In this document: positions 1-64,000 of the stretch, piece by piece
Numbering within the stretch: the first letter of the stretch is position 1
Layout: the number at the start of each line of letters is the position of its first letter
NCBI GenBank assembly: GCA_035649395.1
Contig: DASRJR010000174.1
Span: 94,878 to 158,877 of the forward strand
Direction: 5' to 3'
Source of the DNA: Vicinamibacterales bacterium
GTDB taxonomy: Bacteria > Acidobacteriota > Vicinamibacteria > Vicinamibacterales > UBA2999
DNA length: 64,000 nt
Translations under genes and position numbers: made by a program
The notes under the pieces: generated by a model
The model's database searches: none
The model's input: only the letters and a program-made list of their open reading frames with translations
Told to the model about the DNA's origin: nothing

Positions 1-248
1 TAAGCCGGCGGCTCGCTGAAAGGAGCGATTTTTTGACGGAGTTCGCGAACAGTGACGAGGGCCGCAAGCGTGCTGGCCACGAGTTGGGCCGCGCGACTCC
101 GCGTGGAATCGTCCGCGGCCTTCGACTCGAGGAGCTCCGCCTGGGCCAGCACGACCCCGAGCTGGTTGTTCAGGCGATGATAGAGCGCCTGCAGCTCGCG
201 GTCTCGCTGGGACTGGTCGGCGTCAGGGCCGACGACGGGAGACGACAC
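1..248 (-). CDS. partial CDS (start in window, runs off left edge): small helical protein with a histidine-kinase DHp/HisKA-like helix
   Basis: Not in the ORF track because there is no stop in the window. My translation from GTG at 248 is VSSPVVGPDADQSQRDRELQALYHRLNNQLGVVLAQAELLESKAADDSTRSRAAQLVASTLAALVTVRELRQKI. The His-containing helix resembles a HisKA phospho-acceptor helix. It starts 2 nt after the stop of the upstream HTH gene. The + ORF 33..404 looks like its antisense shadow. Confidence 0.35.
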   Translation of the reverse strand, partial: MSSPVVGPDADQSQRDRELQALYHRLNNQLGVVLAQAELLESKAADDSTRSRAAQLVASTLAALVTVRELRQKIAPFSEPPA

Positions 249-250
249 GC

Positions 251-469
251 TCAGGCGTGGGTCTCTGGGGCGGTCCCTGACTCGCGCTGGTTCTCAGAGC
301 GAGCCGGCGACGCGCCGTCGCGCCAGAGGGTGTCGGCGAAGATACGAATGGACCCACCGGCGGTCCGAACGTATTCGACCTTCCCGGCGGAAATCCAGTT
401 GTAGATTGTGCGTCGGCTGACTCCGACAGCCTCGCACGCCTTCATGATTGACAGGGTCTGGCGGTCCAT
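251..469 (-). CDS. excisionase-family / MerR-like helix-turn-helix DNA-binding protein
   Basis: 72 aa. The motif ACEAVGVSRRTIYNWISAGKVEYVRTAGGSIRI is typical of the excisionase-family HTH. Confidence 0.6.
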   Translation of the reverse strand: MDRQTLSIMKACEAVGVSRRTIYNWISAGKVEYVRTAGGSIRIFADTLWRDGASPARSENQRESGTAPETHA

Positions 470-615
470 AAGCGCTCAAGTGAGGCCGTGTGTGACGGCC
501 CGAGTAATGTGTCCACGGGTCCCCAACACGGAGACCCTCTCAGTGACCTTCAAAGCCTGTATCGGCTGGAGCCTACTGATCCTTAGGCGCCCTTGTGTCA
601 ATATGTTGGCGCCCC

Positions 616-1989
616 ATGTCCGCCGCGGCTCCACACCTGCTTTTCGTCGATGACGAGGCGACCCTGCGGGGGCTGATGGCGGAACGGCTCGCCGAACGGG
701 GGTTCGAGGTCGTGGAGGCAGAGAGCGGCGAACGCGCCTTGGCTTTTCTGGACCAATTCGCGTTCGACATCATCATCACGGACCTGCGGCTCCCCGGCAT
801 CGACGGGGCCCGCGTCATTCAGGCGGCCCGAGAGCGCTACCCGGGCATTGTCGCAATCGTGATTACCGGTTATGGCACCGTCAAAGACGCGGTTGACGCG
901 ATCAAGCGTGGCGCGTCGGATTTCATCGCCAAGCCCTTTCAGTTCGACGAGCTGATTCACGTGCTGCAGAAGGCGATGGAGCAGCGCCGGCTCACCTCGG
1001 AAAACGCCTATCTCCGCTCACAGCTCGAACAGCGCTATCAGTTCGAGGGCATCCTCGGGCACAGCCGCCCGATGCAAAAACTGTTTCACGTGCTCGAGAC
1101 GGTCGTGCGCTCGAGCAGCACCATCCTGATCACGGGTGAGACTGGAACGGGCAAAGAAGTGGTCGCGCGCGCCATTCATCACAACAGTGCGCGGCGAGCG
1201 TATCGGTTCGTCGCACTGAACTGCAGCGCGATTCCCGAGACATTGCTCGAGGCCGAGCTGTTTGGCCACGTTCGTGGGGCGTTCACGGGTGCGGTTGGTG
1301 CACGACAAGGCCGCTTCGAGCAAGCGCACAAAGGCACGCTGTTCCTCGACGAAGTTGGCACGATGAGCAATGCGCTGCAGATGAAGCTGCTGAGAGCGCT
1401 GCAGGAGCGCGAGTTCGAGCGTGTCGGCGACAGCCAGACGATCAAAGTCGACGTGCGAGTCATTGCCGCGACGAATTCCGACCTGGCGAAGATGGTGGCG
1501 GAGGGAACGTTCCGTGAGGACCTCTACTACCGCCTCCACGTGATCCCGATTCATCTGCCGCCGCTGCGCGATCGGCGCGAAGACATTCCGGTGCTCGTCA
1601 AACACTTTCTCGAAAAGTTCGCGCCGGGATCGCAGATGCAACTATCCCAGGTGGCGATGCGGGCCTTGATGGCGTACCACTGGCCGGGAAACGTCCGTCA
1701 GCTCGAGAACGCGATGGAGCGCGCGGTCGCGCTCAGCGGCGGACGCAGGGAGATCGACAGCGGAGACTTGCCGGCCGAACTGCAGGTGACGCCGCCCGCA
1801 ACCGCCACACCAAGCGTCGAGTTTCCAGAAGACGGGCTCGACTTGCCCGCGTATCTCGCCGCGATCGAACGCGACCTCATTCGACGTTCCCTGGATCGCA
1901 CCGGCGGGAATCGAAACCGCGCCGCCGAGTTACTGCGCATCAAACGCACGACGCTCGTCGAGAAGTTGAAGCGACTCGGAACGGTGTGA
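616..1989 (+). CDS. sigma-54-dependent response regulator, NtrC family (receiver + AAA+ + Fis-type HTH)
   Basis: Receiver motif LLFVDDE...ITDLRLPGIDG, Walker A GETGTGKE, GAFTGA loop, and C-terminal GGNRNRAAELLRIKRTTLVEKLKRLG. The ORF opens at GTG 595. ATG 616 gives a typical short lead-in to the receiver, so the start is uncertain. Confidence 0.9.
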   Translation: MSAAAPHLLFVDDEATLRGLMAERLAERGFEVVEAESGERALAFLDQFAFDIIITDLRLPGIDGARVIQAARERYPGIVAIVITGYGTVKDAVDAIKRGASDFIAKPFQFDELIHVLQKAMEQRRLTSENAYLRSQLEQRYQFEGILGHSRPMQKLFHVLETVVRSSSTILITGETGTGKEVVARAIHHNSARRAYRFVALNCSAIPETLLEAELFGHVRGAFTGAVGARQGRFEQAHKGTLFLDEVGTMSNALQMKLLRALQEREFERVGDSQTIKVDVRVIAATNSDLAKMVAEGTFREDLYYRLHVIPIHLPPLRDRREDIPVLVKHFLEKFAPGSQMQLSQVAMRALMAYHWPGNVRQLENAMERAVALSGGRREIDSGDLPAELQVTPPATATPSVEFPEDGLDLPAYLAAIERDLIRRSLDRTGGNRNRAAELLRIKRTTLVEKLKRLGTV

Positions 1990-1992
1990 TCG

Positions 1993-2442
1993 ATGCCTCC
2001 GCGATTTGCCTACTGGACGATTCTCGCCGGCGGTTTACCAACCGCCTTTCGTGCGGCCGATCGCGAGGATCTCCTGCCTACCTTCCGACGCATCCAGGAG
2101 AAGCACCCTGATGCTGAGATGAAGTGGTTCGCGCGCGGCAAACTCTGGGCCTCTCCCGAAGACGCCCGCGCCGAACGCGACCGCCCACTCGAGCGCCGCC
2201 ATCGCAGCTGGCGCCCTGGCGGCGATCACCGGGATCGACGCGAATCGTTCAAGACCGCGGCGCGCGAACGCAATCAGGCACGTCGTCAGAAACGGTTCGC
2301 GCGCAAACAGCGGGCGCAGGGCGAGCACCAGACTGACAACCGCTCCGACCGCACGAAGCCGCAGATCGAGACGCGATCCGATCGACCGCGAACACCGCGC
2401 AAGACCGCACCCGGGCAAAATCCACGGAAACGACACCGGTGA
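1993..2442 (+). CDS. hypothetical protein with a highly basic Arg/Lys-rich C-terminal tail
   Basis: 149-aa ORF directly after the NtrC-like gene. It overlaps the next gene in a GTGA junction. No family recognised. Confidence 0.45.
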   Translation: MPPRFAYWTILAGGLPTAFRAADREDLLPTFRRIQEKHPDAEMKWFARGKLWASPEDARAERDRPLERRHRSWRPGGDHRDRRESFKTAARERNQARRQKRFARKQRAQGEHQTDNRSDRTKPQIETRSDRPRTPRKTAPGQNPRKRHR

Positions 2443-2798
2443 TCGTTCACGTTATCTTGTTCACGCCGAAGCCGGGTCTCGACACTGGCGAACGGCAACG
2501 GCTGGCGGATGCGTTTACCGCGGCGGTAACGGAGATCCCTTCGGTCCGTCGTGCGAGAGTGGGTCGACGCGTGACGCACGGCCGGCCGTACGAACAGCTG
2601 ATGCGAATCGACTATTCACATGCGGCGGTCATCGAGTTCGACGACATCGCCGGGCTGCAGGCGTACCTGAACGATCCGGTGCACGACGTCCTCGCGTCGC
2701 GATTCTTCGCGGCGTTCGAACACGCGCTGATGTACGACTTCGATCTGGACGACGCGGAGAGAGGTGTCCGCACGCTCCTCGAAGAGGAGCGTGCGTGA
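2439..2798 (+). CDS. Dabb (stress-responsive alpha/beta barrel) family protein
   Basis: MIVHVILFTPKPG...HAAVIEFDDIAGLQAYLNDPVHDVL matches the Dabb-domain pattern. The start overlaps the upstream stop in a GTGA junction. Confidence 0.7.
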   Translation: MIVHVILFTPKPGLDTGERQRLADAFTAAVTEIPSVRRARVGRRVTHGRPYEQLMRIDYSHAAVIEFDDIAGLQAYLNDPVHDVLASRFFAAFEHALMYDFDLDDAERGVRTLLEEERA

Positions 2799-2820
2799 TG
2801 CGAGATGTGATCGGACTAGT

Positions 2821-4017
2821 TCAGCACGCCGGCGTGTACGCGGACGAGGGCCGATCCTGACGACGCATCGAGGCGCGGGCGGTGCGGTACGGACCGACCG
2901 GCAGATTGCAGTTCTGCTGATAGAGAAACGCGTGGAATCGCTTGTAGTCGGTCGGCGGCAAACCGAACACGCCAAGCAGGGCACGATAGCTCCCGCGCGT
3001 GTGCTCGAGTCCACGATGAATCAACGCCGCGAGATCATCGCGCGTCAGCTCGTGAGCCTTGAACGGCTGGTGAACGACCGTCCAGAAGCTCTCACCAGCG
3101 ATCAGGCGCTCCCACAGTCGATCGGCCGTGCCCGAACCCCGATCGATGCGACGCGGCGCGGTCGCGTTCTGGTCCGGTACGAACGACACGTTCGGTACCG
3201 ACACCGTCGGCGCAGTTTCGCGGCCTCCGCGAATCTCAATCGGCAGATCATCAGCTGTGATCGCGCGATCCCATTCGCGGACGACGAGGCGCTCCGCCAG
3301 GTTCTTCAGTTCGCGCACGTTGCCCGGCCAGCCGTAGGCCACCAGCAGCTGTTCAGCGTCCGCCGTCAGCTCGGGGCAATGCAGCCGATGCGTATCGGCG
3401 GCCCGCCGCAGGTAGTGTTGGAGCAGCAGCAGTACGTCCTCGGCTCGCTCGCGGAGTGGCGGCACGTGAATCTGGATGATGTTCAAACGGAAGTAGAGAT
3501 CCTCGCGGAAGACACCCGCGTCGATCCGCTCGCGTAGATTGCGATTCGTCGCCGTGATCAGACGCACGTCCGAACGGCCGGTCACTCCGTCGACGCCGAT
3601 TGTCTGGATCTCTCCGGTCTCGGCGAAGCGAAGCAACACCGCCTGCATGCGCAAACTCATCTCGCCGAGTTCGTCCAGGAACAAGGTGCCGCGATCGGCC
3701 TGTCGAACGAGGCCCGGCTTGTCACGGTACGCTCCGGTGAAACTTCCGCGCGCGTGTCCGAACAGTTCTGACTCGAGCAGCGTCTCCGGAATCCCACTGC
3801 AGTTCACCGCGACGAACGCACGCGCGACACGTGAACTGTGTTCGTGGATGAGGCGCGCGACGACTTCCTTGCCCGCACCGGTTTCCCCCAGCACGAGCAC
3901 TTTGGCGTCGGTTCTGGCAGCCGCTTCGATCTCGCGACGCAACGCAACGATCGCAGGGCTCTCGCCGAGCAGGACGGGAAGGTTCTTATTTATCCGTGGG
4001 ACAGAAAAGCTCGACAT
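2821..4017 (-). CDS. sigma-54-interacting activator (bEBP-1), PspF-like: AAA+ plus HTH, no N-terminal sensory domain
   Basis: Walker A GETGAGKE, GSFTGAYRDK sigma-54 contact loop, GWPGNVREL. The C-terminal RGSYRALLGVFGLPPTDYKRFHAFL is a Fis-HTH-like variant. I prefer ATG 4017 (MSSFSVP) because it has GGAGAAG upstream. The ORF opens at 4116. Confidence 0.85.
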   Translation of the reverse strand: MSSFSVPRINKNLPVLLGESPAIVALRREIEAAARTDAKVLVLGETGAGKEVVARLIHEHSSRVARAFVAVNCSGIPETLLESELFGHARGSFTGAYRDKPGLVRQADRGTLFLDELGEMSLRMQAVLLRFAETGEIQTIGVDGVTGRSDVRLITATNRNLRERIDAGVFREDLYFRLNIIQIHVPPLRERAEDVLLLLQHYLRRAADTHRLHCPELTADAEQLLVAYGWPGNVRELKNLAERLVVREWDRAITADDLPIEIRGGRETAPTVSVPNVSFVPDQNATAPRRIDRGSGTADRLWERLIAGESFWTVVHQPFKAHELTRDDLAALIHRGLEHTRGSYRALLGVFGLPPTDYKRFHAFLYQQNCNLPVGPYRTARASMRRQDRPSSAYTPAC

Positions 4018-4323
4018 CGCGACGTCTTCTCCAATTCTCAGATAATGAGGTCGGGAATAAGTCTGCCTTTTTGGAGAGACTAAGGTCAACGGTAAAGTCG
4101 CAAAAAGTGCCATCAAAGATCACGTTTTTGCGCAGAATTCTCGTAAACCAGGAACTAAAGCCGGCACATTAGATGTGGGCTTGAGCCCTATAGATCTATT
4201 TTTCAGTCACTTACAGTTTGTGATTGGCGAAACGCCGTCTGTCTAACTCCGAAGTACGAAATTTGTTATCGGGAGCGCACGCAGAGGACACGTCCGCGTC
4301 GACTGTCACAGGGCGGGCAAAGA

Positions 4324-4343
4324 TTTCTCGAATTGGCGAGAAA
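4324..4343 (-). terminator. candidate hairpin just after the GGDEF gene stop
   Basis: The minus strand reads TTTCTCG-CCAATT-CGAGAAA followed by TCTTTGCC. This is a 7-bp stem with only a modest U tract. Confidence 0.3.
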
Positions 4344-4351
4344 ACTGAGCG

Positions 4352-5773
4352 CTAGGCCGGCCTGACGGTGCCGTCCGGCCCGGTTGTGCTGACGCGATTC
4401 TTGCCGGCGCGCTTGGCGTGATACAGCGCGCGATCGGCGCGTTCGATCAGATCTCGCGCGGTCACACCGGGCGGCGACACCGCGACTCCAATGCTTGCCG
4501 TCACGTGGAGCGACGCGAGATCGGGCTCACTCCGCTGGTAGGCCTCGACGCGCTGCCGGATGCGTTCGGCGATCGTCCCCGCGCTCTCCGCGTTGCCACC
4601 AGGCATCATCACCGCGAACTCCTCGCCGCCGAAACGCGTGCACACATCGAAGATGCGCACAGAGCGTCGGAGGATTTCAGAGATGTCGCGGATCACCATG
4701 TCGCCAGCGATGTGTCCGAAGCGATCGTTGATGCTCTTGAATCCATCGAGGTCGACCATGAGCAACGCGACTGATGTTGCTTGTCGAATCGCGCGATGAA
4801 GTTCTTCCTCGAGGCGCGCTTGAAAGTATCGTCGGTTGAAGAGACCGCTCACGGGATCGATCACGGCCGCCTGCGCGTACGCTTGCGCCTCGCGCCACAC
4901 GCGCTCGCGACCGAGCGCAATGGCAACAGGCGCGAGCAACGTCCGCACCGCTGCGACGTCATCGTGCGTGTAGGGCCCCTCGGCAATGCGATCGGTCAGC
5001 GAGAGCACACCGAGCGCATCGGTGCCCGCGACGATCGGGACAACGGCAAACGAGTTCGTGCGATAACGCGAGCGTCGTCGCTCACGTCCGGCGGTTGCCG
5101 ACACATCGGCGACCAGAAGTGGAAGCCGCGATTGAAATACAGTGCCGATGACACCAGCGCCCGGCGCGATTCGCAGATGTTCGACGAGCGCGCGTGGGTA
5201 TCCGTACGTCGACACGATCGACAGTTCACCCTCGGGCGTGGCGACGGCGAGCGACGCCATCCGACTCGGCACCGCCTGCACCACGTGCTGGAGCACGACG
5301 TCGGCAACAGATGCGAGTCCGGTCGTATCTGCGAGCGCGCGTGTCAGTCGATGCGTCAACACGTCGACCGAAAGCGTCGCGACCGGTTCCGGCTCGTGTC
5401 CCGCCAGCAGGCTGTGCCCGAGCTCGCGCAACACGGGGGCTGATTGAGTCCAGTTGCCTTCGATCACGAGAAACACCGGCGAGCGCGGCGCCGTGGCAAG
5501 GCTCACGAGTGTCCACTCGACATCCCCCGTGGTCCAGACACCGATCCCGAGATCCGGTTCGGCACTGAGGCGATCGAACGTGTGCGACTCACCATTCATC
5601 GGGACCGCGAGGATCGGATCGGGCCGCGATTCGGCTGCAAGCACCCACACGCCGCCATGCTTGCCCGCCACCGCGGCCTTCGCGTCGATGATGCGATCGA
5701 TCAGGTTGACCAGCTGCTGGAGAAAGGCGCGTGGGCCGGCGTTCTCGGGTACGCGCTGATACACCCGTAGCAA
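4352..5773 (-). CDS. diguanylate cyclase, GAF-GGDEF, with intact active site and I-site
   Basis: A GAF-like segment is followed by DPVSGLFNRRYF...LLMVDLDGFKSINDRFGHIAGD...RIFDVCTRFGGEEFAVMM. RIFD lies 5 residues before GGEEF, which is the RxxD I-site position. Confidence 0.9.
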   Translation of the reverse strand: MLRVYQRVPENAGPRAFLQQLVNLIDRIIDAKAAVAGKHGGVWVLAAESRPDPILAVPMNGESHTFDRLSAEPDLGIGVWTTGDVEWTLVSLATAPRSPVFLVIEGNWTQSAPVLRELGHSLLAGHEPEPVATLSVDVLTHRLTRALADTTGLASVADVVLQHVVQAVPSRMASLAVATPEGELSIVSTYGYPRALVEHLRIAPGAGVIGTVFQSRLPLLVADVSATAGRERRRSRYRTNSFAVVPIVAGTDALGVLSLTDRIAEGPYTHDDVAAVRTLLAPVAIALGRERVWREAQAYAQAAVIDPVSGLFNRRYFQARLEEELHRAIRQATSVALLMVDLDGFKSINDRFGHIAGDMVIRDISEILRRSVRIFDVCTRFGGEEFAVMMPGGNAESAGTIAERIRQRVEAYQRSEPDLASLHVTASIGVAVSPPGVTARDLIERADRALYHAKRAGKNRVSTTGPDGTVRPA

Positions 5774-5965
5774 CGCGAGCCGTTGCTCAGGAGAGAGGGC
5801 GCGAGGACCAGCCGCCGGCAGCCGTGGGTGTGGGTTCGCCAGTTGAAATCCCTTGTCGAGGAGACATTCCCCCGCGTTTGGGAATCCTGCTTCACCGCTC
5901 TGAACCGCGCGATCACCTTTTCAGGCGCAGTCCAGTAGGGTTATTGATCACTGCCAGCTGAGCTG

Positions 5966-5980
5966 GCAACAAGCGTGCCT
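5966..5980 (-). promoter_or_regulatory. sigma-54 promoter-like motif P1 (upstream of the GGDEF gene)
   Basis: The minus strand reads aGGCACG-CTTG-TTGC against the consensus TGGCACG-N4-TTGC, with correct spacing. It lies about 190 nt upstream of start 5773. Confidence 0.5.
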
Positions 5981-6098
5981 TACACAAAACTGCAAAGGCC
6001 TGTAACTGTTGAGTGACGTCTGGGATATGGCGGTCGCCCCCGGCCGAGGCGACTCGCCATGTCGGATGTGGGACCAGTGACCTGCGCTTGGCCTGAGC

Positions 6099-7214
6099 TT
6101 AGCGGTATTCCTTGAACGGGATCTGGCAGTCGTGCTTCCGCAGGAAGTTCAAAAAGCGCTTGTAGTCGCGGGCCTCCATGTTGAACAACCGCGCCACGAT
6201 CTTATAGTTCCCGCGAGCCTCTTCGAGTCCGCGTCGCACCACCTCGCGCACGTTTGCGCGCGTGATTTCGCGATCCATGAACAGCGGATACACCGCGGTC
6301 CAGAACGACTCGTGCTGCTCGATCATTCGTTTGTAGAGATCGTCGGCAACCGTCCGTCGTCGCTCGCGCTTCGGACGAAGCAGCACTGCGTCGTAAGAGC
6401 GGATCTCGGAAGACAGATGCTCGACTTCGATCGTGGGTCCCGAGACGGTGACGACGAGTCGTTCGATGACGTTCTCGAGCTCGCGCACGTTGCCCGGCCA
6501 CGAGTATTCCGAGAGGGCCTTCATCGCTTCGGGCGAAATGGCGGTGATGTGACCGCGGTTCCCCGAGAACTGCGCCAGGAATTCGTTCGCGAGTACCGGG
6601 ATGTCTTCGCGGCGGTCGCGCAACGGTGGCACGACGATGTGAATCACGTTCAGCCGATAGAACAAGTCCTCACGGAAGGTGCCCTGCTTGATCATTTCGC
6701 GGAGATCGCGGTTCGTGGCTGCGATCACGCGAACGTTGACGATGCGGCCACTCCCATCGGCACCGACCTTCTGGATCTCGCCAGTCTCGAGAAAACGAAG
6801 CAGTAGCCCTTGCATTCGCAGCGTCATCTCGCCGACTTCGTCGAGGAAGATCGTGCCCATGTGGGCAGTCTCGAGCTTGCCGGGCTTGTCGCGATACGCT
6901 CCCGTGAAACTCCCCTTGACGTGGCCGAACAACTCAGATTCGAGCAACGTTTCCGGCAGGCCGGCGCAATTGACCGGCGCGAAGACGTGCCCGGCCCGAG
7001 GGCCGCGCGAGTGAATGGCGCGGGCGACGATTTCCTTGCCGACGCCGCTCTCCCCGGTGATCAACACCTTGGCGTCGGAACGCGCGACGCGATCGATCTC
7101 CTGCTCGAGCGCGGCGACCTCGGCACTGCGGCCGGTCAACTGAACATGAGACCGCGGGCGTAGCGCGCCGACCGGGCTTACGCGATGAGAGGTCTCAGCA
7201 ACACCATCAATCAT
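6099..7214 (-). CDS. sigma-54-interacting activator (bEBP-2), PspF-like, no sensory domain
   Basis: GESGVGKE, GSFTGAYRDKPGK, SWPGNVREL, and C-terminal SFWTAVYPLFMDREITR...RGNYKIVARLFNMEARDYKRFLNFLRKH. ATG 7214 overlaps the stop of the upstream PilZ gene. Confidence 0.9.
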   Translation of the reverse strand: MIDGVAETSHRVSPVGALRPRSHVQLTGRSAEVAALEQEIDRVARSDAKVLITGESGVGKEIVARAIHSRGPRAGHVFAPVNCAGLPETLLESELFGHVKGSFTGAYRDKPGKLETAHMGTIFLDEVGEMTLRMQGLLLRFLETGEIQKVGADGSGRIVNVRVIAATNRDLREMIKQGTFREDLFYRLNVIHIVVPPLRDRREDIPVLANEFLAQFSGNRGHITAISPEAMKALSEYSWPGNVRELENVIERLVVTVSGPTIEVEHLSSEIRSYDAVLLRPKRERRRTVADDLYKRMIEQHESFWTAVYPLFMDREITRANVREVVRRGLEEARGNYKIVARLFNMEARDYKRFLNFLRKHDCQIPFKEYR

Positions 7215-7518
7215 TGTTTATGAACCGTTCAATAAGACGCCGATGCTCCGGCGACATCCCCACGAACGTAGCGCCGATGCGATAACCCGAACCGGCTTCG
7301 GACGGCGTCGACACGCGCTGCACCTGAATGTCCGCCGAGAACGGCGCCCCGGCCAGAGTGAACCGGAGGCTTCCTCGCGCACCCGGATTGAGCAGATGCG
7401 CCGACTGCAGCAACACCCCTGCGGAGCTGATGTCGATCACGCGCACACTCATGTTGGCGGGAAGGTTCACGAACTCGCCGCCGACTTCATGCCGTGGGGA
7501 TCGTCGACGCTCTTCCAT
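7207..7518 (-). CDS. PilZ-domain protein (PilZ-A), canonical c-di-GMP-binding motifs
   Basis: RRSPR matches RxxxR and DISSAG matches DxSxxG. I prefer ATG 7518 because it has GGAGGA 9 nt upstream. The ORF opens at GTG 7575, so the alternative start cannot be excluded. Confidence 0.8.
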   Translation of the reverse strand: MEERRRSPRHEVGGEFVNLPANMSVRVIDISSAGVLLQSAHLLNPGARGSLRFTLAGAPFSADIQVQRVSTPSEAGSGYRIGATFVGMSPEHRRLIERFINND

Positions 7519-7601
7519 CCCTCGAGGTCCTCCGAAAGTGCTCGGAAAGGTACGGAGCCCGGCGCTCTCGCACACGATTTGAGCCTTATGGCGTGACGGG
7601 C

Positions 7602-7617
7602 TGCAAGCAAGTCGCCA
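7602..7617 (-). promoter_or_regulatory. sigma-54 promoter-like motif P2 (upstream of the PilZ-A / bEBP-2 pair)
   Basis: The minus strand reads TGGCGAC-TTGC-TTGCA. The GG and TTGCA elements are at consensus spacing. Confidence 0.5.
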
Positions 7618-7782
7618 TTGTTGGGCAGACCTTTTTCTTCCACGGCAACTTATTACAACGTAATGGCTTATGCCTGAAGGTGGTCCTCAAAGCACAACCG
7701 ATCCGATCCTAGAAAGTCTGGCCGAATCTGGGCTAAGTCACCTGACAGGGAAGACTTTCCGCGCCGTGACGAGACCGGAGTC

Positions 7783-8106
7783 CTACGAGGACGGCCAGTC
7801 GGTGGCGGCAGCGAGCGCCGGAGGTATGGACAAGAACTCGACGCCGACGAGGTACCGGATAGGTTCATCGGGTCCGGAAACTCGCCTGACATGACGCACC
7901 CGGGCGTCCACGGTGATGTCGTGACCGTGTAGCTTCAGGTGGAGAGGCTGGATGGAATCGGGGGGCATGGCCACCGGCGACGTAATCAGTGCTCCATCCC
8001 GGCTGATGTTGACGACTCGCGCGGGCTCGGACAATTCGAGCGTGGCCCAGAGGGCGCCAACGACTTCGAGACGAACGCGCGCACGACGGTCTCCCAACGC
8101 CATCAC
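7783..8106 (-). CDS. PilZ-domain protein (PilZ-B), canonical motifs
   Basis: RARVR matches RxxxR and NISRDG matches NxSxxG. The start (GTG 8106 or ATG 8103) overlaps TGA 8105..8103 of the upstream gene. Confidence 0.8.
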   Translation of the reverse strand: MMALGDRRARVRLEVVGALWATLELSEPARVVNISRDGALITSPVAMPPDSIQPLHLKLHGHDITVDARVRHVRRVSGPDEPIRYLVGVEFLSIPPALAAATDWPSS

Positions 8107-9827
8107 GACCGCCTCCCGTTGCTGAGACCAGAATTCGTGCTCGTTCCCGAGTGCTCACCGCCGAGGGCGTCGGCTCGCGCGTCGCGAACGAGACCATCAG
8201 CACGACCGACCCCTGGTGTTCGACTCGCCACACCGATCAGGATCGATCCGGCCCCGGGCACGCCGCCGACGATCGCGCGCAGCCGGTCAGCGATGCCCTT
8301 CGCATGATGGGTGGTCGTGTCGTGCATCAACAGTCCTATTTCGCCTTCTGCGAGCGTTCCGGCGAGATCCAATGGCCGGAGTTGCCCTCGCATGCCAGCG
8401 ACCCATCGTTGCGTCGCGCCAGGGAAGAACACCGCGTCGCGCACCAGCAGCACGACGACGGTGACCGGAGAGCCGCGCTCGAGAGCCTCCTTGGCCGACC
8501 GCTCAATCACTTCATGGAAACCGCGCGGGGCAGCGCGTCGATCCCGTCCCCCGGCCATGGCGCGGAGTGCAATCGGCGCCCATGCGACAAACATGCTCGC
8601 CGCCGCATTCACCACGTCCTGGTCCCGCGGCGTGAACGGCAGGCTCTCGCTTCGCGCCACGGCGATGGTCGTAGTGTAATGCCGTTCCGATCGCGAGACC
8701 ATCACCAAACGTTCGTCGCTCGACGTGTCGTGCACCCCAGCGCCCGGCGCGGTGACGCGTAATCCGTGGCCGCCGTTACTCGATTCAATCGCAAGCGATG
8801 CCGACGTCCCGCCGACTTCGACTCTCAAGTCGTCGAGCGCTCGCGCTGCGCGGGACTCGATCCGTTCATCGCCATCGGCCAGTCGCCGGCTGATCGCGAC
8901 CATCACGCGAGAAGCCGCTTCGGAGGCTGCCAGGGCGAGCGCGCACTCGAGCAACGCGAGATACGCGCCGAGCCGCTGCACGTCTTGCGCCCCGATCTCG
9001 CCGGTAAACACCAGCAGCCAGGAACGTCCCTCACGCCGCTTGAAGCGTTTGACGTAGACGTCTTCACCAACAGCGAGGCCGAATCGATCGAGGTGGCCCT
9101 GCGGCAGCCGGGTGAGATCGCCGATCTCGGGCAATCCAACCGTCGGGATCGTTGTGGGACGCTCGGTGGTTCTCGTGCCGGGCAGTGTGACGTCGCGCAC
9201 GAACGAGTCGTCGTCGACTTCGATGTATCCCGAGACCTCGATGTCGTGCCAGACGGCGACGGCTTCGCCAAACAGACGCACGAGCTCTCGGTCGGATTCA
9301 CGCTCCGCCGCTTGCGATAGAAGGCGCGCCAGCGGCGCGAGCCGACTGATCCCGCTCGCGTGAAAGGCCGGCGGACTCTGTAAGTGGGCTTCAACCGCAG
9401 TCGACAGCCACGAGCCGACGAGCTGCAGCTGTGCTCGGGATGATTCGGCGTCCTGCGACATCGGCAGCGCCCGGGCAAGGACCAGGACGCCCGGTGAACT
9501 GCGCTCCATCGTCACCGGGAGACAGATGATTTGAAGCCCGTGCAACGCGGTTGATTGGGGTTGACGGGATTGGAGCGCGTTCGAAAGGGCGGAGCGGAGA
9601 ACGGCGTCGCCGGGTTCGAGCAACCCCGACACACTGGGCGTCGCGCCCGCAGCGAACGGAAGCAGCGGCGCGTATCGTTTGTCAACCAACTGCAGATCGA
9701 CCTTGAGACGACGGCGCAATTCGAGCAGCCAGTCCCACGACCGCTCGCGCACCGCCGTTTCGAATGCGGAGGGTTCCTGTGTCACAGGTGATGTGCTGTC
9801 GGTGACGACCATCAGCGGGGCGCACAC
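8103..9827 (-). CDS. large sensory-type protein with a C-terminal degenerate GGDEF domain that retains an RxxD I-site
   Basis: The C-terminus VTVVVLLVRDAVFF...RPLDLAGTLAEGEIGLLMHD...ILIGVASR...DARADAL follows the GGDEF fold pattern. The signature is AEGEI instead of GGDEF, and RPLD lies 5 residues upstream. The N-terminal ~400 aa are unassigned and look GAF-like by eye only. I prefer GTG 9827 because GAGGAAG lies upstream; ATG 9812 is possible. The ORF opens at 10124, inside bEBP-3. Confidence 0.7.
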   Translation of the reverse strand: MCAPLMVVTDSTSPVTQEPSAFETAVRERSWDWLLELRRRLKVDLQLVDKRYAPLLPFAAGATPSVSGLLEPGDAVLRSALSNALQSRQPQSTALHGLQIICLPVTMERSSPGVLVLARALPMSQDAESSRAQLQLVGSWLSTAVEAHLQSPPAFHASGISRLAPLARLLSQAAERESDRELVRLFGEAVAVWHDIEVSGYIEVDDDSFVRDVTLPGTRTTERPTTIPTVGLPEIGDLTRLPQGHLDRFGLAVGEDVYVKRFKRREGRSWLLVFTGEIGAQDVQRLGAYLALLECALALAASEAASRVMVAISRRLADGDERIESRAARALDDLRVEVGGTSASLAIESSNGGHGLRVTAPGAGVHDTSSDERLVMVSRSERHYTTTIAVARSESLPFTPRDQDVVNAAASMFVAWAPIALRAMAGGRDRRAAPRGFHEVIERSAKEALERGSPVTVVVLLVRDAVFFPGATQRWVAGMRGQLRPLDLAGTLAEGEIGLLMHDTTTHHAKGIADRLRAIVGGVPGAGSILIGVASRTPGVGRADGLVRDARADALGGEHSGTSTNSGLSNGRRS

Positions 9828-9862
9828 GAGGACTTCCTCGCCGGGCGCAGCTGTATCGTTGT

Positions 9863-9878
9863 TGCAATCGACCCGCCA
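9863..9878 (-). promoter_or_regulatory. sigma-54 promoter-like motif P3 (upstream of the degenerate GGDEF / PilZ-B pair)
   Basis: The minus strand reads TGGCGGG-TCGA-TTGCA at exact consensus spacing. It is about 37 nt upstream of GTG 9827, with the SD GAGGAAG in between. Confidence 0.55.
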
Positions 9879-10000
9879 GACGGTGTGGCGTCGGTCGCCA
9901 TCGACACATCGACAAATTGGGCCAAAAACGTTGATTCTGCCTGCGGAAAGGACACCGGCTGGCAGACAAAAGCACGAGTATCGCGGACATCCCCGCGGCG

Positions 10001-11176
10001 TCAGCCGACGTGCGCCATCGGCTTGCGCAACGCGGCCTTGGCCGGTAATGGCGGCAGTGCTAAGCGCGGCTGTCGCTGCGGCTGAACCGTGCCATGACGG
10101 AATTCCCTGAAGTCGGCCCCGCATTGATGTGCCGCTAGGAAATTGAGGAAGCGCTTGTAGTCCTGACTCGACATGCCGAAGAGCTTCAGTAACGCGCGGT
10201 AGTTCCCTCGCGTCGTCGTCAGCCCGCGCCTCACCAGTTCCCGCATGTCATGTCGAGTGATGTCCCTGGATAGGAACAGCGGATAGATGTGATCCCAGAA
10301 CGAGTAACCCCCGTGAACCAGCGCTGTATACAGCTCGTCGGAAATCTGGGAGCGGCGCTCGCGCATCGGCAATATCGATTGCGCCGGTACACGTACCGTC
10401 TCCGGGAGGTGCGGCACATCGACGACATCGCCGTGAGACAGCCACATCGCCTGCTCGACGACGTTCTGCAGTTCACGGACATTGCCAGGCCAACGATGGC
10501 GACGAAGGCAGATCATCGCCTCCTCAGTGAAGCGAGCGACGCGCCCAGTCCGCTCGATGAAGTGCGCCACGAGCACCGGAATGTCTTCGCGTCGGTCGCG
10601 CAGCGGCGGCACCTCGACATGAATGACCCGCAACCGGTAAAGGAGATCCTCTCGAAACTGACCCGCTGCAATCAGATCGGCCAGATTTCGATTGGTTGCC
10701 GCAATCACCCGCACGTTGACCGTCGTGACGCGCGTATCGGCTCCGACCGCTTGAATCTCTCCGTTCTCGAGAAACCGCAGCAACATCGCCTGCATGCGCA
10801 GGCTCATCTCACCCACCTCGTCGAGGAAGACCGTGCCCCCATGCGCGGCCTGCAGCTTCCCCGCTTTGTCGCGATACGCGCCGGTGAAGCTGCCCTTCAC
10901 GTGCCCGAACAACTCGGACTCGAGTAACGACTCGGTGAGTCCGGCGCAGTTCACCGGAACATAGGGCTGATTCGCGCGGCGCGATCGGAAGTGAATGCGT
11001 CGCGCGATCAGATCCTTGCCGACACCACTCTCCCCAGTAATGAGCACCTTGCCGTCGGAAATGGCAGCGCGATCCGCCGCGGCAACCAGCGCGTGCATCG
11101 ACGCACTCGCGACGATCAGAGATGAACCGGGACCAAGCGCACTTGGCCCCGGTCCAAGGTGAGAATCGGTCGACAT
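10001..11176 (-). CDS. sigma-54-interacting activator (bEBP-3), PspF-like, no sensory domain
   Basis: GESGVGKD, GSFTGAYRDKAGK, RWPGNVREL, and C-terminal SFWDHIYPLFLSRDITR...RGNYRALLKLFGMSSQDYKRFLNFLAAH. I prefer ATG 11176 (MSTDSH) because GGGAG lies 7 nt upstream. Confidence 0.9.
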   Translation of the reverse strand: MSTDSHLGPGPSALGPGSSLIVASASMHALVAAADRAAISDGKVLITGESGVGKDLIARRIHFRSRRANQPYVPVNCAGLTESLLESELFGHVKGSFTGAYRDKAGKLQAAHGGTVFLDEVGEMSLRMQAMLLRFLENGEIQAVGADTRVTTVNVRVIAATNRNLADLIAAGQFREDLLYRLRVIHVEVPPLRDRREDIPVLVAHFIERTGRVARFTEEAMICLRRHRWPGNVRELQNVVEQAMWLSHGDVVDVPHLPETVRVPAQSILPMRERRSQISDELYTALVHGGYSFWDHIYPLFLSRDITRHDMRELVRRGLTTTRGNYRALLKLFGMSSQDYKRFLNFLAAHQCGADFREFRHGTVQPQRQPRLALPPLPAKAALRKPMAHVG

Positions 11177-11247
11177 CAGTGGCTCCCGTCCACGTATGCT
11201 GCGAGTGTGAAATTCTGTTACCTGCTCAAAGCGGCGCACCTTGAGTC

Positions 11248-11263
11248 AGCAAGTTTCACTCCA
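11248..11263 (-). promoter_or_regulatory. weaker sigma-54 promoter-like motif P4 (upstream of bEBP-3)
   Basis: The minus strand reads TGGAGTG-AAAC-TTGCT. The GG and TTGC spacing is correct, but the -24 element is only TGG. Confidence 0.3.
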
Positions 11264-11413
11264 GCCGGCGATTGCGCGTATTCGCGTCGCGGAGCTCAAT
11301 TCGGCGATCTAGTCCTGGCGAAGGCAGACAATTATCGAGTCCGATTTCGGCGACTCTCGTGAAAGTCTCAGCAGAGTTGTTCACGGCTGGTCAAAGTTCG
11401 ACCTCCGCGCCTG

Positions 11414-11722
11414 CTACGCCCGCCACAACGCCGTCCGGAGACTGTGTGTGCCGGGGGGGTTGGTCCAGAGGAATCGCGCGCCGAGGTGGTAGACCGATCC
11501 GGCGCCGGCAATTGGCTGGCATCTGACGATCTGCACGTCATCGACCAGCTCGCGCCCGTCAATCACGACCCGAATCGAGGCGACGGCACCGACATCGAAC
11601 CGGCGTTCGGTCTCGATCAGGCATCCCGAGGCGCTGCAATTGAGCACCCGCATCTGACAGAGTCGTGTGATGATGCCCAGTCGGTCGGCCGCTGGTGCGT
11701 CGCTACTCCCTTCGTCTCTCAT
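11414..11722 (-). CDS. PilZ-like protein (PilZ-C) with NxSxxG but no clear RxxxR
   Basis: NCSASGCLIE matches (D/N)xSxxG, followed by a beta-rich VVIDGRELV...VYHLGARF. ATG 11722 shares one nt with the upstream stop in a TGATG junction. Confidence 0.6.
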   Translation of the reverse strand: MRDEGSSDAPAADRLGIITRLCQMRVLNCSASGCLIETERRFDVGAVASIRVVIDGRELVDDVQIVRCQPIAGAGSVYHLGARFLWTNPPGTHSLRTALWRA

Positions 11723-12027
11723 CAACGTCGTCCCTGATTCAGCAGATCGCCTTCGTGCTCGTCGATCTGCCGTAACCAAAGGCGATGGCGCACGGCTCCG
11801 TCCGTCATGACAGGTCGGCTCTCGACGACCCTGGCCACGTGTGTGGTGCCGTCGTCGAGTGATTCCACGACAACGGTTTCATCGAGCACACCGGCCTCGC
11901 GGCTCATCGCAATCCACTCGCCCTCTGTCCGTTCGGACAAAACCACATCACGCGTCACCCGCATTACGCCTATAGCGCCATCCGCGATCGTCATTCTCGA
12001 ATAGCTACGCCGCCCCAGCATCCACAC
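11722..12027 (-). CDS. hypothetical small protein, first gene of the PilZ-C pair
   Basis: 101-aa ORF (MWMLGRRSYSRMTIADG...). GAGG lies upstream of the alternative ATG at 12021. No family recognised. Confidence 0.45.
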   Translation of the reverse strand: MWMLGRRSYSRMTIADGAIGVMRVTRDVVLSERTEGEWIAMSREAGVLDETVVVESLDDGTTHVARVVESRPVMTDGAVRHRLWLRQIDEHEGDLLNQGRR

Positions 12028-12066
12028 CTCGACTTCGCACGCACGACAGTGTGCGACAACGTCGCT

Positions 12067-12082
12067 GGCAAGGGCGGTGCCG
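12067..12082 (-). promoter_or_regulatory. sigma-54 promoter-like motif P6 (upstream of the hypothetical / PilZ-C pair)
   Basis: The minus strand reads cGGCACC-GCCC-TTGCc with correct spacing. It lies about 40 nt upstream of start 12027/12021. Confidence 0.5.
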
Positions 12083-12231
12083 CACCGTGCATATCTGAAT
12101 TTCGCCGGTTTGTGCCCGATTTGGAGGGGAGACTCGATCGGCCGGCGAGGTCGGTTCGCGTGCCGCGTTGAGCTTTGTCTGCTGGGGATCAGAATGGGTC
12201 TTGACGACCCTCGAAGCGCGCCGTCGGGGCT

Positions 12232-12588
12232 TTACCGCTTGATCGTGGATAACTTCTCGTTGACGAGGGCCACCAGCGCCGAAGGAGAAATTGGTTTGAC
12301 GACGTAGTCGGCGCCCGCTCGACGAGCCTCGGCCTCAAGAACCTGGTCGGGGAAACCGGTCACGATGATCGTCGGAATTGGACGTGGATTGAGCAGGAGC
12401 AGCTGCAGCCCGTTGAAGCCGCCGAGACGCAGATCGGCGATCACCAGGTCCGGGCTCTCGACTTGAACGGCGTGGCGACCCTCCTGATACGTGCTGGTCG
12501 CGATGACCTCGTGGCCTGCGAGGTTCAGCAGCTCACGATAGCCCGCGCGGGTCGCGTCATCATCCTCAACAATAACGATCTTTGCCAT
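12232..12588 (-). CDS. single-domain CheY-like response regulator
   Basis: MAKIVIVEDDD...DLVIADLRLGGFNGLQLL...IVTGF...YVVKP. It has a receiver domain only. Confidence 0.85.
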   Translation of the reverse strand: MAKIVIVEDDDATRAGYRELLNLAGHEVIATSTYQEGRHAVQVESPDLVIADLRLGGFNGLQLLLLNPRPIPTIIVTGFPDQVLEAEARRAGADYVVKPISPSALVALVNEKLSTIKR

Positions 12589-12815
12589 GAGCGCCTCCCC
12601 GCCCCGCTACGCCGATCTGCGTTCGCACTGCATACCGCCCGATGATAGGCCGATTATGTCTTATGCACACGGTGCGCTCGCACATTGAGTTTTCTGGACC
12701 TGTGCGGTTAGTCCGGAAGATCGAGCGAGCGACATTAGGCCGTTGGCTGTGAATTCATGCGTAATCTCGTGCACTATCGCGTACTCTCGGCGCCTATGGT
12801 GAAGCCACGCCGCAT

Positions 12816-12831
12816 GGGCAGTGGCGTTGCA
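12816..12831 (+). promoter_or_regulatory. sigma-54 promoter-like motif P5 (upstream of PilZ-D / pseudo-PilT)
   Basis: The plus strand reads gGGCAGT-GGCG-TTGCA with correct spacing. The GC is only 16 nt before ATG 12846, so either the mRNA is nearly leaderless or the true start is ATG 12882. Confidence 0.4.
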
Positions 12832-12845
12832 CTCAGTATGGTGTC

Positions 12846-13310
12846 ATGAGCGAGCCGCCTGACGACGAATTCTTCGTGTCCATGCCGGACGGCTCCCTCG
12901 ACGACCTGTTCGCGGGCCTCGAAAAGTCGCTCAAGACCGACCCGTCCGAGCCAGCTGCAGCCGCCACGAGGGAACAGGCGCCGCCAACGGCGGACGCCCC
13001 ACCCGCTCGCGCCGAACGTCGACGCGCGCCGCGACGCGAAGCCCACGAGTTCAAAACGGAACTGCGGCTGGCCGTGGCGGGCTTCCCGATGAAGCTCGTC
13101 AACCTATCGTCCACGGGATTATTGGCCGAAACAAGTCAAAGGTTGTGCCCGGGTCGCACGGTCGATGTTTTCCTGCGATACGGCGGCGTTCGCCGCGTGC
13201 TCCGTGCGACCGTGATTCGATCGTCGATGCACGCCGTCGCACCAACGCCGGTGTTCCGGGCGGCACTTCAGTTCGAAGACACGCTTACCTTGCAGGACGC
13301 TGACTTATGA
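12846..13310 (+). CDS. PilZ-domain protein (PilZ-D) with an acidic/Pro-rich N-terminal extension
   Basis: RRAPR matches RxxxR and NLSSTG matches NxSxxG. The stop overlaps the next start in an ATGA junction at 13307-13310. Confidence 0.8.
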   Translation: MSEPPDDEFFVSMPDGSLDDLFAGLEKSLKTDPSEPAAAATREQAPPTADAPPARAERRRAPRREAHEFKTELRLAVAGFPMKLVNLSSTGLLAETSQRLCPGRTVDVFLRYGGVRRVLRATVIRSSMHAVAPTPVFRAALQFEDTLTLQDADL

Positions 13311-15055
13311 GTTTGCTGCCATCGCTGTGCGCGGCCCTCGAGCGGGCGGGTGGACAACGTCTCATCATGCGGGCCGGTGAACGTCCCCACGTGCTTGCGG
13401 GGGACCGTCGCCACGACGTGGCGACGGCGGTCCTGTCGGTCAATGCCGTCGAAGCGCTCGTCGATCAGATCCTTTCGAGCGACAGCCGCCGTGCCCTCGC
13501 CGAGCGCGGTTCGGTCGAAGAGGTGTTGAATACGCCAGCGTTTCCGCAGCCGCTGACCGCGCGCGCCGAGCGCGTCGGCGACGATTTCTGCGTGGAGTTG
13601 CTCGTGACTACGTCGCAGCCAGAGACAGAACCGGTTCCAGTGAGCAAGCCCGATCATGAACCGCAGCCCGTGGCCGCCATCGAGGAGGTCCCCGCAGACC
13701 TCGCATTGGATGAGGCCGGTCCGCTTCCGGTGACGCCCGTCATCGAGACCTTCCAGGGGTCGCACGAGATCGCGCTCAACGTTGCGTCGCCGACGCCGCG
13801 GGAGACGCCTCGCATTGAACCGCATCCGCCTGTGCGCGTCGTCGCTCGCGTCGAAGAACCGGTCCATAAGCCAACCGTCGTCGCCCGCACCGTGAACGCG
13901 CACACTGATCTTCATGGCTGGATCGCGTACGCGTTCGAGCGCGGGTCGACCACGCTGTTCCTGCGCACGGGTGCCCCGCCTGCCGGCCGCATCAACGAGC
14001 GCATTGCACCGATCAGCGACGAGATCGTCGGTCCCTCTGTCTTCGAAGAGATCGCGTCAATCACGACTCGCGGTGGTGACAGCGCGTGGCGCAGTGTGTC
14101 GGATGGCGAGTGGGCGCGCGATCACGCGGACTTTGGGCACGTTACATGCCGCGCGTTCGACGACGATCAAGGCCAGGGCCTGGTCGTTCACCTGGTTCCA
14201 CGCATCACACCAAAGCTGCTGCACAAGCACATACCCCGCCAGGTGCGCACGGCGTGCGAAGGCGACGGCCTCGTCCTCGTCTCGGCTCAAACTGAAGCCG
14301 AGGTCGCGTCGCTCGCCGCCGCGACGGCAGATTGGAGTGGACGCACCCGTGGCGGATATCTGATCGCGTTGCACCGCCGAGGCGCTCGGACCGAGCTCGC
14401 GGGCGCATTCGTCAGCCAGCGCACGGTGAGCGGCGGCGACGCGGATTTCGCCACAGCGATCCGGCGCGCGGCACACGAGGGACCTGACATTCTGCTTGTG
14501 GTCGGCCCACAAACGGAAACGACGCTTCACGAAGCCGTCCTCGCGGCGGCATCAGGCCGGCTGGTGATCGTCGGAGTGGTCGCGCCGACGGCCACGCAGG
14601 CGTTGCAGACGGTGCTCGGTCACAGCGGACTCGATCGCGACGCCCACGTGCGTCGGGCACTTGCCTCGTCCTTCCGCGTCGCGGTCGGCTATCGAACGCT
14701 GCGGCGGCTGGGTGGGGGACGGATTCTTGTTCAGGACATCGTCACGGCGTCGAAGGACGTCCGCGCGCTGGTTGAAGCCGCCGATTTCAAGGGCCTGACC
14801 GCGTTGATTCGCCGCGGCGTGTCGGGGATGCGCTCGGTCGACGAGGCGCTTGCACGCGCGACCAGACGTCGTCAGGTGTCGCTGCGAGAGGCGGCGGCGC
14901 ATGCCGATGATCGCCGTCAGTTCGTCGCGTTGGTCCGCATGCGCGCACGTGCGAGCCATGGCGCGAGAGCCCGAGACATTCACGGACCGATCTCGCTCGA
15001 CGAACGCAGCAGCGGCCGCGCCGCGAGCGGCGGCAAGCGCGCATCACGCGCCTGA
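13307..15055 (+). CDS. PilT/T2SS-E-fold protein with degenerate ATPase motifs (predicted pseudo-ATPase)
   Basis: The C-terminal half is collinear with PilT: GSTTLFLRTGAPPAGRI, GLVLVSAQTEAEVASLAAAT in place of GLVLVTGPTGSGKST, GPDILLVVGPQTETT in place of DPDIILVGEMRDxET, and SGRLVIVGVVAP in place of TGHLVFxTLHT. No GK[ST] Walker A occurs anywhere in the protein. The N-terminus holds a second PilT-N-like segment and a Pro/Glu-rich linker. Confidence 0.8.
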   Translation: MSLLPSLCAALERAGGQRLIMRAGERPHVLAGDRRHDVATAVLSVNAVEALVDQILSSDSRRALAERGSVEEVLNTPAFPQPLTARAERVGDDFCVELLVTTSQPETEPVPVSKPDHEPQPVAAIEEVPADLALDEAGPLPVTPVIETFQGSHEIALNVASPTPRETPRIEPHPPVRVVARVEEPVHKPTVVARTVNAHTDLHGWIAYAFERGSTTLFLRTGAPPAGRINERIAPISDEIVGPSVFEEIASITTRGGDSAWRSVSDGEWARDHADFGHVTCRAFDDDQGQGLVVHLVPRITPKLLHKHIPRQVRTACEGDGLVLVSAQTEAEVASLAAATADWSGRTRGGYLIALHRRGARTELAGAFVSQRTVSGGDADFATAIRRAAHEGPDILLVVGPQTETTLHEAVLAAASGRLVIVGVVAPTATQALQTVLGHSGLDRDAHVRRALASSFRVAVGYRTLRRLGGGRILVQDIVTASKDVRALVEAADFKGLTALIRRGVSGMRSVDEALARATRRRQVSLREAAAHADDRRQFVALVRMRARASHGARARDIHGPISLDERSSGRAASGGKRASRA

Positions 15056-16159
15056 GCGCACCGCCTCCCACTCCGATTCTGGCGCATTCGGCGGCTTCGC
15101 CGGATGCGCCATGAAAAACTCTTCGACGATCTCGTCCAGCTCCGCGATCCGTTCAGCGCTGTTGACGCGCACGCGAACCTGAGATCCCCCCTCAAGCCCC
15201 TTCGAGTACCACGAGCACAGCGCCCGGAGTTTGTTGATCACCCATCGCTCGTGCCCGCGCGCGGCACGGCTCTCGTGCGCTGCAGCCGGCGTCACGCCAG
15301 AAACGGCCGCCGCGGTAGGCGCGTGATGTCGGAAGCCGTCCGCCTCATCAACGCCTTCTCCCAGCAGCAGCTCGATGTAATCGAGTAAGAACTGGCCGCG
15401 CTCGCGCATCGTCACCACGCGCGGCGTGCGACCTGCGGCCAGGTCGGCGGCCTGCGCAAGAATCCACGGGTTCCGCAAAACCCCGCGACCGACCAGCACG
15501 CCGCTCACGCCAGAAGACAATCGTTCAACGACGTGCTCAGGCTCGACGCAGTCGCCGCTGCCGAAGACCGGGATGCTGAGGGTGTCCGCGATGCGCGCAA
15601 CCAGATCCCAATCCGCCAGCCCGCGATAGGACTGCTCGGCGGTACGGCCGTGAATGGTCACGGCAGCCGCTCCCGCGTCCTGCACCATCTTCGCGAGGAC
15701 GGGAGCATTGCGTTCGCGGTCGCTCCACCCGGCGCGCATCTTCACGGTCACCGGAATCTTCACCGCCTGCGTCATCGCGCGAATCACGCTCGCGGCGTGC
15801 TCCGGCTCGCGCATCAGGCTGCATCCGGCGTTGTGCTTCGCGATCTTGGGGACCGGACATCCCATGTTGACGTCGACGATGTCAGCGCCCATGTCCTCAA
15901 CGATGTGCGCCGCCGCGGCCATCTTCACCGGGTCGCCACCGAAGATCTGCACCGACACCGGGCGTTCTTCCTCGGTGTACTCGGCGTATTCCAGCGTCCG
16001 ATCGATCCCCCGGACGAGACCCTCCGACGACACCATCTCCGTGACGACAAGACCGCAGCCGCCGTGGCGCTTGACCAGGCGGCGAAAGGCCGTGTCTGTC
16101 ATGCCGGCCATCGGCGCGACGCCGTACGGTGCGGGCAGTTCAATCGACCCGATTTTCAT
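15044..16159 (-). CDS. dusB: tRNA-dihydrouridine synthase
   Basis: YGVAPMAGMTDTAFRRLVKRHGGCGLVVTEMVSSEGL...VDVNMGCP...VTVKMRAGW...TIHGRT. Confidence 0.9.
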   Translation of the reverse strand: MKIGSIELPAPYGVAPMAGMTDTAFRRLVKRHGGCGLVVTEMVSSEGLVRGIDRTLEYAEYTEEERPVSVQIFGGDPVKMAAAAHIVEDMGADIVDVNMGCPVPKIAKHNAGCSLMREPEHAASVIRAMTQAVKIPVTVKMRAGWSDRERNAPVLAKMVQDAGAAAVTIHGRTAEQSYRGLADWDLVARIADTLSIPVFGSGDCVEPEHVVERLSSGVSGVLVGRGVLRNPWILAQAADLAAGRTPRVVTMRERGQFLLDYIELLLGEGVDEADGFRHHAPTAAAVSGVTPAAAHESRAARGHERWVINKLRALCSWYSKGLEGGSQVRVRVNSAERIAELDEIVEEFFMAHPAKPPNAPESEWEAVRSGA

Positions 16160-16180
16160 GACCGTGGCGCTCCGGCGGCG

Positions 16181-16723
16181 TCAGTAGGGGCGCACATCGG
16201 CCGCATCCACCTCGACGCTCACCGCCTGCCCAATGAGATCGACCGACAACACCAGGCGCGCCTTGTCGTTCTTGCGCATCAAACGTCCAACCACGCCGTT
16301 GAGAGGGCCGTGAACGACCTCGACCATCATCCCCTCGCGAATCAGCGGGCATGGATCGTACGCGAGATCGCTTTCGACGAGACGGCGGATGCCATCGATC
16401 TCGCGCTCGGGAATCGGCGCGGGCTCACCTTCGAAGGAGATGATGTTGACCACACCTGTGCACTTCAGCACCGGCAACCGCTCGCGGGGATTGAACTTCG
16501 CGAAGCAGTAGCCGGGAAACAACGGCCAGTCGATCTTCTTCTTGCGGTCCTTCCAGCGGCTCCAGCGCGTGACGGTCGGAAGGAATGCCTCGATGTGCTT
16601 CTGTTCGAGCTGTTCCCGGACGACTTGCTCATGACGCGAGCGCGTCCACAGCGCGAACCATCGAATCTGTGAGTCGAGATCGGACGAGGGCGTGGGTGTT
16701 CCGCTCGGGCTCTGATCGTGCAT
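16181..16723 (-). CDS. NusG-family paralog (NGN + KOW; UpxY/specialised antiterminator-like)
   Basis: WFALWTRSRHEQVVREQLEQKHIEAFLPT...LFPGYCFAKF (NGN) and GMMVEVVHGPLNGVVGRLMRK (KOW). I prefer ATG 16723 because GGGAGA lies upstream. The longer ORF to 16912 would overlap surA. Confidence 0.8.
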   Translation of the reverse strand: MHDQSPSGTPTPSSDLDSQIRWFALWTRSRHEQVVREQLEQKHIEAFLPTVTRWSRWKDRKKKIDWPLFPGYCFAKFNPRERLPVLKCTGVVNIISFEGEPAPIPEREIDGIRRLVESDLAYDPCPLIREGMMVEVVHGPLNGVVGRLMRKNDKARLVLSVDLIGQAVSVEVDAADVRPY

Positions 16724-16751
16724 CAGGTATCTCCCGCCGCGCCGAGCGTGA

Positions 16752-17813
16752 TCACTTGGCGTCGGCGGTCTGCGTTTGGCTGGCCTCGCGCCGGCGCGCA
16801 AGGGCCGACTCGTAGGCCTTGCGCAGCTCAGGATTACGCCAGTTGATCGTCGCCTGATCGCGCAGGCGATCGAGATACTTCTCGCGCTCGGCCCGGAGCT
16901 TCGTCTCACCAATCTTGTTGGCGATGTCTCCCCGTGCTTCTTCGAACGTGCGAATCTTTGATTCGGTGCGCGACTCGAGTTTGAGAATCTGATACCCGCG
17001 CTGCGTGCGAAGGATACTCGTAATATCGCCGACCTGCATCTTGTCGAGCAGGTCGCGCAGCGACGTCGAGATCTCGTCCGACTTCAACGGCCCGATCAAA
17101 CCACCGTTGGCCTTCGAGGCCGAGACCGAGGACTCGCCAGCGAGGCGTGCGAACGGCTCCCCGGCCAGCAGCCGTTTCCGCAGCTCTTCGGCCCTGGCAC
17201 GCACGGCATCGTCTTGAGCAACGTTGACGCCCTTGTCCGTCGACGGAACCTCGAGAAGAATCTCCCGAAGCGTCACTTCGACAGGGGATGTGAATTCGCC
17301 CTTGTGCGACTCGTAATAGGCGCGCGCCTCCTCGTCGTTGATGCTGATCTTGTCCATGATCTCGCGGCGCTGCACCTCGGAGATGAGCATCATCCTCTCC
17401 ATGTTTCGGCGCAGGTCGTCCATGGTCAGTCCTTCCTGCCGAAGCGCCTCCTTGAACCGGGCTTCGTCGTCGATGTTGTTCGACTTCTTGATGCTATCGA
17501 CCATCTGCGCGAACTGCGAATCGCCCAGCGCCCAGCCGTTTTCGCGCCCGCGCTGCACCAGCAACAGATCGTCGACGAGGCTCAGGATCAAGTCCGGGGT
17601 GATTTCAGCAATCGCCTTCTGCAGTTCGGGACTCGATGGTCCGGCTTTGGCGAGGTCGGCGCGATTACGCAGCTCAGCGACCTGACGGTTTTCGAACTCG
17701 GTCTTCGAGATCATCTCGCCGTTCACCTTTACGAGCACCTGCTCGATGATCTCCGCATTGAGCGTAACGGCGAGAACGAAAGCGAAACCGGCCCCCAGAA
17801 TCAGACGTTTCAT
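16752..17813 (-). CDS. surA: SurA-like periplasmic chaperone / peptidyl-prolyl isomerase
   Basis: Signal peptide MKRLILGAGFAFVLAV, a SurA-N-like region, and a parvulin segment (GGLIGPLKSDEIS...ILRTQRGYQILKLE). Confidence 0.8.
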   Translation of the reverse strand: MKRLILGAGFAFVLAVTLNAEIIEQVLVKVNGEMISKTEFENRQVAELRNRADLAKAGPSSPELQKAIAEITPDLILSLVDDLLLVQRGRENGWALGDSQFAQMVDSIKKSNNIDDEARFKEALRQEGLTMDDLRRNMERMMLISEVQRREIMDKISINDEEARAYYESHKGEFTSPVEVTLREILLEVPSTDKGVNVAQDDAVRARAEELRKRLLAGEPFARLAGESSVSASKANGGLIGPLKSDEISTSLRDLLDKMQVGDITSILRTQRGYQILKLESRTESKIRTFEEARGDIANKIGETKLRAEREKYLDRLRDQATINWRNPELRKAYESALARRREASQTQTADAK

Positions 17814-17878
17814 AATGACAATTCCTTCAACATCAGTATCTTATCCGACCACCTGCAGTCGCGGTAGGGCGCTCACCC

Positions 17879-20800
17879 TCAGGCGCCGAGCTCCCGGAGC
17901 AGACCTTCGAGCCTCGAGAACATCCCGCCTTCGGCCCGTGGGTCGGCCTCGGGCTTGTGAAGAATCTCCGCCTTCGTGAACCCCGCCTTGACCTCGCCGG
18001 CCGTCGCCCGCGCGGTCCACCAACTCGGCCCTGAGTCGCCTCTCTTCATCCTCGCCCCGGTCCGCGGCTGCCCCCGTTCCTCGCGCGCCTTCACGTTGAG
18101 AGGGGCCTCGACGTCGAGCTTGACGGAAACTGGGGGCACGAGCGTCGCCCCCGGCCAGCGCGACACGACGTTGACCAGCCGCACCGGGTCCACGCGAGCC
18201 GTCGGCCTGAACTTAATGACGACGAGACGGCCCTCGCGGTCGATGCTGTCCACGTCGAGCCGGTCGGCGAGGATCCGAACACGCCCGTAGGCCGCCAGAT
18301 TCAGCACGGTTTCCGGCGGAGCCCCATAGCGGTCCCGAATCTCGTCGAGCGTCGCCGCCAGCTCGTTTTCGCTTCGTGACGAGGCCACCTTGCGGTACAC
18401 GGTGAGCCGCTGGTTCATGTCCCGGATGTAACTCTCGTCGATACGTACGTTGATTCGAAGGTTCACCGTCGCACGAGCATCGTCTTCGAGCTCCTCGCCA
18501 CGAAGCTCTCGAATCGTGTCTTCGAGCAGCTTCATGTACATCTCGAACCCGACGGCGTCGATGTGGCCACTCTGTTCGCCGCCCAGCAGATTGCCGGCAC
18601 CCCTGATCTCGAGATCCAGCGCGGCGACGCGGAACCCGCTGCCGAGATCGCTGAACTCTTTGATCGCCGCCAGCCGCTTGCGAGCCACCGGCGAAAGTGA
18701 GGTCTCTGGCGGAATGAGCAGGTACGCGTAGGCCGGGCGATCCGAGCGCCCGACCCGGCCGCGGAGCTGGTACAACTGTGACAAGCCGTATCGGTCAGCC
18801 CGGTTGATCACGATTGTGTTGGCGTTCGGTATGTCGAGACCGTTCTCGACGATGGTCGTGGCAAGCAGCACGTCGTACTTGCGTTCGACGAAACCCATCA
18901 TCGCGCGCTCGAGTTCGTCCTCACCCATCTGGCCGTGTCCGACAACGATGCGCGCCTCCGGCACGAGCCGCTGCAGTAGGTTGCCCATCGAGAAGATCGA
19001 TTCGACGCGATTGTGGACGAAATAGATCTGGCCTCGACGCGCGAGCTCGTTGCGAATCGCGCGCTCGATCACCGGAGCGTCGAACTTGACGACGTTGGTC
19101 TGGATCGAGAGGCGATCTTTCGGTGGTGTCTCGATGATCGACATGTCGCGGATGCCGATCATGGACATGTTCAACGTACGCGGAATCGGGGTCGCCGTCA
19201 TCGTGAGCACGTCGACCTTCTTTCGCAGCTGTTTGATGCGCTCCTTGTGCGCAACACCGAACCGCTGCTCTTCGTCGACGACCAGGAGACCCAGATCCTT
19301 GAACTGCACGTCCTTCGACAGCAGCCGATGCGTTCCGACGATCACATCGACTTTCCCGAGCGCGAGGTGAGCGAGGATCTCCTTGATCTCCTGTTTCGTC
19401 CGAAAACGGCTCACCATCTCGATCATTACCGGGAATCCAGCAAAGCGGTCGCGCAGGGTCTTCTCGTGCTGGAACGCCAGCACCGTCGTCGGTGCAAGCA
19501 CGGCGACTTGCTTGCCGTCCATGACGGCCTTGAACGCCGCCCGCATCGCCACCTCTGTCTTGCCGTATCCGACGTCGCCACAGAGAAGCCGGTCCATCGG
19601 TGTCGGCGCTTCCATATCGCGCTTGATGTCGACGATGGCGGTCGCCTGATCCGGCGTCAACTCGTATGGGAACGCGCTCTCGAATTCCTCCTGCCAGTGC
19701 GTGTCTTGGGGGAAGGCATGCCCGGGCACCGCTTTCCGCTGGGCGTACAGCTTCAGCAGCTCCTCGGCCATGTCGCGCATCGCCTTCTTGACACGCGTCT
19801 TCGCTTTTTCCCACGTCGTTCCGCCCAGCCGATCGAGAGCCGGACGCGATCCCCCCGTGTACTTCTGAATGAGATCGAGTCGCTCGACCGGCACAAACAG
19901 CTTGTCGTCGCCGTGATAGCGCAGCTCGAGGAACTCCTGCGTCACCGCACCGGAGCTCGCCATCGCATGGCCTCCGGTGGCCAGCTGCTTGAGGCCGACA
20001 AACTCACCGATGCCGTGGTCGACGTGAACGACCAGATCGCCCACCTTGAGATCGCGCAAATTCGAAAGGAACGTCTGCGCCACGCTCCGTCGTCGTTCGG
20101 TCGCGTGCCGTTCCTCTTCGAAGACGTCGTTTTCCGCGTAGGTCTGCAGGGCAGCGCCGGCGAGACGGAATCCGCGAGACACGCTGCCGACGGCGATCAG
20201 CACAGCGGCGGACGGCGAGGCGTCGGCATCGTCGATCGGCAGCGCGACGATCTCGTAGTCGCGCAGAATCTCCGCCGTGCGTTCAGCGCGGCCCGCACTT
20301 TCGGCGACGAAGAGAACGGTATCGCCGCGTTCACGCGCCTGACGAACATCGGCCACCCAGTCGCCGACACGGCCGCGGAATTCCATCGCCGGTTGACAGG
20401 ACACCTGATGAACCTCGTCGGTGTCCTCCAGCGAAAGCTCCTCGAGCCGCCTCGACGCCGAGATGCGATCGTCGAGGTCGCCCCATCGGACGAACGCGAC
20501 GTCAGGTGGAACCGCGGCAACATGTCCCCTGGCGGTCGCATCCCGGTAGCTGTTCTCGAGTTGCTCCCGAACCTTCGCGGCCTGCTGTTCGACCTGTTCG
20601 CACTCAGAGACGATCAGCCTCAGTCGTTGCGACGCGCTCAGGAAGTCGAGAACCGATACCAGGCGGTCGTCCTCGAACCGCTCGCGAGCGGGCACGATGT
20701 GAACTTGATCCGTGGCATGCGTCGACCGCTGCGTCGCGGGGTCGTAGCGCCGAAGCGTTTCGACCATGTCGCCGACGAACTCGATCCGGACCGGCTCGGC

Positions 20801-21394
20801 ATCGCTGGCAGGGAAGACGTCCACGATGCCGCCCCGAATCGTGAACGCACCGTGCTCGTCGACGGGATCCTCTCGAGTGAACCCGGCGTCAACGAGGAGA
20901 TCGGCGAGCGCCTGCGGATCGATCTCGGCGCCGGCGCGCAGTTCGATCGACGCCCGCAGCAACCGTTCCGCTGGACTGACGTTCGGCAGGAGGGCGGCTG
21001 CAGAGGCGACGATCAGTCGCGCCGATCCCGTGGCGGCGCCGTGCAGCGCGCGCGCCCGCGCGGCGGCAACGCGAAAGTGCGGGTTCATGCCGCGATACGG
21101 GTCCACTTGCAGCGATGGAAGCGGCAGCACGGCACGTTCGACGGCAGCCTCCGATGCGCCTTCGAGGGCTCCGAAGAAAAACCGCGCGTCGGTGGTCGTC
21201 TGCTCGACATCCCTGTCGGTCGGAACAACCAGCAGCGTGATCCCGGTCCCGACGCGAGCCGTCGCAATCGCGGCAAACGCTTTGGCAACCGGGGTGAGGC
21301 CGGCGATGACTCTCGCATCGCGATCAAGCCCGGCGGATGCCGCTGCTCGACTGAGGAGCGCGCGAAGAGTCAAAGATCGGGCGACGGTAGGCAT
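17879..21394 (-). CDS. mfd: transcription-repair coupling factor
   Basis: 1171 aa. Helicase motifs LLCGDVGYGKTEVAMRAAF, DEEQRFGV and TATPIPRTL, with the CarD-like segment GDLVVHVDHGIGEF. Confidence 0.95.
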   Translation of the reverse strand: MPTVARSLTLRALLSRAAASAGLDRDARVIAGLTPVAKAFAAIATARVGTGITLLVVPTDRDVEQTTTDARFFFGALEGASEAAVERAVLPLPSLQVDPYRGMNPHFRVAAARARALHGAATGSARLIVASAAALLPNVSPAERLLRASIELRAGAEIDPQALADLLVDAGFTREDPVDEHGAFTIRGGIVDVFPASDAEPVRIEFVGDMVETLRRYDPATQRSTHATDQVHIVPARERFEDDRLVSVLDFLSASQRLRLIVSECEQVEQQAAKVREQLENSYRDATARGHVAAVPPDVAFVRWGDLDDRISASRRLEELSLEDTDEVHQVSCQPAMEFRGRVGDWVADVRQARERGDTVLFVAESAGRAERTAEILRDYEIVALPIDDADASPSAAVLIAVGSVSRGFRLAGAALQTYAENDVFEEERHATERRRSVAQTFLSNLRDLKVGDLVVHVDHGIGEFVGLKQLATGGHAMASSGAVTQEFLELRYHGDDKLFVPVERLDLIQKYTGGSRPALDRLGGTTWEKAKTRVKKAMRDMAEELLKLYAQRKAVPGHAFPQDTHWQEEFESAFPYELTPDQATAIVDIKRDMEAPTPMDRLLCGDVGYGKTEVAMRAAFKAVMDGKQVAVLAPTTVLAFQHEKTLRDRFAGFPVMIEMVSRFRTKQEIKEILAHLALGKVDVIVGTHRLLSKDVQFKDLGLLVVDEEQRFGVAHKERIKQLRKKVDVLTMTATPIPRTLNMSMIGIRDMSIIETPPKDRLSIQTNVVKFDAPVIERAIRNELARRGQIYFVHNRVESIFSMGNLLQRLVPEARIVVGHGQMGEDELERAMMGFVERKYDVLLATTIVENGLDIPNANTIVINRADRYGLSQLYQLRGRVGRSDRPAYAYLLIPPETSLSPVARKRLAAIKEFSDLGSGFRVAALDLEIRGAGNLLGGEQSGHIDAVGFEMYMKLLEDTIRELRGEELEDDARATVNLRINVRIDESYIRDMNQRLTVYRKVASSRSENELAATLDEIRDRYGAPPETVLNLAAYGRVRILADRLDVDSIDREGRLVVIKFRPTARVDPVRLVNVVSRWPGATLVPPVSVKLDVEAPLNVKAREERGQPRTGARMKRGDSGPSWWTARATAGEVKAGFTKAEILHKPEADPRAEGGMFSRLEGLLRELGA

Positions 21395-21399
21395 CGAAA

Positions 21400-21879
21400 T
21401 TACGGGGTACGAATGCGCTGGATCAATTGAGACGTCGAAAATCCTTCTGTCAGACTCAGGCGTACCACTCGGCCGCCACGTGCTTCGACGACATCTCGAC
21501 CGACGATCGCGTCGGCAGCCCAGTCCGCGCCTTTGACGAGCACGTCGGGCTGAATGCGCGTGATCACCGCGTGTGGTGTCTCCTCATCGAAGATCGTGAC
21601 GACGTCCACACAAATGAGCGCGCCCAACAGTTCGGCGCGCTCGGCCTGCGGATTGATCGGACGGCCGGGCTTCGTCGCACGAACCGACGCGTCCGAGTTC
21701 ACAGCCACGATCAGCGCGTCGCCCAAGCGGCGCGCCTCCTTCAAGTATCGGACATGTCCGGGGTGAAGGAGATCGAAGACCCCATTGGTCATCACCACGC
21801 GGCCGCCGCGGCGCTGAATCTCTCTCGCCAGACGTGCTGCCTCGTCTTGAGCAACCGCGCGAATGGTCGTGGTTCTCAC
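21400..21879 (-). CDS. rfaE2: D-glycero-beta-D-manno-heptose-1-phosphate adenylyltransferase (stand-alone RfaE domain II)
   Basis: [36 protein letters not shown] is a cytidylyltransferase HxGH motif. GTG 21879 overlaps the wzt stop in a GTGA junction. Confidence 0.8.
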
Positions 21880-23144
21880 AATCCCGAAATTCGGATGCCG
21901 CTCGAGAAGGTCCAATGGTGCGGCGGCCGGAAGATGCCAGTGTCCTTGAGCGTCGATGTCACGCGAATGGTGTAGAGCTGCCGATGATAGTCGTAGGGGG
22001 CGCCGTTCCGTCGATGAATGGCCACATCGATGCGATAGCTGCCGGAGACCAGGCCGAGACTCTCGAAGTGAAAGCCGACCTCGGCGTCGCCGACGAATTC
22101 GCCTGGCTCGGCTCCCTCGATGGCAGTGTTCGTACCATAACAGCACACCCCCTCGGCGCTGAAGATCCCCACGCCGAAGACGAAATCGCTGAGCGGTTGA
22201 TGGGCGCGGACGTGCATCCGAATGTCCACGGGTTCGCCCGACTCGAACACATGAGCGGCAGTACCGTCGCGACGAAGGAAGCTGACGTCGATGATCTCGG
22301 CTTCCCGCGATCCCCACCGGCCCTCGGCGGCTGTGCTCATGTCCACCGTCGCGGACTCGGTCGCCGTCGCGCGAGTCGGCGTCAGGCTCCGATCTTCCTG
22401 CGCGGCTACGTCGAGCAGGTACGCGTCGACCACCCGCTTCGGATCGCCATGCTGGCGAATGCGGCCGTCGTCGAGCCAGAGCGCCTCGTCACAGAAACGC
22501 GTGACGAGGTCGAGCATGTGCGTCACGAGTAAGACGGTCTTCCCGCGGCGTTTGAACTCAGCGAACTTGTCGAGGCACTTGTGCGTGAACGACTCGTCGC
22601 CGACCGCGAGCACTTCGTCGACCAGCAGGATCTCCGGATCGACGTTGATCGCGACCGAAAACCCCAACCGCATGTACATGCCGGACGAATAGGTCTTCAC
22701 CGGCGCATCGATGAAATCCTGCAGCCCGGCGAACGCGACGATCTGATCGAAGCGTTGCGCGATCTCACGCTTCGACAGTCCGAGCATCATGCCGTTGATG
22801 AAGACGTTGTCGCGGCCGGAGATCTCAGGGTGGAATCCGGCGCCGAGCTCGATCAGCGCGGAGAGCCGACCCACGACGCGCACGTCGCCCGCTGTGGGTT
22901 TCCCGATCCCGGCGATCAGCTTCAGCATCGTGCTCTTGCCAGACCCGTTGCGACCGACGATGCCACACGTCTTTCCTGCTGCAACGTCGAACGACACGCC
23001 TCGCAGCGCTTCGAACGTCGCATCCCCCTTCAACTCACGGGCGAGGCCTCCGGAGAGCAGTGCGCTCTTCAATGTGCCAAAGCTCTTTCGACGCCCGTAG
23101 CGCCGATAGACTTTGTGGACGTTGCGTACCTCGATGGCGTTCAC
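21876..23144 (-). CDS. polysaccharide/O-antigen ABC exporter ATP-binding protein (Wzt-like, with a C-terminal glycan-binding-type domain)
   Basis: Walker [10 protein letters not shown], signature [11 protein letters not shown], Walker [12 protein letters not shown], plus a ~170-aa C-terminal beta-rich domain. GTG 23144 overlaps the permease stop in a GTGA junction. Confidence 0.85.
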
Positions 23145-23932
23145 ACTTCCTCCGCGAAAGTGTCGCGCAGTCGATCGAACACGAAGTACCCGATCGCGAA
23201 CACGGCAAGAGAGACGCCGGCCATCACGGCCACGCGCATCCAATCCGTAAATGGTCGCTCGTCGAACAACACCTCCTGATACGACACGGCCAGATGCGTG
23301 AACGGGTTCAGGACGAGCAGCCGCCGGGACCACTCCGGCGCCTGCGACAGCGGGTAAACGATGGGGGTCGCAAAAAACGCGAGGGTCAACACGTTGCCGA
23401 GCAAATCGCGCAAGTCGCGAAAGTGCACGGTGAGTGACGACACGAGCAGCGCCAGACCAAGCGTCAGCAGCAGCTGCTCGGCCACGATCAGAGGCAGCCA
23501 GAAGATGTCGGTGGTAATCGCAACCCGGTAGTACAGGATGAACGCCAGGAGAATCGGCAGCCCCAGACAGAAGTGCACGAGCCCAGCGAGCACGGTGACG
23601 ATCGGCAACACTTCCGCCGGAAACAGCACCTTGCGCAGGAGTCCACCGCTGGCAATCAACACGCTGGCCGACTCGAGCAGCGAAGACGAAAACCAGGCCC
23701 ATGGCAGGATGCCGCAGAACATGAACAGCGGAAAATGCTCGATCTGCCCGCTCCGTGATGCCGGGAGTACCACCGAGAACACGAACGTGTAAATGAGCAG
23801 GAGCAGGAGCGGGTTCAGGAACGACCACACGATTCCGAGCACGGAACCGCGGTAGCGCGCCTTCAGTTCGCGCGCGACGAGGCTCTGAATGAGCGCGCGA
23901 TGCCGGAGCAGTTGCCGGAGACTATGCAGCAC
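23141..23932 (-). CDS. ABC-2 type polysaccharide exporter permease (Wzm-like)
   Basis: ELKARYRGSVLGIVWSFLNPLLLLLIYTFVF and multiple TM segments. Confidence 0.85.
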   Translation of the reverse strand: MLHSLRQLLRHRALIQSLVARELKARYRGSVLGIVWSFLNPLLLLLIYTFVFSVVLPASRSGQIEHFPLFMFCGILPWAWFSSSLLESASVLIASGGLLRKVLFPAEVLPIVTVLAGLVHFCLGLPILLAFILYYRVAITTDIFWLPLIVAEQLLLTLGLALLVSSLTVHFRDLRDLLGNVLTLAFFATPIVYPLSQAPEWSRRLLVLNPFTHLAVSYQEVLFDERPFTDWMRVAVMAGVSLAVFAIGYFVFDRLRDTFAEEV

Positions 23933-23985
23933 TCGAAACGGGAACGGTCAGCGACGGCCGGCCCCGCGACGACATTTATACTCGC

Positions 23986-24408
23986 TTACACCCTGGTGCG
24001 CGCGCGTGACGCGACCTGAAGGCGAGTCAGCGCCTTGAGCAGCGCCACCCGGGCTCGTTCGAAATCCATGTCCGCCTGCGGCCGCGTTACCCGTTGTTCG
24101 GCGCGCTGTTTTGCCGTTTCCGCTCGCGACACGTCGATGTCCTCGGCCCGCTCCGCAATCTGCGCGAGGACGGTGACACGGTCCGGCAGCACTTCGGCAA
24201 ATCCAAATGCGATCGCCAGGTAGTGTTTCTGTTGTCCGACGCGGTACCACATCTCTCCCACCTGGAGACTGGCCAGGAGCGGTGTGTGTCCGGGCAACAC
24301 GCCGAAATAGCCGTCGCTGCCCGGCAGCTCGACTTCGTCAACCTGCTGACTGACGATCGCGCGGTCGGGCGTGACGATCTCGAGCGCGAGACTGGTTGGA
24401 AGCGCCAT
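23986..24408 (-). CDS. atpC: F-type ATP synthase epsilon subunit
   Basis: LEIVTPDRAIVSQQVDEVELPGSDGYFGVLPGHTPLL, located downstream of atpD. Confidence 0.9.
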   Translation of the reverse strand: MALPTSLALEIVTPDRAIVSQQVDEVELPGSDGYFGVLPGHTPLLASLQVGEMWYRVGQQKHYLAIAFGFAEVLPDRVTVLAQIAERAEDIDVSRAETAKQRAEQRVTRPQADMDFERARVALLKALTRLQVASRARTRV

Positions 24409-24412
24409 GAGC

Positions 24413-25891
<1,479 letters not shown>

Positions 25892-25912
25892 TCAAGCCGG
25901 ACGCTACGCCTG

Positions 25913-26779
25913 TTACGTCGCCGCGGCTCCCGACACGACCTCGATGATCTCGCGCGTGATCGCGGCCTGCCGTACTTTGTTCATGTAGAGCAGCAGGCCG
26001 TCGAGCATCTCCGCGGAGTTGCGCGTTGCCGCATCCATCGCGGTCATCTGTGCCGCAAAGAACGCCGCATTCGATTCGAGCAGCGCGCGATACACCTGTA
26101 CCTGCACGTGACGAGGCAGCAGGTCTTTGAAGATCTGCTCGGGAGCCGGCTCGTACAGGTAATCGATCGTCGGACCAGCCGTGGTCGTATTCTCGAGTCT
26201 TGGGATCGGCAACAGCTGCTCGACGACGATGCGCTGCGACATGACCGATTTGAACTCGTTGTAGACCAGATGCACGCTGCCGACACGTCCCGACGTGAAC
26301 TCCTCGATGGCCGCGTCGGCGAGTGCCGCGGCGTCCGTGAACGACAACCGCTGAAAGATCCCGGCGGCTTCGTAACGAACGTCGAACCCCCGGCGACGGA
26401 AGAAATCACGCCCCTTCCGCCCGACCAGCCCGAGCGCCACTTCCCGTCCCTGCCGACGGCCCACGATGAATTGCCCCGCCGCTTTGATCACGTTCGAGTT
26501 GAAGCTGCCGCAGAGACCGCGGTCTGCAGTGATCACGATCAGCAGCGTCGGCGCATGCGGGTCGATCGTCGCCTTGAGCAGCGGATGCGCGTCCTGATCG
26601 ACGCGTCCGACGAGCCCATTGAGCACGGCCAGCATACGCTGGGCAAACGGCCGCGCGGCGACGACGCGTTCCTGCGCTCTCCGTAGCCGCGAGGCCGCAA
26701 TCATCTTCATCGCCTTGGTGATCTGCTGCGTCGACTTGACGGCGCGGATCCGGCGACGGAGATCGATCAGTGACGGCAT
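25913..26779 (-). CDS. atpG: F-type ATP synthase gamma subunit
   Basis: MPSLIDLRRRIRAVKSTQQITKAMKMIAASRLRRAQ...ITREIIEVVSGA. Confidence 0.95.
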   Translation of the reverse strand: MPSLIDLRRRIRAVKSTQQITKAMKMIAASRLRRAQERVVAARPFAQRMLAVLNGLVGRVDQDAHPLLKATIDPHAPTLLIVITADRGLCGSFNSNVIKAAGQFIVGRRQGREVALGLVGRKGRDFFRRRGFDVRYEAAGIFQRLSFTDAAALADAAIEEFTSGRVGSVHLVYNEFKSVMSQRIVVEQLLPIPRLENTTTAGPTIDYLYEPAPEQIFKDLLPRHVQVQVYRALLESNAAFFAAQMTAMDAATRNSAEMLDGLLLYMNKVRQAAITREIIEVVSGAAAT

Positions 26780-26792
26780 AAACCTCGCGCCG

Positions 26793-28325
<1,533 letters not shown>

Positions 28326-28362
28326 ATCGATTCAATCTCGTTGCGGAGGCGTCGAGGCCTCT

Positions 28363-28905
28363 TTACCGCTCGGCGAGCTGGCCCTTGACCTTCGCCAATT
28401 GGGCGGCGACGCTGCCGTCGTATACCGTGCTGCCAATCCGCGTAATCACGCCACCGATAATCGAAGGATCCACCTTGGTTGTCATCGTCACGGCGCGCCC
28501 GGTGACCGAGGCGAGTCGTTCCTGCAGTTCGGCGACGCGTTGTGGCGGGAGCGGCGCGGCCGTCGTGACCTCCGCGCGAACGATGCGCCGATGCTCCAGG
28601 AGCCGCTCGCGGTAGACGTCGAGCAGATCGGGTAACAGCGGCAGTCGACCTCGCGCCGCCAGCAGTAACAACACTCGTGCCGCCGGCGTGTTCAGCGCAA
28701 GGCGTTCGACGACGCGTTGGACGACCGCCCGTTTGTCAGCTGCCGACACGACGGGGTTCGCCAGCACACGCTGCAAATCCGGATGACCCGCCACGACATC
28801 GACGAACGTCGCGAGCTCCTGTTCGGCGCGTTCGGGATCAGACTCCGTGATGGCTACGTCGAGCAGCGCTCTCGCGTATCGCGCTGCCGAGGCCCGCATG
28901 CTCAT
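28363..28905 (-). CDS. atpH: F-type ATP synthase delta (OSCP) subunit
   Basis: ARYARALLDVA...IIGGVITRIGSTVYDGSVAAQLAKVK, located upstream of atpA. Confidence 0.9.
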   Translation of the reverse strand: MSMRASAARYARALLDVAITESDPERAEQELATFVDVVAGHPDLQRVLANPVVSAADKRAVVQRVVERLALNTPAARVLLLLAARGRLPLLPDLLDVYRERLLEHRRIVRAEVTTAAPLPPQRVAELQERLASVTGRAVTMTTKVDPSIIGGVITRIGSTVYDGSVAAQLAKVKGQLAER

Positions 28906-29019
28906 GGTGTGTTCGGTCTGAAAGCGAGCTTGTACCTGAAAGGCACAAGCGTCTATTTATACCACGCGACGGGCCGGCACCGACAGTCGCGAATCGGGTC
29001 CGGTCGAGCCTCGTGCGGT

Positions 29020-29889
29020 TCAGCGGCGATCGACGATGAAGTCGAAGAGCCGATTGAGCTCGTCTTCGGACCCGAAGTCGATTTCGATCCGACCCCCTTT
29101 TCCGCGCCGTGATATCCGGACTTTCGCGCCGAGAGCGAAACGCATCCGGTCCTCCGCTGCACGGGTGTGCACATCCTTGGCTGGTTCCGTCGCCGGACGA
29201 GGCGATGTCGCGCCGGGGGCCGCGGCCATGCGTTTGACGAGCGCCTCGGTCTCCCGTACGGAGAGGCCACGTGCGATGACTTCGCGGGCGCCCTGCCGCT
29301 GCGCCGCGGGATCGTTGAGCGCGAGCAACGCACGCGCGTGTCCGGTCGAGAGCGCACCGGAGGCGAGGTCGCCACGCACCTCGTCGGGCAGTTTCAGGAG
29401 ACGGATGAAGTTTGCGACCGAACTGCGATCTTTGCCCACGGCCGCCGCGATCTGGTCCTGGGTCAACGAGAACTCGGACGCGAGGCGCTGATACGCGAGT
29501 GCCTCATCGACCGGGTTCAGTCCTTCGCGCTGGAGATTCTCAATCAGCGCCAGTTCGAGCACCTGTTTGTCGCCCGCTGACACTTCTCGCACGACCACTG
29601 GCACCGTTCGCAGGCCCGCGCGTTGCGCCGCTCGCCAGCGCCGCTCACCCGCGATGATTTGATAACGCTCCCCCGAACGTCGCACCAGAATCGGTTGAAT
29701 GACGCCGTTGGCTTTGATCGATGCCGCGAGTTCATCGAGTTTGGCGTCGTCCATCTGCAGTCGCGGCTGATGATCGTTCGGGGACAAGCGATCGACATCC
29801 ACTTCCAGCACGCCTGGCCGAACAGGCTCCGGGACGTCCGGGATGAGGGCGCTCAAACCTTTACCGAGTGCCGGACGACGTTCGAGCAT
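29020..29889 (-). CDS. parB: chromosome partitioning protein ParB
   Basis: LGKGLSALIP, NDHQPRLQMD, IQPILVRR...YQIIAGERRWRAA, and the HTH SVANFIRLLKLP. I prefer ATG 29889. Confidence 0.9.
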   Translation of the reverse strand: MLERRPALGKGLSALIPDVPEPVRPGVLEVDVDRLSPNDHQPRLQMDDAKLDELAASIKANGVIQPILVRRSGERYQIIAGERRWRAAQRAGLRTVPVVVREVSAGDKQVLELALIENLQREGLNPVDEALAYQRLASEFSLTQDQIAAAVGKDRSSVANFIRLLKLPDEVRGDLASGALSTGHARALLALNDPAAQRQGAREVIARGLSVRETEALVKRMAAAPGATSPRPATEPAKDVHTRAAEDRMRFALGAKVRISRRGKGGRIEIDFGSEDELNRLFDFIVDRR

Positions 29890-29906
29890 GACGTTGTCTC
29901 CTTCCC

Positions 29907-30695
29907 TCAGGCAGCGTGGCGCGCGAGCATCTCTTTCGCGAGCGCGACATACGCGGCGGCGCCCCTTGATTTCGCGTCGTAGAGCACGCATGGAATCCCG
30001 TGGCTCGGCGCTTCTCCCAGACGCACATTCCGCGGAATGATCGTGTTGAAGACCTTCTCCTTGAAGAACTCACGCACGTCACGTGCGACGAGTTGCCCCA
30101 GGTTCGTGCGATCGTCGTACATCGTTAGCAGCACGCCTTCGATGTCGAGACCGGGATTAAGACCACCACGTACGCGTCGCATCGTTCCGACGAGATCGGC
30201 CAAGCCTTCGAGAGCAAAATACTCGCAGTGCAGCGGGATGAGAACTGCGTCGGCCGCTACCAGCGCGTTGAGCGTCAAGAGACCCAGTGAAGGCGGGCAA
30301 TCGACGAAGATGTGGTCGAAGTTCGCGCGAAGCGGATCGAGGACGCGTTTCAGTCGATGCTCCCGCTCTGGCAAGCCGACCAACTCAATTTCCGCCCCAG
30401 TCAGGCTGCGGTCGGCGGGCATGATCGACAGGTTCGTCACGCTTGTGGGGACGATGAACGCCTCCGGAGCGGTATCCGTCAGCAGGGCCTCGTAGGTCGT
30501 TCCGGCTTCAGAGCGCTTGCCTTTCGTCCCGATTCCGCTGGTCAAGTTGCCTTGCGGATCGATGTCCACGAGGAGAACTCGTCGTCCTGCCAGGGCAATC
30601 GACGTCGCGAGGTTGATCGCGGTCGTCGTCTTTCCGACGCCGCCCTTCTGATTGGCAACCGCCACGATGCGGCCGTGGGGAGCTGAATCGGTCAT
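29907..30695 (-). CDS. parA: chromosome partitioning ATPase ParA/Soj
   Basis: The deviant Walker A is VANQKGGVGKTTTAINL. I prefer ATG 30695. The longer ORF (TTG 30845) would read through both parS sites. Confidence 0.9.
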   Translation of the reverse strand: MTDSAPHGRIVAVANQKGGVGKTTTAINLATSIALAGRRVLLVDIDPQGNLTSGIGTKGKRSEAGTTYEALLTDTAPEAFIVPTSVTNLSIMPADRSLTGAEIELVGLPEREHRLKRVLDPLRANFDHIFVDCPPSLGLLTLNALVAADAVLIPLHCEYFALEGLADLVGTMRRVRGGLNPGLDIEGVLLTMYDDRTNLGQLVARDVREFFKEKVFNTIIPRNVRLGEAPSHGIPCVLYDAKSRGAAAYVALAKEMLARHAA

Positions 30696-30761
30696 TAGGC
30701 CAAATGTGGTTGTGTGCTGGAAAGTTCTTATCTTGCAGGGTTGCGGCGATGACGTCAAGGC

Positions 30762-30777
30762 AGTTTCACGTGAAACG
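30762..30777. other. parS site 1
   Basis: AGTTTCACGTGAAACG has a perfect 14-bp palindromic core GTTTCACGTGAAAC and matches the consensus TGTTTCACGTGAAACA at 14/16. Confidence 0.75.
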
Positions 30778-30807
30778 AGCCCCCGAAAGTCTGGCGAATC
30801 GTTCCGG

Positions 30808-30823
30808 TGTTTCACGTGGAACA
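30808..30823. other. parS site 2
   Basis: TGTTTCACGTGGAACA matches the parS consensus at 15/16. It lies 46 bp from site 1, between the rsmG stop and the parA start. Confidence 0.8.
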
Positions 30824-30828
30824 CTTCC

Positions 30829-31488
30829 CTAGTGTGCGGCCCCAACGCGCCGTTTTCTCAAAACGGCAAGGGTGCTTGTGTGTGAGTCGAGCAGAGGATG
30901 AGAAGCTGACAAGAACAGCGGCGGGGTGATCACCATTGAACCGCTCTGGCCGGACCGGAACAGGAAGAGCTCGCCGTCCGGTTTCACGAACGCCTGGAGG
31001 CTCATCAGCACACGCTGCTCGACTCGAACGGCTCGAATCGTCAGCAGATCATGCGCCTCGTGCAAGTCAGGGCGCGCCAGGAGTTCCTCATAACGAGCTG
31101 TCGCGACCTCGGCATTCGAAACGTCGAGCGCTCGGATGGCCTCTTTTAGAAACACGGCCTTCCGAGTCTTTGCTTCGACGAGGAGTACGCGCATTTGTGG
31201 GTGTGACAACAACAGCGGAATCCCGGGTGAGCCTCCCCCGCTCCCAATATCGATGGCACGGGCTGCCCTTGGCGCGATGTGCTTGCCCGCTTGGAGAGGC
31301 TCAATAAACAGCCTGTCGATGGCGGCGGGGGTTGGATCCGACAAATCGAAGCCGGTCAGGTTCATCTTGCCGTTCCAAGTCGCGAGCAGTTCGAAGTACG
31401 TCGCAAGTCTGGACTTGAGCTCCGAGTCTATCGTGAGGCCCGCGCGACGAATCCGACGGCTCAGGCGATCCTGAAACTCGCGACTCAA
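30829..31488 (-). CDS. rsmG: 16S rRNA (guanine527-N7)-methyltransferase
   Basis: NLTGF...IDIGSGGGSPGIPL is a SAM-binding motif. The TTG start overlaps the mnmG stop in a TTGA junction. Confidence 0.9.
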   Translation of the reverse strand: MSREFQDRLSRRIRRAGLTIDSELKSRLATYFELLATWNGKMNLTGFDLSDPTPAAIDRLFIEPLQAGKHIAPRAARAIDIGSGGGSPGIPLLLSHPQMRVLLVEAKTRKAVFLKEAIRALDVSNAEVATARYEELLARPDLHEAHDLLTIRAVRVEQRVLMSLQAFVKPDGELFLFRSGQSGSMVITPPLFLSASHPLLDSHTSTLAVLRKRRVGAAH

Positions 31489-33341
31489 TTCGCCGCCTGA
31501 GTGTGAGTATCAGAGGAGAGCCTGGTCAAGAACACCGCGAGCACCGCAACGGCAGCGGGCGTGACGCCGGGAACCCTCGACGCCTGCCCCAGAGTCGTGG
31601 GGCGTACCTGGGACAGTCGTTGTACGACTTCCCTCGACAGTCCTGGGACCTTGGAGAACGGGAAAGAAGCCGGGATGACACGTCGTTCCTCGCGCTTCAA
31701 CCGCTCCGCCCGAGCGAGTTCCTGCTTCAGATAACCGGCGTACTTGACGGCTGTTTCAACGCTCGCAGCATCCAGCTCAGAATCGACGTCCAGCGGTAGC
31801 CCTTTTTCAATCAACGACTGCAGGCGGACCTGCGGTTGTCGCAGCAACTCGCGCGCGGGGATCCGAGTCCCGTTCGTGTTTTCCACAGAAGCTCGATCGA
31901 TGACGGCGAGGTTTCGTTCGTACCGCTCGCGACGATCCGAAAACCTCGCCCATCGCTCGTCATCCACCAGGCCAACCTGACGTCCCCTATTCGTGAGACG
32001 GAGATCCGCGTTGTCGATGCGAAGCAAGAGGCGATGCTCAGCGCGAGACGTGAACATGCGGTAAGGCTCCAGACATCCTCGCGTCACTAGATCATCAATG
32101 AGCACGCCGATGTAAGCCTCATCACGCGAGAGGACGAATGGCGGCCGTTTCGAGACGGCAGATGCGGCGTTGATGCCCGCGATCAGCCCCTGCGCCGCGG
32201 CTTCCTCGTAGCCGGACGTTCCATTGAGTTGTCCCGCCAAGAACAATCGGCCCACTCGATGGGTCTCCAGCGTCGCGCGGAGCTCCGTTGGCTGGACGAA
32301 GTCATATTCGACTGCGTAGCCCGGTCGAAGCAACCGGGCGGACTCCAGCCCGGAGAGCGAGTGGATCAGATCCTCTTGGACCTCTCGAGGCAGAGACATC
32401 GAGAACCCGTTGACGTAGACATCGTCGACGTCCAGTCCTTCAGGCTCGAGATAGATCTGGTGCCGCTCGCGGTCGGGAAAGCGCATCACTTTATCTTCGA
32501 GAGAAGGACAGTAGCGAGGGCCGATCCCTTTGATTTGTCCGTTGAATAACGGGCTCTCGTCGATGTGACGTCGCACGAGCGTCTTCACGCGCTCGTTGGT
32601 GTGAAGAAGCCAGCAGGAGGCGCGATTTCGAAGAACACCCCGAGTCTGATATGAGAACGGGACCGGGTGATCATCGCCACGCTCCTCGGCGAAGAGGCCG
32701 GCACGAACGCACGCATCGAAATCGATCGTCCGGCGGTCGAGCCGCGGCGGCGTTCCTGTCTTCAGACGACCCATCTGAAATCCGAGCGCCCGAATCGAGT
32801 CAGCGAGTTCACGAGAAGGCGGCTCGCCGTGACGTCCGGCGGCCCGCTGCTCTCGCCCGACGTGAATCAGCCCGTTGAGAAACGTGCCCGTCGTGATGAC
32901 GAGCGCTTCACACCGATGGATGTCGCCGTCTTCCATCGCGAGACCGACTGCGCGCCCACTCTCAACGAGAACTTGCCCTGCGGCACCGATCAGCCATTCA
33001 ATGTTGGGTTGTTGCCCAATTTCACCGCACACCCACTCGCTGTAGCGACGCTTGTCCGCTTGGGCGCGAGGAGACCACACCGCCGGACCTCGGCTCCGAT
33101 TCAGCAGCTTGAATTGAATGCCTGTCGCGTCAGCGGCGAGTCCCATCAGCCCACCGAGCGCGTCGATCTCCCTGACGAGATGCCCCTTTGCAGTCCCACC
33201 GATCGCGGGGTTGCACGGCATCTGCGCTACGGTGTCCCGCGACAGCGTGCAGAGACCGACATGACACCCCCTGCGTGCCGCCGCAAACGCGGCTTCGACG
33301 CCGGCATGGCCCGCGCCGACGACGATGACGTCGAAATGCAT
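31485..33341 (-). CDS. mnmG: tRNA uridine 5-carboxymethylaminomethyl modification enzyme
   Basis: FDVIVVGAGHAGVEAA, NPAIGGTAKGHLVREIDALGG and RPGYAVEYD. I prefer ATG 33341. Confidence 0.95.
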   Translation of the reverse strand: MHFDVIVVGAGHAGVEAAFAAARRGCHVGLCTLSRDTVAQMPCNPAIGGTAKGHLVREIDALGGLMGLAADATGIQFKLLNRSRGPAVWSPRAQADKRRYSEWVCGEIGQQPNIEWLIGAAGQVLVESGRAVGLAMEDGDIHRCEALVITTGTFLNGLIHVGREQRAAGRHGEPPSRELADSIRALGFQMGRLKTGTPPRLDRRTIDFDACVRAGLFAEERGDDHPVPFSYQTRGVLRNRASCWLLHTNERVKTLVRRHIDESPLFNGQIKGIGPRYCPSLEDKVMRFPDRERHQIYLEPEGLDVDDVYVNGFSMSLPREVQEDLIHSLSGLESARLLRPGYAVEYDFVQPTELRATLETHRVGRLFLAGQLNGTSGYEEAAAQGLIAGINAASAVSKRPPFVLSRDEAYIGVLIDDLVTRGCLEPYRMFTSRAEHRLLLRIDNADLRLTNRGRQVGLVDDERWARFSDRRERYERNLAVIDRASVENTNGTRIPARELLRQPQVRLQSLIEKGLPLDVDSELDAASVETAVKYAGYLKQELARAERLKREERRVIPASFPFSKVPGLSREVVQRLSQVRPTTLGQASRVPGVTPAAVAVLAVFLTRLSSDTHTQAAN

Positions 33342-33357
33342 CGGGAAGATCTTTACT

Positions 33358-34704
33358 TCATTTTCCGATGCAGAACCTGTCGAAGATGTGGCGCAGCACT
33401 TCATCGCTCGCGCGAATGCCGAACACTTCGTCGAAGCTCGATCGGGCAGCGTGGAGATCCGAGAGCACGAACTCTTCCGGAACATCACCATCGATCAACG
33501 CGCCGTGCGCACGAGTGAGATGCTCGCGCGCCCGTTCCAGCAACTGCGCGTGCCGAACATTGCTGACGATCGCGCTATCGTGAAGAGCCTCGTCTCCGGT
33601 CAACTCCCGCACCAGCGCAGCTCGGAGCTCCTGCAGACCAACGTCAGCAGTCGCCGACACTCGAAACATCTCGCTCGTGTCGAACGCCGCACCACGGTCG
33701 CACTTGTTCGCGACGATGACACGACGCCGCGATTCTGTGTCATCGAGTAGTTGTCGATCGTCTGGCGTCAACGGTTCGCTCTGATCGAGCACGACGATCA
33801 AGACGTCGGCGACGGCACGCGCGCCCACGCTGCGAGCCACGCCTTCGCGTTCGACGATGTCGACCGTCGTTCTGACTCCCGCAGTATCGACGAGCCTCAC
33901 GGCGAGCCCATTCATGTCGACCGTCTCACTCACGAGGTCTCGCGTCGTTCCAGGCACGTCCGTCACGATCGCGCGTGGCTGACCAGCGAGCGCGTTGAAC
34001 AGGCTTGACTTGCCGACGTTCGGACGGCCAACGATCACGACGGTCGCGCCTTCGCGAATGATGCGACCGCGGCGCGCACCTGTCAGCACACGGTCGATCT
34101 GTGCGATCACGGTGGCGATCTGTGCGCCCGCGTCGCCAGGCTCGACAAAGTGATAGCCCTCTTCTGGAAAATCGAGCGAGGCCTCGAGCCGTGCGATGAC
34201 GTCGAGCAACTGCGCGTCGAGGCGACCAATGCAGCTGGTGAGCGAGCCCTCGAGTTGATCGAACGCGACCCGTGCCTGAAGTGGCGTCGCCGCGTCAATG
34301 AGGTCTGCGACCGCCTCGGCTTGCGCCAGATCGATTCTGCCGTTCAGGAACGCGCGAAACGTGAATTCACCGGGACGGGCGAGTCTTGCACCGGCATCGA
34401 TGGCACCGCGCACAATCGCATCGAGCACAACCGGACTTCCGTGTGCGCTCAGCTCAATCACGTCTTCGCCGGTGTACGACCGTGGTCCGGGAAAGAACGT
34501 CGCGACGATCTCGTCGCGGACACATGACCGGTCGTCTCGGGCTCGCAGAGTTGCGAAGGTGGCGCGACGTGCGATCAGTACTCGGCAGTCGAGAATCTGG
34601 CCGGCGATGTCAGCGGCCAACCGGCCACTGATGCGGACCACACCGAGTCCGCCGCGTCCGGGCGGCGTTGCGATCGCAACGATGGTGTCGTCGGGCGAGA
34701 ACAT
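33358..34704 (-). CDS. mnmE: tRNA modification GTPase
   Basis: DTIVAIATPPGRGGLGVVRISG, G1 motif GRPNVGKSSLFNAL, and the C-terminal CIGK. Confidence 0.95.
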   Translation of the reverse strand: MFSPDDTIVAIATPPGRGGLGVVRISGRLAADIAGQILDCRVLIARRATFATLRARDDRSCVRDEIVATFFPGPRSYTGEDVIELSAHGSPVVLDAIVRGAIDAGARLARPGEFTFRAFLNGRIDLAQAEAVADLIDAATPLQARVAFDQLEGSLTSCIGRLDAQLLDVIARLEASLDFPEEGYHFVEPGDAGAQIATVIAQIDRVLTGARRGRIIREGATVVIVGRPNVGKSSLFNALAGQPRAIVTDVPGTTRDLVSETVDMNGLAVRLVDTAGVRTTVDIVEREGVARSVGARAVADVLIVVLDQSEPLTPDDRQLLDDTESRRRVIVANKCDRGAAFDTSEMFRVSATADVGLQELRAALVRELTGDEALHDSAIVSNVRHAQLLERAREHLTRAHGALIDGDVPEEFVLSDLHAARSSFDEVFGIRASDEVLRHIFDRFCIGK

Positions 34705-34757
34705 GGTGCGTCCTGGTGCGCCCGCGCGAGCCGAGCATGATGCGTCGTGATGAGACG

Positions 34758-35240
34758 CTATCGCCGGGCGGAAATGATCACGGTCTTCATGAACGCATCG
34801 CCGATGCTCTCCGAGCTGACCGTTGGATCTTCGGCAATCGCCATGTGCACGATCCGCCGCTCGTATGGATTGAGCGGACCCATCTCCTGCGGGACGCCGC
34901 TCGAGCGCGCCTTGTCGGCGACGAAGCGAGCCATCTGGCGGATCTCTGCGTCCTTGTCTCTTCGAAAGCCGTTGCAGTCGACGACGATGCGATTGTCGTC
35001 GCCGAGCTGCTTGCGAAAGGCGGTCGCGACGATGTGCTGCAACGCCTGCAAACCCTGCCCGCCGCCGCGAATCAACAGGCCGCCGTCCTCACCCTCGAGA
35101 TTGATCCGGGCCGCTTCTGGCGTCTCCTCCACGTGAGCGCGCAGCGACATGCCCATCGCGTCCACCACATTCTGCAGGAACGACACGATCTGTCCGGAGA
35201 GCGCCTCGTTAATCCCGCGATGATCCTGGTTCGTGTTCAC
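34758..35240 (-). CDS. Jag/KhpB-like RNA-binding protein (KH + R3H, no Jag_N)
   Basis: LLIRGGGQGLQALQHIV is KH-like and LNPYERRIVHMAI is R3H. I infer the start at GTG 35240, just after the yidC stop; this is uncertain. Confidence 0.7.
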   Translation of the reverse strand: MNTNQDHRGINEALSGQIVSFLQNVVDAMGMSLRAHVEETPEAARINLEGEDGGLLIRGGGQGLQALQHIVATAFRKQLGDDNRIVVDCNGFRRDKDAEIRQMARFVADKARSSGVPQEMGPLNPYERRIVHMAIAEDPTVSSESIGDAFMKTVIISARR

Positions 35241-35262
35241 GTCTGGCTCGCTGTCGAAAGAA

Positions 35263-37038
35263 TTAGTTCTTGTTCTCCGCACCGGCGGTTCGCCCCGCAC
35301 CGGCACTCTTGATCCGGCGCGGATCTGGTGCTGGCGCGGCGACGACCGGCTGCGGCCGACCAATCCACCAATTCGTAAAGTACTGCTGACCGATCGCGAA
35401 GAGATTACCAACGAACCAATACAACACCAGCCCGCTGGGAGCGGCGAGGAACATGACGCCGAACATCAGCGGCATGATCATCATGATTCGCTGCTGCGCA
35501 GGGTCCGCCGTCGATGGCGTAATCCGCTGCTGCCAGAACATCGTCAGCGCCATGAGAATCGGCGTGATGTAGTACGGATCGCGCTCAGAGAGATCGGTAA
35601 TCCAGAAGCCGAACCGGGCGCCGCGAAGCTCGATCGCTTGCGACAGCAGCGAGTAGAACGCAAACAAGACCGGCAGCGTGAGCAGCATGGGGACGCAGCC
35701 ACCCGCCGGGTTGACGCCCTTCTCCCGATACAGACTCATGATCTCCGAGTTCATCTTCTGCCGTTCGGGGTCGGTCACTTTCAAGCCCGCGTAGCGGTCT
35801 TGAATGGCCTTCAGCTGCGGCTGCAGTACCTGCATCTTCCGCATCGAGACGACACTCTTGTGGCGTAGCGGGAAGATCGCGAGGTTGATCAGAATCGTCA
35901 GGACGATGATGGCCCAACCCCAATTGCCGATATAGCCGTGAACCCATTTCAGCGCGTCCAGCAGCGGCTTGGCCAGGAATCCGAACATGCCGAAGTTGAT
36001 GGCTCGGACGAACACCGCGCCTTGTCCGATGCTGCGGTCCACGGCCTGAAGCTGATCGAACTGCTTCGGACCGACGAAGAACTGCAGTTGCTGCGGCGGC
36101 TGAGGCAACCGGATGGATGTTGAGACAAGCTGCCGCTGTGTCTGATTAAGCCCTGGCAGCGTCACGGCTTGGTACTCGACGCGTGCCTGGCCGGGCATCA
36201 CCGCCACAGTCAAGAAGTAATGGTCGTCGATGCCGGCAAACTGAAACGCCGCCTCGTGAACAGGTTGCCCCGCAATACTGCCGATCGGAATGCGCGTGGC
36301 GGATCCGTCGCGGAAGTAGATCGCCTGCGGCGGTTGGGTGTAATTGCCGGTGAAGTAACTTCCTCCACCGGAGACCGCACCGATATCTCCCAGTCCAGGG
36401 CCCCACGCGATCGTCGGATTCAGTGGCTGACCACCGCTCGTGACGATGGGCGACACGCCGATGAGGTATTGCTTGGGATCGAACCGAAACTCTTTGCGGA
36501 CCTGCAGGCCAGCAGCATCCTGAAATTCGAAGACGAGAGAGCCTGCCTGGGTCCTCGCGTTGAGACGCCCCGAGGTGTCACCGCTCACTCGATAGATTGC
36601 GTTGTTCAACCGCTCGGTCAGTTCGGCGTCGTCGACCACCAGTGAAAACGGCTTCGGTAGATTTGGCGGGACGTTCGAGGGGACCAGGTCGACAGGGTTA
36701 CCGCTGCGGTCACGATAATCGTGCAACTGCCAGTGCAGCAGCCGCCCACCCCGATTCGTGAATACCGCCTTGACGGTTTCGGTATCGACGACGATTTCAC
36801 GTTCGGAGCCCTCGGAGACTACCGGTTCGTGGATTGATTGCTCCGGCAATGGTGCAACGTCCGGAGCGGCCACGGCTCGTGGCGCTTCCGGTACCTGTGC
36901 GGGAGCGGGTGGTGGTTGAGTCGTTGCACTTTGCTTCTGCGCAGTGCCGTTCGTAGGGGGCCGTGGGACGAAGAGCGCCTGATAGCCGTACAGAACGACG
37001 ATCGACAGAAGAATGGCGATGAAGAACCTGCGTTCCAT
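35263..37038 (-). CDS. yidC: membrane protein insertase YidC
   Basis: 591 aa with an N-terminal TM segment, a large periplasmic domain, and the conserved C-terminal core (GWAIIVLTILINLAIFPL, KVNPAGGCVPMLLTLPVLFAFY). Confidence 0.95.
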   Translation of the reverse strand: MERRFFIAILLSIVVLYGYQALFVPRPPTNGTAQKQSATTQPPPAPAQVPEAPRAVAAPDVAPLPEQSIHEPVVSEGSEREIVVDTETVKAVFTNRGGRLLHWQLHDYRDRSGNPVDLVPSNVPPNLPKPFSLVVDDAELTERLNNAIYRVSGDTSGRLNARTQAGSLVFEFQDAAGLQVRKEFRFDPKQYLIGVSPIVTSGGQPLNPTIAWGPGLGDIGAVSGGGSYFTGNYTQPPQAIYFRDGSATRIPIGSIAGQPVHEAAFQFAGIDDHYFLTVAVMPGQARVEYQAVTLPGLNQTQRQLVSTSIRLPQPPQQLQFFVGPKQFDQLQAVDRSIGQGAVFVRAINFGMFGFLAKPLLDALKWVHGYIGNWGWAIIVLTILINLAIFPLRHKSVVSMRKMQVLQPQLKAIQDRYAGLKVTDPERQKMNSEIMSLYREKGVNPAGGCVPMLLTLPVLFAFYSLLSQAIELRGARFGFWITDLSERDPYYITPILMALTMFWQQRITPSTADPAQQRIMMIMPLMFGVMFLAAPSGLVLYWFVGNLFAIGQQYFTNWWIGRPQPVVAAPAPDPRRIKSAGAGRTAGAENKN

Positions 37039-37047
37039 GAGGAGTGT

Positions 37048-37269
37048 CTATGTGCCCGGCGGCACGGGATCGAAGCCGTGTCCGCCAAGAGGCCGACAGC
37101 GCATCAGACGACGGAGGCCCAACCAGGTTCCACGCACAGCTCCGAAGCGGCGCACGGCCTCCGCCATGTAATCCGAACATGACGGCTCGAAGCGACAGGA
37201 ACCCGTAAATAACGGAGAAACAAGCAGTTTATACGCTCGTAACAGTACGAGGACGACCGTGACGGCCAC
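37048..37269 (-). CDS. yidD: membrane protein insertion efficiency factor YidD
   Basis: LLRAYKLLVSPLFTGSCRFEPSCSDYMAEAVRRFGAVRG...GGHGFDPVP. I infer the start at GTG 37269, which overlaps the rnpA 3' end. The ORF opens at 37356. Confidence 0.75.
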   Translation of the reverse strand: MAVTVVLVLLRAYKLLVSPLFTGSCRFEPSCSDYMAEAVRRFGAVRGTWLGLRRLMRCRPLGGHGFDPVPPGT

Positions 37270-37636
37270 CGGGACGCCGGTTTGGCGATGATTGCCCCCG
37301 ATCGCGCCGTTCGAGAGCGGCGATGTAGTCGGCTTCAAGGGTAACGAACGGAGCATCGAGCATTTCCCGGCGTGGCACGATGACGATGTCTAGGCCAGCG
37401 CGGATCTTGTGTCGCCTGAAGACCTCGCGCGCCAGCCGTTTTGCGCGATTTCGTTCGACCGCCGATCCGAGTTTTCTCGTGGCCGCTACACCCAGACGAG
37501 AGGACGGACCGCCGTTGCCCACGACGAAGAGCGTCATGAAGCGCGCGTGGATCCGGACCCCGGTAGAGTAGGCGCGTTCGAAGTCGGGCCGGCGGCGGAC
37601 CCGCTCGGCGGGCGCCAATCCGTGGCCCTGCCCCAT
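37229..37636 (-). CDS. rnpA: ribonuclease P protein component
   Basis: RLGVAATRKLGSAVERNRAKRLAREVFR matches the RnpA pattern. The start is 3 nt after the rpmH stop. Confidence 0.85.
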   Translation of the reverse strand: MGQGHGLAPAERVRRRPDFERAYSTGVRIHARFMTLFVVGNGGPSSRLGVAATRKLGSAVERNRAKRLAREVFRRHKIRAGLDIVIVPRREMLDAPFVTLEADYIAALERRDRGQSSPNRRPGGRHGRPRTVTSV

Positions 37637-37639
37637 CGA

Positions 37640-37792
37640 TCAGCGCTCGTCGGCGACCGTCAGACGCTTGCGGCCCTTGGCTCGGCGGCGCTTCAACACG
37701 ATGCGGCCGTTCTTCGTTGCCATACGTACGCGGAAGCCGTGGGTCTTCTTCCGGCGGCGGACATTAGGCTGAAAAGTGCGCTTTCCCTTCAT
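37640..37792 (-). CDS. rpmH: 50S ribosomal protein L34
   Basis: Below the ORF-track size cut-off. My translation is [50 protein letters not shown]. Confidence 0.9.
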
Positions 37793-37847
37793 CTCGTTTG
37801 GGGTCCTATGTGTCCCAAGACCCTCCGGGGCGCCGGAGGAAATTTCA

Positions 37848-37877
37848 ATAGTAGTCGGCGCTTACCGGGACTGTCAA
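37848..37877 (-). promoter_or_regulatory. sigma-70-type promoter candidate for rpmH
   Basis: The minus strand reads TTGACA (37877..37872), an 18-nt spacer, then TACTAT (37853..37848). A 7-bp hairpin (37822..37839) lies in the predicted leader. Confidence 0.45.
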
Positions 37878-37964
37878 AGGATCTGAGTCGGACCCGCCGC
37901 TCTGTGCTACAGTCGCGGGCGCTCTTGAGAGGGTAGCGAAAGCGGCTTCGGTTTCTTCCCCAAG

Positions 37965-37996
37965 ATTTCCACAGGTGTGGAAAACATTGTGGAAAA
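37965..37996. other. cluster of three DnaA-box-like 9-mers (oriC element and/or dnaA autoregulation)
   Basis: ATTTCCACA (37965-73) matches TTATCCACA at 7/9. TGTGGAAAA at 37976-84 and at 37988-96 is the reverse complement of TTTTCCACA and matches at 8/9 each. Confidence 0.6.
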
Positions 37997-38172
37997 CGCA
38001 CCGTCGAGTTAGTTTGCCCAGAAAAGAGCCTGTTTTCCGCTAGTACGGCGCGCCCGTCGGTCTGAATTCCGGGGTTTTTCGGGCCTTCTGCCCTCGAGAA
38101 GCTTCGCTTCATGCGCCACCGGCCGCTCTTGCAGGCGAAAGTCACATTTCCCGAAGGTTGACACCCGTGATC

Positions 38173-39507
38173 ATGACGGACGCGAGCATTTGGGACCAGA
38201 TCCTCGCCAGGATCGAGACCAAGGTGAACCGGCACAGCTTCTACACCTGGTTTCGACCGACCACCCTTGTTGCCGATGGCGGCAATCAACTGACGATTCG
38301 CGTTCCAAACCCCCTGTTCAAGGATTGGCTCACGAAGCATTACGCCGTGGTGCTGGCCGAAGCCCTGGCCGAGGTGCACCGTGGCGGAGCGACCGTCGTC
38401 TTCGTCTCCGAGGGCTCTGCGACGGCGGCGTTCACGGCCGAGGAACCAACCCCTACGGCTCTGGAGCCAGCGGCCATTCCCGCCGCAGCATCGGGTGGAT
38501 TGAATCCGCGCTACAGCTTCGACACGTTCATCGTCGGTTCGTCGAACCAGTTTGCGCACGCTGCGTGCCGCGCGGTCGCAGAAGCCCCGTCGCGCTCGTA
38601 CAACCCGCTCTTCATTTACGGTGGTGTCGGTCTCGGCAAAACACACCTGATGCACGCGATCGGTCACTACGTGCTGAACCACGATTCGTCGCTGAAGCTC
38701 ACCTACATCTCGTCCGAGCGGTTCATGAACGAGATGATCAACGCCGTCCGGTACGATCGGATTCTGGATTTTCGAGAGCGCTATCGAAGCGTCGATCTGC
38801 TGCTCGTCGACGACATTCAGTTCGTTTCCGGCAAGGAAGGTACACAGACCGAGTTCTTCCACACGTTCAATGCTCTGTACGACGCGCAGAAACAGATCGT
38901 GCTGAGCAGCGATCGTCCGCCGCATGAAATCACGGCGCTCGAAGAGCGTCTCCGCTCACGGTTCGAATGGGGTCTCATTGCCGACATTCAGCCGCCCGAT
39001 CTCGAAACGAAGGTCGCCATTCTGAAAAGAAAGGCCGAAGCCGAGGCGGTACCGCTTCCCGACACCGTTGCGATATACATCGCCGGCAGGATCAAGTCGA
39101 ACATCCGCGAGCTTGAAGGTTCATTGATTCGCCTCATTGCCTATGCGTCGCTGACGGGCCGCGAGATCTCGCTCGAGCTCGCACAGGAAGTTCTGAAGAA
39201 CATCCTCGATCAGGACGAGAAGGCGATCACGATCGAAAGCATCCAGAAGTTCGTCGCCGACTACTATCAACTGAAGATCGCGGACCTGAAGTCACGAAAC
39301 AACTCGAAGTCGGTCGCGATGCCCCGTCAAGTGGCGATGTATTTGTGTAAGTCGCTGACGAATGCGTCGCTGCCTGAGATCGGCCGCAGCTTTGGGGGAA
39401 AGCACCACTCGACCGTGATTCACTCGATCAAGAAGGTCGAAGATCTGCGCAAGCACGAAGGAGATTTCAACAGCTTGATCAAGAGCTTTCTGGAATCATT
39501 CCGATAG
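38173..39507 (+). CDS. dnaA: chromosomal replication initiator protein DnaA
   Basis: Walker A GGVGLGKTHLMHAIG, LLVDDIQF, and the C-terminal box-binding helix GRSFGGKHHSTVIHSIKKV. The start is ambiguous among TTG 38158, GTG 38167 and ATG 38173. Confidence 0.95.
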   Translation: MTDASIWDQILARIETKVNRHSFYTWFRPTTLVADGGNQLTIRVPNPLFKDWLTKHYAVVLAEALAEVHRGGATVVFVSEGSATAAFTAEEPTPTALEPAAIPAAASGGLNPRYSFDTFIVGSSNQFAHAACRAVAEAPSRSYNPLFIYGGVGLGKTHLMHAIGHYVLNHDSSLKLTYISSERFMNEMINAVRYDRILDFRERYRSVDLLLVDDIQFVSGKEGTQTEFFHTFNALYDAQKQIVLSSDRPPHEITALEERLRSRFEWGLIADIQPPDLETKVAILKRKAEAEAVPLPDTVAIYIAGRIKSNIRELEGSLIRLIAYASLTGREISLELAQEVLKNILDQDEKAITIESIQKFVADYYQLKIADLKSRNNSKSVAMPRQVAMYLCKSLTNASLPEIGRSFGGKHHSTVIHSIKKVEDLRKHEGDFNSLIKSFLESFR

Positions 39508-39795
39508 GATCCGCCGACATCCACAGCGCACTGTCAACAGCCGGTGTGCAGCACCAGCTCGACCGCAACTATGCACAGGGAACGCACGATTGTCACGACC
39601 ATAAATTCACAGAATCGTCCACACTGTAAGCTATTGAGAGTCAAGCTTTAATCGTCCCTTGTTGAGTTTTGCACGGCACCCTTTCTTCGGTATAATTTTG
39701 TATCTCTTCTGATCACTACGGTGGAGTGAGATCTTTCCGCCGAACGTCCACTTAACGCGGGCCACGCCGCTCTGCTCGAAGGACAGTACACGCCA
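39508..39795. other. AT-rich dnaA-dnaN spacer: candidate DNA-unwinding part of oriC, also carrying a dnaN promoter
   Basis: I count 48 G+C in the 120 nt of 39601-39720, which is 40%. Weak DnaA boxes are ACATCCACA (39517-25) and TCGTCCACA (39615-23). TTGCAC-N16-TATAAT lies at 39669-39696. Confidence 0.45.
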
Positions 39796-40899
39796 ATGGA
39801 ACTGGTCGTTCGGAAGAATGAGCTTCTGCGAGAACTGCAGCTCTTCCAAGGCATCGTCGAGCGGAAGAACACGATCCCGATTCTCGCGAACGTGTTGCTC
39901 GAAGCGAAGGGCGACGAGGTCCGCATGCTCGCCACGGATCTCGAAGTTGCACTGCGAAGTCGCTGTCAGGCGGCTGTTGCAAAGGGTGGTTCGCTCACGC
40001 TTCCTGCGAAGAAGCTGTACGAAATCATCAAGGCGCTGCCAGAAACGGACGTTCGAATCGAAGAGGATCGGAAGGGCGTGAAGGTTGCCGCCGATCGGTT
40101 CGACTCGCGGATGCAGACGCTGCCACGAGAGGACTTTCCGACGCTGCCCGATGCCAGCGGCAAGGCTCGCGCGGTGTTGCCGCGCAGCGCCGTGAAGGAG
40201 ATGGTGGCCAAGACGCAGTATGCGATTACCGGCGAGGACACGCGCTTCTTCCTGAATGGCGCGAAGCTCGTACTCAAGCCGCAAAGCCTGACGCTCGTCG
40301 CCACTGACGGTCACCGGTTGGCGCTCGTCGACGTGCAGCACGACACCGGCATCACGCAAGAGGTGGGCGTCATTCTGCCGAAGAAGACGCTGCTAGAGTT
40401 GGGCAAGCTGCTCGCCGAAGGTGAAGGCGATGTGCAATTCGAGAGTGGGGAGAACCATCTGTTCTTCGAGGTCGCCGGACGCGTCCTGATCTCCCGCATG
40501 ATTGACGGACAGTTCCCGACCTACGAGCGCGTCATCCCCAAGGGCAACGACAAAACTATCGAGTTCGATCGAGAACGGCTGACCAACGCGGTCAAGCGCG
40601 TGGCTCTCCTCTCGAACGAACGTTCTCGCGCCGTGAAGTTCGAGATCGATCAAGGCAAGGTCGAGGTGACATCCAGCAGTTCCGAATTCGGCGAAGCGCA
40701 CGAACAACTGCCGGTCGAATACCCAGGCCCTGCTCTGACGATCTCGTTCAACGCGCAGTATGTGCTCGACTTCCTCAATGTGGTCGAGACCGACGTGGTC
40801 TCGTTGTCGTTGAAGGACGAAGTCAGCCAGGCCGTGATGAAGCCTGTCGGCGCGAAAGGCTACGACTATACCTACGTGATCATGCCCATGCGCATCTGA
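39796..40899 (+). CDS. dnaN: DNA polymerase III beta sliding clamp
   Basis: 367 aa: MELVVRKNELLRELQLFQGIVERKNTIPILANVLLEA...ATDGHRLA...YVIMPMRI. Confidence 0.95.
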   Translation: MELVVRKNELLRELQLFQGIVERKNTIPILANVLLEAKGDEVRMLATDLEVALRSRCQAAVAKGGSLTLPAKKLYEIIKALPETDVRIEEDRKGVKVAADRFDSRMQTLPREDFPTLPDASGKARAVLPRSAVKEMVAKTQYAITGEDTRFFLNGAKLVLKPQSLTLVATDGHRLALVDVQHDTGITQEVGVILPKKTLLELGKLLAEGEGDVQFESGENHLFFEVAGRVLISRMIDGQFPTYERVIPKGNDKTIEFDRERLTNAVKRVALLSNERSRAVKFEIDQGKVEVTSSSSEFGEAHEQLPVEYPGPALTISFNAQYVLDFLNVVETDVVSLSLKDEVSQAVMKPVGAKGYDYTYVIMPMRI

Positions 40900-40919
40900 T
40901 GGGCGAGGTGTGGGAGTAG

Positions 40920-43511
<2,592 letters not shown>

Positions 43512-43593
43512 CCCGTAGCGTCCCGGTTAGCCTGGGCTTGCGTCGTGTCCGGCGTCAGCCGGACCAGATCGCTGGTCCATCCCGCAAAGATTC

Positions 43594-46053
43594 ATGACAA
43601 CACCGATCAGCAACCGCATCCCGGTCAACATCGAAGACGAGATGAAGCGCTCGTACATGGATTACGCCATGAGCGTAATCATCGGGCGAGCGCTGCCCGA
43701 CGTACGAGACGGTCTGAAGCCGGCGCACCGCCGTGTGCTCTACGGCATGAAGACCATGGGATTGTCGTCCGGGCGTGGCTATCGCAAGTGCGCGAAGATC
43801 GTCGGCGAGGTGATGGGCAACTTTCACCCGCACGGCGACGCGTCGATCTACGACACGCTCGTCCGGCTGGCGCAGGACTTCAACATGCGCGAGCCGCTCG
43901 TCGACGGCCAAGGGAACTTCGGTTCGATAGACGGCGACCCGCCCGCGGCGATGCGGTATACCGAGGCGCGTCTCGATGCGCTCGGCGACGAGATGATGAC
44001 GGACCTCGACAAAGAGACCGTCGACTTCGTGCCGAACTACGACGAGACGACCGAGGAGCCGACTGTTCTTCCGTCGCCGTTCCCGAATCTGCTGGTCAAC
44101 GGATCCGCAGGTATCGCCGTCGGCATGGCCACGAACATCCCGCCGCACAACATGCGCGAGGTGATCGACGCCGTGACGTGGACGATCGAGAGCGCCCAGT
44201 CCGATGCTCCGCCATCGCTTCCGGAAAAGCAGCGCAAGCTGCTCGAGTTGGTTCCGGGCCCTGATTTTCCGACCGGCGGCTACATCGTCGGCCGCCACGG
44301 GATTCAGCAGGCGTATCTGACCGGGCGCGGCTCCGTCATCATGCGGGCCAAAGCAGAGACCGAGGTTGCCAAGAAAGGCGACCGCACGTCGATCGTGGTT
44401 TCTGCGATTCCGTATCAGGTCAACAAGAAGCGCCTCATCGAGCAGATCGCGGATCTGGTTCGGGACAAGACGATCGAAGGTATCGCCGACATTCGCGACG
44501 AGTCTGACCGCGACGGCATGCGCATCGTCATCGACCTCAAACGTGGTGAGGTCAGCGACGTGATCCTGAACAACCTCTACAAGCACACGCAGCTGCAGAG
44601 TAGTTTCGGCATCATCATGCTGGCGATCGTCGGCGGACGGCCGAAGGTGCTGTCGCTGCTCGAGCTGATCGAGAGCTTCGTCGATTTCCGGCGAGAGGTC
44701 GTGCGGCGCCGGACCGAGTTCGAGCTGCGGAAGGCGGAGGCCCGTCGGCACATCCTCGAAGGCCTGAAGATCGCGCTCGATCATCTGGATGCGGTGATCG
44801 CGCTCATTCGCGGCTCGCGCAATCCCGCCGAGGCACGCGACGGGCTCGTCACCCAGTTCGGGCTGACGGCGATCCAGGCGCAAGCGATTCTCGACATGCA
44901 GCTGCAGCGGCTGACCGGTCTCGAGCGGCAGAAGATCCTGGCCGAGCTCGCCGAGCTCCTGAAAACGATCGAGCGTCTGCTGGCGATTCTCGGGAGCGAG
45001 CGACTGTTGATGCAGATCGTCCTCGATGAACTGAAAGCCGTGAAAGAGAAGTACGGCGACGACCGGCGCACAGAAATCCTGGCCGAAGAAGGCGAGTTCC
45101 GTGTCGAAGACCTGATCGCTGAGGAGGACATGGCGATCACCGTCAGCAACACGGGCTACATCAAGCGGACGGCGATCACCAACTATCGCAACCAGCGCCG
45201 CGGCGGCAAAGGGCGCATCGGCATGCGCACGCGCGAGGAGGACTTCGTCAGCCACCTCTTCGTCGCGTCGACGCACGCCTACATCATGATCTTCTCCGAC
45301 CGCGGGCGGGCCTACTGGTTGAAGGTGCACGAGATTCCCGACGTTGGTCCTGACGGCCGCGGCAAGGCGATTGCCAACCTGGTCTCGATGCAGGAAGGCG
45401 AGCGCATCGCCGCACTGCTGGCGGTGAAGGAGTTCGAGCCCAATCGCTTCATCGTGATGGGGACCAAGCGCGGCGAGGTCAAGAAGACCGAGTTGACGGC
45501 ATTCAGCAATCCGCGCGCCGGCGGCATCATCGCGATGGACGTCGAAGAAGGCGACGCCGTGATTGCGGTCGCGGTGTCCGACGGCAGCGCAGAAATCTTT
45601 ATTGGTACGCGCAACGGCATGTCGATTCGATTCAAGGAAACCGACGTGCGCTCGATGGGTCGGACCGCCGGCGGTGTCCGCGGGATCGAACTGCGCGAAG
45701 ACGACGAAGTGGTGGCGATGGAGGTGCTCGTACCAGGCGGCACCATTCTCACCGTGACCGAGCAAGGGTACGGCAAGCGCACCGAGCTCGACGAGTATCG
45801 CGTGCAGTCCCGTGGCGGAATCGGCATCATCAACATCCAGACCAGCGAGCGCAATGGCAAGGTCGTCGGAGTGACGCAGGTCAGCAACGAAGACGAGCTG
45901 ATGCTCATCACGCAGCAGGGCAAGATCCTGAGGATGGCATCGAACGCCATCCGCAGCATCGGACGAGCCACGCAGGGCGTCCGTCTGATCGACATCGAAG
46001 GCGAAGACCGCGCTGTGTCCATCGCGCGCCTCGCTGAGAAGGACGAAGAGTGA
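43594..46053 (+). CDS. gyrA: DNA gyrase subunit A
   Basis: [19 protein letters not shown], the active-site region [10 protein letters not shown], and C-terminal beta-pinwheel repeats. Confidence 0.97.
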
Positions 46054-46565
46054 GGCATCGCCTGCGTGCGCTGAGCGCCGCAGGCGTCCTCTGCCTCGTT
46101 TCAGCGTGTGCGCCGGCCCCCGACGAGCAGGTGCTGACGCGGTTTTTCGAGGCGTCGCGTACCCTCGACAGTATCCGTCTGGATCGCTTCGCCACCGTCG
46201 TCTTCAATCCGCGGACGGATGGAAGTATTCAGCGCTTCTCGGTGACCGATCGCGGTGCCGATCGGCGTCGCTCGATCGATGCCTCGAACCGGGAAGCGGC
46301 CGTCAGGAGCCTCGCCGCGACGCAGCGTCAAGACATCGATCTCTCTGACGCCTCTGTCGGAATCATCGAGCGAGACATCACGGTCGAGGCCGAGGTACGT
46401 GCCCCCAGCGGTGCGGTCGGGCGTGGTGTGCTGATCGTCACTCTAGAGCGGGCAGTCGGCACAAGAGCGGGCGTGTCGATTGCGGGTCAATGGATCGTTA
46501 CGCGCCTGCAGCGAGCTCCAGCCGAGCGAACTTCGCGCGCAGTGTCTTCTGGCCCACCGAGTTGA
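46050..46565 (+). CDS. hypothetical lipoprotein
   Basis: Signal peptide plus lipobox LCLVSAC. The start overlaps the gyrA stop. The 3' end overlaps the convergent uvrD by 68 nt. Confidence 0.5.
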   Translation: MRHRLRALSAAGVLCLVSACAPAPDEQVLTRFFEASRTLDSIRLDRFATVVFNPRTDGSIQRFSVTDRGADRRRSIDASNREAAVRSLAATQRQDIDLSDASVGIIERDITVEAEVRAPSGAVGRGVLIVTLERAVGTRAGVSIAGQWIVTRLQRAPAERTSRAVSSGPPS

Positions 46566-48759
46566 AACGCACGACCAGCTTGAGGTCGTCATCGAGCGGT
46601 TCGACGGTCATGACTGTGCCGATGCCGAACTGCGCGTGCCTGACGCGCAGTCCTGGTCTCAGGCCCGCCCACTGTGACTGATCGTCGTTCTCGTAGGCGT
46701 AGACGGGCTCTTCCCGCACGCGACCGCGATAACCGCCGCCGCGAGGATAGCCGTCGTATTGCGAGAACGAACGCTGCGACGGCGCGTACGCCGAGGGCAC
46801 TTCTTCGAGCAGCGCGGCCGGGATCTCTTCGATGAAGCGGGAGGGTTGCGTTGACTGATAATCGCCGAAGACGCGCCGTCGCGCCGCCGATGTCAGCACC
46901 AGCCGCTTCTGCGCACGCGTAATGCCCACGTAACACAGCCGTCGCTCTTCCTCGAGTTCGGCCTCGTCGTCACTCGATCGTGAGTGCGGGAAGAGGCCCT
47001 CTTCGAGACCGCTCATCACCACGATCGGGAACTCAAGTCCCTTCGCACTGTGCAGCGTCATCATGAGGACGCGCGCGCCCCGTGATCCGGCCTCTTCGTC
47101 GGCATCGGACAACAGCGAAAGCTGATCGACGAAACCGGCCAACGTCGGTTCGGGTGTGCGCGCCTCGAACTCACGCGCGGCCGACACGAGCTCAGCGAGG
47201 TTTTCGACTCGGCCTTCTGCTTCCTCGCTGCGTTCCTCTCGCAGGTCCTGCAGATAGCCGCTCCTGTCGAGCACTTTGGCGAGCGCGACGGCGACGGTCT
47301 CCTGCTCGATCATCCCCCGCAGTCCGGTGATCAGCTGCTGAAACGCGGCAAGTGATGCAACGGCGCGCGGGGCGAGCGCACGAGTGGCGACGACGTGGTT
47401 GATACGGGCCCACAGGGAACGGCTTACCGCGGCGTCGTTGAGGCCGGCGAAGAGAGGCGGTGCCGTATCGGTTGGCACCTCGATCCCCTCGAGCGACTCC
47501 ATCACGCCCTTGCCGATGCCGCGCGCTGGAACGTTGATGATTCGCCGCACGCTGACGTCGTCCGCCGGGTTGAGGATCACTTTCAAATACGCGAGCGCGT
47601 CTTTGATCTCTTTGCGTTCGTAAAACCGGACGCCACCGATGATTCGGTAGGAGGTACCTGCCCGCCGCAGCGCATCTTCCAGCGTTCGCGACTGCGAGTT
47701 GGTTCGATAGAGAATGGCGACGCTCGCGTCGGGCTCTCGGATGGCGGCGCTGGCATTCCGGGCGATGAACTCGGCTTCATCCAGGTCGTCGCCGGCGCGG
47801 TAGTACAGGATGTGTGCGCCTCCCGCCGTGTCGGTATACAGCCGCTTCTCTTTCCGGCTGCGATTCTGCGCGATCACCGCGGACGCGGCGTCGAGAATGA
47901 CCTGCGTCGACCGGTAGTTTCGTTCCAGCTTGACGGTCGTGGCTTCGGGGAAGTCCTGCTCGAAATCGAGGATGTTCCGCAGGTCGGCGCCACGCCAGCG
48001 ATAGATCGACTGGTCGGGGTCGCCGACCACGCAGAGATTGCGATGCTTGGCCGCCAGTCGCCGCACCAGCAGATACTGCGGACGATTGGTGTCCTGATAC
48101 TCGTCCACCATCACGTAGCGAAACTTGTGGCTGTACCGCTCGCGAACCTGCTCGGATGTCTCGAACAACTCGACGGTCTTCAGCAGCAAATCGTCGAAGT
48201 CGAGCGCATTGGCCTCTTTCAGGGCACGCGTGTAGAGCGCGTAGAGCTGCTGCATCTGCTGCGCTCGGAAGTCCCACGCCGCGTTTGCGGCAAACGCCTC
48301 GGGACCCTCCATTCGATTCTTCGCGTGGCTGATGCGTGACAACACCACGCGGGGCTGAACCGTCGAGTCGTCCACGCCGAGCTCTTTGAGCGCCTGCTTC
48401 ATCGCGCTCAACTGGTCGGCCGAGTCGTAGATCACGAAATCGCGAGACAGTCCCACATGCGGAGCTTCGCGACGCAGCAGTCGAGCGCACAGCGCGTGGA
48501 ACGTGGAGATCCACATCTGCCGGCAGTCGACGCCGAGCAGGGCCTCGACGCGCGCCCGCATCTCTTCCGCGGCTTTGTTGGTGAACGTGACTGCGAGGAC
48601 GCGGTCCGGTGCCGCGAATCCATGGCTGACCAGGTACGCGATCCGATGGGCGATGACGCGCGTCTTCCCTGAGCCGGCCCCTGCGAGGATCAGAACGGGG
48701 CCATCGGTCTGCAGGACGGCCGACCGCTGCTCGGAGTTCAGCGAGGAGAGGAGGTCCAC
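46498..48759 (-). CDS. uvrD: ATP-dependent DNA helicase, UvrD/PcrA family
   Basis: LNSEQRSAVLQTDGPVLILAGAGSGKTRVIAHRIAYL, VMVDEYQDTN and VTFTNKAA. Confidence 0.9.
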   Translation of the reverse strand: MDLLSSLNSEQRSAVLQTDGPVLILAGAGSGKTRVIAHRIAYLVSHGFAAPDRVLAVTFTNKAAEEMRARVEALLGVDCRQMWISTFHALCARLLRREAPHVGLSRDFVIYDSADQLSAMKQALKELGVDDSTVQPRVVLSRISHAKNRMEGPEAFAANAAWDFRAQQMQQLYALYTRALKEANALDFDDLLLKTVELFETSEQVRERYSHKFRYVMVDEYQDTNRPQYLLVRRLAAKHRNLCVVGDPDQSIYRWRGADLRNILDFEQDFPEATTVKLERNYRSTQVILDAASAVIAQNRSRKEKRLYTDTAGGAHILYYRAGDDLDEAEFIARNASAAIREPDASVAILYRTNSQSRTLEDALRRAGTSYRIIGGVRFYERKEIKDALAYLKVILNPADDVSVRRIINVPARGIGKGVMESLEGIEVPTDTAPPLFAGLNDAAVSRSLWARINHVVATRALAPRAVASLAAFQQLITGLRGMIEQETVAVALAKVLDRSGYLQDLREERSEEAEGRVENLAELVSAAREFEARTPEPTLAGFVDQLSLLSDADEEAGSRGARVLMMTLHSAKGLEFPIVVMSGLEEGLFPHSRSSDDEAELEEERRLCYVGITRAQKRLVLTSAARRRVFGDYQSTQPSRFIEEIPAALLEEVPSAYAPSQRSFSQYDGYPRGGGYRGRVREEPVYAYENDDQSQWAGLRPGLRVRHAQFGIGTVMTVEPLDDDLKLVVRFNSVGQKTLRAKFARLELAAGA

Positions 48760-48765
48760 TTCCTC

Positions 48766-50610
48766 CTATTCTACCGTTACGCTCTTCGCGAGATTCCTCG
48801 GCTGATCGACGTCGCAGCCGCGCCGCACCGCGATGTAATACGCGAGCAGTTGAAGTGGAATTGTCATCACGATCGGCGTCAGCAACTGTGACGTGCGCGG
48901 CATCGACAGCATCACGTCCTGCGCGGCGTCCAACACGGACGACATGCGGTCGTCACCCGCGGTCGTGATCGCGATGACCGATCCCCCGCGCGCCTTCGCC
49001 TCCTGTACGTTGCCGATCATCTTCTCGAACACGGCATCGTCGGGTGCGATCGCGACGATGGGCATCCGCTCGTCGATCAGCGCGATCGGGCCGTGCTTCA
49101 TCTCCCCGGCCGGGTAGCCCTCGGCGTGGATGTATGAGATCTCCTTCAACTTGAGCGCTCCCTCGAGCGCAATCGGGTAGTTGATCCCGCGACCGAGGAA
49201 CAGGAAATCGGTTCTGGCATGGAATCGCTCAGCGACACGCTCCATTGCAGTGGACGCTTTGACGGCCTGTTCGATGATCTGGGGTATGTGCAGCAGGTCC
49301 TCGATGTGCCCACGCATCGCGGCCGGGCTCAGCGTGTCTCGCACTTGCGCGAGGTACAGTCCGAGCAGGTGCAGCGCCACCAGTTGTGACGTGAACGCTT
49401 TCGTCGACGCCACGCCGATCTCGGGTCCGGCGTGGGTGTAGACCGTGCCGTCGGCTTCGCGCGTGGCCATGCTGCCCACGACGTTGCAGATGGCAATGCT
49501 GCTGGCTCCCTTTCGCTTGGCCTCGCGCAGCGCCGCCAGAGTATCTGCCGTCTCGCCAGATTGCGAGATGACGATGGCCAGCTCGTTGGGCCCGATGATC
49601 GGGTTGCGATAGCGGTACTCGGAGCCGTAGTCGACCTCGACGGGCAGCTGGGCGAGTGACTCGATCAGATACTTCCCCACGAGCGCGGCGTGCCACGAGG
49701 TGCCGCACGCGATGATGGTCACCTTCTGCAGGGCCCGCAATGCCGCGTCCTCGACGTTCAGGTTCTCGAGAAAGATCCGGCCGCTGTCAAGCGAGACCCG
49801 CCCCAGGATGGTGTCGCGTGCGGCCGTCGGCTGCTCGAAGATTTCCTTGAGCATGAAGTGCTTGTGCCCGCCCTTTTCCGCCGCGATTGGATCCCAGAGC
49901 ACGCGCTGCGTCGTCTTCGAGACGGCGCGGCCGAAAAAATCGGTGAACTGAACGCCGGAGCGCGTGATGACGGCCATCTCCTCGTCGCCGAGGAAGACGA
50001 CGTCGCGCGTGTGACTGAGGATTGCCGGGATATCCGAGGCCACGAAGAACTCGTCCTGACCGAGGCCGACGACGATGGGTGGGCCGTTGCGAACGGCAAC
50101 GATCTTTTCGGGATCCTCCACCGACACGATGACGATGGCGAACATGCCGCGCAGATAGGTCAGTGCCCGTCGAACGGCGTTCTCGAGGCCGTCATCGCGC
50201 ATCTCGCGCTCGACGAGGTGAGCGACGATTTCAGTGTCCGTCTCCGTGGTGAAGACGTGACCCTGCTCGCGCAGCTCGTGTTTCAACTCGAGATAGTTCT
50301 CGATGATCCCGTTGTGAACGACGACAATGCGTCCGGTGCAATCGCGATGCGGATGGGCGTTTTCCTCAGTGGGCCGACCGTGCGTGGCCCATCGCGTGTG
50401 GCCGATGCCGTAAATGCCATCGACCGGCTCGGTGCGGAGTGCATGTTCGAGATTCGCGAGCTTGCCGGCCGATCGCCGCAGCGCGATGCCCTCGGGGCTC
50501 AGGAGCGCGACACCGGCGGAGTCGTACCCGCGATACTCCATCCGCCGGAGTCCCTCGAGCAGCACAGGGAGCACCGGTTTTGAACCCACATAACCAATGA
50601 TTCCGCACAT
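48766..50610 (-). CDS. glmS: glutamine--fructose-6-phosphate aminotransferase
   Basis: MCGIIGYVG is the N-terminal nucleophile. Tandem SIS domains follow, and the C-terminus is NLAKSVTVE. Confidence 0.97.
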
Positions 50611-50614
50611 GACG

Positions 50615-52018
50615 TCAGACCCCGTCCTTCTCTTTCTTCCGGTCTACCCAACCAGGCACATTGCGCTGCCGTCCACGAGCGATCCCCAGCGCACCTGCCG
50701 GCACATCTTCCGTGATCGATGAACCCGCTGCGACGTAGGCGCCCTCGCCGACCCGCACCGGAGCAATCAGCTGTGAATCGCTGCCGATAAACGCTCCGTC
50801 CCCGATCACCGTCTGGTGTTTGGCGCGGCCGTCGTAGTTGCACGTAATCGTGCCAGCGCCGACGTTGACGTTCGCGCCCACTTTGGCGTCCCCGAGGTAC
50901 GCAAGATGGCTCGCCTTCGATTTGGGCCCAAGCGTGGTCTTCTTCAGTTCGACGAAGTTCCCGATCTTCGCGCCCTCGCCGACGACGTTTCCGGGCCGAA
51001 GGTGCGCGAACGGTCCTACGGTGGCTCCATCTGCAACTTTTGAACCAGTGATCACGCAGAAGTTGTTTATCGTGACCCGGTCGCCAATCTCCGAGTCGAC
51101 GATTCGCACGTAGCCCTGGATTTCACAGCCTGCACCAATGCGGCTGCGTCCTTCGATGATGGCACCCGGGTGAATCACGGTATCGGGCATGACCTCGGCG
51201 TCCATGTCGATGTAGGTCGTTGCGGGATCGATCAGCGTCACGCCGGCAGCCATCAATTCTTCATTCTTCTTTTGGTTCACAATCTTGCTCACTTCCGCCA
51301 GTTCTGTGCGGCTGTTGATTCCACGGATCTCCCGTGAGTCGTCGATCACCAGCGTATCCACGACGAGCTTGCGTCGGCGATAGAGGGCAATCAGATCGGT
51401 CAAGTAGTACTCGCCTTGAGCGTTCTTCGACGAAATCCCGCGGAGGGCGTCGAAAAGCGGAGCCACGTCGAACGCATAGATTCCGCTGTTGATCTCCTTG
51501 ATGTGCCGCTGCTCTGGGGAGGCATCTCGCTCTTCGACGATACGGGCGATAGCCCCCCGGCTTCGGACGATCCGCCCGTAGCCAAAGGGCCGATCGACGA
51601 TTGCCGTAACCACGGTGGCTGCGGCTCCGGCACCACAGTGACGTTGCACGAGCGCCTGCAGTGTGGCGGTGCTGAGCAGCGGCACGTCCCCTGACAGAAG
51701 CACGAGCGTCCCGCTGCGTCCGGCCAGGAGCGGTTCAACCTGTTGGAGCGCGTGCGCCGTGCCGAGCTGCGGCTCCTGAATGGCGAAGCTCAGTCCCTGC
51801 CAGGTACCTAGGAGGTCTCTTACTAGTTCGGCCTTATGACCAACTACGATAGAAGTGGTTGAAGCGGCAAGAGGCGCAGCGGACCGAAGTACGTGTTCGA
51901 TAAGGGAATGTCCGGCGATTCGGTGCAAGACCTTCGGCAACTGAGACTTCATCCTGGTGCCCTGTCCGGCCGCCAAGACGACCACGTGAATCTCGGTCAA
52001 AGCAGGAGGAGTCGTCAT
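50615..52018 (-). CDS. glmU: bifunctional UDP-N-acetylglucosamine pyrophosphorylase / GlcN-1-P acetyltransferase
   Basis: [13 protein letters not shown] is followed by left-handed beta-helix hexapeptide repeats in the C-terminal half. Confidence 0.95.
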
Positions 52019-52026
52019 TGACTTGG

Positions 52027-52872
52027 TCAGTCACCAGATCGCTTTGATTTTTCGATGATGGCATAGACCTGCTTCGAAGGTATGTCGAACTTCTTCGCCA
52101 GCGTCGAAATCGCTTGGCGTCGTCCGGCGACCCCTTCTATGGTCATAGACCAGAATTCTGTGGCCACGCGCCGCTCGTCAACCTCCCCAGAACCAGCCAC
52201 GGCCTTGATAATTGGGCTAATGACCACGGTAATTTCACCCTTGGTGATGGCGAGTCGCTCGGCAAGCTCAGCACACGTGCCGCGCAGAAACTCCTGATGG
52301 ACTTTGGTGAGTTCACGCGCCACCATTATCTGGCGAGTGCCCATAATTAAGGATGCTTCTCTGAGTGTGTTACCGATGCGGCGGGGCGACTCAAAGAACG
52401 TCACAGTGTTAGAAACTCCAGAAATAGCTGATATCCATGACGTTCTGTCTTTAGGCCTACGAGGGGGGAAGCCAAGAACGGTCAGTGGCAGAACTGCGAA
52501 TCCGGAGACGACGACCGCCGCAATCGCCGCCGAGACGCCTGGAACCGGTTCCACAGGGATTCCCTCTAACACACACGCGCGCACGAGCTCTTCTCCCGGG
52601 TCTGAGATACCTGGCGTGCCAGCGTCAGAGACGATGGCAATTGAGCATTCAGATCGTAGTTGTGCGAGCAGCTCCGGCAGACGCCGTTTCGTGTTGTGGG
52701 CGTGGAAACTGACGGTCCGGGTGGAAATCCCGTGATGAGTCAGCAGTTTCGCAGTACGCCGCGTATCTTCGGCAGCGATGAGGTCGACCTCGCGCAGGAC
52801 TCGCAGCGCCCGCAGCGTGATGTCCTCGAGGTTGCCGATGGGCGTGGCGACCACAAACAGCGTACCGGACAT
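52027..52872 (-). CDS. rsmI: 16S rRNA (cytidine1402-2'-O)-methyltransferase
   Basis: GTLFVVATPIGNLEDITLRALRVLREVDLIAAEDTR. I prefer ATG 52872. Confidence 0.9.
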   Translation of the reverse strand: MSGTLFVVATPIGNLEDITLRALRVLREVDLIAAEDTRRTAKLLTHHGISTRTVSFHAHNTKRRLPELLAQLRSECSIAIVSDAGTPGISDPGEELVRACVLEGIPVEPVPGVSAAIAAVVVSGFAVLPLTVLGFPPRRPKDRTSWISAISGVSNTVTFFESPRRIGNTLREASLIMGTRQIMVARELTKVHQEFLRGTCAELAERLAITKGEITVVISPIIKAVAGSGEVDERRVATEFWSMTIEGVAGRRQAISTLAKKFDIPSKQVYAIIEKSKRSGD

Positions 52873-52954
52873 CGCGATGACGGAGCGGTTATTGTACCAT
52901 TGGCGGGATGAGCGCTCCCCAAGTCGCGGCACAGAGCGCCACCCACGACAGGGC

Positions 52955-54613
52955 ATGTACCCATCGGAGCCATTTCCGCACTTCGTCGACGATTACCTCG
53001 CGTACCTGCACGAGACCCTGCCAAGCCACGCGGGCCTCGACGGGGTCCACGTTCATGATGATCTGCTCGAGGATCTGAGCCGGCCGTCCATCGACGTGCA
53101 TGTCCGGGCCCTCGCTGGCTTCGGACGCCGCCTGCACCAGATCACGCCGGAACTCCTCTCGCCGGTCGAGCGGATCGAGCATCCGATTGTTGCGGCCAAC
53201 ATCGAGGCCCGGATGTTCGAGCATGAGGTCATCCGGTCGTGGGATCGAAGCCCGCAGGTCTATTCGGACCTGATTGGCAGCAGTCTCGCCGGACAGGCGC
53301 TGTTCGCCTATGCGCCGGAACCCGAGCGAGCGCGGCGCGTCGTGTCCAAGCTGCGGCAGGTGCCCAGACTGGTGCAGGCGGCCCGCGACAACATCAAGGA
53401 GTGCCCCGGGATCTTCGTGAAGGTCGGTCTCGAAACGTGGCGCGGGGTGCTGAAATTTATCGAGACCGACCTTCCGCGTGCGTTTTCTGGGCTCGACGAC
53501 CTGCATATTCTCGGCGACCTGGCAGACACGTCGGCCGAAGCCGCACTGGCCATCAAGTCCTACGTCGACTATCTCGAAACCGATCTGGCGCCGCGGGCCA
53601 AGGCCTCGTTCCGCCTCGGTCGCGAGAGGTTCGAGCAGAAGCTCAAACTCGACGAGGGAGTCACACTCAGCGCGGATCGACTGCTCGCCATCGCGATGCG
53701 CGAACTCGGAGCCGTGCAGGACGAATTCCGCGCCGTTGCGAGCCGCATCAACGGCGGCGATCCGCTAGAGGTCTGGCGAGTCGCCAAAGAGGAGCATCCG
53801 CAACCCGGGAGCCTGTTGGCGGTCGCGCAAGCGCAGGTCCAGGAGCTCGAAGAATTCTTACGCTCGGAAGATATCGTGTCGCTGCCGGACTCCGAGCCGG
53901 TTGTCGTCGCGCCTTCGCCCGAGTTCTACCGATGGGCGTTCGCCAGCATGTGGACGCCGGGTCCGTTCGAGTCGAAGCCAAGCCGCGCGTATTACTACCT
54001 GACCGAAGCGGATCGATCGTGGCCCTCGGAACGCCAGAAGGAGCACATGCGGGATTTCAATATCCCGACGCTCTGGAACATCTCGATTCACGAGGTCTAC
54101 CCCGGACACTTCCTCCACTTCCGCCATTTGAGGAAGGTCGAATCGAAGGTGCGGAAGTCGACGCTCTTCGCATCAGTATCGTTCGTCGAAGGATGGGCGC
54201 ATTATTGCGAGCAGATGATGATCGAGGCGGGGTTCCGCCGGCGCGATCCCACGATCAGACTCGGACAGCTGGCCGAGTCGCTCGTGCGCCTGGCCCGCGT
54301 GATCGTGTCGGTCCGCCTCCACTGCGAGGATCTGTCGGTTGAACAGGGCATGCGGTTTTTCAGAGACGAGGCGTTTCTCGAGGAAGCGACGGCGAGACGC
54401 GAAGCCGAACGCGGTACCTTCGATCCGGGTTACCTGCTGTACTCGGTTGGTAAACTGATGATGTTGAAGATGCGGCGCGACTTCAAGGAACAGCAAGGCG
54501 GCAAGTACTCGCTACGGGCGTTCCACGACACTGTGCTGGCGCAAGGCAATGCGCCGTTCCGAGCGCATCGACAACTGCTCCTCGGCGAGACGACGGACGC
54601 GTCCCTGGATTGA
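52955..54613 (+). CDS. DUF885 family protein
   Basis: IHEVYPGHFLHF and FVEGWAHYCEQMM are hallmark motifs. I prefer ATG 52955. The ORF opens at 52778, antisense to rsmI. Confidence 0.8.
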   Translation: MYPSEPFPHFVDDYLAYLHETLPSHAGLDGVHVHDDLLEDLSRPSIDVHVRALAGFGRRLHQITPELLSPVERIEHPIVAANIEARMFEHEVIRSWDRSPQVYSDLIGSSLAGQALFAYAPEPERARRVVSKLRQVPRLVQAARDNIKECPGIFVKVGLETWRGVLKFIETDLPRAFSGLDDLHILGDLADTSAEAALAIKSYVDYLETDLAPRAKASFRLGRERFEQKLKLDEGVTLSADRLLAIAMRELGAVQDEFRAVASRINGGDPLEVWRVAKEEHPQPGSLLAVAQAQVQELEEFLRSEDIVSLPDSEPVVVAPSPEFYRWAFASMWTPGPFESKPSRAYYYLTEADRSWPSERQKEHMRDFNIPTLWNISIHEVYPGHFLHFRHLRKVESKVRKSTLFASVSFVEGWAHYCEQMMIEAGFRRRDPTIRLGQLAESLVRLARVIVSVRLHCEDLSVEQGMRFFRDEAFLEEATARREAERGTFDPGYLLYSVGKLMMLKMRRDFKEQQGGKYSLRAFHDTVLAQGNAPFRAHRQLLLGETTDASLD

Positions 54614-54619
54614 AACGCG

Positions 54620-54955
54620 ATGCCGCTGTACGAATACGAGTGTGACGCCTGCGGCCAACGATTCGAGGTGATTCGGAAATTCTCCGACCCGCCGCTCGAC
54701 GCCTGTACGCTCTGCCAAAAAGGCCCGGTGCGTCGCCTGTTGTCGTCTCCCGCGATTCAGTTCAAGGGCACTGGTTGGTACATCACTGATTACGCGCAGA
54801 AGGGCAAGACCGACAAGGGCGATTCGAAGGATGCCGCGAAGCCCGGGGCAAAATCGGACGACACGAAGAGCGGCGACACGAAGGCGAGCGACGGTACTTC
54901 GAGTGCGACGACGACTGCGCCGTCCACGCCGACGAAAGCCACGTCGAGTGAATAG
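54620..54955 (+). CDS. FmdB-family zinc-ribbon protein
   Basis: MPLYEYECDACGQRFEV...CTLCQKGPVRRLLS is followed by a low-complexity tail. Confidence 0.75.
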   Translation: MPLYEYECDACGQRFEVIRKFSDPPLDACTLCQKGPVRRLLSSPAIQFKGTGWYITDYAQKGKTDKGDSKDAAKPGAKSDDTKSGDTKASDGTSSATTTAPSTPTKATSSE

Positions 54956-54980
54956 GTCTGTGTGAGCGCACCACGACCCG

Positions 54981-55883
54981 TTAGCGGCCCGACTGCGCTC
55001 CAACCTTCAAATCGAGCGTTTCGAGATATCGCCTGAATGGCTCGGCCAGCTCTGGCCGCTGCAGCGCGAAGTAGACGACCGCCTTCAGAAACCCCAGCTT
55101 GTTCCCGGTATCGTGGCGGACGCCGGCGATTTCACACGCGTAGATCGGCCGTTCTCGCAGCAGCCGGCGAAGTCCATTGGTCAATTGAATCTCTCCAGTA
55201 CGGTCGCTCGCGGTGGCCTCGAGAGCGGGGAAGATGTCTGGAGTCAGAATGTAACGTCCGATGATCGCCAGGTTCGAGGGCGCCTCGTCACGCGGCGGCT
55301 TCTCGACCATGTCCGTGATGCGATGCACACCCGGGCCGAGGTCGGCGCGCTCATCGATCGCCACAATCCCGTAACTCGATACGTCGCTGTGCGGCACGCG
55401 TTCGACGGCTATCACCGGGCCGTCGAGGCGCTCGAAAACGTCGATCATCTGTCGCAATGCCGGCGGCGTCGCGTCGATCACGTCATCGCCAAGCACCACG
55501 GCGAAGGGTTCGTCACCGACCAGATTCCGTGTGACGAGCACCGCATGTCCGAGGCCGAGCGGCTCGCCCTGACGCACATATGAGACGTTGATCAACTTGG
55601 TGATCTTCCGAATCTCCTCGAGCTGCTCCTGTTTGCCGCGCTGCTCGAGAAACGTTTCGAGCTCGACCGCCACGTCGAAGTGATCTTCGATGGCGTTCTT
55701 GCCACGGCCGGTCACGATCACGATGTTCGTGACTCCGGATTGAACCGCCTCCTCGACGCCGTACTGGATCACCGGCTTGTCGACGACCACCAACATTTCC
55801 TTCGGTTGGGCTTTTGTCGCCGGCAGGAAACGGGTGCCCAGTCCCGCTGCCGGGAACACCGCTTTTCGAACGCTACGTTTCAT
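54981..55883 (-). CDS. galU: UTP--glucose-1-phosphate uridylyltransferase
   Basis: [35 protein letters not shown] and VEKP. I prefer ATG 55883. The 693-aa ORF extension is antisense to serS. Confidence 0.9.
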
Positions 55884-55916
55884 GTGCGCAATCGTATCGC
55901 AGGTACAATCGGCGGC

Positions 55917-57203
55917 ATGCTCGATCCGGCATTGTTCCGTGACAACCTCGACGCCGTGCGCACGGGACTGGGCACACGCGGCATCGACTTGACGACGGAA
56001 CTCGAAGAGCTCGCGACACTCGAGACGCGTCGTCGTCGCCTGCTGCAGGAACTCGAGGGCCTCAAGCGAGAACAGAACACGGCGGCCGACGAAGTCGCGC
56101 GTGCGAAGCGCCAAGGTCTCGACGCGTCGAAGATTCAGGACGCCAGCCGCCTGCGCGCGCAGCAGATCAAGCAGCTCAGTATCGAATTCGATTCCATCGA
56201 GCAGCGCCGGAATCGCGGCTTGCAGGTGCTTCCGAATTTGCCGAACCAGACGGTGCCGATCGGGAAGAGCAGTGCCGACAACGTCGAGGTGCGTCGGCAC
56301 GGCACGCCGCGAGCGTTCGGCTTTACAGCACAGCCGCACTGGGACCTTGGCCCCGCCCTCGGGATTATCGACTTCGAGCGCGGCACCAAGATCGCCGGCG
56401 CACGCTTTTCGGTGCTGGTCGGCGCTGGCGCTCGGCTCGCCCGTGCGCTGATCAACTTCATGCTCCATTTGCACACCACTGAGCATGGCTATACGGAAGT
56501 GGAGCCGCCGTTCATGGTCAACTCGGCGTCGCTCACCGGGACTGGCAATCTGCCGAAGTTCGAGGCCGACCTGTTCAAGATTGCGGGAGACTGGGACCTG
56601 TATATGGTGCCGACGGCAGAAGTGCCGCTCACGAACATGCACCGCGGTGAGATTCTCGACGGCAACACTCTGCCAATCCGATACACCGCATACACGCCCT
56701 GCTTTCGCAGTGAGGCGGGCTCCTACGGCGCTGACGTCCGCGGGCTGATACGCCAACATCAGTTCGACAAAGTGGAGCTGATGGCGTTCACCGAGCCGGC
56801 TCGGTCCTACGACGAGCTCGAGCGACTGACGTCGAACGCGGAGGAGGTGCTGAAACGGCTGGAGCTGCCGTACCGCACGGTCTTGCTGTGCACCGGGGAC
56901 ATAGGATTTGCGTCCGCGAAGACGTACGATCTCGAGGTATGGCTGCCGGGGCAGAACACGTATCGAGAGATCTCGTCGTGCAGTAACACCGAAGCGTTCC
57001 AGGCGCGGCGTGCCAACGTGAAGTACCGGCCGCAGGGAACCGGCAAAGCGGAGTTCGTCCACACGTTGAATGGCTCTGGGCTCGCGGTTGGCCGGACGCT
57101 GATTGCGATCCTGGAAAACTTTCAGCAGGAAGACGGATCGGTCGCGATTCCGGAGGCGTTGCGGCCGTTCATGAACGGGGAATCGGTGATTAGATCTAAG
57201 TAG
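55917..57203 (+). CDS. serS: serine--tRNA ligase
   Basis: [15 protein letters not shown] begins an N-terminal coiled coil. Class II motifs include [18 protein letters not shown] and [20 protein letters not shown]. Confidence 0.95.
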
Positions 57204-57232
57204 GTTCAGGGTTCAGAGGTTCATCGGTTCGC
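57203..57232 (+). repeat. four tandem GGTTC(A) units with 7-8 nt period
   Basis: GGTTCAG GGTTCAGA GGTTCATC GGTTCGC, lying between the serS stop and tRNA-Ser. Confidence 0.6.
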
Positions 57233-57252
57233 ACGACGCATCGCGCGTGTAC

Positions 57253-57342
57253 GGAGGGATGGCCGAGTGGTTTAAGGCGGCGGTCTTGAAAACCGTTGGC
57301 TCGGAAACGGGCCCGGGGGTTCGAATCCCTCTCCCTCCGCCA
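57253..57342 (+). tRNA. tRNA-Ser (anticodon UGA), long variable arm, CCA encoded
   Basis: The acceptor stem is GGAGGGA/TCCCTCC. The anticodon loop is CTTGAAA on stem GCGGT/ACCGT. There is a 17-nt variable arm, a GGTTCGAAT T-loop, discriminator G and CCA. Confidence 0.9.
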
Positions 57343-57375
57343 GCCTCCGCTCGCCTTCGGCGAGCTACGGCTAGA

Positions 57376-57404
57376 CCAAGCCTTCGGCTTGGCCAAGTTT
57401 TCTG
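57376..57404 (+). terminator. intrinsic terminator candidate after tRNA-Ser
   Basis: CCAAGCC-TTC-GGCTTGG is a 7-bp stem followed by CCAAGTTTTCT. Additional hairpins lie at 57350-64 and 57422-41. Confidence 0.45.
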
Positions 57405-57447
57405 CGACGGTCTGTTCGTAAGGGCCGCCTTCAGGCGGCCCGCGACT

Positions 57448-57966
57448 CTACGCTTTCACAAACGTCGTGATCTTCCGGCGCGTGCGCTCGCGCAGCGAGC
57501 ACTCACGCAACTGATCGGCGAGGGCCTCGAGATTGGGGATGCCGTGGATGATCACGGTCGACAGGTCAGGATCCGACGATCGCAGGTGGAGCAGCGAGTA
57601 GCCGAGGACGCGCATCCCGAACGGCCGATGGATGTCGAAGTCGTCGATTCGAAACAACTCGACGCTCGACTTGATCGTCGACAGCAGGCCGCGCTCGATC
57701 TGAATGCGCTGCGTCGTCAGCGTGTACGTGATCGAGCGGCTCTTCGCCCAGTACACAATCGCGGCGATGCCGATCGTGATGACGATGATCACCCACTGGG
57801 TGAGGGAGTAGATGACCGCCGGGTGGCCGACGAACAGATCCCGCTCGACCTCGGCCTCCTTTGCGCTCTCACGCGCGGCTAAGTCGGTGTTGCAGAACCG
57901 ACACTTGATGGCGGCCGTCTTGATCATTTCGCCGCACACCGGGCACGCTTTGGTGTCGTCGCTCAC
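57448..57966 (-). CDS. zinc-ribbon plus membrane-anchored bacterial PH-domain (YdbS/bPH_2-like) protein
   Basis: CPVCGEMIKTAAIKCRFCN is followed by a TM region and then ITYTLTTQRIQIERGLLSTIKSSVELFRIDD. Confidence 0.65.
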   Translation of the reverse strand: MSDDTKACPVCGEMIKTAAIKCRFCNTDLAARESAKEAEVERDLFVGHPAVIYSLTQWVIIVITIGIAAIVYWAKSRSITYTLTTQRIQIERGLLSTIKSSVELFRIDDFDIHRPFGMRVLGYSLLHLRSSDPDLSTVIIHGIPNLEALADQLRECSLRERTRRKITTFVKA

Positions 57967-58037
57967 GTGGCCTCCCTTTCCAGCCCTCTTGGAATTGTCG
58001 CCGATCTGCCCGCGTCAGGGCGCTACGATAGACGCCC

Positions 58038-58688
58038 ATGTTGATGAGACGAACCGCCCTTGCCGTTCTGTTCAGCGCTGTGCAGGTGGCGACGATGGTC
58101 GATGTGGCCGGCCAGACCGCCGCCAGGCTGAAGGATCCTGCCGCGCTTAGCGAACAGGCGCCTGCGACCTATCGTGCGCGGTTCGAGACGAGTCAGGGTG
58201 TGTTCGTCATCGAGGCCCATCGAGACTGGGCGCCGAACGCCGCCGACCGCTTCTACAACCTGGTGAAGAACGGCTTCTACGACAATGCCCGCTTCTTTCG
58301 CGTGCTGAGCGGCTTCATGGTGCAGTTCGGTCTCAACGGCGATCCCGAGGTTCAGCGACCATGGTCCTCCGCAGGCCTCCCCGACGAGCCGGCCAAACAG
58401 AGCAACACGCGCGGTATCGTGTCGTTCGCGCGTGAGTCCAGTCCAAACTCCCGCTACACGATGGTGTTCATCAACTACAAGGACAACAGCTACCTGGATA
58501 GCGAGGGCTTTCCCCCGTTTGGACAGGTGATCGCCGGCATGGACGTGGTCGAGAAGCTGTATAGCGGATACGGCAGGGCGAACGTGCCCGACCAGCGACG
58601 GATTCTCAGCGAGGGCAACGCCTATCTCGCCGCCGAGTACCCGAAGCTCGATTTCATCAAGCGCGCCCGAGTCGACTCGACGCGATAG
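58038..58688 (+). CDS. cyclophilin-type peptidyl-prolyl cis-trans isomerase, secreted
   Basis: A signal peptide is followed by FETSQGVFVIEAHRDWAPNAADRFYNLVKNGFYDNARFFRVLSGFMVQFG. Confidence 0.9.
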   Translation: MLMRRTALAVLFSAVQVATMVDVAGQTAARLKDPAALSEQAPATYRARFETSQGVFVIEAHRDWAPNAADRFYNLVKNGFYDNARFFRVLSGFMVQFGLNGDPEVQRPWSSAGLPDEPAKQSNTRGIVSFARESSPNSRYTMVFINYKDNSYLDSEGFPPFGQVIAGMDVVEKLYSGYGRANVPDQRRILSEGNAYLAAEYPKLDFIKRARVDSTR

Positions 58689-58712
58689 GCGACACACATC
58701 ACGGTTGTCGCC
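58688..58712. terminator. hairpin between convergent genes
   Basis: GGCGACA-N11-TGTCGCC, with no clear U tract. Confidence 0.3.
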
Positions 58713-58728
58713 CAGACGGCCGCATCGT

Positions 58729-59403
58729 TCATTCGGCCGACGTGTCGGCGCCGCGCGCTGGTGCCCCGACGATGGTTCGTACGAACTGATCCTCAGGAAG
58801 GGCGCCCAGGATCTCGACCGTGTCGTTCACGACCGTCTTGGGCACGCCAGTGACATTGAACCTGCGCGACAGATCCATGAACTCTGTGGCCTCCACGCAC
58901 GTCGCGTGGATGTTCGGGTTTTCTGCGGCCAGCCGGTGTGCGAGCGTTACCGCCCGAGGGCAGTGCGGGCACGTGGGCGTCACGAACACCTTGATATCGA
59001 GCGGACTCGTGACATGCTCCGCGACCAGCGCTCGCGTGTTCGCTGACAGCCCAGAGTCGTCGGACCCGGCCAGGATCACCGCCTCGACGAGCGAGACGAA
59101 CTCGTAGCCCGCGGGCGCGCCGAGAAAGCGGATGCGTGTGTCCGCTCCGTCTTTGAGCAGCACGATCGCCGGAATGTGCTCGATGCCGTATTGCGCGGCT
59201 CGCTCTCGGTCGAGGACCAGGTTCACCTCTTCGAGCGTCAGGCGGTCGCTCAGACCGACCACCTCCTCGAGCACGCGTTTCGTCAGATACACCGTCTCCG
59301 GCGCGCCGATGGTCTGCGTGAAGAACAGAATCGTGACGGGCCGCTGCAGGGTTGCGAGGCGCGCGCGGACAGTCTCGCGGTCCTGCTCGGAGAGCAACGT
59401 CAT
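58729..59403 (-). CDS. glutaredoxin/thioredoxin-like protein disulfide oxidoreductase (two thioredoxin folds, one CPHC)
   Basis: VFVTPTCPHCPRAV...VTGVPKTVVND. The first fold lacks CxxC. Confidence 0.75.
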   Translation of the reverse strand: MTLLSEQDRETVRARLATLQRPVTILFFTQTIGAPETVYLTKRVLEEVVGLSDRLTLEEVNLVLDRERAAQYGIEHIPAIVLLKDGADTRIRFLGAPAGYEFVSLVEAVILAGSDDSGLSANTRALVAEHVTSPLDIKVFVTPTCPHCPRAVTLAHRLAAENPNIHATCVEATEFMDLSRRFNVTGVPKTVVNDTVEILGALPEDQFVRTIVGAPARGADTSAE

Positions 59404-59426
59404 TCGTGGATCGTATCAACGCTCCA

Positions 59427-59870
59427 CTAAAACTTGAACAGATCGTCGAAGGCCTTTCGCGCGCTGTCCGTCCGGGGCGTGGTCGTCTGACGCTCGACCG
59501 TAGTCCGTGGCGAGAAGGATGTGCAGCTGTTCCGTGTGTTCTTCGGCGTGATGCGGGCGGGAATCGGCAGCATGCACTCGAACCGACTTCCTGGATCGAA
59601 GGACACGCATTGAGCACACGCGTGGAGATCGGTTCCGCACCGGTTGCACCGCGTCTCGAGGCCGATATCTGCCGAGACGACATTTCCACACTGGGCGCAA
59701 CGGACCACCTCGTGGTAGCCCGGCATGTTGATGTTCTTCGGAGCGTCCTGCGAGATGCGTCGGGCCCCTGCGGGTGCGCCCGGTTCGGGCGCGGGACGCT
59801 GCGCGGGCTTGGGCTGGCGGTCGCGGTCATCGTCCTGATAACCGCGTTGACGGTACTTCCTCTCGCTCAT
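59427..59870 (-). CDS. hypothetical Cys-rich (zinc-ribbon-like) protein
   Basis: VVRCAQCGNVV...RCNRCGTDLHACAQCVSFD, with a basic/acidic disordered N-terminus. Confidence 0.5.
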   Translation of the reverse strand: MSERKYRQRGYQDDDRDRQPKPAQRPAPEPGAPAGARRISQDAPKNINMPGYHEVVRCAQCGNVVSADIGLETRCNRCGTDLHACAQCVSFDPGSRFECMLPIPARITPKNTRNSCTSFSPRTTVERQTTTPRTDSARKAFDDLFKF

Positions 59871-60096
59871 GTGGTTGCGCTGGCGAGCGCGATTGTATAC
59901 CGACGCGCGCTGCGAGCGACCGATGATGCGGGCGATGCGCCCGCATTGACGTAGATGCGCGCCCGGGTTTGGGCGTAGTATTTCGCGGGTTGTCGCAAGG
60001 TTAGGGGCGTTCTGGGCCGCTTGATCCTTTTTTCACAATTGTGGTACAAGTCGGAACAGGTCGGCAGGCGCGCCGGTTCTCTGCTTTTAAGCCCTG

Positions 60097-60747
60097 ATGT
60101 CGCAGATCTTCCATCCCAGTGCCAATACTCTGTCGAAGCTCAGCCTCGCAGCCATTGTCGGCCTGGTCGGAGGTCTGATCGGGCTGGCGATGCTCCTCGG
60201 GCGCTCGTCGTATGTGACCCGCGCCAATGAGTACGTCGAGCAACCGGTCCAGTTCAGTCACCTCCACCACGTGCTCGACGACGGCATCGATTGCCGGTAC
60301 TGCCATACCTCGGTTGAGACGTCCTCGTTCGCCGGCATTCCTCCAACCAAGACCTGCATGAACTGTCACTCGCAGATCTGGCAGTCGGCCCCGATTCTCG
60401 AACCGGTGCGCGCCAGTTTCCGCGAGGATCGGCCGTTGAGTTGGACGCGCGTACACGACCTGCCCGACTTCGTGTACTTCAATCACAGCATTCACGTGAA
60501 AAAGGGGATGGGGTGCGAAACGTGTCACGGGCGCGTCGATCAGATGCCGCTCATGCGTCAGGTGCAGTCGCTTCAGATGGAATGGTGCCTCAACTGCCAC
60601 CGCAATCCAGAGAACTACGTCCGGCCACGGAATGAAGTCTTCACCATGGGGTACACGCCGCCGGTGCCGCAGTCGGTTCTAGGTCCGCAGCTCGTCAAGG
60701 AGTACGACATTCGAGGCAACACCAATTGCTCGACGTGTCATCGGTAA
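60097..60747 (+). CDS. actA: Alternative Complex III subunit ActA (pentahaem cytochrome c)
   Basis: An N-terminal TM segment and five CxxCH motifs: CRYCH, CMNCH, CETCH, CLNCH and CSTCH. Confidence 0.85.
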   Translation: MSQIFHPSANTLSKLSLAAIVGLVGGLIGLAMLLGRSSYVTRANEYVEQPVQFSHLHHVLDDGIDCRYCHTSVETSSFAGIPPTKTCMNCHSQIWQSAPILEPVRASFREDRPLSWTRVHDLPDFVYFNHSIHVKKGMGCETCHGRVDQMPLMRQVQSLQMEWCLNCHRNPENYVRPRNEVFTMGYTPPVPQSVLGPQLVKEYDIRGNTNCSTCHR

Positions 60748-60754
60748 GGCGCAC

Positions 60755-63700
60755 ATGACCGTACCCCACGACCTCCAGACGCTTCGGGCGAAGCTCGATC
60801 ACAGCCGCGGTCGCGACTACTGGCGCAGCCTCGAGGCAGTTTCCGAGACCCCGGAGTTCAAAGAGTTCGTGCATCGCGAGTTTCCGCAGAACGCGGCGGA
60901 ATGGCTCGACCCGGTCGGCCGCCGCGGTTTCTTGAAGCTGATGAGCGCATCGCTGGCGCTGGCCGGCGTCAGCGCGTGCACGCGGCAGCCGGACGAGGCC
61001 ATCGTTCCCTATGTCAGGCAGCCCGAAGAGCTCGTACCCGGCAAGCCGCTGTTCTTCGCGACGGCGATGCCATTTGCCGGGGCGGGTGTCGGACTGCTCG
61101 TCGAGAGCCATGAGGGCCGTCCGACCAAAATCGAAGGCAACCCCGATCACCCGGCCAGCCTGGGGTCCACCGATCTCTACGCGCAGGCGGCCATCCTCGG
61201 GCTTTACGATCCCGATCGCTCGCAGACGCTCACGCACCTCGGAGAGATTCGATCGTTCGACGCGTTTGCCGCGGCGATGCGCGACGTCCTCAAGGCGCAG
61301 GAGGCCTCCCAGGGTGCGGGCGTTCGAATTCTCACGGAAACGGTCGCGTCACCAACCCTGGCCTCTCAGCTGAACGATCTCCTGACGCGGTTCCCGCGCG
61401 CCAAGTGGGTGCAGTGGGAGCCCTTCGGTCGACACAATGCTCGCGAAGGCAGCCGGCTCGCGTTCGGCGAGTACCTGGATTCGCACTATGCCGTCGATAA
61501 AGCCGACGTCATTCTCTCGCTCGATGCCGACTTCCTCTGCGCAGGCAACGGGGGATTGAAGCACGCGCGCGCCTTCGCGTCGCGCCGCCGCGTCGAAGGA
61601 ACCGGGTCGCGACGCAACCGGCTGTACGCCGTCGAGAGCACACCGACGAACACCGGCACGAAGGCCGATCATCGGCTGCCGCTGCGTGCGTCGGAAGTCG
61701 AGGCCTTCGCCCGGGCCATCGCCGCACAGCTCGGCGTCGCGGGCGCCGGTGCAGCCGCGATGCCTGAGGCCGCGCAGAAGTGGTTGGCTCCGCTCGCGAA
61801 GGACCTGCAGGCAGCAAAGGGGCGAAGCCTCGTCGTTGTCGGTGAGAGCCAGACCCCCGCGGTTCATGCCCTGGCCCACGCGATGAATGCCGCGCTGGGC
61901 AATGTCGGCATGACGGTGTGGTACAGCGAGACCGCCGAGGCGCGGCCGATCGATCAGCGCGCGGCTCTCACCGAGCTCGTTGGCGAGATGAATGCCGGCA
62001 CGGTCAGCCTCCTCGTGATTCTGGGCGGCAATCCGGTCTACACCGCGCCGTCGGACCTGAAGTTCGCCAGTGCCCTCAACAAAGTCGCGCTGCGCGCGCA
62101 CCTCGCGCTGTATCACGACGAGACCGGCGCGCTGTGTCACTGGCACGTTCCCGAGGCGCACTTCCTTGAATCGTGGAGCGACGTGCGCAGCGACGACGGG
62201 ACGGCGACGATCGTGCAGCCGTTGATCGCGCCGCTGTACAACGGCCGCACGGCGCATGAGGTCATGTCGGCGCTGAACGACGCCGGGCCGCGTTCGAGCT
62301 ACGACATCGTGCGATCGTTTTGGAGCGAGCGGGCGAATGTCGCGCCGGCCCCGAACCCCGTTGCCTCGCTGCGATCGAATACCGAACTGCCGCCGCTCCG
62401 CCCGGTTGAGGAAGGAACGGCGTCGACGAGGATCACACAGGCTCCTCCGTCTGCCTCGTCCGGGACCGTTCGCGGCGCCGCGGCGCTCTCGCCGTTCGAC
62501 TACGAATGGAGACGGTGGCTCCACGCGGGTGTGATCCCGAACACGGCGTTTGCGCCCAAGGCCGTCGCGCTCACGGGGACGATTCCGGCGCCGACCGCGG
62601 TTTCTCCTCTGGCCGCTGGAACCGTTGATGTCGTGTTCCGGCCGGATCCCACCGTGTACGACGGACGCTTCGCCAACAACGCGTGGCTGCAGGAGCTGCC
62701 GAAGTCGCTGACGAAGCTCACCTGGGATAACGCGGCGCTCATGTCGCCCGTCACGGCTGATCGCTTCAATTTGGTGAGCGGTGACGTCGTGGAGCTGAAG
62801 CAAGGCAACACGACGCTGCGGATTCCGGTGTGGCTCGCGCCCGGACACACGCTCGATACCGTCACGCTGCACGCGGGCTACGGGCGCGCTCGCGCCGGCC
62901 GCACCGGCAACGCGATCGGCTTCGACGTCAACGCCCTTCGTGTCTCTGCGTCGCCCGACGCGCTGCCGGGTGTTCCGCTGTCGAAAACCGGTGACAGCTA
63001 TCAGCTCGCGTGCACGCAGGACCACTGGTCGTACGAAGGACGCAACATCATCCGGTCGGCGACTCAGGAGCAGTTCGAACGGGATCCGGCCTTTGCGGGC
63101 AAGCTCGAACATCAGCCTCTGACCGGCCTGACGATGTACACGAACGTCAAGTGGGAGGGCTACCAATGGGGCATGACGATCGACCAGAACGTCTGCACTG
63201 GTTGCAACTCCTGCGTGGTGGCATGCCAGGCGGAGAACAACGTTCCGGTCGTCGGGAAGTCTCAGGTCCTCAACGGTCGTGAGATGCATTGGCTTCGTCT
63301 GGACCGCTACTACTCCGGCCCGCTCGACAACCCTGACACCTACCACCAGCCCATGCTGTGTCAGCAGTGCGAGACGGCGCCGTGCGAAGTCGTGTGTCCG
63401 GTGGCGGCGACCGTACACAGCGACGAAGGCCTGAACGATATGGTCTACAACCGCTGCGTCGGCACACGCTACTGCTCGAACAACTGCCCGTACAAAGTGC
63501 GCCGATTCAACTTCCTCCTCTACGGTGATTTCGACACGCCGAGTCTGAAGCTGATGCGCAACCCGGACGTCACGGTGCGAAGCCGCGGCATCATGGAGAA
63601 GTGCACGTACTGCGTGCAACGCATCAATCAGGCACGTGTGGCGTCCAAGCTCGAGGATCGCCAGATTCGCGACGGCGACATCGTGACCGCGTGTCAGGCG

Positions 63701-63901
63701 GCGTGTCCGACCGAGGCGATTGTCTTCGGCAACATCAACGATCCCAACAGCCGCGTGTCGAAGCAGAAGGCGAACTCATTGAACTATCCCTTGCTGGCCG
63801 AGCTGAACACCCGGCCGCGCACGACCTACATGGCGGTCGTGTGGAATCCCAACACTGAGCTCGATCCACGCGCGGAAACCGCCTCCGGGGAGAAACAGTA
63901 G
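60755..63901 (+). CDS. actB: Alternative Complex III subunit ActB (molybdopterin-like plus FeS fusion, Tat signal)
   Basis: The Tat motif is [10 protein letters not shown] MopB-like N-terminal part is followed by ferredoxin-type clusters ([48 protein letters not shown]). Confidence 0.9.
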
Positions 63902-64000
63902 TGGCGCCGGACCAACCGGATCGGAGCAGCGCGTCCGCGGAGGCTGCACTCCTCGCGCGAACGCCTGCCGTCATCGCGCCGGGGCATACCTTCACCTCGG
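63901..64000 (+). CDS. actC: partial CDS, probable ActC (NrfD-like membrane subunit) 5' end
   Basis: GTG 63901 overlaps the actB TAG by 1 nt. The translation is [33 protein letters not shown]. The call rests on position in the ACIII operon. Confidence 0.5.
   Translation, partial: MAPDQPDRSSASAEAALLARTPAVIAPGHTFTS

What the first reader, a model, noticed from the sequence alone, without database searches (positions are those of the whole stretch)
12816..15055. PilZ protein translationally coupled to a PilT-fold pseudo-ATPase
PilZ-D has canonical motifs, and its stop overlaps the start of a 582-aa protein in an ATGA junction at 13307-13310. The C-terminal ~380 aa of that protein are collinear with the twitching-motility ATPase PilT. 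Every catalytic element is substituted. Walker A GPTGSGKST becomes SAQTEAEVAS. The Asp/Walker B box DPDxILVGEMRD becomes GPDILLVVGPQT. The His box TGHLVxxTLHT becomes SGRLVIVGVVAP. No GK[ST] exists anywhere in the protein. The N-terminus holds an extra PilT-N-like domain and a Pro/Glu-rich linker. PilZ-ATPase partnerships are established, for example Xanthomonas PilZ with PilB and FimX. A dedicated dead PilT scaffold paired with a c-di-GMP-competent PilZ is not something I recognise as described. No pilus genes are nearby. It may act as a hexameric signalling scaffold or as a decoy for real PilT/PilB ATPases.
Basis: partly seen in the sequence, partly recalled or inferred. Interest (0 to 1): 0.8.

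Follow-up and report, generated by a model that had tools for sequence, protein, structure and literature searches.

The report
Dead PilT-like protein coupled to PilZ
A soil acidobacterium (order Vicinamibacterales) has a conserved two-gene operon that pairs a small PilZ-type c-di-GMP sensor with a relative of the pilus-retraction motor PilT that keeps the motor's fold but has lost every ATP-handling motif, a sensor-plus-dead-motor pairing I could not find described.

Summary
ORF 12846-13310 is a PilZ protein with invariant RxxxR and NxSxxG motifs. Its stop overlaps (ATGA, 13307-13310) the start of a 582-aa protein (13307-15055).

Residues 197-550 of that protein have the PilT/PilU sequence and fold. 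Walker A, Asp box, Walker B/catalytic Glu and His box are all replaced. Residues 1-103 are a second PilT N-terminal domain, joined by a disordered Pro/Glu-rich linker.

It is not an artefact or a decaying gene. Over 120 full-length homologues carry the same substitutions, and dN/dS on the folded domains is 0.03-0.17. The 35 fully degenerate representatives form one clean clade, down to 34% identity. A larger sister clade has the same architecture with Walker A mostly intact, and its upstream partner is not a PilZ.

The PilZ partner abuts the gene in the window, in 13/13 Vicinamibacterales genomes and in 5 deeper metagenomic lineages. A sigma-54-type promoter sits 16 nt before the PilZ start.

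The surroundings are a c-di-GMP/sigma-54 signalling cluster next to oriC, not a mobile island. No pilus genes lie within 64 kb.

A c-di-GMP-controlled, non-catalytic scaffold or competitor of PilT-type motors is inferred, not shown. I rate it a new variant of a known kind, with moderate to high interest.

The parts
12817..12830 (+). Sigma-54-type -24/-12 promoter element GGCAGTGGCGTTGC, 16 nt upstream of the PilZ ATG. This implies a near-leaderless transcript.
   Evidence: The exact pattern GGCA-N6-TTGC occurs only 5 times in the 64 kb (2.1 expected). The same element lies at -27 to -33 of the PilZ ATG as a strict match in 8/13 related loci and in the deeply diverged L023. A TTGA variant occurs in 4 loci and GGTA..TTGC in L017. 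Function not tested.
12846..13310 (+). PilZ-D: a stand-alone 154-aa PilZ-domain protein, made of a conserved N-terminal LDDLFAGLE motif, a Pro/Ala-rich spacer and the PilZ domain.
   Evidence: Pfam PilZ 24.1 bits against a gathering score of 22.5. There are 694 homologues; the best 120 are all 147-201 aa and all carry RxxxR...NxSxxG.
12894..12923 (+). Conserved N-terminal motif SLDDLFAGLE of PilZ-D (res 17-26), a candidate docking helix.
   Evidence: D19, L21 and L25 are invariant across 8 homologues at 35-75% identity. An L[DE]xLxxxL[ED] motif is present in 109 of 120 homologues. Its role is inferred.
13020..13034 (+). RxxxR c-di-GMP-binding motif (R59-R63).
   Evidence: Invariant in alignments A2 and A5. 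Coordinates.
13101..13118 (+). [D/N]xSxxG c-di-GMP-binding motif (N86-G91, NLSSTG).
   Evidence: N86, S88 and G91 are invariant. All 120 homologues have NLS(S/A)(T/S)G.
13294..13310 (+). Translational-coupling junction: a Shine-Dalgarno-like AGGA (13294-13297) inside the PilZ gene, then the ATGA stop/start overlap (13307-13310).
   Evidence: GCAGGACGC...ATGA is conserved in 13/13 related loci. In deeper relatives the genes overlap by 4 or 1 nt or are separated by 4-6 nt.
13307..15055 (+). The 582-aa PilT-derived pseudo-ATPase (whole gene).
13307..13615 (+). N1 (res 1-103): a duplicated PilT N-terminal domain and the most conserved part of the protein.
   Evidence: AlphaFold model pLDDT 93.6. 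The top 29 Foldseek hits are all PilT/PilU N-domains, TM 0.79-0.87, rmsd 1.5-2.1 A. The profile hits Thermus PilT2 res 15-80 at E=5e-4. dN/dS is 0.03-0.09.
13616..13894 (+). Pro/Glu-rich disordered linker (res 104-196), variable in length and sequence.
   Evidence: pLDDT <50. Heavily gapped in alignment A1. dN/dS is 0.21-0.39.
13895..14206 (+). N2 (res 197-300): the canonical PilT N-terminal domain.
   Evidence: Aligned to PilT/PilU N-domains. dN/dS is 0.04-0.17.
14207..14956 (+). RecA-like C-terminal domain of PilT type (res 301-550), lacking all nucleotide-handling motifs.
   Evidence: Matches the Aquifex PilT C-domain 2eyu at TM 0.82, rmsd 3.2 A. dN/dS is 0.03-0.10.
14282..14308 (+). Walker A relic SAQTEAEVA (res 326-334), aligned to GPTGSGKST. 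The Lys position is Glu332.
   Evidence: The family consensus is VSAPTEAAVESLA.
14360..14389 (+). Asp-box relic LIALHRRGAR (res 352-361), aligned to IITIEDPIEY.
14474..14515 (+). Walker B relic HEGPDILLVVGPQT (res 390-403), aligned to REDPDVIFVGEMRD. The catalytic Glu position is Gly400.
14552..14590 (+). His-box relic SGRLVIVGVVAPT (res 416-428), aligned to TGHLVFGTLHT. Both His are lost.
12232..12588 (-). Context: a divergently transcribed receiver-only response regulator.
   Evidence: Pfam Response_reg E=5e-17. Present in 13/13 related loci at 83-97% identity, the most conserved gene of the neighbourhood.
8103..10124 (-). Context: a 673-aa protein with a weak GAF match and a degenerate GGDEF domain (AEGEI) that keeps an RxxD I-site (RPLD). 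It is a candidate c-di-GMP receptor. A homologue lies on the opposite strand upstream of the PilZ gene in the distant relatives L015 and L023 and in 12/13 close loci.
   Evidence: PDB diguanylate cyclase 8wcn, E=0.003, RPLD aligned to RPLD.

Best explanation
What it is. This is a two-gene operon, probably sigma-54-dependent. The first gene encodes a small PilZ receptor with intact c-di-GMP-binding motifs. The second gene is translationally coupled to it and encodes a PilT-derived pseudo-ATPase. That protein consists of a free, highly conserved extra PilT N-domain (N1), a ~90-residue disordered linker, and a complete PilT N-domain plus RecA-like C-domain. Walker A, Asp box, Walker B/catalytic Glu and His box were all lost, apparently in a single ancient event (monophyly was tested on an unrooted tree).

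Shown:
- The fold and the motif loss.
- Long-term purifying selection.
- Monophyly of the degenerate clade.
- Conserved adjacency and coupling with PilZ.
- A conserved promoter element.
- A c-di-GMP/sigma-54 gene neighbourhood.

Inferred mechanism. The two proteins are made together and form a complex. c-di-GMP binding to PilZ changes what the dead PilT-like module can bind or how it assembles. The module cannot hydrolyse ATP, so it acts through binding alone. It would use the PilT surfaces it still has, namely the N-domain/C-domain packing interfaces and the tethered N1 domain. Through these it could form a ring-like scaffold. Alternatively it could occupy or poison the binding sites of active PilT-family motors, either a canonical PilT/PilB or the Walker-A-intact sister-clade ATPase. 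Either way, c-di-GMP level would be converted into on/off control of a PilT-type machine.
For: Homology and fold: TIGR01420 E=1.3e-29, end to end. PDB PilU/PilT at 2e-21 to 2e-19. Foldseek 6e-20, with the C-domain at TM 0.82.

Motif loss; no P-loop in any frame.

Not an artefact or pseudogene: more than 120 full-length homologues at 54-99% identity carry the same degenerate motifs. dN/dS is 0.03-0.17 in the folded domains.

Single deep clade: 35 degenerate representatives form one bipartition with no Walker-A-bearing member inside it. Core identity to the window protein goes down to 34%. The sister clade has the same N1-linker-core architecture with GPRxSGK(S/R)T.

N1 is a PilT N-domain.

PilZ pairing: 13/13 Vicinamibacterales loci share the identical ATGA junction. 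L015, L016, L017/18, L023 and L024/25 also have the partner, with R59, R63, N86, S88 and G91 invariant. All 120 of the best PilZ-D homologues carry both motifs. The sister clade's upstream partner is unrelated to PilZ.

c-di-GMP and sigma-54 context: the window holds four sigma-54 activators, a GAF-GGDEF cyclase, four PilZ-motif ORFs and a degenerate GGDEF protein with an I-site. L023 repeats this context and adds a REC-HD gene. The PilZ-less subclade lies beside a REC-PAS-GGDEF-EAL gene in both loci examined.

Promoter.
Against: - No direct evidence for a PilZ/pseudo-PilT complex, for oligomerisation, or for any target.
- No Rosetta-stone fusion among the 120 best PilZ-D homologues.
- No pilus, secretion or competence genes in the 64 kb or in the flanks of related loci. 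A link to type IV pili therefore rests on ancestry alone.
- The active sister clade is not next to pilus genes either, so the ancestral function of this family may not be pilus retraction.
- Whether these genomes encode a canonical PilT/PilB or a sister-clade paralogue could not be checked.
- The Pfam PilZ score is marginal (24.1 against 22.5). The PilZ fold was not modelled, and the PilZ-D profile finds no solved PilZ structure by sequence.
- N1 and the linker also exist in the sister clade, so they are not adaptations to PilZ.
Confidence: 0.45

Rival explanations
1. The pair is a transcription-signalling module and has nothing to do with pili. In this reading, PilZ plus the dead PilT-like protein form a c-di-GMP-responsive scaffold or anti-activator. 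It would act on the neighbouring sigma-54 enhancer-binding proteins (hexameric AAA+ ATPases), the receiver-only response regulator, or the GAF/degenerate-GGDEF protein.
For: The conserved neighbours are regulators, not pilus genes. The window holds four sigma-54 activators, three further PilZ-motif ORFs, a GAF-GGDEF cyclase and a degenerate GGDEF protein with an I-site. The GAF-like protein and an activator recur next to the pair in distant relatives (L015, L023). The divergently transcribed response regulator is 83-97% identical across 13 genomes. The operon itself carries a sigma-54-type promoter.
Against: Adjacency among the close relatives may only reflect shared ancestry within one order. 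No precedent was found for a PilT-fold protein acting on sigma-54 activators. The PilZ-less subclade (L014, L026) has no activator nearby. Being a target of sigma-54 regulation does not make the pair a regulator of it.
Confidence: 0.25
2. The protein is still a nucleotide-binding or nucleotide-hydrolysing enzyme that uses a non-canonical site. Alternatively it has become a direct receptor for another ligand, such as c-di-GMP itself, in the remodelled pocket.
For: The remodelled segments are themselves conserved (VSAPxxADVxxM, RGGY, GAFVSxR), and many Arg residues are invariant. From general knowledge, c-di-GMP binds some ATPases at or near their nucleotide sites, for example FleQ and FliI/HrcN.
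Against: All four motifs are lost together, and acidic residues replace the P-loop Gly-Lys. No P-loop exists anywhere in the protein. A dedicated c-di-GMP receptor is already encoded immediately upstream.
Confidence: 0.1
3. It is an artefact, a decaying pseudogene, or only a chance resemblance to PilT.
For: Pfam T2SSE does not hit the protein. The NCBIfam score is far below the family cut-off (103.5 against 319.1).
Against: Full-length alignments to PilT/PilU reach E=2e-21 and the fold match reaches 6e-20. Hundreds of independent metagenomic and MAG copies have intact reading frames and the same motifs. dN/dS is 0.03-0.17.
Confidence: 0.02

Closest known systems
PilT/PilU type IVa pilus retraction ATPases (NCBIfam TIGR01420; PDB 2ewv, 3jvv, 5fl3, 6ojx, 9n32)
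   Same: Collinear N-domain plus RecA-like C-domain, alignable over the full length of PilT. The C-terminal helical region and an AIRNLIRE-like segment (KDVRALVEA) are retained. There is no GSPII domain and no zinc-binding Cys motif, so it is PilT-like rather than PilB-like.
   Different: Walker A, Asp box, Walker B/catalytic Glu and His box are all lost. An extra N-terminal PilT N-domain and a ~90-residue disordered linker are present. The scores fall far below the family cut-offs. The gene is not linked to pilus genes.
Uncharacterised sister clade of long PilT-like ATPases (N1 domain, Pro/Ala/Glu-rich or coiled-coil linker, PilT core; 500-1236 aa; metagenomic representatives such as P0164-P0270)
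   Same: The same three-part architecture and a recognisably homologous N1 domain, with 25-32% core identity.
   Different: The sister clade mostly keeps GPRxSGK(S/R)T, the Asp-box Glu and an acidic Walker B, and it is hit by Pfam T2SSE. Its conserved upstream partner is an unrelated ~145-aa protein, not a PilZ.
PilB-PilZ-FimX complex of Xanthomonas and Pseudomonas (PMC8389850; review PMC11656802)
   Same: A small PilZ-family protein partnered with a PilT-superfamily ATPase-fold protein, linked to c-di-GMP signalling. In the PilZ-less subclade the neighbour has the REC-PAS-GGDEF-EAL architecture that FimX also has.
   Different: That PilZ lacks the c-di-GMP motifs and does not bind the nucleotide. 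Its partner is the active extension ATPase PilB, bound through its N1D. Here the PilZ has both motifs and the partner is a dead PilT-type protein. The REC-PAS-GGDEF-EAL neighbours have intact GGDEF and EAL motifs.
PilZ-type brakes and clutches on motors (YcgR, FlgZ, MotI for the flagellum) and c-di-GMP-binding traffic ATPases (MshE/PilF MshEN domains; PMC4624772, PMC11731258)
   Same: The logic of coupling c-di-GMP to a motor-class protein, either through a PilZ adaptor or through a domain on the ATPase.
   Different: In those systems the target is an active motor. Here the PilZ partner is itself catalytically dead, and no MshEN motif is present. The comparison to YcgR, FlgZ and MotI rests on general knowledge, not on a test made here.

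Membership tests
PilT/PilU retraction ATPase (TIGR01420 / Pfam T2SSE PF00437) | Two-domain fold: a PAS-like N-domain plus a RecA-like C-domain, collinear with PilT | tested here: met
   (profile positions 2-341 of 343; Foldseek 6e-20; C-domain TM 0.82).
PilT/PilU retraction ATPase (TIGR01420 / Pfam T2SSE PF00437) | Walker A P-loop GPTGSGKST | tested here: not met
   SAQTEAEVA at res 326-334. No [AG]xxxxGK[ST] in any frame.
PilT/PilU retraction ATPase (TIGR01420 / Pfam T2SSE PF00437) | Asp box (EDPIE), Walker B with the catalytic Glu (VGEMRD) and His box (TGHLVxxTLHT) | tested here: not met
   HRRGA, VVGPQT and SGRLVIVGVVA respectively.
PilT/PilU retraction ATPase (TIGR01420 / Pfam T2SSE PF00437) | Score above the curated family cut-off | tested here: not met
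   TIGR01420 scores 103.5 bits against a cut-off of 319.1. There is no Pfam T2SSE hit at E<=0.1.
PilT/PilU retraction ATPase (TIGR01420 / Pfam T2SSE PF00437) | AIRNLIRE motif | tested here: inconclusive
   The aligned segment is KDVRALVEA (res 483-491), which keeps only the (I/V)R and L positions.
PilT/PilU retraction ATPase (TIGR01420 / Pfam T2SSE PF00437) | Hexamer formation and pilus retraction activity | not testable with these tools
   Only single-chain prediction was available. No genetics or biochemistry could be done.
PilZ domain c-di-GMP receptors (Pfam PF07238) | Profile score above the gathering threshold | tested here: met
   24.1 bits against 22.5, which is marginal. Distant orthologues score 20.0 and 13.6 bits or give no hit.
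PilZ domain c-di-GMP receptors (Pfam PF07238) | RxxxR and [D/N]xSxxG motifs about 20-30 residues apart | tested here: met
   R59-R63 and N86-G91 are invariant in A2 and A5 and present in 120 of 120 homologues.
PilZ domain c-di-GMP receptors (Pfam PF07238) | Beta-barrel PilZ fold | not tested
The PilZ-D profile finds no solved PilZ structure by sequence.
PilZ domain c-di-GMP receptors (Pfam PF07238) | Binds c-di-GMP | not testable with these tools
   Requires DRaCALA, ITC or a similar assay.
PilB-PilZ-FimX type regulatory complex | A non-c-di-GMP-binding (type II) PilZ bound to the N1D of an active PilB, with a FimX partner | tested here: not met
   The PilZ here has both binding motifs. The partner is PilT-like and lacks all nucleotide-handling motifs. 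No FimX-like gene is in the window. Definition taken from PMC11656802.
Sigma-54-dependent promoter | GG-N10-GC (-24/-12) element close to the consensus TGGCAC-N5-TTGC, correctly oriented upstream of the operon and conserved | tested here: met
   GGCAGTGGCGTTGC at 12817-12830. Positional conservation across loci is shown. Activity was not tested.

The most novel reading that the evidence does not exclude
The pair could be a previously unrecognised kind of c-di-GMP effector: a PilZ receptor that controls a catalytically dead, ring-forming PilT paralogue. The tethered spare N-domain of that paralogue would dock onto active PilT-family motors, or onto their platform, and act as a reversible brake or decoy. 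In that case a whole clade of 'PilT' annotations in Acidobacteriota would be regulators rather than motors, and motor poisoning by a pseudo-ATPase would be a new way of controlling type IV pilus-like machines.
Probability: 0.3. Interest if true: 0.8.

Novelty: new variant of a known kind. Interest (0 to 1): 0.6.

Why it matters
PilT-family ATPases are studied as motors. Here a deep, strongly conserved clade has given up ATP hydrolysis yet kept the fold. The same clade acquired a dedicated PilZ partner with the motifs needed to bind c-di-GMP. That points to a non-catalytic, signalling use of the motor scaffold.

If confirmed, it would add a new class of c-di-GMP effector complex. It would also correct automatic 'PilT' annotations in Vicinamibacterales and related soil Acidobacteriota. 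The comparison is naturally controlled: dead clade with PilZ, dead clade beside a GGDEF-EAL gene, and active sister clade with another partner. This offers a way to ask how PilT-type rings are regulated.

The operon also sits in an unusually dense sigma-54/c-di-GMP signalling cluster next to the replication origin of a poorly studied, abundant soil lineage.

Tried and rejected
- Frameshift or sequencing error hiding a P-loop: rejected. No P-loop in six frames, and hundreds of independent copies carry the same motifs.
- Decaying pseudogene: rejected by dN/dS.
- Internal sequence similarity of N1 to N2: hhalign was only weak (E=0.14, though in register). The question was settled by the N1 profile against the PDB and by an N1 model with Foldseek.
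- Rosetta-stone PilZ/PilT fusions: none among the 120 best PilZ-D homologues, all 147-201 aa.
- The sister-clade upstream partner as a cryptic PilZ: rejected (hhalign probability 0.1%; no Pfam hit).
- PilZ-D profile against solved structures: no PilZ hit.
- Sigma-70 promoter and terminator scan of 12200-15400: nothing useful.
- The loose sigma-54 pattern with 2 mismatches is not enriched window-wide (48 found, 58 expected). Only the strict core pattern and its positional conservation are informative.
- Riboswitch or other known RNA in 11900-13000: none.
- Literature searches for a Walker-A-less PilT, a PilT pseudoenzyme, PilZ with PilT, and Acidobacteria: nothing relevant.
- Not possible: the taxonomy of the deeper degenerate members and of the sister clade, and the presence of active PilT/PilB in the same genomes.


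Full report
**Observation.** 12846..13310 (+) encodes 154 aa and 13307..15055 (+) encodes 582 aa, and they overlap in ATGA at 13307-13310. The first in-frame start is the ATG at 12846.

The small protein passes the Pfam PilZ gathering score, though only just (24.1 against 22.5 bits). It carries RxxxR (R59-R63) and NxSxxG (N86-G91) 22 residues apart.

The large protein has no Pfam hit, not even T2SSE, yet its homology to PilT is not in doubt:
- NCBIfam TIGR01420 aligns residues 202-536 to profile positions 2-341 of 343 at E=1.3e-29.
- phmmer against PDB sequences gives P. aeruginosa PilU 9n32 at 2e-21 and Aquifex PilT 2gsz/2ewv at 2e-19, all end to end.
- An AlphaFold model (pLDDT 72, and over 80 in most of the folded domains) matches PilU, PilT2 and PilT4 at 6e-20 to 1e-16. 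It matches the isolated Aquifex PilT C-domain at TM 0.82 and 3.2 A.

**Motif loss.** I read the substitutions from the HMMER alignment to Aquifex PilT:
- Walker A GPTGSGKST is SAQTEAEVA (res 326-334). The Lys position is Glu332.
- The Asp box IEDPIE is LHRRGA.
- Walker B with the catalytic Glu, DPDVIFVGEMRD, is GPDILLVVGPQT. The Glu position is Gly400.
- The His box TGHLVFGTLHT is SGRLVIVGVVA.

No [AG]xxxxGK[ST] exists in any of the six frames of 12800-15100, so a frameshift cannot rescue a P-loop.

**Extra N-terminal domain.** Residues 1-103 (N1) have the same secondary-structure order as residues 197-300. A profile of diverse N1 sequences hits the N-domain of Thermus PilT2 (res 15-80, E=5e-4). 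An N1-only model (pLDDT 93.6) finds only PilT/PilU N-domains among its top 29 hits, at TM 0.79-0.87 and rmsd 1.5-2.1 A. Residues 104-196 are Pro/Glu-rich, variable and predicted to be disordered.

**It is a real, selected gene family.** A word-indexed search found 270 relatives. The best 120 are all full-length and 54-99% identical, and all come from metagenomes or MAGs. The degenerate motifs are conserved across them (consensus VSAPTEAAVESLA, ISLQRRSLR, HEGPDILLVTGPQTE, GRLVIVAVVAPT), and N1 is the most conserved region.

Thirteen GTDB species genomes carry the gene, all labelled Vicinamibacterales, Vicinamibacteria or Acidobacteriota. The peptide patterns used for that scan only reach close relatives.

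Pairwise dN/dS among these genes is 0.03-0.09 for N1, 0.04-0.17 for N2, 0.03-0.10 for the C-domain and 0.21-0.39 for the linker. That is purifying selection on all folded parts.

**Wider family.** An exhaustive profile search of 1.84 billion cluster representatives gave 4843 hits, 204 of them at E<=1e-30. I aligned the best 150 to the core model.

The top ~45 all lack every nucleotide motif. From about E=1e-60 downward a much larger sister group appears. It has the same architecture: a homologous N1, a long Pro/Ala/Glu-rich or coiled-coil linker and a PilT core, for 500-1236 aa in total. It mostly has an intact GPRxSGK(S/R)T, an Asp-box Glu and an acidic Walker B.

In a neighbour-joining tree of 129 core sequences, the 35 fully degenerate representatives form one bipartition with no Walker-A-bearing member inside it. 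Their core identity to the window protein ranges from 34% to 61%, against 25-32% for the sister clade. The tree is unrooted, but this pattern fits a single old loss. A few sister members show independent, partial erosion (GSDKST, GSGRST).

**The PilZ partner.** In all 13 related genomes a PilZ-D orthologue (67-75% identity) ends exactly at the start of the pseudo-ATPase gene. The junction GCAGGACGC-N7-ATGA, with its Shine-Dalgarno-like AGGA, is conserved in 13/13.

Five deeper degenerate lineages also have a small upstream gene. These are P0125/L015, P0132/L016, P0155/L017-18, P0128/L023 and P0124/L024-25, at 37-46% identity. The upstream gene overlaps the pseudo-ATPase gene by 4 or 1 nt or lies 4-6 nt away. 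All are PilZ-D homologues (35-50% identity) with R59, R63, N86, S88 and G91 invariant, and they share an N-terminal LDxLxxxLE motif.

The 120 best PilZ-D homologues, out of 694, are all stand-alone proteins of 147-201 aa. All of them carry both motifs, and none is fused to anything.

The pairing is specific to the degenerate clade. In the Walker-A-intact sister clade (L019-L022) the conserved upstream gene is an unrelated ~145-aa protein with no Pfam hit (hhalign probability 0.1%).

The most divergent degenerate subclade (VISAPFAEDV type; L014, L026) has no PilZ. In both loci it lies beside a histidine-kinase-like gene and a REC-PAS-GGDEF-EAL gene whose GGDEF and EAL motifs are intact.

**Context and expression.** The window lies next to the replication origin region: dnaN, gyrB, gyrA, parAB, mnmG, mnmE and yidC. 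It contains no pilus genes.

Positions 1-12600 form a dense signalling cluster:
- four sigma-54 activators;
- a GAF-GGDEF cyclase;
- three more ORFs with PilZ motifs (7210-7686, 7786-8154 and 11417-11878, all on the minus strand);
- a receiver-only response regulator transcribed divergently from PilZ-D;
- a 673-aa protein whose C-terminus is a degenerate GGDEF domain (AEGEI) with a retained RxxD I-site.

The response regulator is the best-conserved neighbour (83-97% identity). A homologue of the GAF/degenerate-GGDEF protein lies on the opposite strand upstream of the PilZ gene even in the distant L015 and L023. L023 also has an activator, a GAF-GGDEF gene and a REC-HD gene.

Sixteen nucleotides before the PilZ-D ATG lies GGCAGTGGCGTTGC (12817-12830), a -24/-12 sigma-54-type element. 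The strict core pattern occurs five times in 64 kb against 2.1 expected. Two of the other hits are correctly oriented in intergenic regions of the same cluster: 12068-12081 (-) and 5966-5979 (-).

At the equivalent position, -27 to -33 from the ATG, the strict element is present in 8/13 related loci and in L023. A TTGA variant occurs in four loci and GGTA..TTGC in L017. This suggests sigma-54-dependent, nearly leaderless transcription, with the second gene relying on translational coupling. That conclusion is inferred from sequence only.

**Mechanism.** Shown: a conserved operon of a PilZ with both c-di-GMP-binding motifs and a PilT-fold protein that has lost all four nucleotide-handling motifs and so is very unlikely to bind or hydrolyse nucleotide in the canonical way.

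Inferred: the two proteins form a complex and c-di-GMP controls it. The dead module then works by binding. It could use the retained PilT N-domain/C-domain packing surfaces and its tethered spare N-domain either to build a ring-like scaffold or to compete with active PilT-family motors. I give this about 0.45 overall. The identity part is near certain and the mechanistic part is about one in three.

The main rival, at 0.25, is a role inside the local sigma-54/c-di-GMP transcription network with no motor target. A non-canonical ligand-binding role (0.1) and artefact or pseudogene (0.02) are less likely.

**Comparison with known systems.** By fold and ancestry it is a PilT/PilU relative. It fails the family's defining catalytic features and score cut-offs, so it should not be filed as a PilT ATPase.

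The PilB-PilZ-FimX complex is the nearest known PilZ/traffic-ATPase partnership. It differs in every specific: that PilZ does not bind c-di-GMP, and its partner is an active PilB bound through its N1D (PMC11656802; PMC8389850). I found no paper describing a Walker-A-less PilT or a PilZ/dead-PilT pair.

**Verdict.** It is a new variant of a known kind. Interest is 0.6: a clear, conserved and testable pseudo-ATPase/PilZ module in an understudied soil phylum, with its target still unknown.

Noticed in passing
window 8103-10124 (-): The C-terminus of this 673-aa protein (weak GAF match) aligns to diguanylate cyclase GGDEF domains. The active-site motif is degenerate (AEGEI) but an RxxD I-site (RPLD) is kept, so it is a candidate c-di-GMP receptor. 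Homologues lie near the PilZ/pseudo-PilT pair in 12/13 close loci and in the distant L015 and L023.
   Followed up: partly
window 7210-7686 (-), 7786-8154 (-), 11417-11878 (-); activators at 595-1989 (+), 2821-4116 (-), 6099-7214 (-), 10001-11239 (-): Three further small ORFs with RxxxR...[DN]xSxxG motifs lie directly upstream of sigma-54 activators that have no Pfam-detectable N-terminal sensory domain or HTH_8 domain. This suggests that PilZ proteins may control these activators in trans. A PilZ-like ORF followed by an activator recurs in all the related loci.
   Followed up: partly
window 12232-12588 (-): The receiver-only response regulator divergent from the operon is 83-97% identical across 13 genomes whose neighbouring genes are only 50-80% identical. 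That is unusually strong conservation.
   Followed up: no
window 12640-12662: The block CGATGATAGGCCGATTATGTCTT in the intergenic region between the response regulator and PilZ is conserved in 13 of 14 sequences, although its surroundings are poorly conserved. There is no Rfam match. It may be an operator or a promoter element.
   Followed up: partly
window 12068-12081 (-) and 5966-5979 (-): Two more exact GGCA-N6-TTGC sigma-54-type elements. One lies 40 nt upstream of the small ORF that starts at 12027 (-). The other is upstream of the GAF-GGDEF cyclase gene that starts at 5773 (-).
   Followed up: partly
L019 6582-7010, L020 7436-7870, L021 7439-7897 (and a convergent ~142-aa gene downstream in each): The Walker-A-intact sister-clade ATPases have their own conserved partner of ~145 aa with no Pfam match (motifs ADYNFISNE and MLQYLRTERIVPPYQ). 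This is an uncharacterised two-gene module in its own right.
   Followed up: partly
L014 3048-6371 (+); L026 7139-10397 (-): The PilZ-less degenerate subclade is flanked in both loci by an HATPase_c gene and a REC-PAS-GGDEF-EAL gene. That gene has a FimX-like architecture, but its GGDEF and EAL motifs are intact. L026 also carries a second, N1-less copy of the pseudo-PilT core at about 10749-11799 (-).
   Followed up: partly
window 29020-46053: The window spans the origin-proximal gene set (parB, parA, mnmG, mnmE, yidC, dnaN, gyrB, gyrA). The signalling cluster is therefore core chromosome close to oriC, not a mobile island.
   Followed up: yes
L012 and L013 (pseudo-PilT gene at 8001 onward): In two MAGs the gene is broken into two tblastn segments, with a premature stop at codon 164 in L012 and codon 314 in L013. 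This probably reflects long-read assembly frameshifts rather than real pseudogenes.
   Followed up: no

Follow-up and report, generated by a model that had tools for sequence, protein, structure and literature searches.

The DNA analysed here is a stretch of 64 kb (referred to as the window; GC 62.7%) from an uncultured soil Acidobacterium of the order Vicinamibacterales. Pfam confirmed rpmH, rnpA, yidD, yidC, jag, mnmE, mnmG, dnaA, dnaN, gyrB and gyrA as well as dusB, parA, parB and rsmG in the window, and the gene order reads parAB-rsmG-mnmG-mnmE-jag-yidC-rnpA-rpmH and then, after the divergence point, dnaA-dnaN-gyrB-gyrA. For comparison, we used 80 Vicinamibacterales genomes, whose loci were taken as dnaA with 3 kb on each side, and 120 metagenome contigs bearing the exact triad of DnaA boxes found upstream of dnaA. 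The relatives include the complete chromosomes OY759970.1, OZ252293.1 and OZ244656.1, on which dnaA is located near 1.997, 0.529 and 3.378 Mb, respectively. An earlier note on this DNA had proposed a bipartite oriC flanking dnaA, partly on the basis of gene orientation. This argument held on the left side, where the minus strand carries the Pfam-checked genes from dusB through rpmH, but it was weaker on the right side, where the plus-strand run extends only 8.4 kb, from dnaA to 46565, and is followed by four minus-strand genes at 46498-52956. The following features were considered.

30762..30823: two parS-like sites between rsmG and parA, AGTTTCACGTGAAACG at 30762-30777 and TGTTTCACGTGGAACA at 30808-30823
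37848..37877, minus strand: rpmH promoter from the promoter scan, TTGACA, 18-bp spacer, TACTAT
37905..37913, plus strand: putative dnaA promoter with the extended -10 element TGCTACAGT (TGn + TAnnnT), 51 bp upstream of the triad
37965..37996: DnaA-box triad, consisting of box 1 ATTTCCACA (37965-73, plus), box 2 TTTTCCACA (37976-84, minus) and box 3 TTTTCCACA (37988-96, minus)
38173..39507, plus strand: dnaA, ATG at 38173, open frame from TTG at 38158, Pfam DnaA_N, Bac_DnaA and Bac_DnaA_C
39517..39525, plus strand: box a ACATCCACA, first box past the dnaA stop codon, 9.4 bits
39569..39577, plus strand: weak box CTATGCACA, 5.8 bits
39615..39623, plus strand: box c TCGTCCACA, the distal box, 52 bp upstream of box d
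39627..39639, plus strand: IHF-consensus-like site TAAGCTATTGAGA, one mismatch to YAANNNNTTGATW, between boxes c and d
39667..39675, plus strand: box d TTTTGCACG, two mismatches, proximal to the candidate DNA-unwinding element (DUE) and overlapping the -35-like hexamer of a promoter-like site
39676..39720, plus strand: candidate DUE, a GC cluster (GCAC) and then a T/C-rich, AT-rich tract with TATAAT at 39691-39696
39796..40899, plus strand: dnaN, Pfam DNA_pol3_beta domains 1-3

The window contains two matches to the parS sequence TGTTTCACGTGAAACA at three or fewer mismatches, against 0.10 expected, and none of 100 shuffles contained two or more; the pair is located 7 kb from the dnaA region. 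The parS sites, together with the ancestral gene order (dnaA, dnaN, gyrB, rpmH and parAB), indicate that the region is origin-proximal. The cumulative GC-skew minimum falls at 36-40 kb of a window whose 64 kb are too short to decide the matter. When we calculated the GC skew at four-fold degenerate sites, the left side gave -0.016 ± 0.014 and the right side +0.003 ± 0.017, and the difference of 0.018 ± 0.022 was not significant, the power within the window being low. Alignment with E. coli DnaA revealed that the DnaA of the window keeps the Walker A K, the Arg finger and sensor 2. An Rfam scan of 37000-40500 gave only a sub-threshold AsdA match inside dnaA, indicating that no RNA element accounts for the spacers.

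The three near-consensus DnaA boxes that the earlier note had reported within 32 bp upstream of dnaA are present at 37965-37996, and so is the palindrome TTTCCACA-GG-TGTGGAAA as it was described there. Boxes 1 and 2 are separated by 2 bp and boxes 2 and 3 by 3 bp, giving the arrangement > 2 bp < 3 bp <. The one other perfect TTTTCCACA in the window is at 31879 inside mnmG, and no perfect TTATCCACA occurs anywhere in the 64 kb. When the window was simulated 300 times with a first-order Markov model, three boxes with at most one mismatch in 40 bp were never obtained, and two were obtained in four simulations. A box scan with a weight matrix over the 64 kb, which had been suggested as a check, revealed no strong cluster besides the triad. 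The order, the orientation and the 11/12-bp offsets of the triad were the same in 76 of the 80 related loci, with a gap of 3 bp between boxes 1 and 2 in a few relatives. Since this geometry is kept while the letters in the gaps vary, it seems that the spacing, not the sequence, is under selection. In the relatives, the upstream spacers held 7.3 perfect boxes per kb and the rest of the loci 0.029 per kb, and the box word was enriched over the flanking DNA of these loci about 250-fold upstream and 64-fold downstream of dnaA. Among the exact-triad metagenome contigs, dnaA was positioned directly to the right in all 101 that had room to judge.

Alignment of 78 upstream spacers placed both hexamers of the rpmH promoter within conserved blocks. 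The extended -10 element of the putative dnaA promoter is likewise a conserved block, and TGnTAnAnT was found upstream of the triad in 66 of the 78 spacers; judging from this motif, the element probably acts as the dnaA promoter. The triad always precedes dnaA and follows this conserved extended -10 element, and it therefore appears to be part of the dnaA leader. The same triad occurs in Candidatus Aminicenantes, only 15-25 bp ahead of the start codon, and the contigs of this group contain TGCTATGAT or TGCTATTAT together with a TTGAAA -35 element about 40 nt upstream of the triad. The flanks of the triad showed no conservation, no marked AT-richness and no trio pattern, and the segment 37946-38046 of the window was moderately unstable (z = 3.0). 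Two further candidates were rejected: 'TAGTAG' at 37848-37853, considered as DnaA-trios, corresponds on the opposite strand to the rpmH -10 element, and CTGTGCTACAG, considered as a DnaA box, has four mismatches on direct reading and fits the extended -10 element.

In the dnaA-dnaN spacer, the earlier note had recognized only weak boxes, which is correct for this genome. Four sites at 5.8-9.4 bits, all on the same strand, were found against 0.19 expected, and only one of them reaches 8 bits. The downstream spacers of the relatives contain on average 2.45 sites of at least 8 bits and 1.17 sites of at least 12 bits, and their syntenic order is a(>), b(<), c(>), IHF-like site, d(>) and TATAAT. 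Box a of the window aligns with TTTTCCACAG, the consensus of the relatives. At the position of box c the relatives carry TTTTCCACA or TTTTGCACA, usually 51-52 bp ahead of box d, and the distance from box c to TATAAT is most often 75-76 bp and in another group 87-88 bp. At the position of box d, TTTTCAACA or TTTTGCACA is located 24 bp ahead of TATAAT in 41 of 58 loci. Box d reads 5'-TTTTNCACA-3' toward the T-rich tract, which is the polarity of B. subtilis box 6.

The IHF consensus used in the test of origin membership was WATCAANNNNTTR, from which the window site at 39627-39639 differs by one mismatch. When we examined 77 spacers of the relatives, the IHF-like site was perfect in 14 and had at most one mismatch in 43, and nearly all of the sites that were placed share one orientation and one position (-63/-64 from TATAAT). 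The site was present in 30 of 58 segments against 2.55 in composition-matched shuffles, and 14 of the 21 perfect consensus matches in 565 kb fall within dnaA-dnaN spacers. Its sequence suggests that it may be bound by IHF; a search for IHF and HU genes gave none, either in the window or in the loci of the relatives.

The drop in GC content that had been noted for the downstream spacer was reproduced: the value is exactly 40.0% between 39601 and 39720, compared with 62.7% in the window as a whole. No 100-mer of the window is less stable than 39618-39718 (z = 4.4), and an unrelated intergenic segment at 4029-4269 comes close to it. When each locus was searched for its least stable 80-mer, this was positioned in the dnaA-dnaN spacer in 73 of 74 relatives, centred about 98 bp before dnaN, and the only conserved low-stability element of the locus is in this spacer; the best stability z of the relatives averaged 2.4 in the upstream and 4.1 in the downstream spacers. 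An exact TATAAT was found in 75 of 77 downstream spacers, and their top strand is G-poor from -12 to +30, with less than 10% G at most positions (median about 4%). The promoter scan also reads TTTGCA-17-TATAAT as a promoter. The spacers of Aminicenantes show a box and a T-rich tract without TATAAT. The earlier reading of the downstream spacer as an unwinding element is favoured by the least stable 100-mer and its place beside box d, but it is incomplete in that the spacers of the relatives hold a complete box array.

It has been reported that the basal unwinding system (BUS) consists of a DnaA box, a spacer of at most 16 bp and DnaA-trios (Pelliciari et al. 2021, PMC8287927). The criterion applied here was a run of at least three NAN trios on the correct strand, within 16 bp of a box that has no more than two mismatches. 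The locus resembles the BUS in that box d is followed, with the correct polarity, by a run of three NTN, although it differs from the BUS in the absence of 3-nt periodicity at the clade level, which was found neither beside the triad nor beside box c or box d. In the window this run starts at offset 16 after box d, which is the limit, and the B. subtilis control gives a run of nine; in most relatives the run starts 4-6 bp after box d, also with the correct polarity. Runs of three or more NTN were found in 87% of the relatives against 58% of the shuffles, a mild excess under a permissive published rule. Since the periodicity is absent and the runs are barely above the shuffles, DnaA-trios are not demonstrated here.

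The locus was compared with known origins, and the B. subtilis triad and spacer were read for this purpose from a real B. subtilis contig. The B. subtilis oriC, with incA/incB upstream of dnaA and incC between dnaA and dnaN, has the same rnpA-rpmH <> dnaA-dnaN frame as the window. Its triad, TTATCCACA-aag-TGTGGATAA-gt-TGTGGATTG, is located 42 nt after the dnaA -10 element TGGTATTAT, within the upstream half of its split origin. In the two loci, the >,<,< triad thus follows the dnaA -10 element at a distance of 42-51 nt. The B. subtilis dnaA-dnaN spacer contains TTATCCACA-AATCCACAG-GCC-(CTA...) with a T-rich tract and then AT-rich DNA. In both cases there are several downstream boxes, and the proximal box is directed toward a GC cluster, a T-rich tract and AT-rich DNA before dnaN; the B. 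subtilis proximal box reads 5'-TTATCCACA-3' toward the GC cluster, and the window has the same topology and polarity, the two layouts corresponding at each element. B. subtilis depends on a distal box that works via a loop and is separated from the proximal box by at least 44 bp on the upstream side (PMC6669920), and a distal box at such a distance is common to both (52 bp in the window). The two loci also differ in several respects. The gaps of the triad are 2 and 3 bp in the window but 3 and 2 bp in B. subtilis, whose box consensus is TTATCCACA where the window has TTTTCCACA, and the window has three upstream boxes while B. subtilis has about fourteen candidates. A clear CTA-type trio repeat is absent in the window (run of 3 against 9 in B. 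subtilis), and the IHF-consensus site, the perfect TATAAT and the GC content of 63% are further features of the window that differ from B. subtilis.

The oriC1-dnaA-oriC2 arrangement of H. pylori and other Epsilonproteobacteria resembles the window in having two DnaA-binding sub-regions split by dnaA. In B. subtilis and H. pylori, both origin halves are essential in vivo and only one of them unwinds (PMC6669920), and the epsilonproteobacterial DUE, with a DUE-proximal box of fixed orientation, is found only in the downstream half (PMC5043019). The box arrangement of oriC1 differs between epsilonproteobacterial species (PMC5043019), in contrast to the triad of the window type, which is near-invariant across an order and beyond. 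The left half of E. coli oriC (R1, IHF site and R5M) is similar to the window in having an IHF-consensus site between boxes of the same orientation about five helical turns apart, beside the DUE. However, the strand composition of the DUE relative to the box orientation is opposite to that of E. coli and the same as that of B. subtilis.

Based on these observations, we suggest that the stretch is probably the chromosomal oriC, similar to that of B. subtilis, with unwinding in the dnaA-dnaN spacer and with a triad that at least autoregulates dnaA. In the mechanism that we propose, divergent rpmH and dnaA promoters would be followed by a rigid, high-affinity box triad in the transcribed dnaA leader. 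DnaA bound to the triad would most likely form a roadblock that represses dnaA transcription, and the triad may also be a DnaA-loaded anchor that loops to the downstream half. The downstream half would comprise lower-affinity same-strand boxes with the IHF-consensus site between boxes 52 bp apart, and then the proximal box, a short GC cluster and the 45-bp T-rich, AT-rich tract with the conserved TATAAT. A DnaA oligomer could nucleate at the proximal box, aided by a bend or by a loop to the distal box, and open the 45-bp tract for helicase loading, while TATAAT probably also drives dnaN. The elements, their enrichment, the conservation of their positions and the low stability of the helix are observations; the binding of DnaA and IHF, the site of unwinding, the looping and the autoregulation are inferred. 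The bipartite reading is supported by two conserved, box-enriched spacers with a candidate DUE only downstream, but the downstream half is perhaps sufficient on its own, since this spacer holds a complete array in the relatives, in which strong boxes are joined by an IHF-like site and by a DUE-proximal box, and it could be a self-sufficient origin. Autoregulation alone would fully explain the position of the triad in the dnaA leader, and we see about even chances that the triad is needed for origin firing, as a truly bipartite origin would require.

Here, we need to consider that both clusters might be only operators, serving dnaA autoregulation and a DnaA/IHF control of the dnaN promoter, and that replication starts elsewhere as in E. 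coli, whose oriC is 42 kb away from dnaA. We consider this improbable. The triad is indeed downstream of a promoter, the -35-like hexamer overlapped by box d stands 17 bp from a perfect TATAAT, box d and TATAAT fit an ordinary dnaN promoter equally well, and the GC skew does not discriminate; however, the 64 kb contain no second box cluster, the region has both parS sites and the ancestral gene order of an origin, the low-stability tract is conserved beyond the needs of a -10 hexamer, and Aminicenantes keep the box and the T-rich tract without TATAAT. Initiation of the Pseudomonas type, starting in the rpmH-dnaA spacer at the triad and leaving the downstream spacer as just the dnaN promoter, is very hard to reconcile with the data, although the highest-affinity boxes are at the triad and the DNA around it is moderately unstable. 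There are only three boxes, their flanks have neither conservation nor marked AT-richness nor a trio pattern, and low stability in the relatives is concentrated downstream (z of 4.1 against 2.4). A somewhat better case can be made for a strictly split origin, in which the triad would be the main DnaA assembly site, the downstream spacer would serve essentially for unwinding only and both halves would be indispensable, yet we still hold it to be unlikely. The strong boxes of the window are all upstream and its AT-rich DNA is all downstream, as would suit the B. subtilis and H. pylori precedents that need both halves in vivo (PMC6669920), whereas the strong downstream boxes, fixed layout and DUE-proximal box of the relatives make that half look self-sufficient, and the constant place of the triad in the dnaA leader points to gene regulation in the first instance.

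The triad could also be a DARS-like site for DnaA reactivation, a reading that is compatible with the others and to which we assign a low probability. ADP-DnaA would assemble in a head-to-head manner on boxes 1 and 2, with a head-to-tail arrangement on box 3, and would release ADP and be recharged with ATP. The cores of E. coli DARS1 (TTATCCACT-5 bp-TGTGGATAA-3 bp-TGTGTATTA) and DARS2 (TTATTCACC-5 bp-TGTGGATAG-3 bp-TGTGAAGAA) have, like the triad, three boxes with I and II convergent, II and III in tandem and a 3-bp gap between the latter two. In addition, boxes 1 and 2 span 20 bp, within the 19-26 bp of the head-to-head model (PMC6868365). On the other hand, the I-II gap is 2 bp in the triad and 5 bp in E. 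coli DARS, the topology match has a prior of about 1 in 20 by chance, and the triad is placed in the dnaA leader, unlike the free-standing enterobacterial DARS loci. Gln208 of E. coli DnaA, which is required for DARS activity, corresponds to Asn in the DnaA of the window and in that of four other triad-carrying lineages. B. subtilis has the same topology with gaps of 3 and 2 bp and, to our knowledge, does not use DARS. The >,<,< triad could be an ancient module across phyla, and on this basis the leader triad might be the ancestral site of DnaA assembly, linking the transcription of dnaA to the recycling of DnaA nucleotides and to the firing of the origin, with the enterobacterial DARS as relocated descendants, which is a speculative reading with little chance of being right. 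The reading as a B. subtilis-like oriC with an autoregulatory triad is the one we prefer.

Acidobacteriota are among the most abundant soil phyla, and our literature search found no report of an experimentally mapped origin from this phylum. A dnaA-flanking origin would be an expected feature, and the proposed one is well preserved. The locus and its relatives provide a testable origin map, consisting of a three-box operator, a box array with an IHF-like site and a 45-bp candidate unwinding tract, which would be useful for growth-rate estimates from metagenome coverage (peak-to-trough ratios) and for replicating vectors in hard-to-grow Acidobacteriota. Box arrangements are usually held to vary from one species to the next (PMC5043019), and the near-invariant geometry of the triad departs from this view. 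Since the same topology is seen in B. subtilis and in the DARS cores of E. coli, the triad may represent a conserved functional unit in the assembly of DnaA, and besides Vicinamibacteria, Aminicenantes and Bacillus it was also found in two low-GC lineages.

The dnaA locus is probably an origin region of the Bacillus subtilis type, and belongs to a phylum that is unstudied. In the window, which has a GC content of 62.7%, Pfam identified parB, parA, rsmG, mnmG, mnmE, jag, yidC, yidD, rnpA and rpmH in this order on the minus strand and, to the right of rpmH, dnaA, dnaN, gyrB and gyrA in this order on the plus strand; the ancestral origin-proximal gene order is found here. Gene orientation, which the earlier note took as support for an origin, gives that support strongly on the left side but only for 8.4 kb on the right side. 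The cumulative GC-skew minimum within the window lies at 36-40 kb, and the GC skew at four-fold sites of the 64-kb window did not differ significantly between the left side (-0.016 +/- 0.014) and the right side (+0.003 +/- 0.017). Two parS-like palindromes within 30762-30823, a number reached by 0 of 100 shuffles, are probably ParB loading sites:
30762-30777, parS-like site AGTTTCACGTGAAACG, immediately before parA, in the final part of the rsmG region
30808-30823, parS-like site TGTTTCACGTGGAACA, likewise immediately before parA and in the final part of the rsmG region
gyrB directly follows dnaN (40899-40932) with no recF or yaaA/remB in between, whereas the B. subtilis contig (L204) shows dnaA-dnaN-yaaA-recF-gyrB. 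The longest yidD frame (37048-37356) overlaps rnpA (37229-37636) by 128 bp and matches Pfam from residue 34 only, and the true yidD start is probably further downstream.

The sequence confirmed the three DnaA boxes that the earlier note had placed upstream of dnaA, and a weight-matrix scan revealed no second strong cluster in the 64 kb. The upstream spacer contains the following features:
37877-37848, minus strand, rpmH promoter TTGACA-18-TACTAT (conserved block and promoter scan)
37905-37913, plus strand, putative dnaA promoter with extended -10 element TGCTACAGT (conserved block)
37965-37973, plus strand, DnaA box ATTTCCACA
37976-37984 and 37988-37996, minus strand, DnaA boxes TTTTCCACA
Three boxes within 40 bp occurred in 0 of 300 Markov simulations of the window. 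One further perfect TTTTCCACA is located within mnmG, while TTATCCACA is absent from the whole 64-kb window. The triad is preceded by the extended -10 element in 66 of 78 spacers, and since the dnaA promoter is so placed, the triad sits within the predicted dnaA leader transcript.

We then compared 80 related loci, obtained by a genome scan using the DnaA protein of the window as query. All of them belong to Vicinamibacterales/Vicinamibacteria (Acidobacteriota) or to evidently mislabelled MAGs, their DnaA proteins are 66-86% identical to that of the window, and 78 have divergent rnpA-rpmH and dnaA-dnaN pairs. Of the 80 loci, 76 carry the triad, always in one order and orientation and with box starts 11 and 12 bp apart (12 and 12 in a few loci), while the gap letters vary. 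Perfect boxes amount to 7.3 per kb in the upstream spacers versus 0.029 per kb in all other parts of the loci. The triad flanks in the relatives showed no conservation, no marked AT-richness and no triplet pattern; two further conserved blocks of these spacers correspond to the rpmH promoter and the putative dnaA promoter.

When the exact triad pattern was scanned in metagenome contigs, at least 120 matched. Among the 120 matches listed, 19 were left out, their right side being too short to judge dnaA; in all 101 others dnaA lies to the right of the triad in the same orientation, at 700 bp or less in 100 and at 1.1 kb in one, and the triad occurred at no other kind of locus. About twelve listed contigs represent distant lineages (DnaA 43-54% identical, GC 26-67%). 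The biggest group, assigned by the names of the closest database proteins to Candidatus Aminicenantes, has the layout TTGAAA-17-TGCTATGAT, about 40 nt, triad, 15-25 nt and dnaA ATG. The exact TTTTCCACA triad also precedes dnaA in the low-GC contigs L115 and L175 (26-27% GC) and L104 (36% GC).

The B. subtilis contig contains TTATCCACA-aag-TGTGGATAA-gt-TGTGGATTG, 42 nt past the dnaA -10 element TGGTATTAT and inside the classical upstream origin half; its topology (one rightward, then two leftward boxes) is that of the window, the gaps being 3 and 2 bp. In E. coli, the cores of DARS1 and DARS2 have the topology of the window's triad and its 3-bp gap between boxes II and III. The DARS model requires boxes I and II to hold a head-to-head pair and depends on Gln208 (PMC6868365), whereas in the window the I-II gap is 2 bp rather than 5 and DnaA has Asn at this position, so that the triad appears to resemble DARS without membership. 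Judged from sequence, the triad would at least bind DnaA in the dnaA leader, and such binding points to dnaA autoregulation.

In the downstream spacer, the GC content of 39601-39720 was 40.0%, as previously claimed, and the boxes reported there as weak number four, all on the same strand, versus 0.19 expected by weight matrix. No 100-mer in the window is less stable than 39618-39718 (z = 4.4). The intergenic region 4029-4269 is nearly as unstable (z = 4.1-4.3, GC 41-42%), lacks DnaA boxes and is probably a promoter region. The elements of this spacer recur in fixed order in the relatives:
box a, rightward, 0-30 bp past the dnaA stop codon
boxes b, leftward, one to three between a and c
box c, rightward, after boxes b and before the IHF-consensus site
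box d, rightward, after the IHF-consensus site, usually 51-52 bp past box c
GC cluster, then T/C-rich tract with TATAAT, following box d
All are kept in the window with weakened boxes, including:
39517, plus strand, box a ACATCCACA
39615, plus strand, box c TCGTCCACA
39627-39639, plus strand, IHF-consensus-like site TAAGCTATTGAGA between boxes c and d
39667, plus strand, box d TTTTGCACG
39691, plus strand, TATAAT
Exact TATAAT is present in 75 of 77 downstream spacers, about 100 bp separate its tract from dnaN, and in 73 of 74 cases it is the downstream spacer that holds the least stable 80-mer of the 7-kb locus, the 80-mer having its centre 98 bp before dnaN. The most likely unwinding site is the candidate 39676-39720. 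The IHF-consensus word YAANNNNTTGATW, a candidate site between two DnaA boxes, is conserved in place and orientation across Vicinamibacterales: of 77 spacers, 14 contain it without mismatch and 43 with no more than one, placeable sites are nearly all in one orientation at -63/-64 from TATAAT, and 30 of 58 segments contain one versus 2.55 in shuffles.

The polarity of this spacer is that of B. subtilis incC (proximal box 5'-TTATCCACA-3', GC cluster, T-rich top strand, AT-rich DNA) and opposite to that of E. coli R1 and its DNA-unwinding element. In B. subtilis, both origin halves are required in vivo, unwinding occurs in the downstream half only, and a distal box, 44 bp or more upstream, works via a loop (PMC6669920); the 52-bp c-d spacing with a candidate bend site between fits this picture. 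DnaA-trios are not demonstrated in the downstream spacer: the published rule (PMC8287927) is barely satisfied in the window by three NTN triplets at offset 16, and the relatives' tract showed a mild excess of trio runs over shuffles and no 3-nt phase. TATAAT with box d as -35 element also scans as a dnaN promoter, a role compatible with unwinding. The Aminicenantes spacers lack TATAAT yet still contain a box, a (CTT)n-like tract and AT-rich DNA, and their sequences argue that the tract does more than promote transcription. Before dnaN, L115 and L175 carry a textbook-like unwinding module, TTTTCCACA-CA-ATCCACAAC-ACCTA-(CTA)n-AT-rich; that of L104 is weaker, a CTA CTA CTT run followed by AT-rich DNA, in a spacer without any box of one mismatch or less.

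DnaA-box words also occur within the dnaA coding sequence, at 38855-38863 in the window and at 3880, 4256 and 4419 in metagenome contig L161, whose relative positions recur in L167, L180, L106 and L134; Aminicenantes dnaA has three internal boxes at conserved positions. One internal box, which reads TCTTCCACA in the window and exactly TTTTCCACA in Aminicenantes, overlaps the conserved EFFHTF motif. The internal boxes could be additional DnaA-binding sites or a side effect of the protein motif. A sub-threshold Rfam match at 38617-38686 on the minus strand (33 bits, gathering score 52) to AsdA, the antisense RNA to Salmonella dnaA mRNA, most likely reflects Walker A coding-region conservation and not an RNA gene. 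Finally, where E. coli DnaA has the box-contacting residues R399 and D433, the DnaA of the window and that of Aminicenantes have N and H. R and D are retained in two low-GC triad carriers that also use TTTTCCACA, so these residues alone do not account for the box variant.
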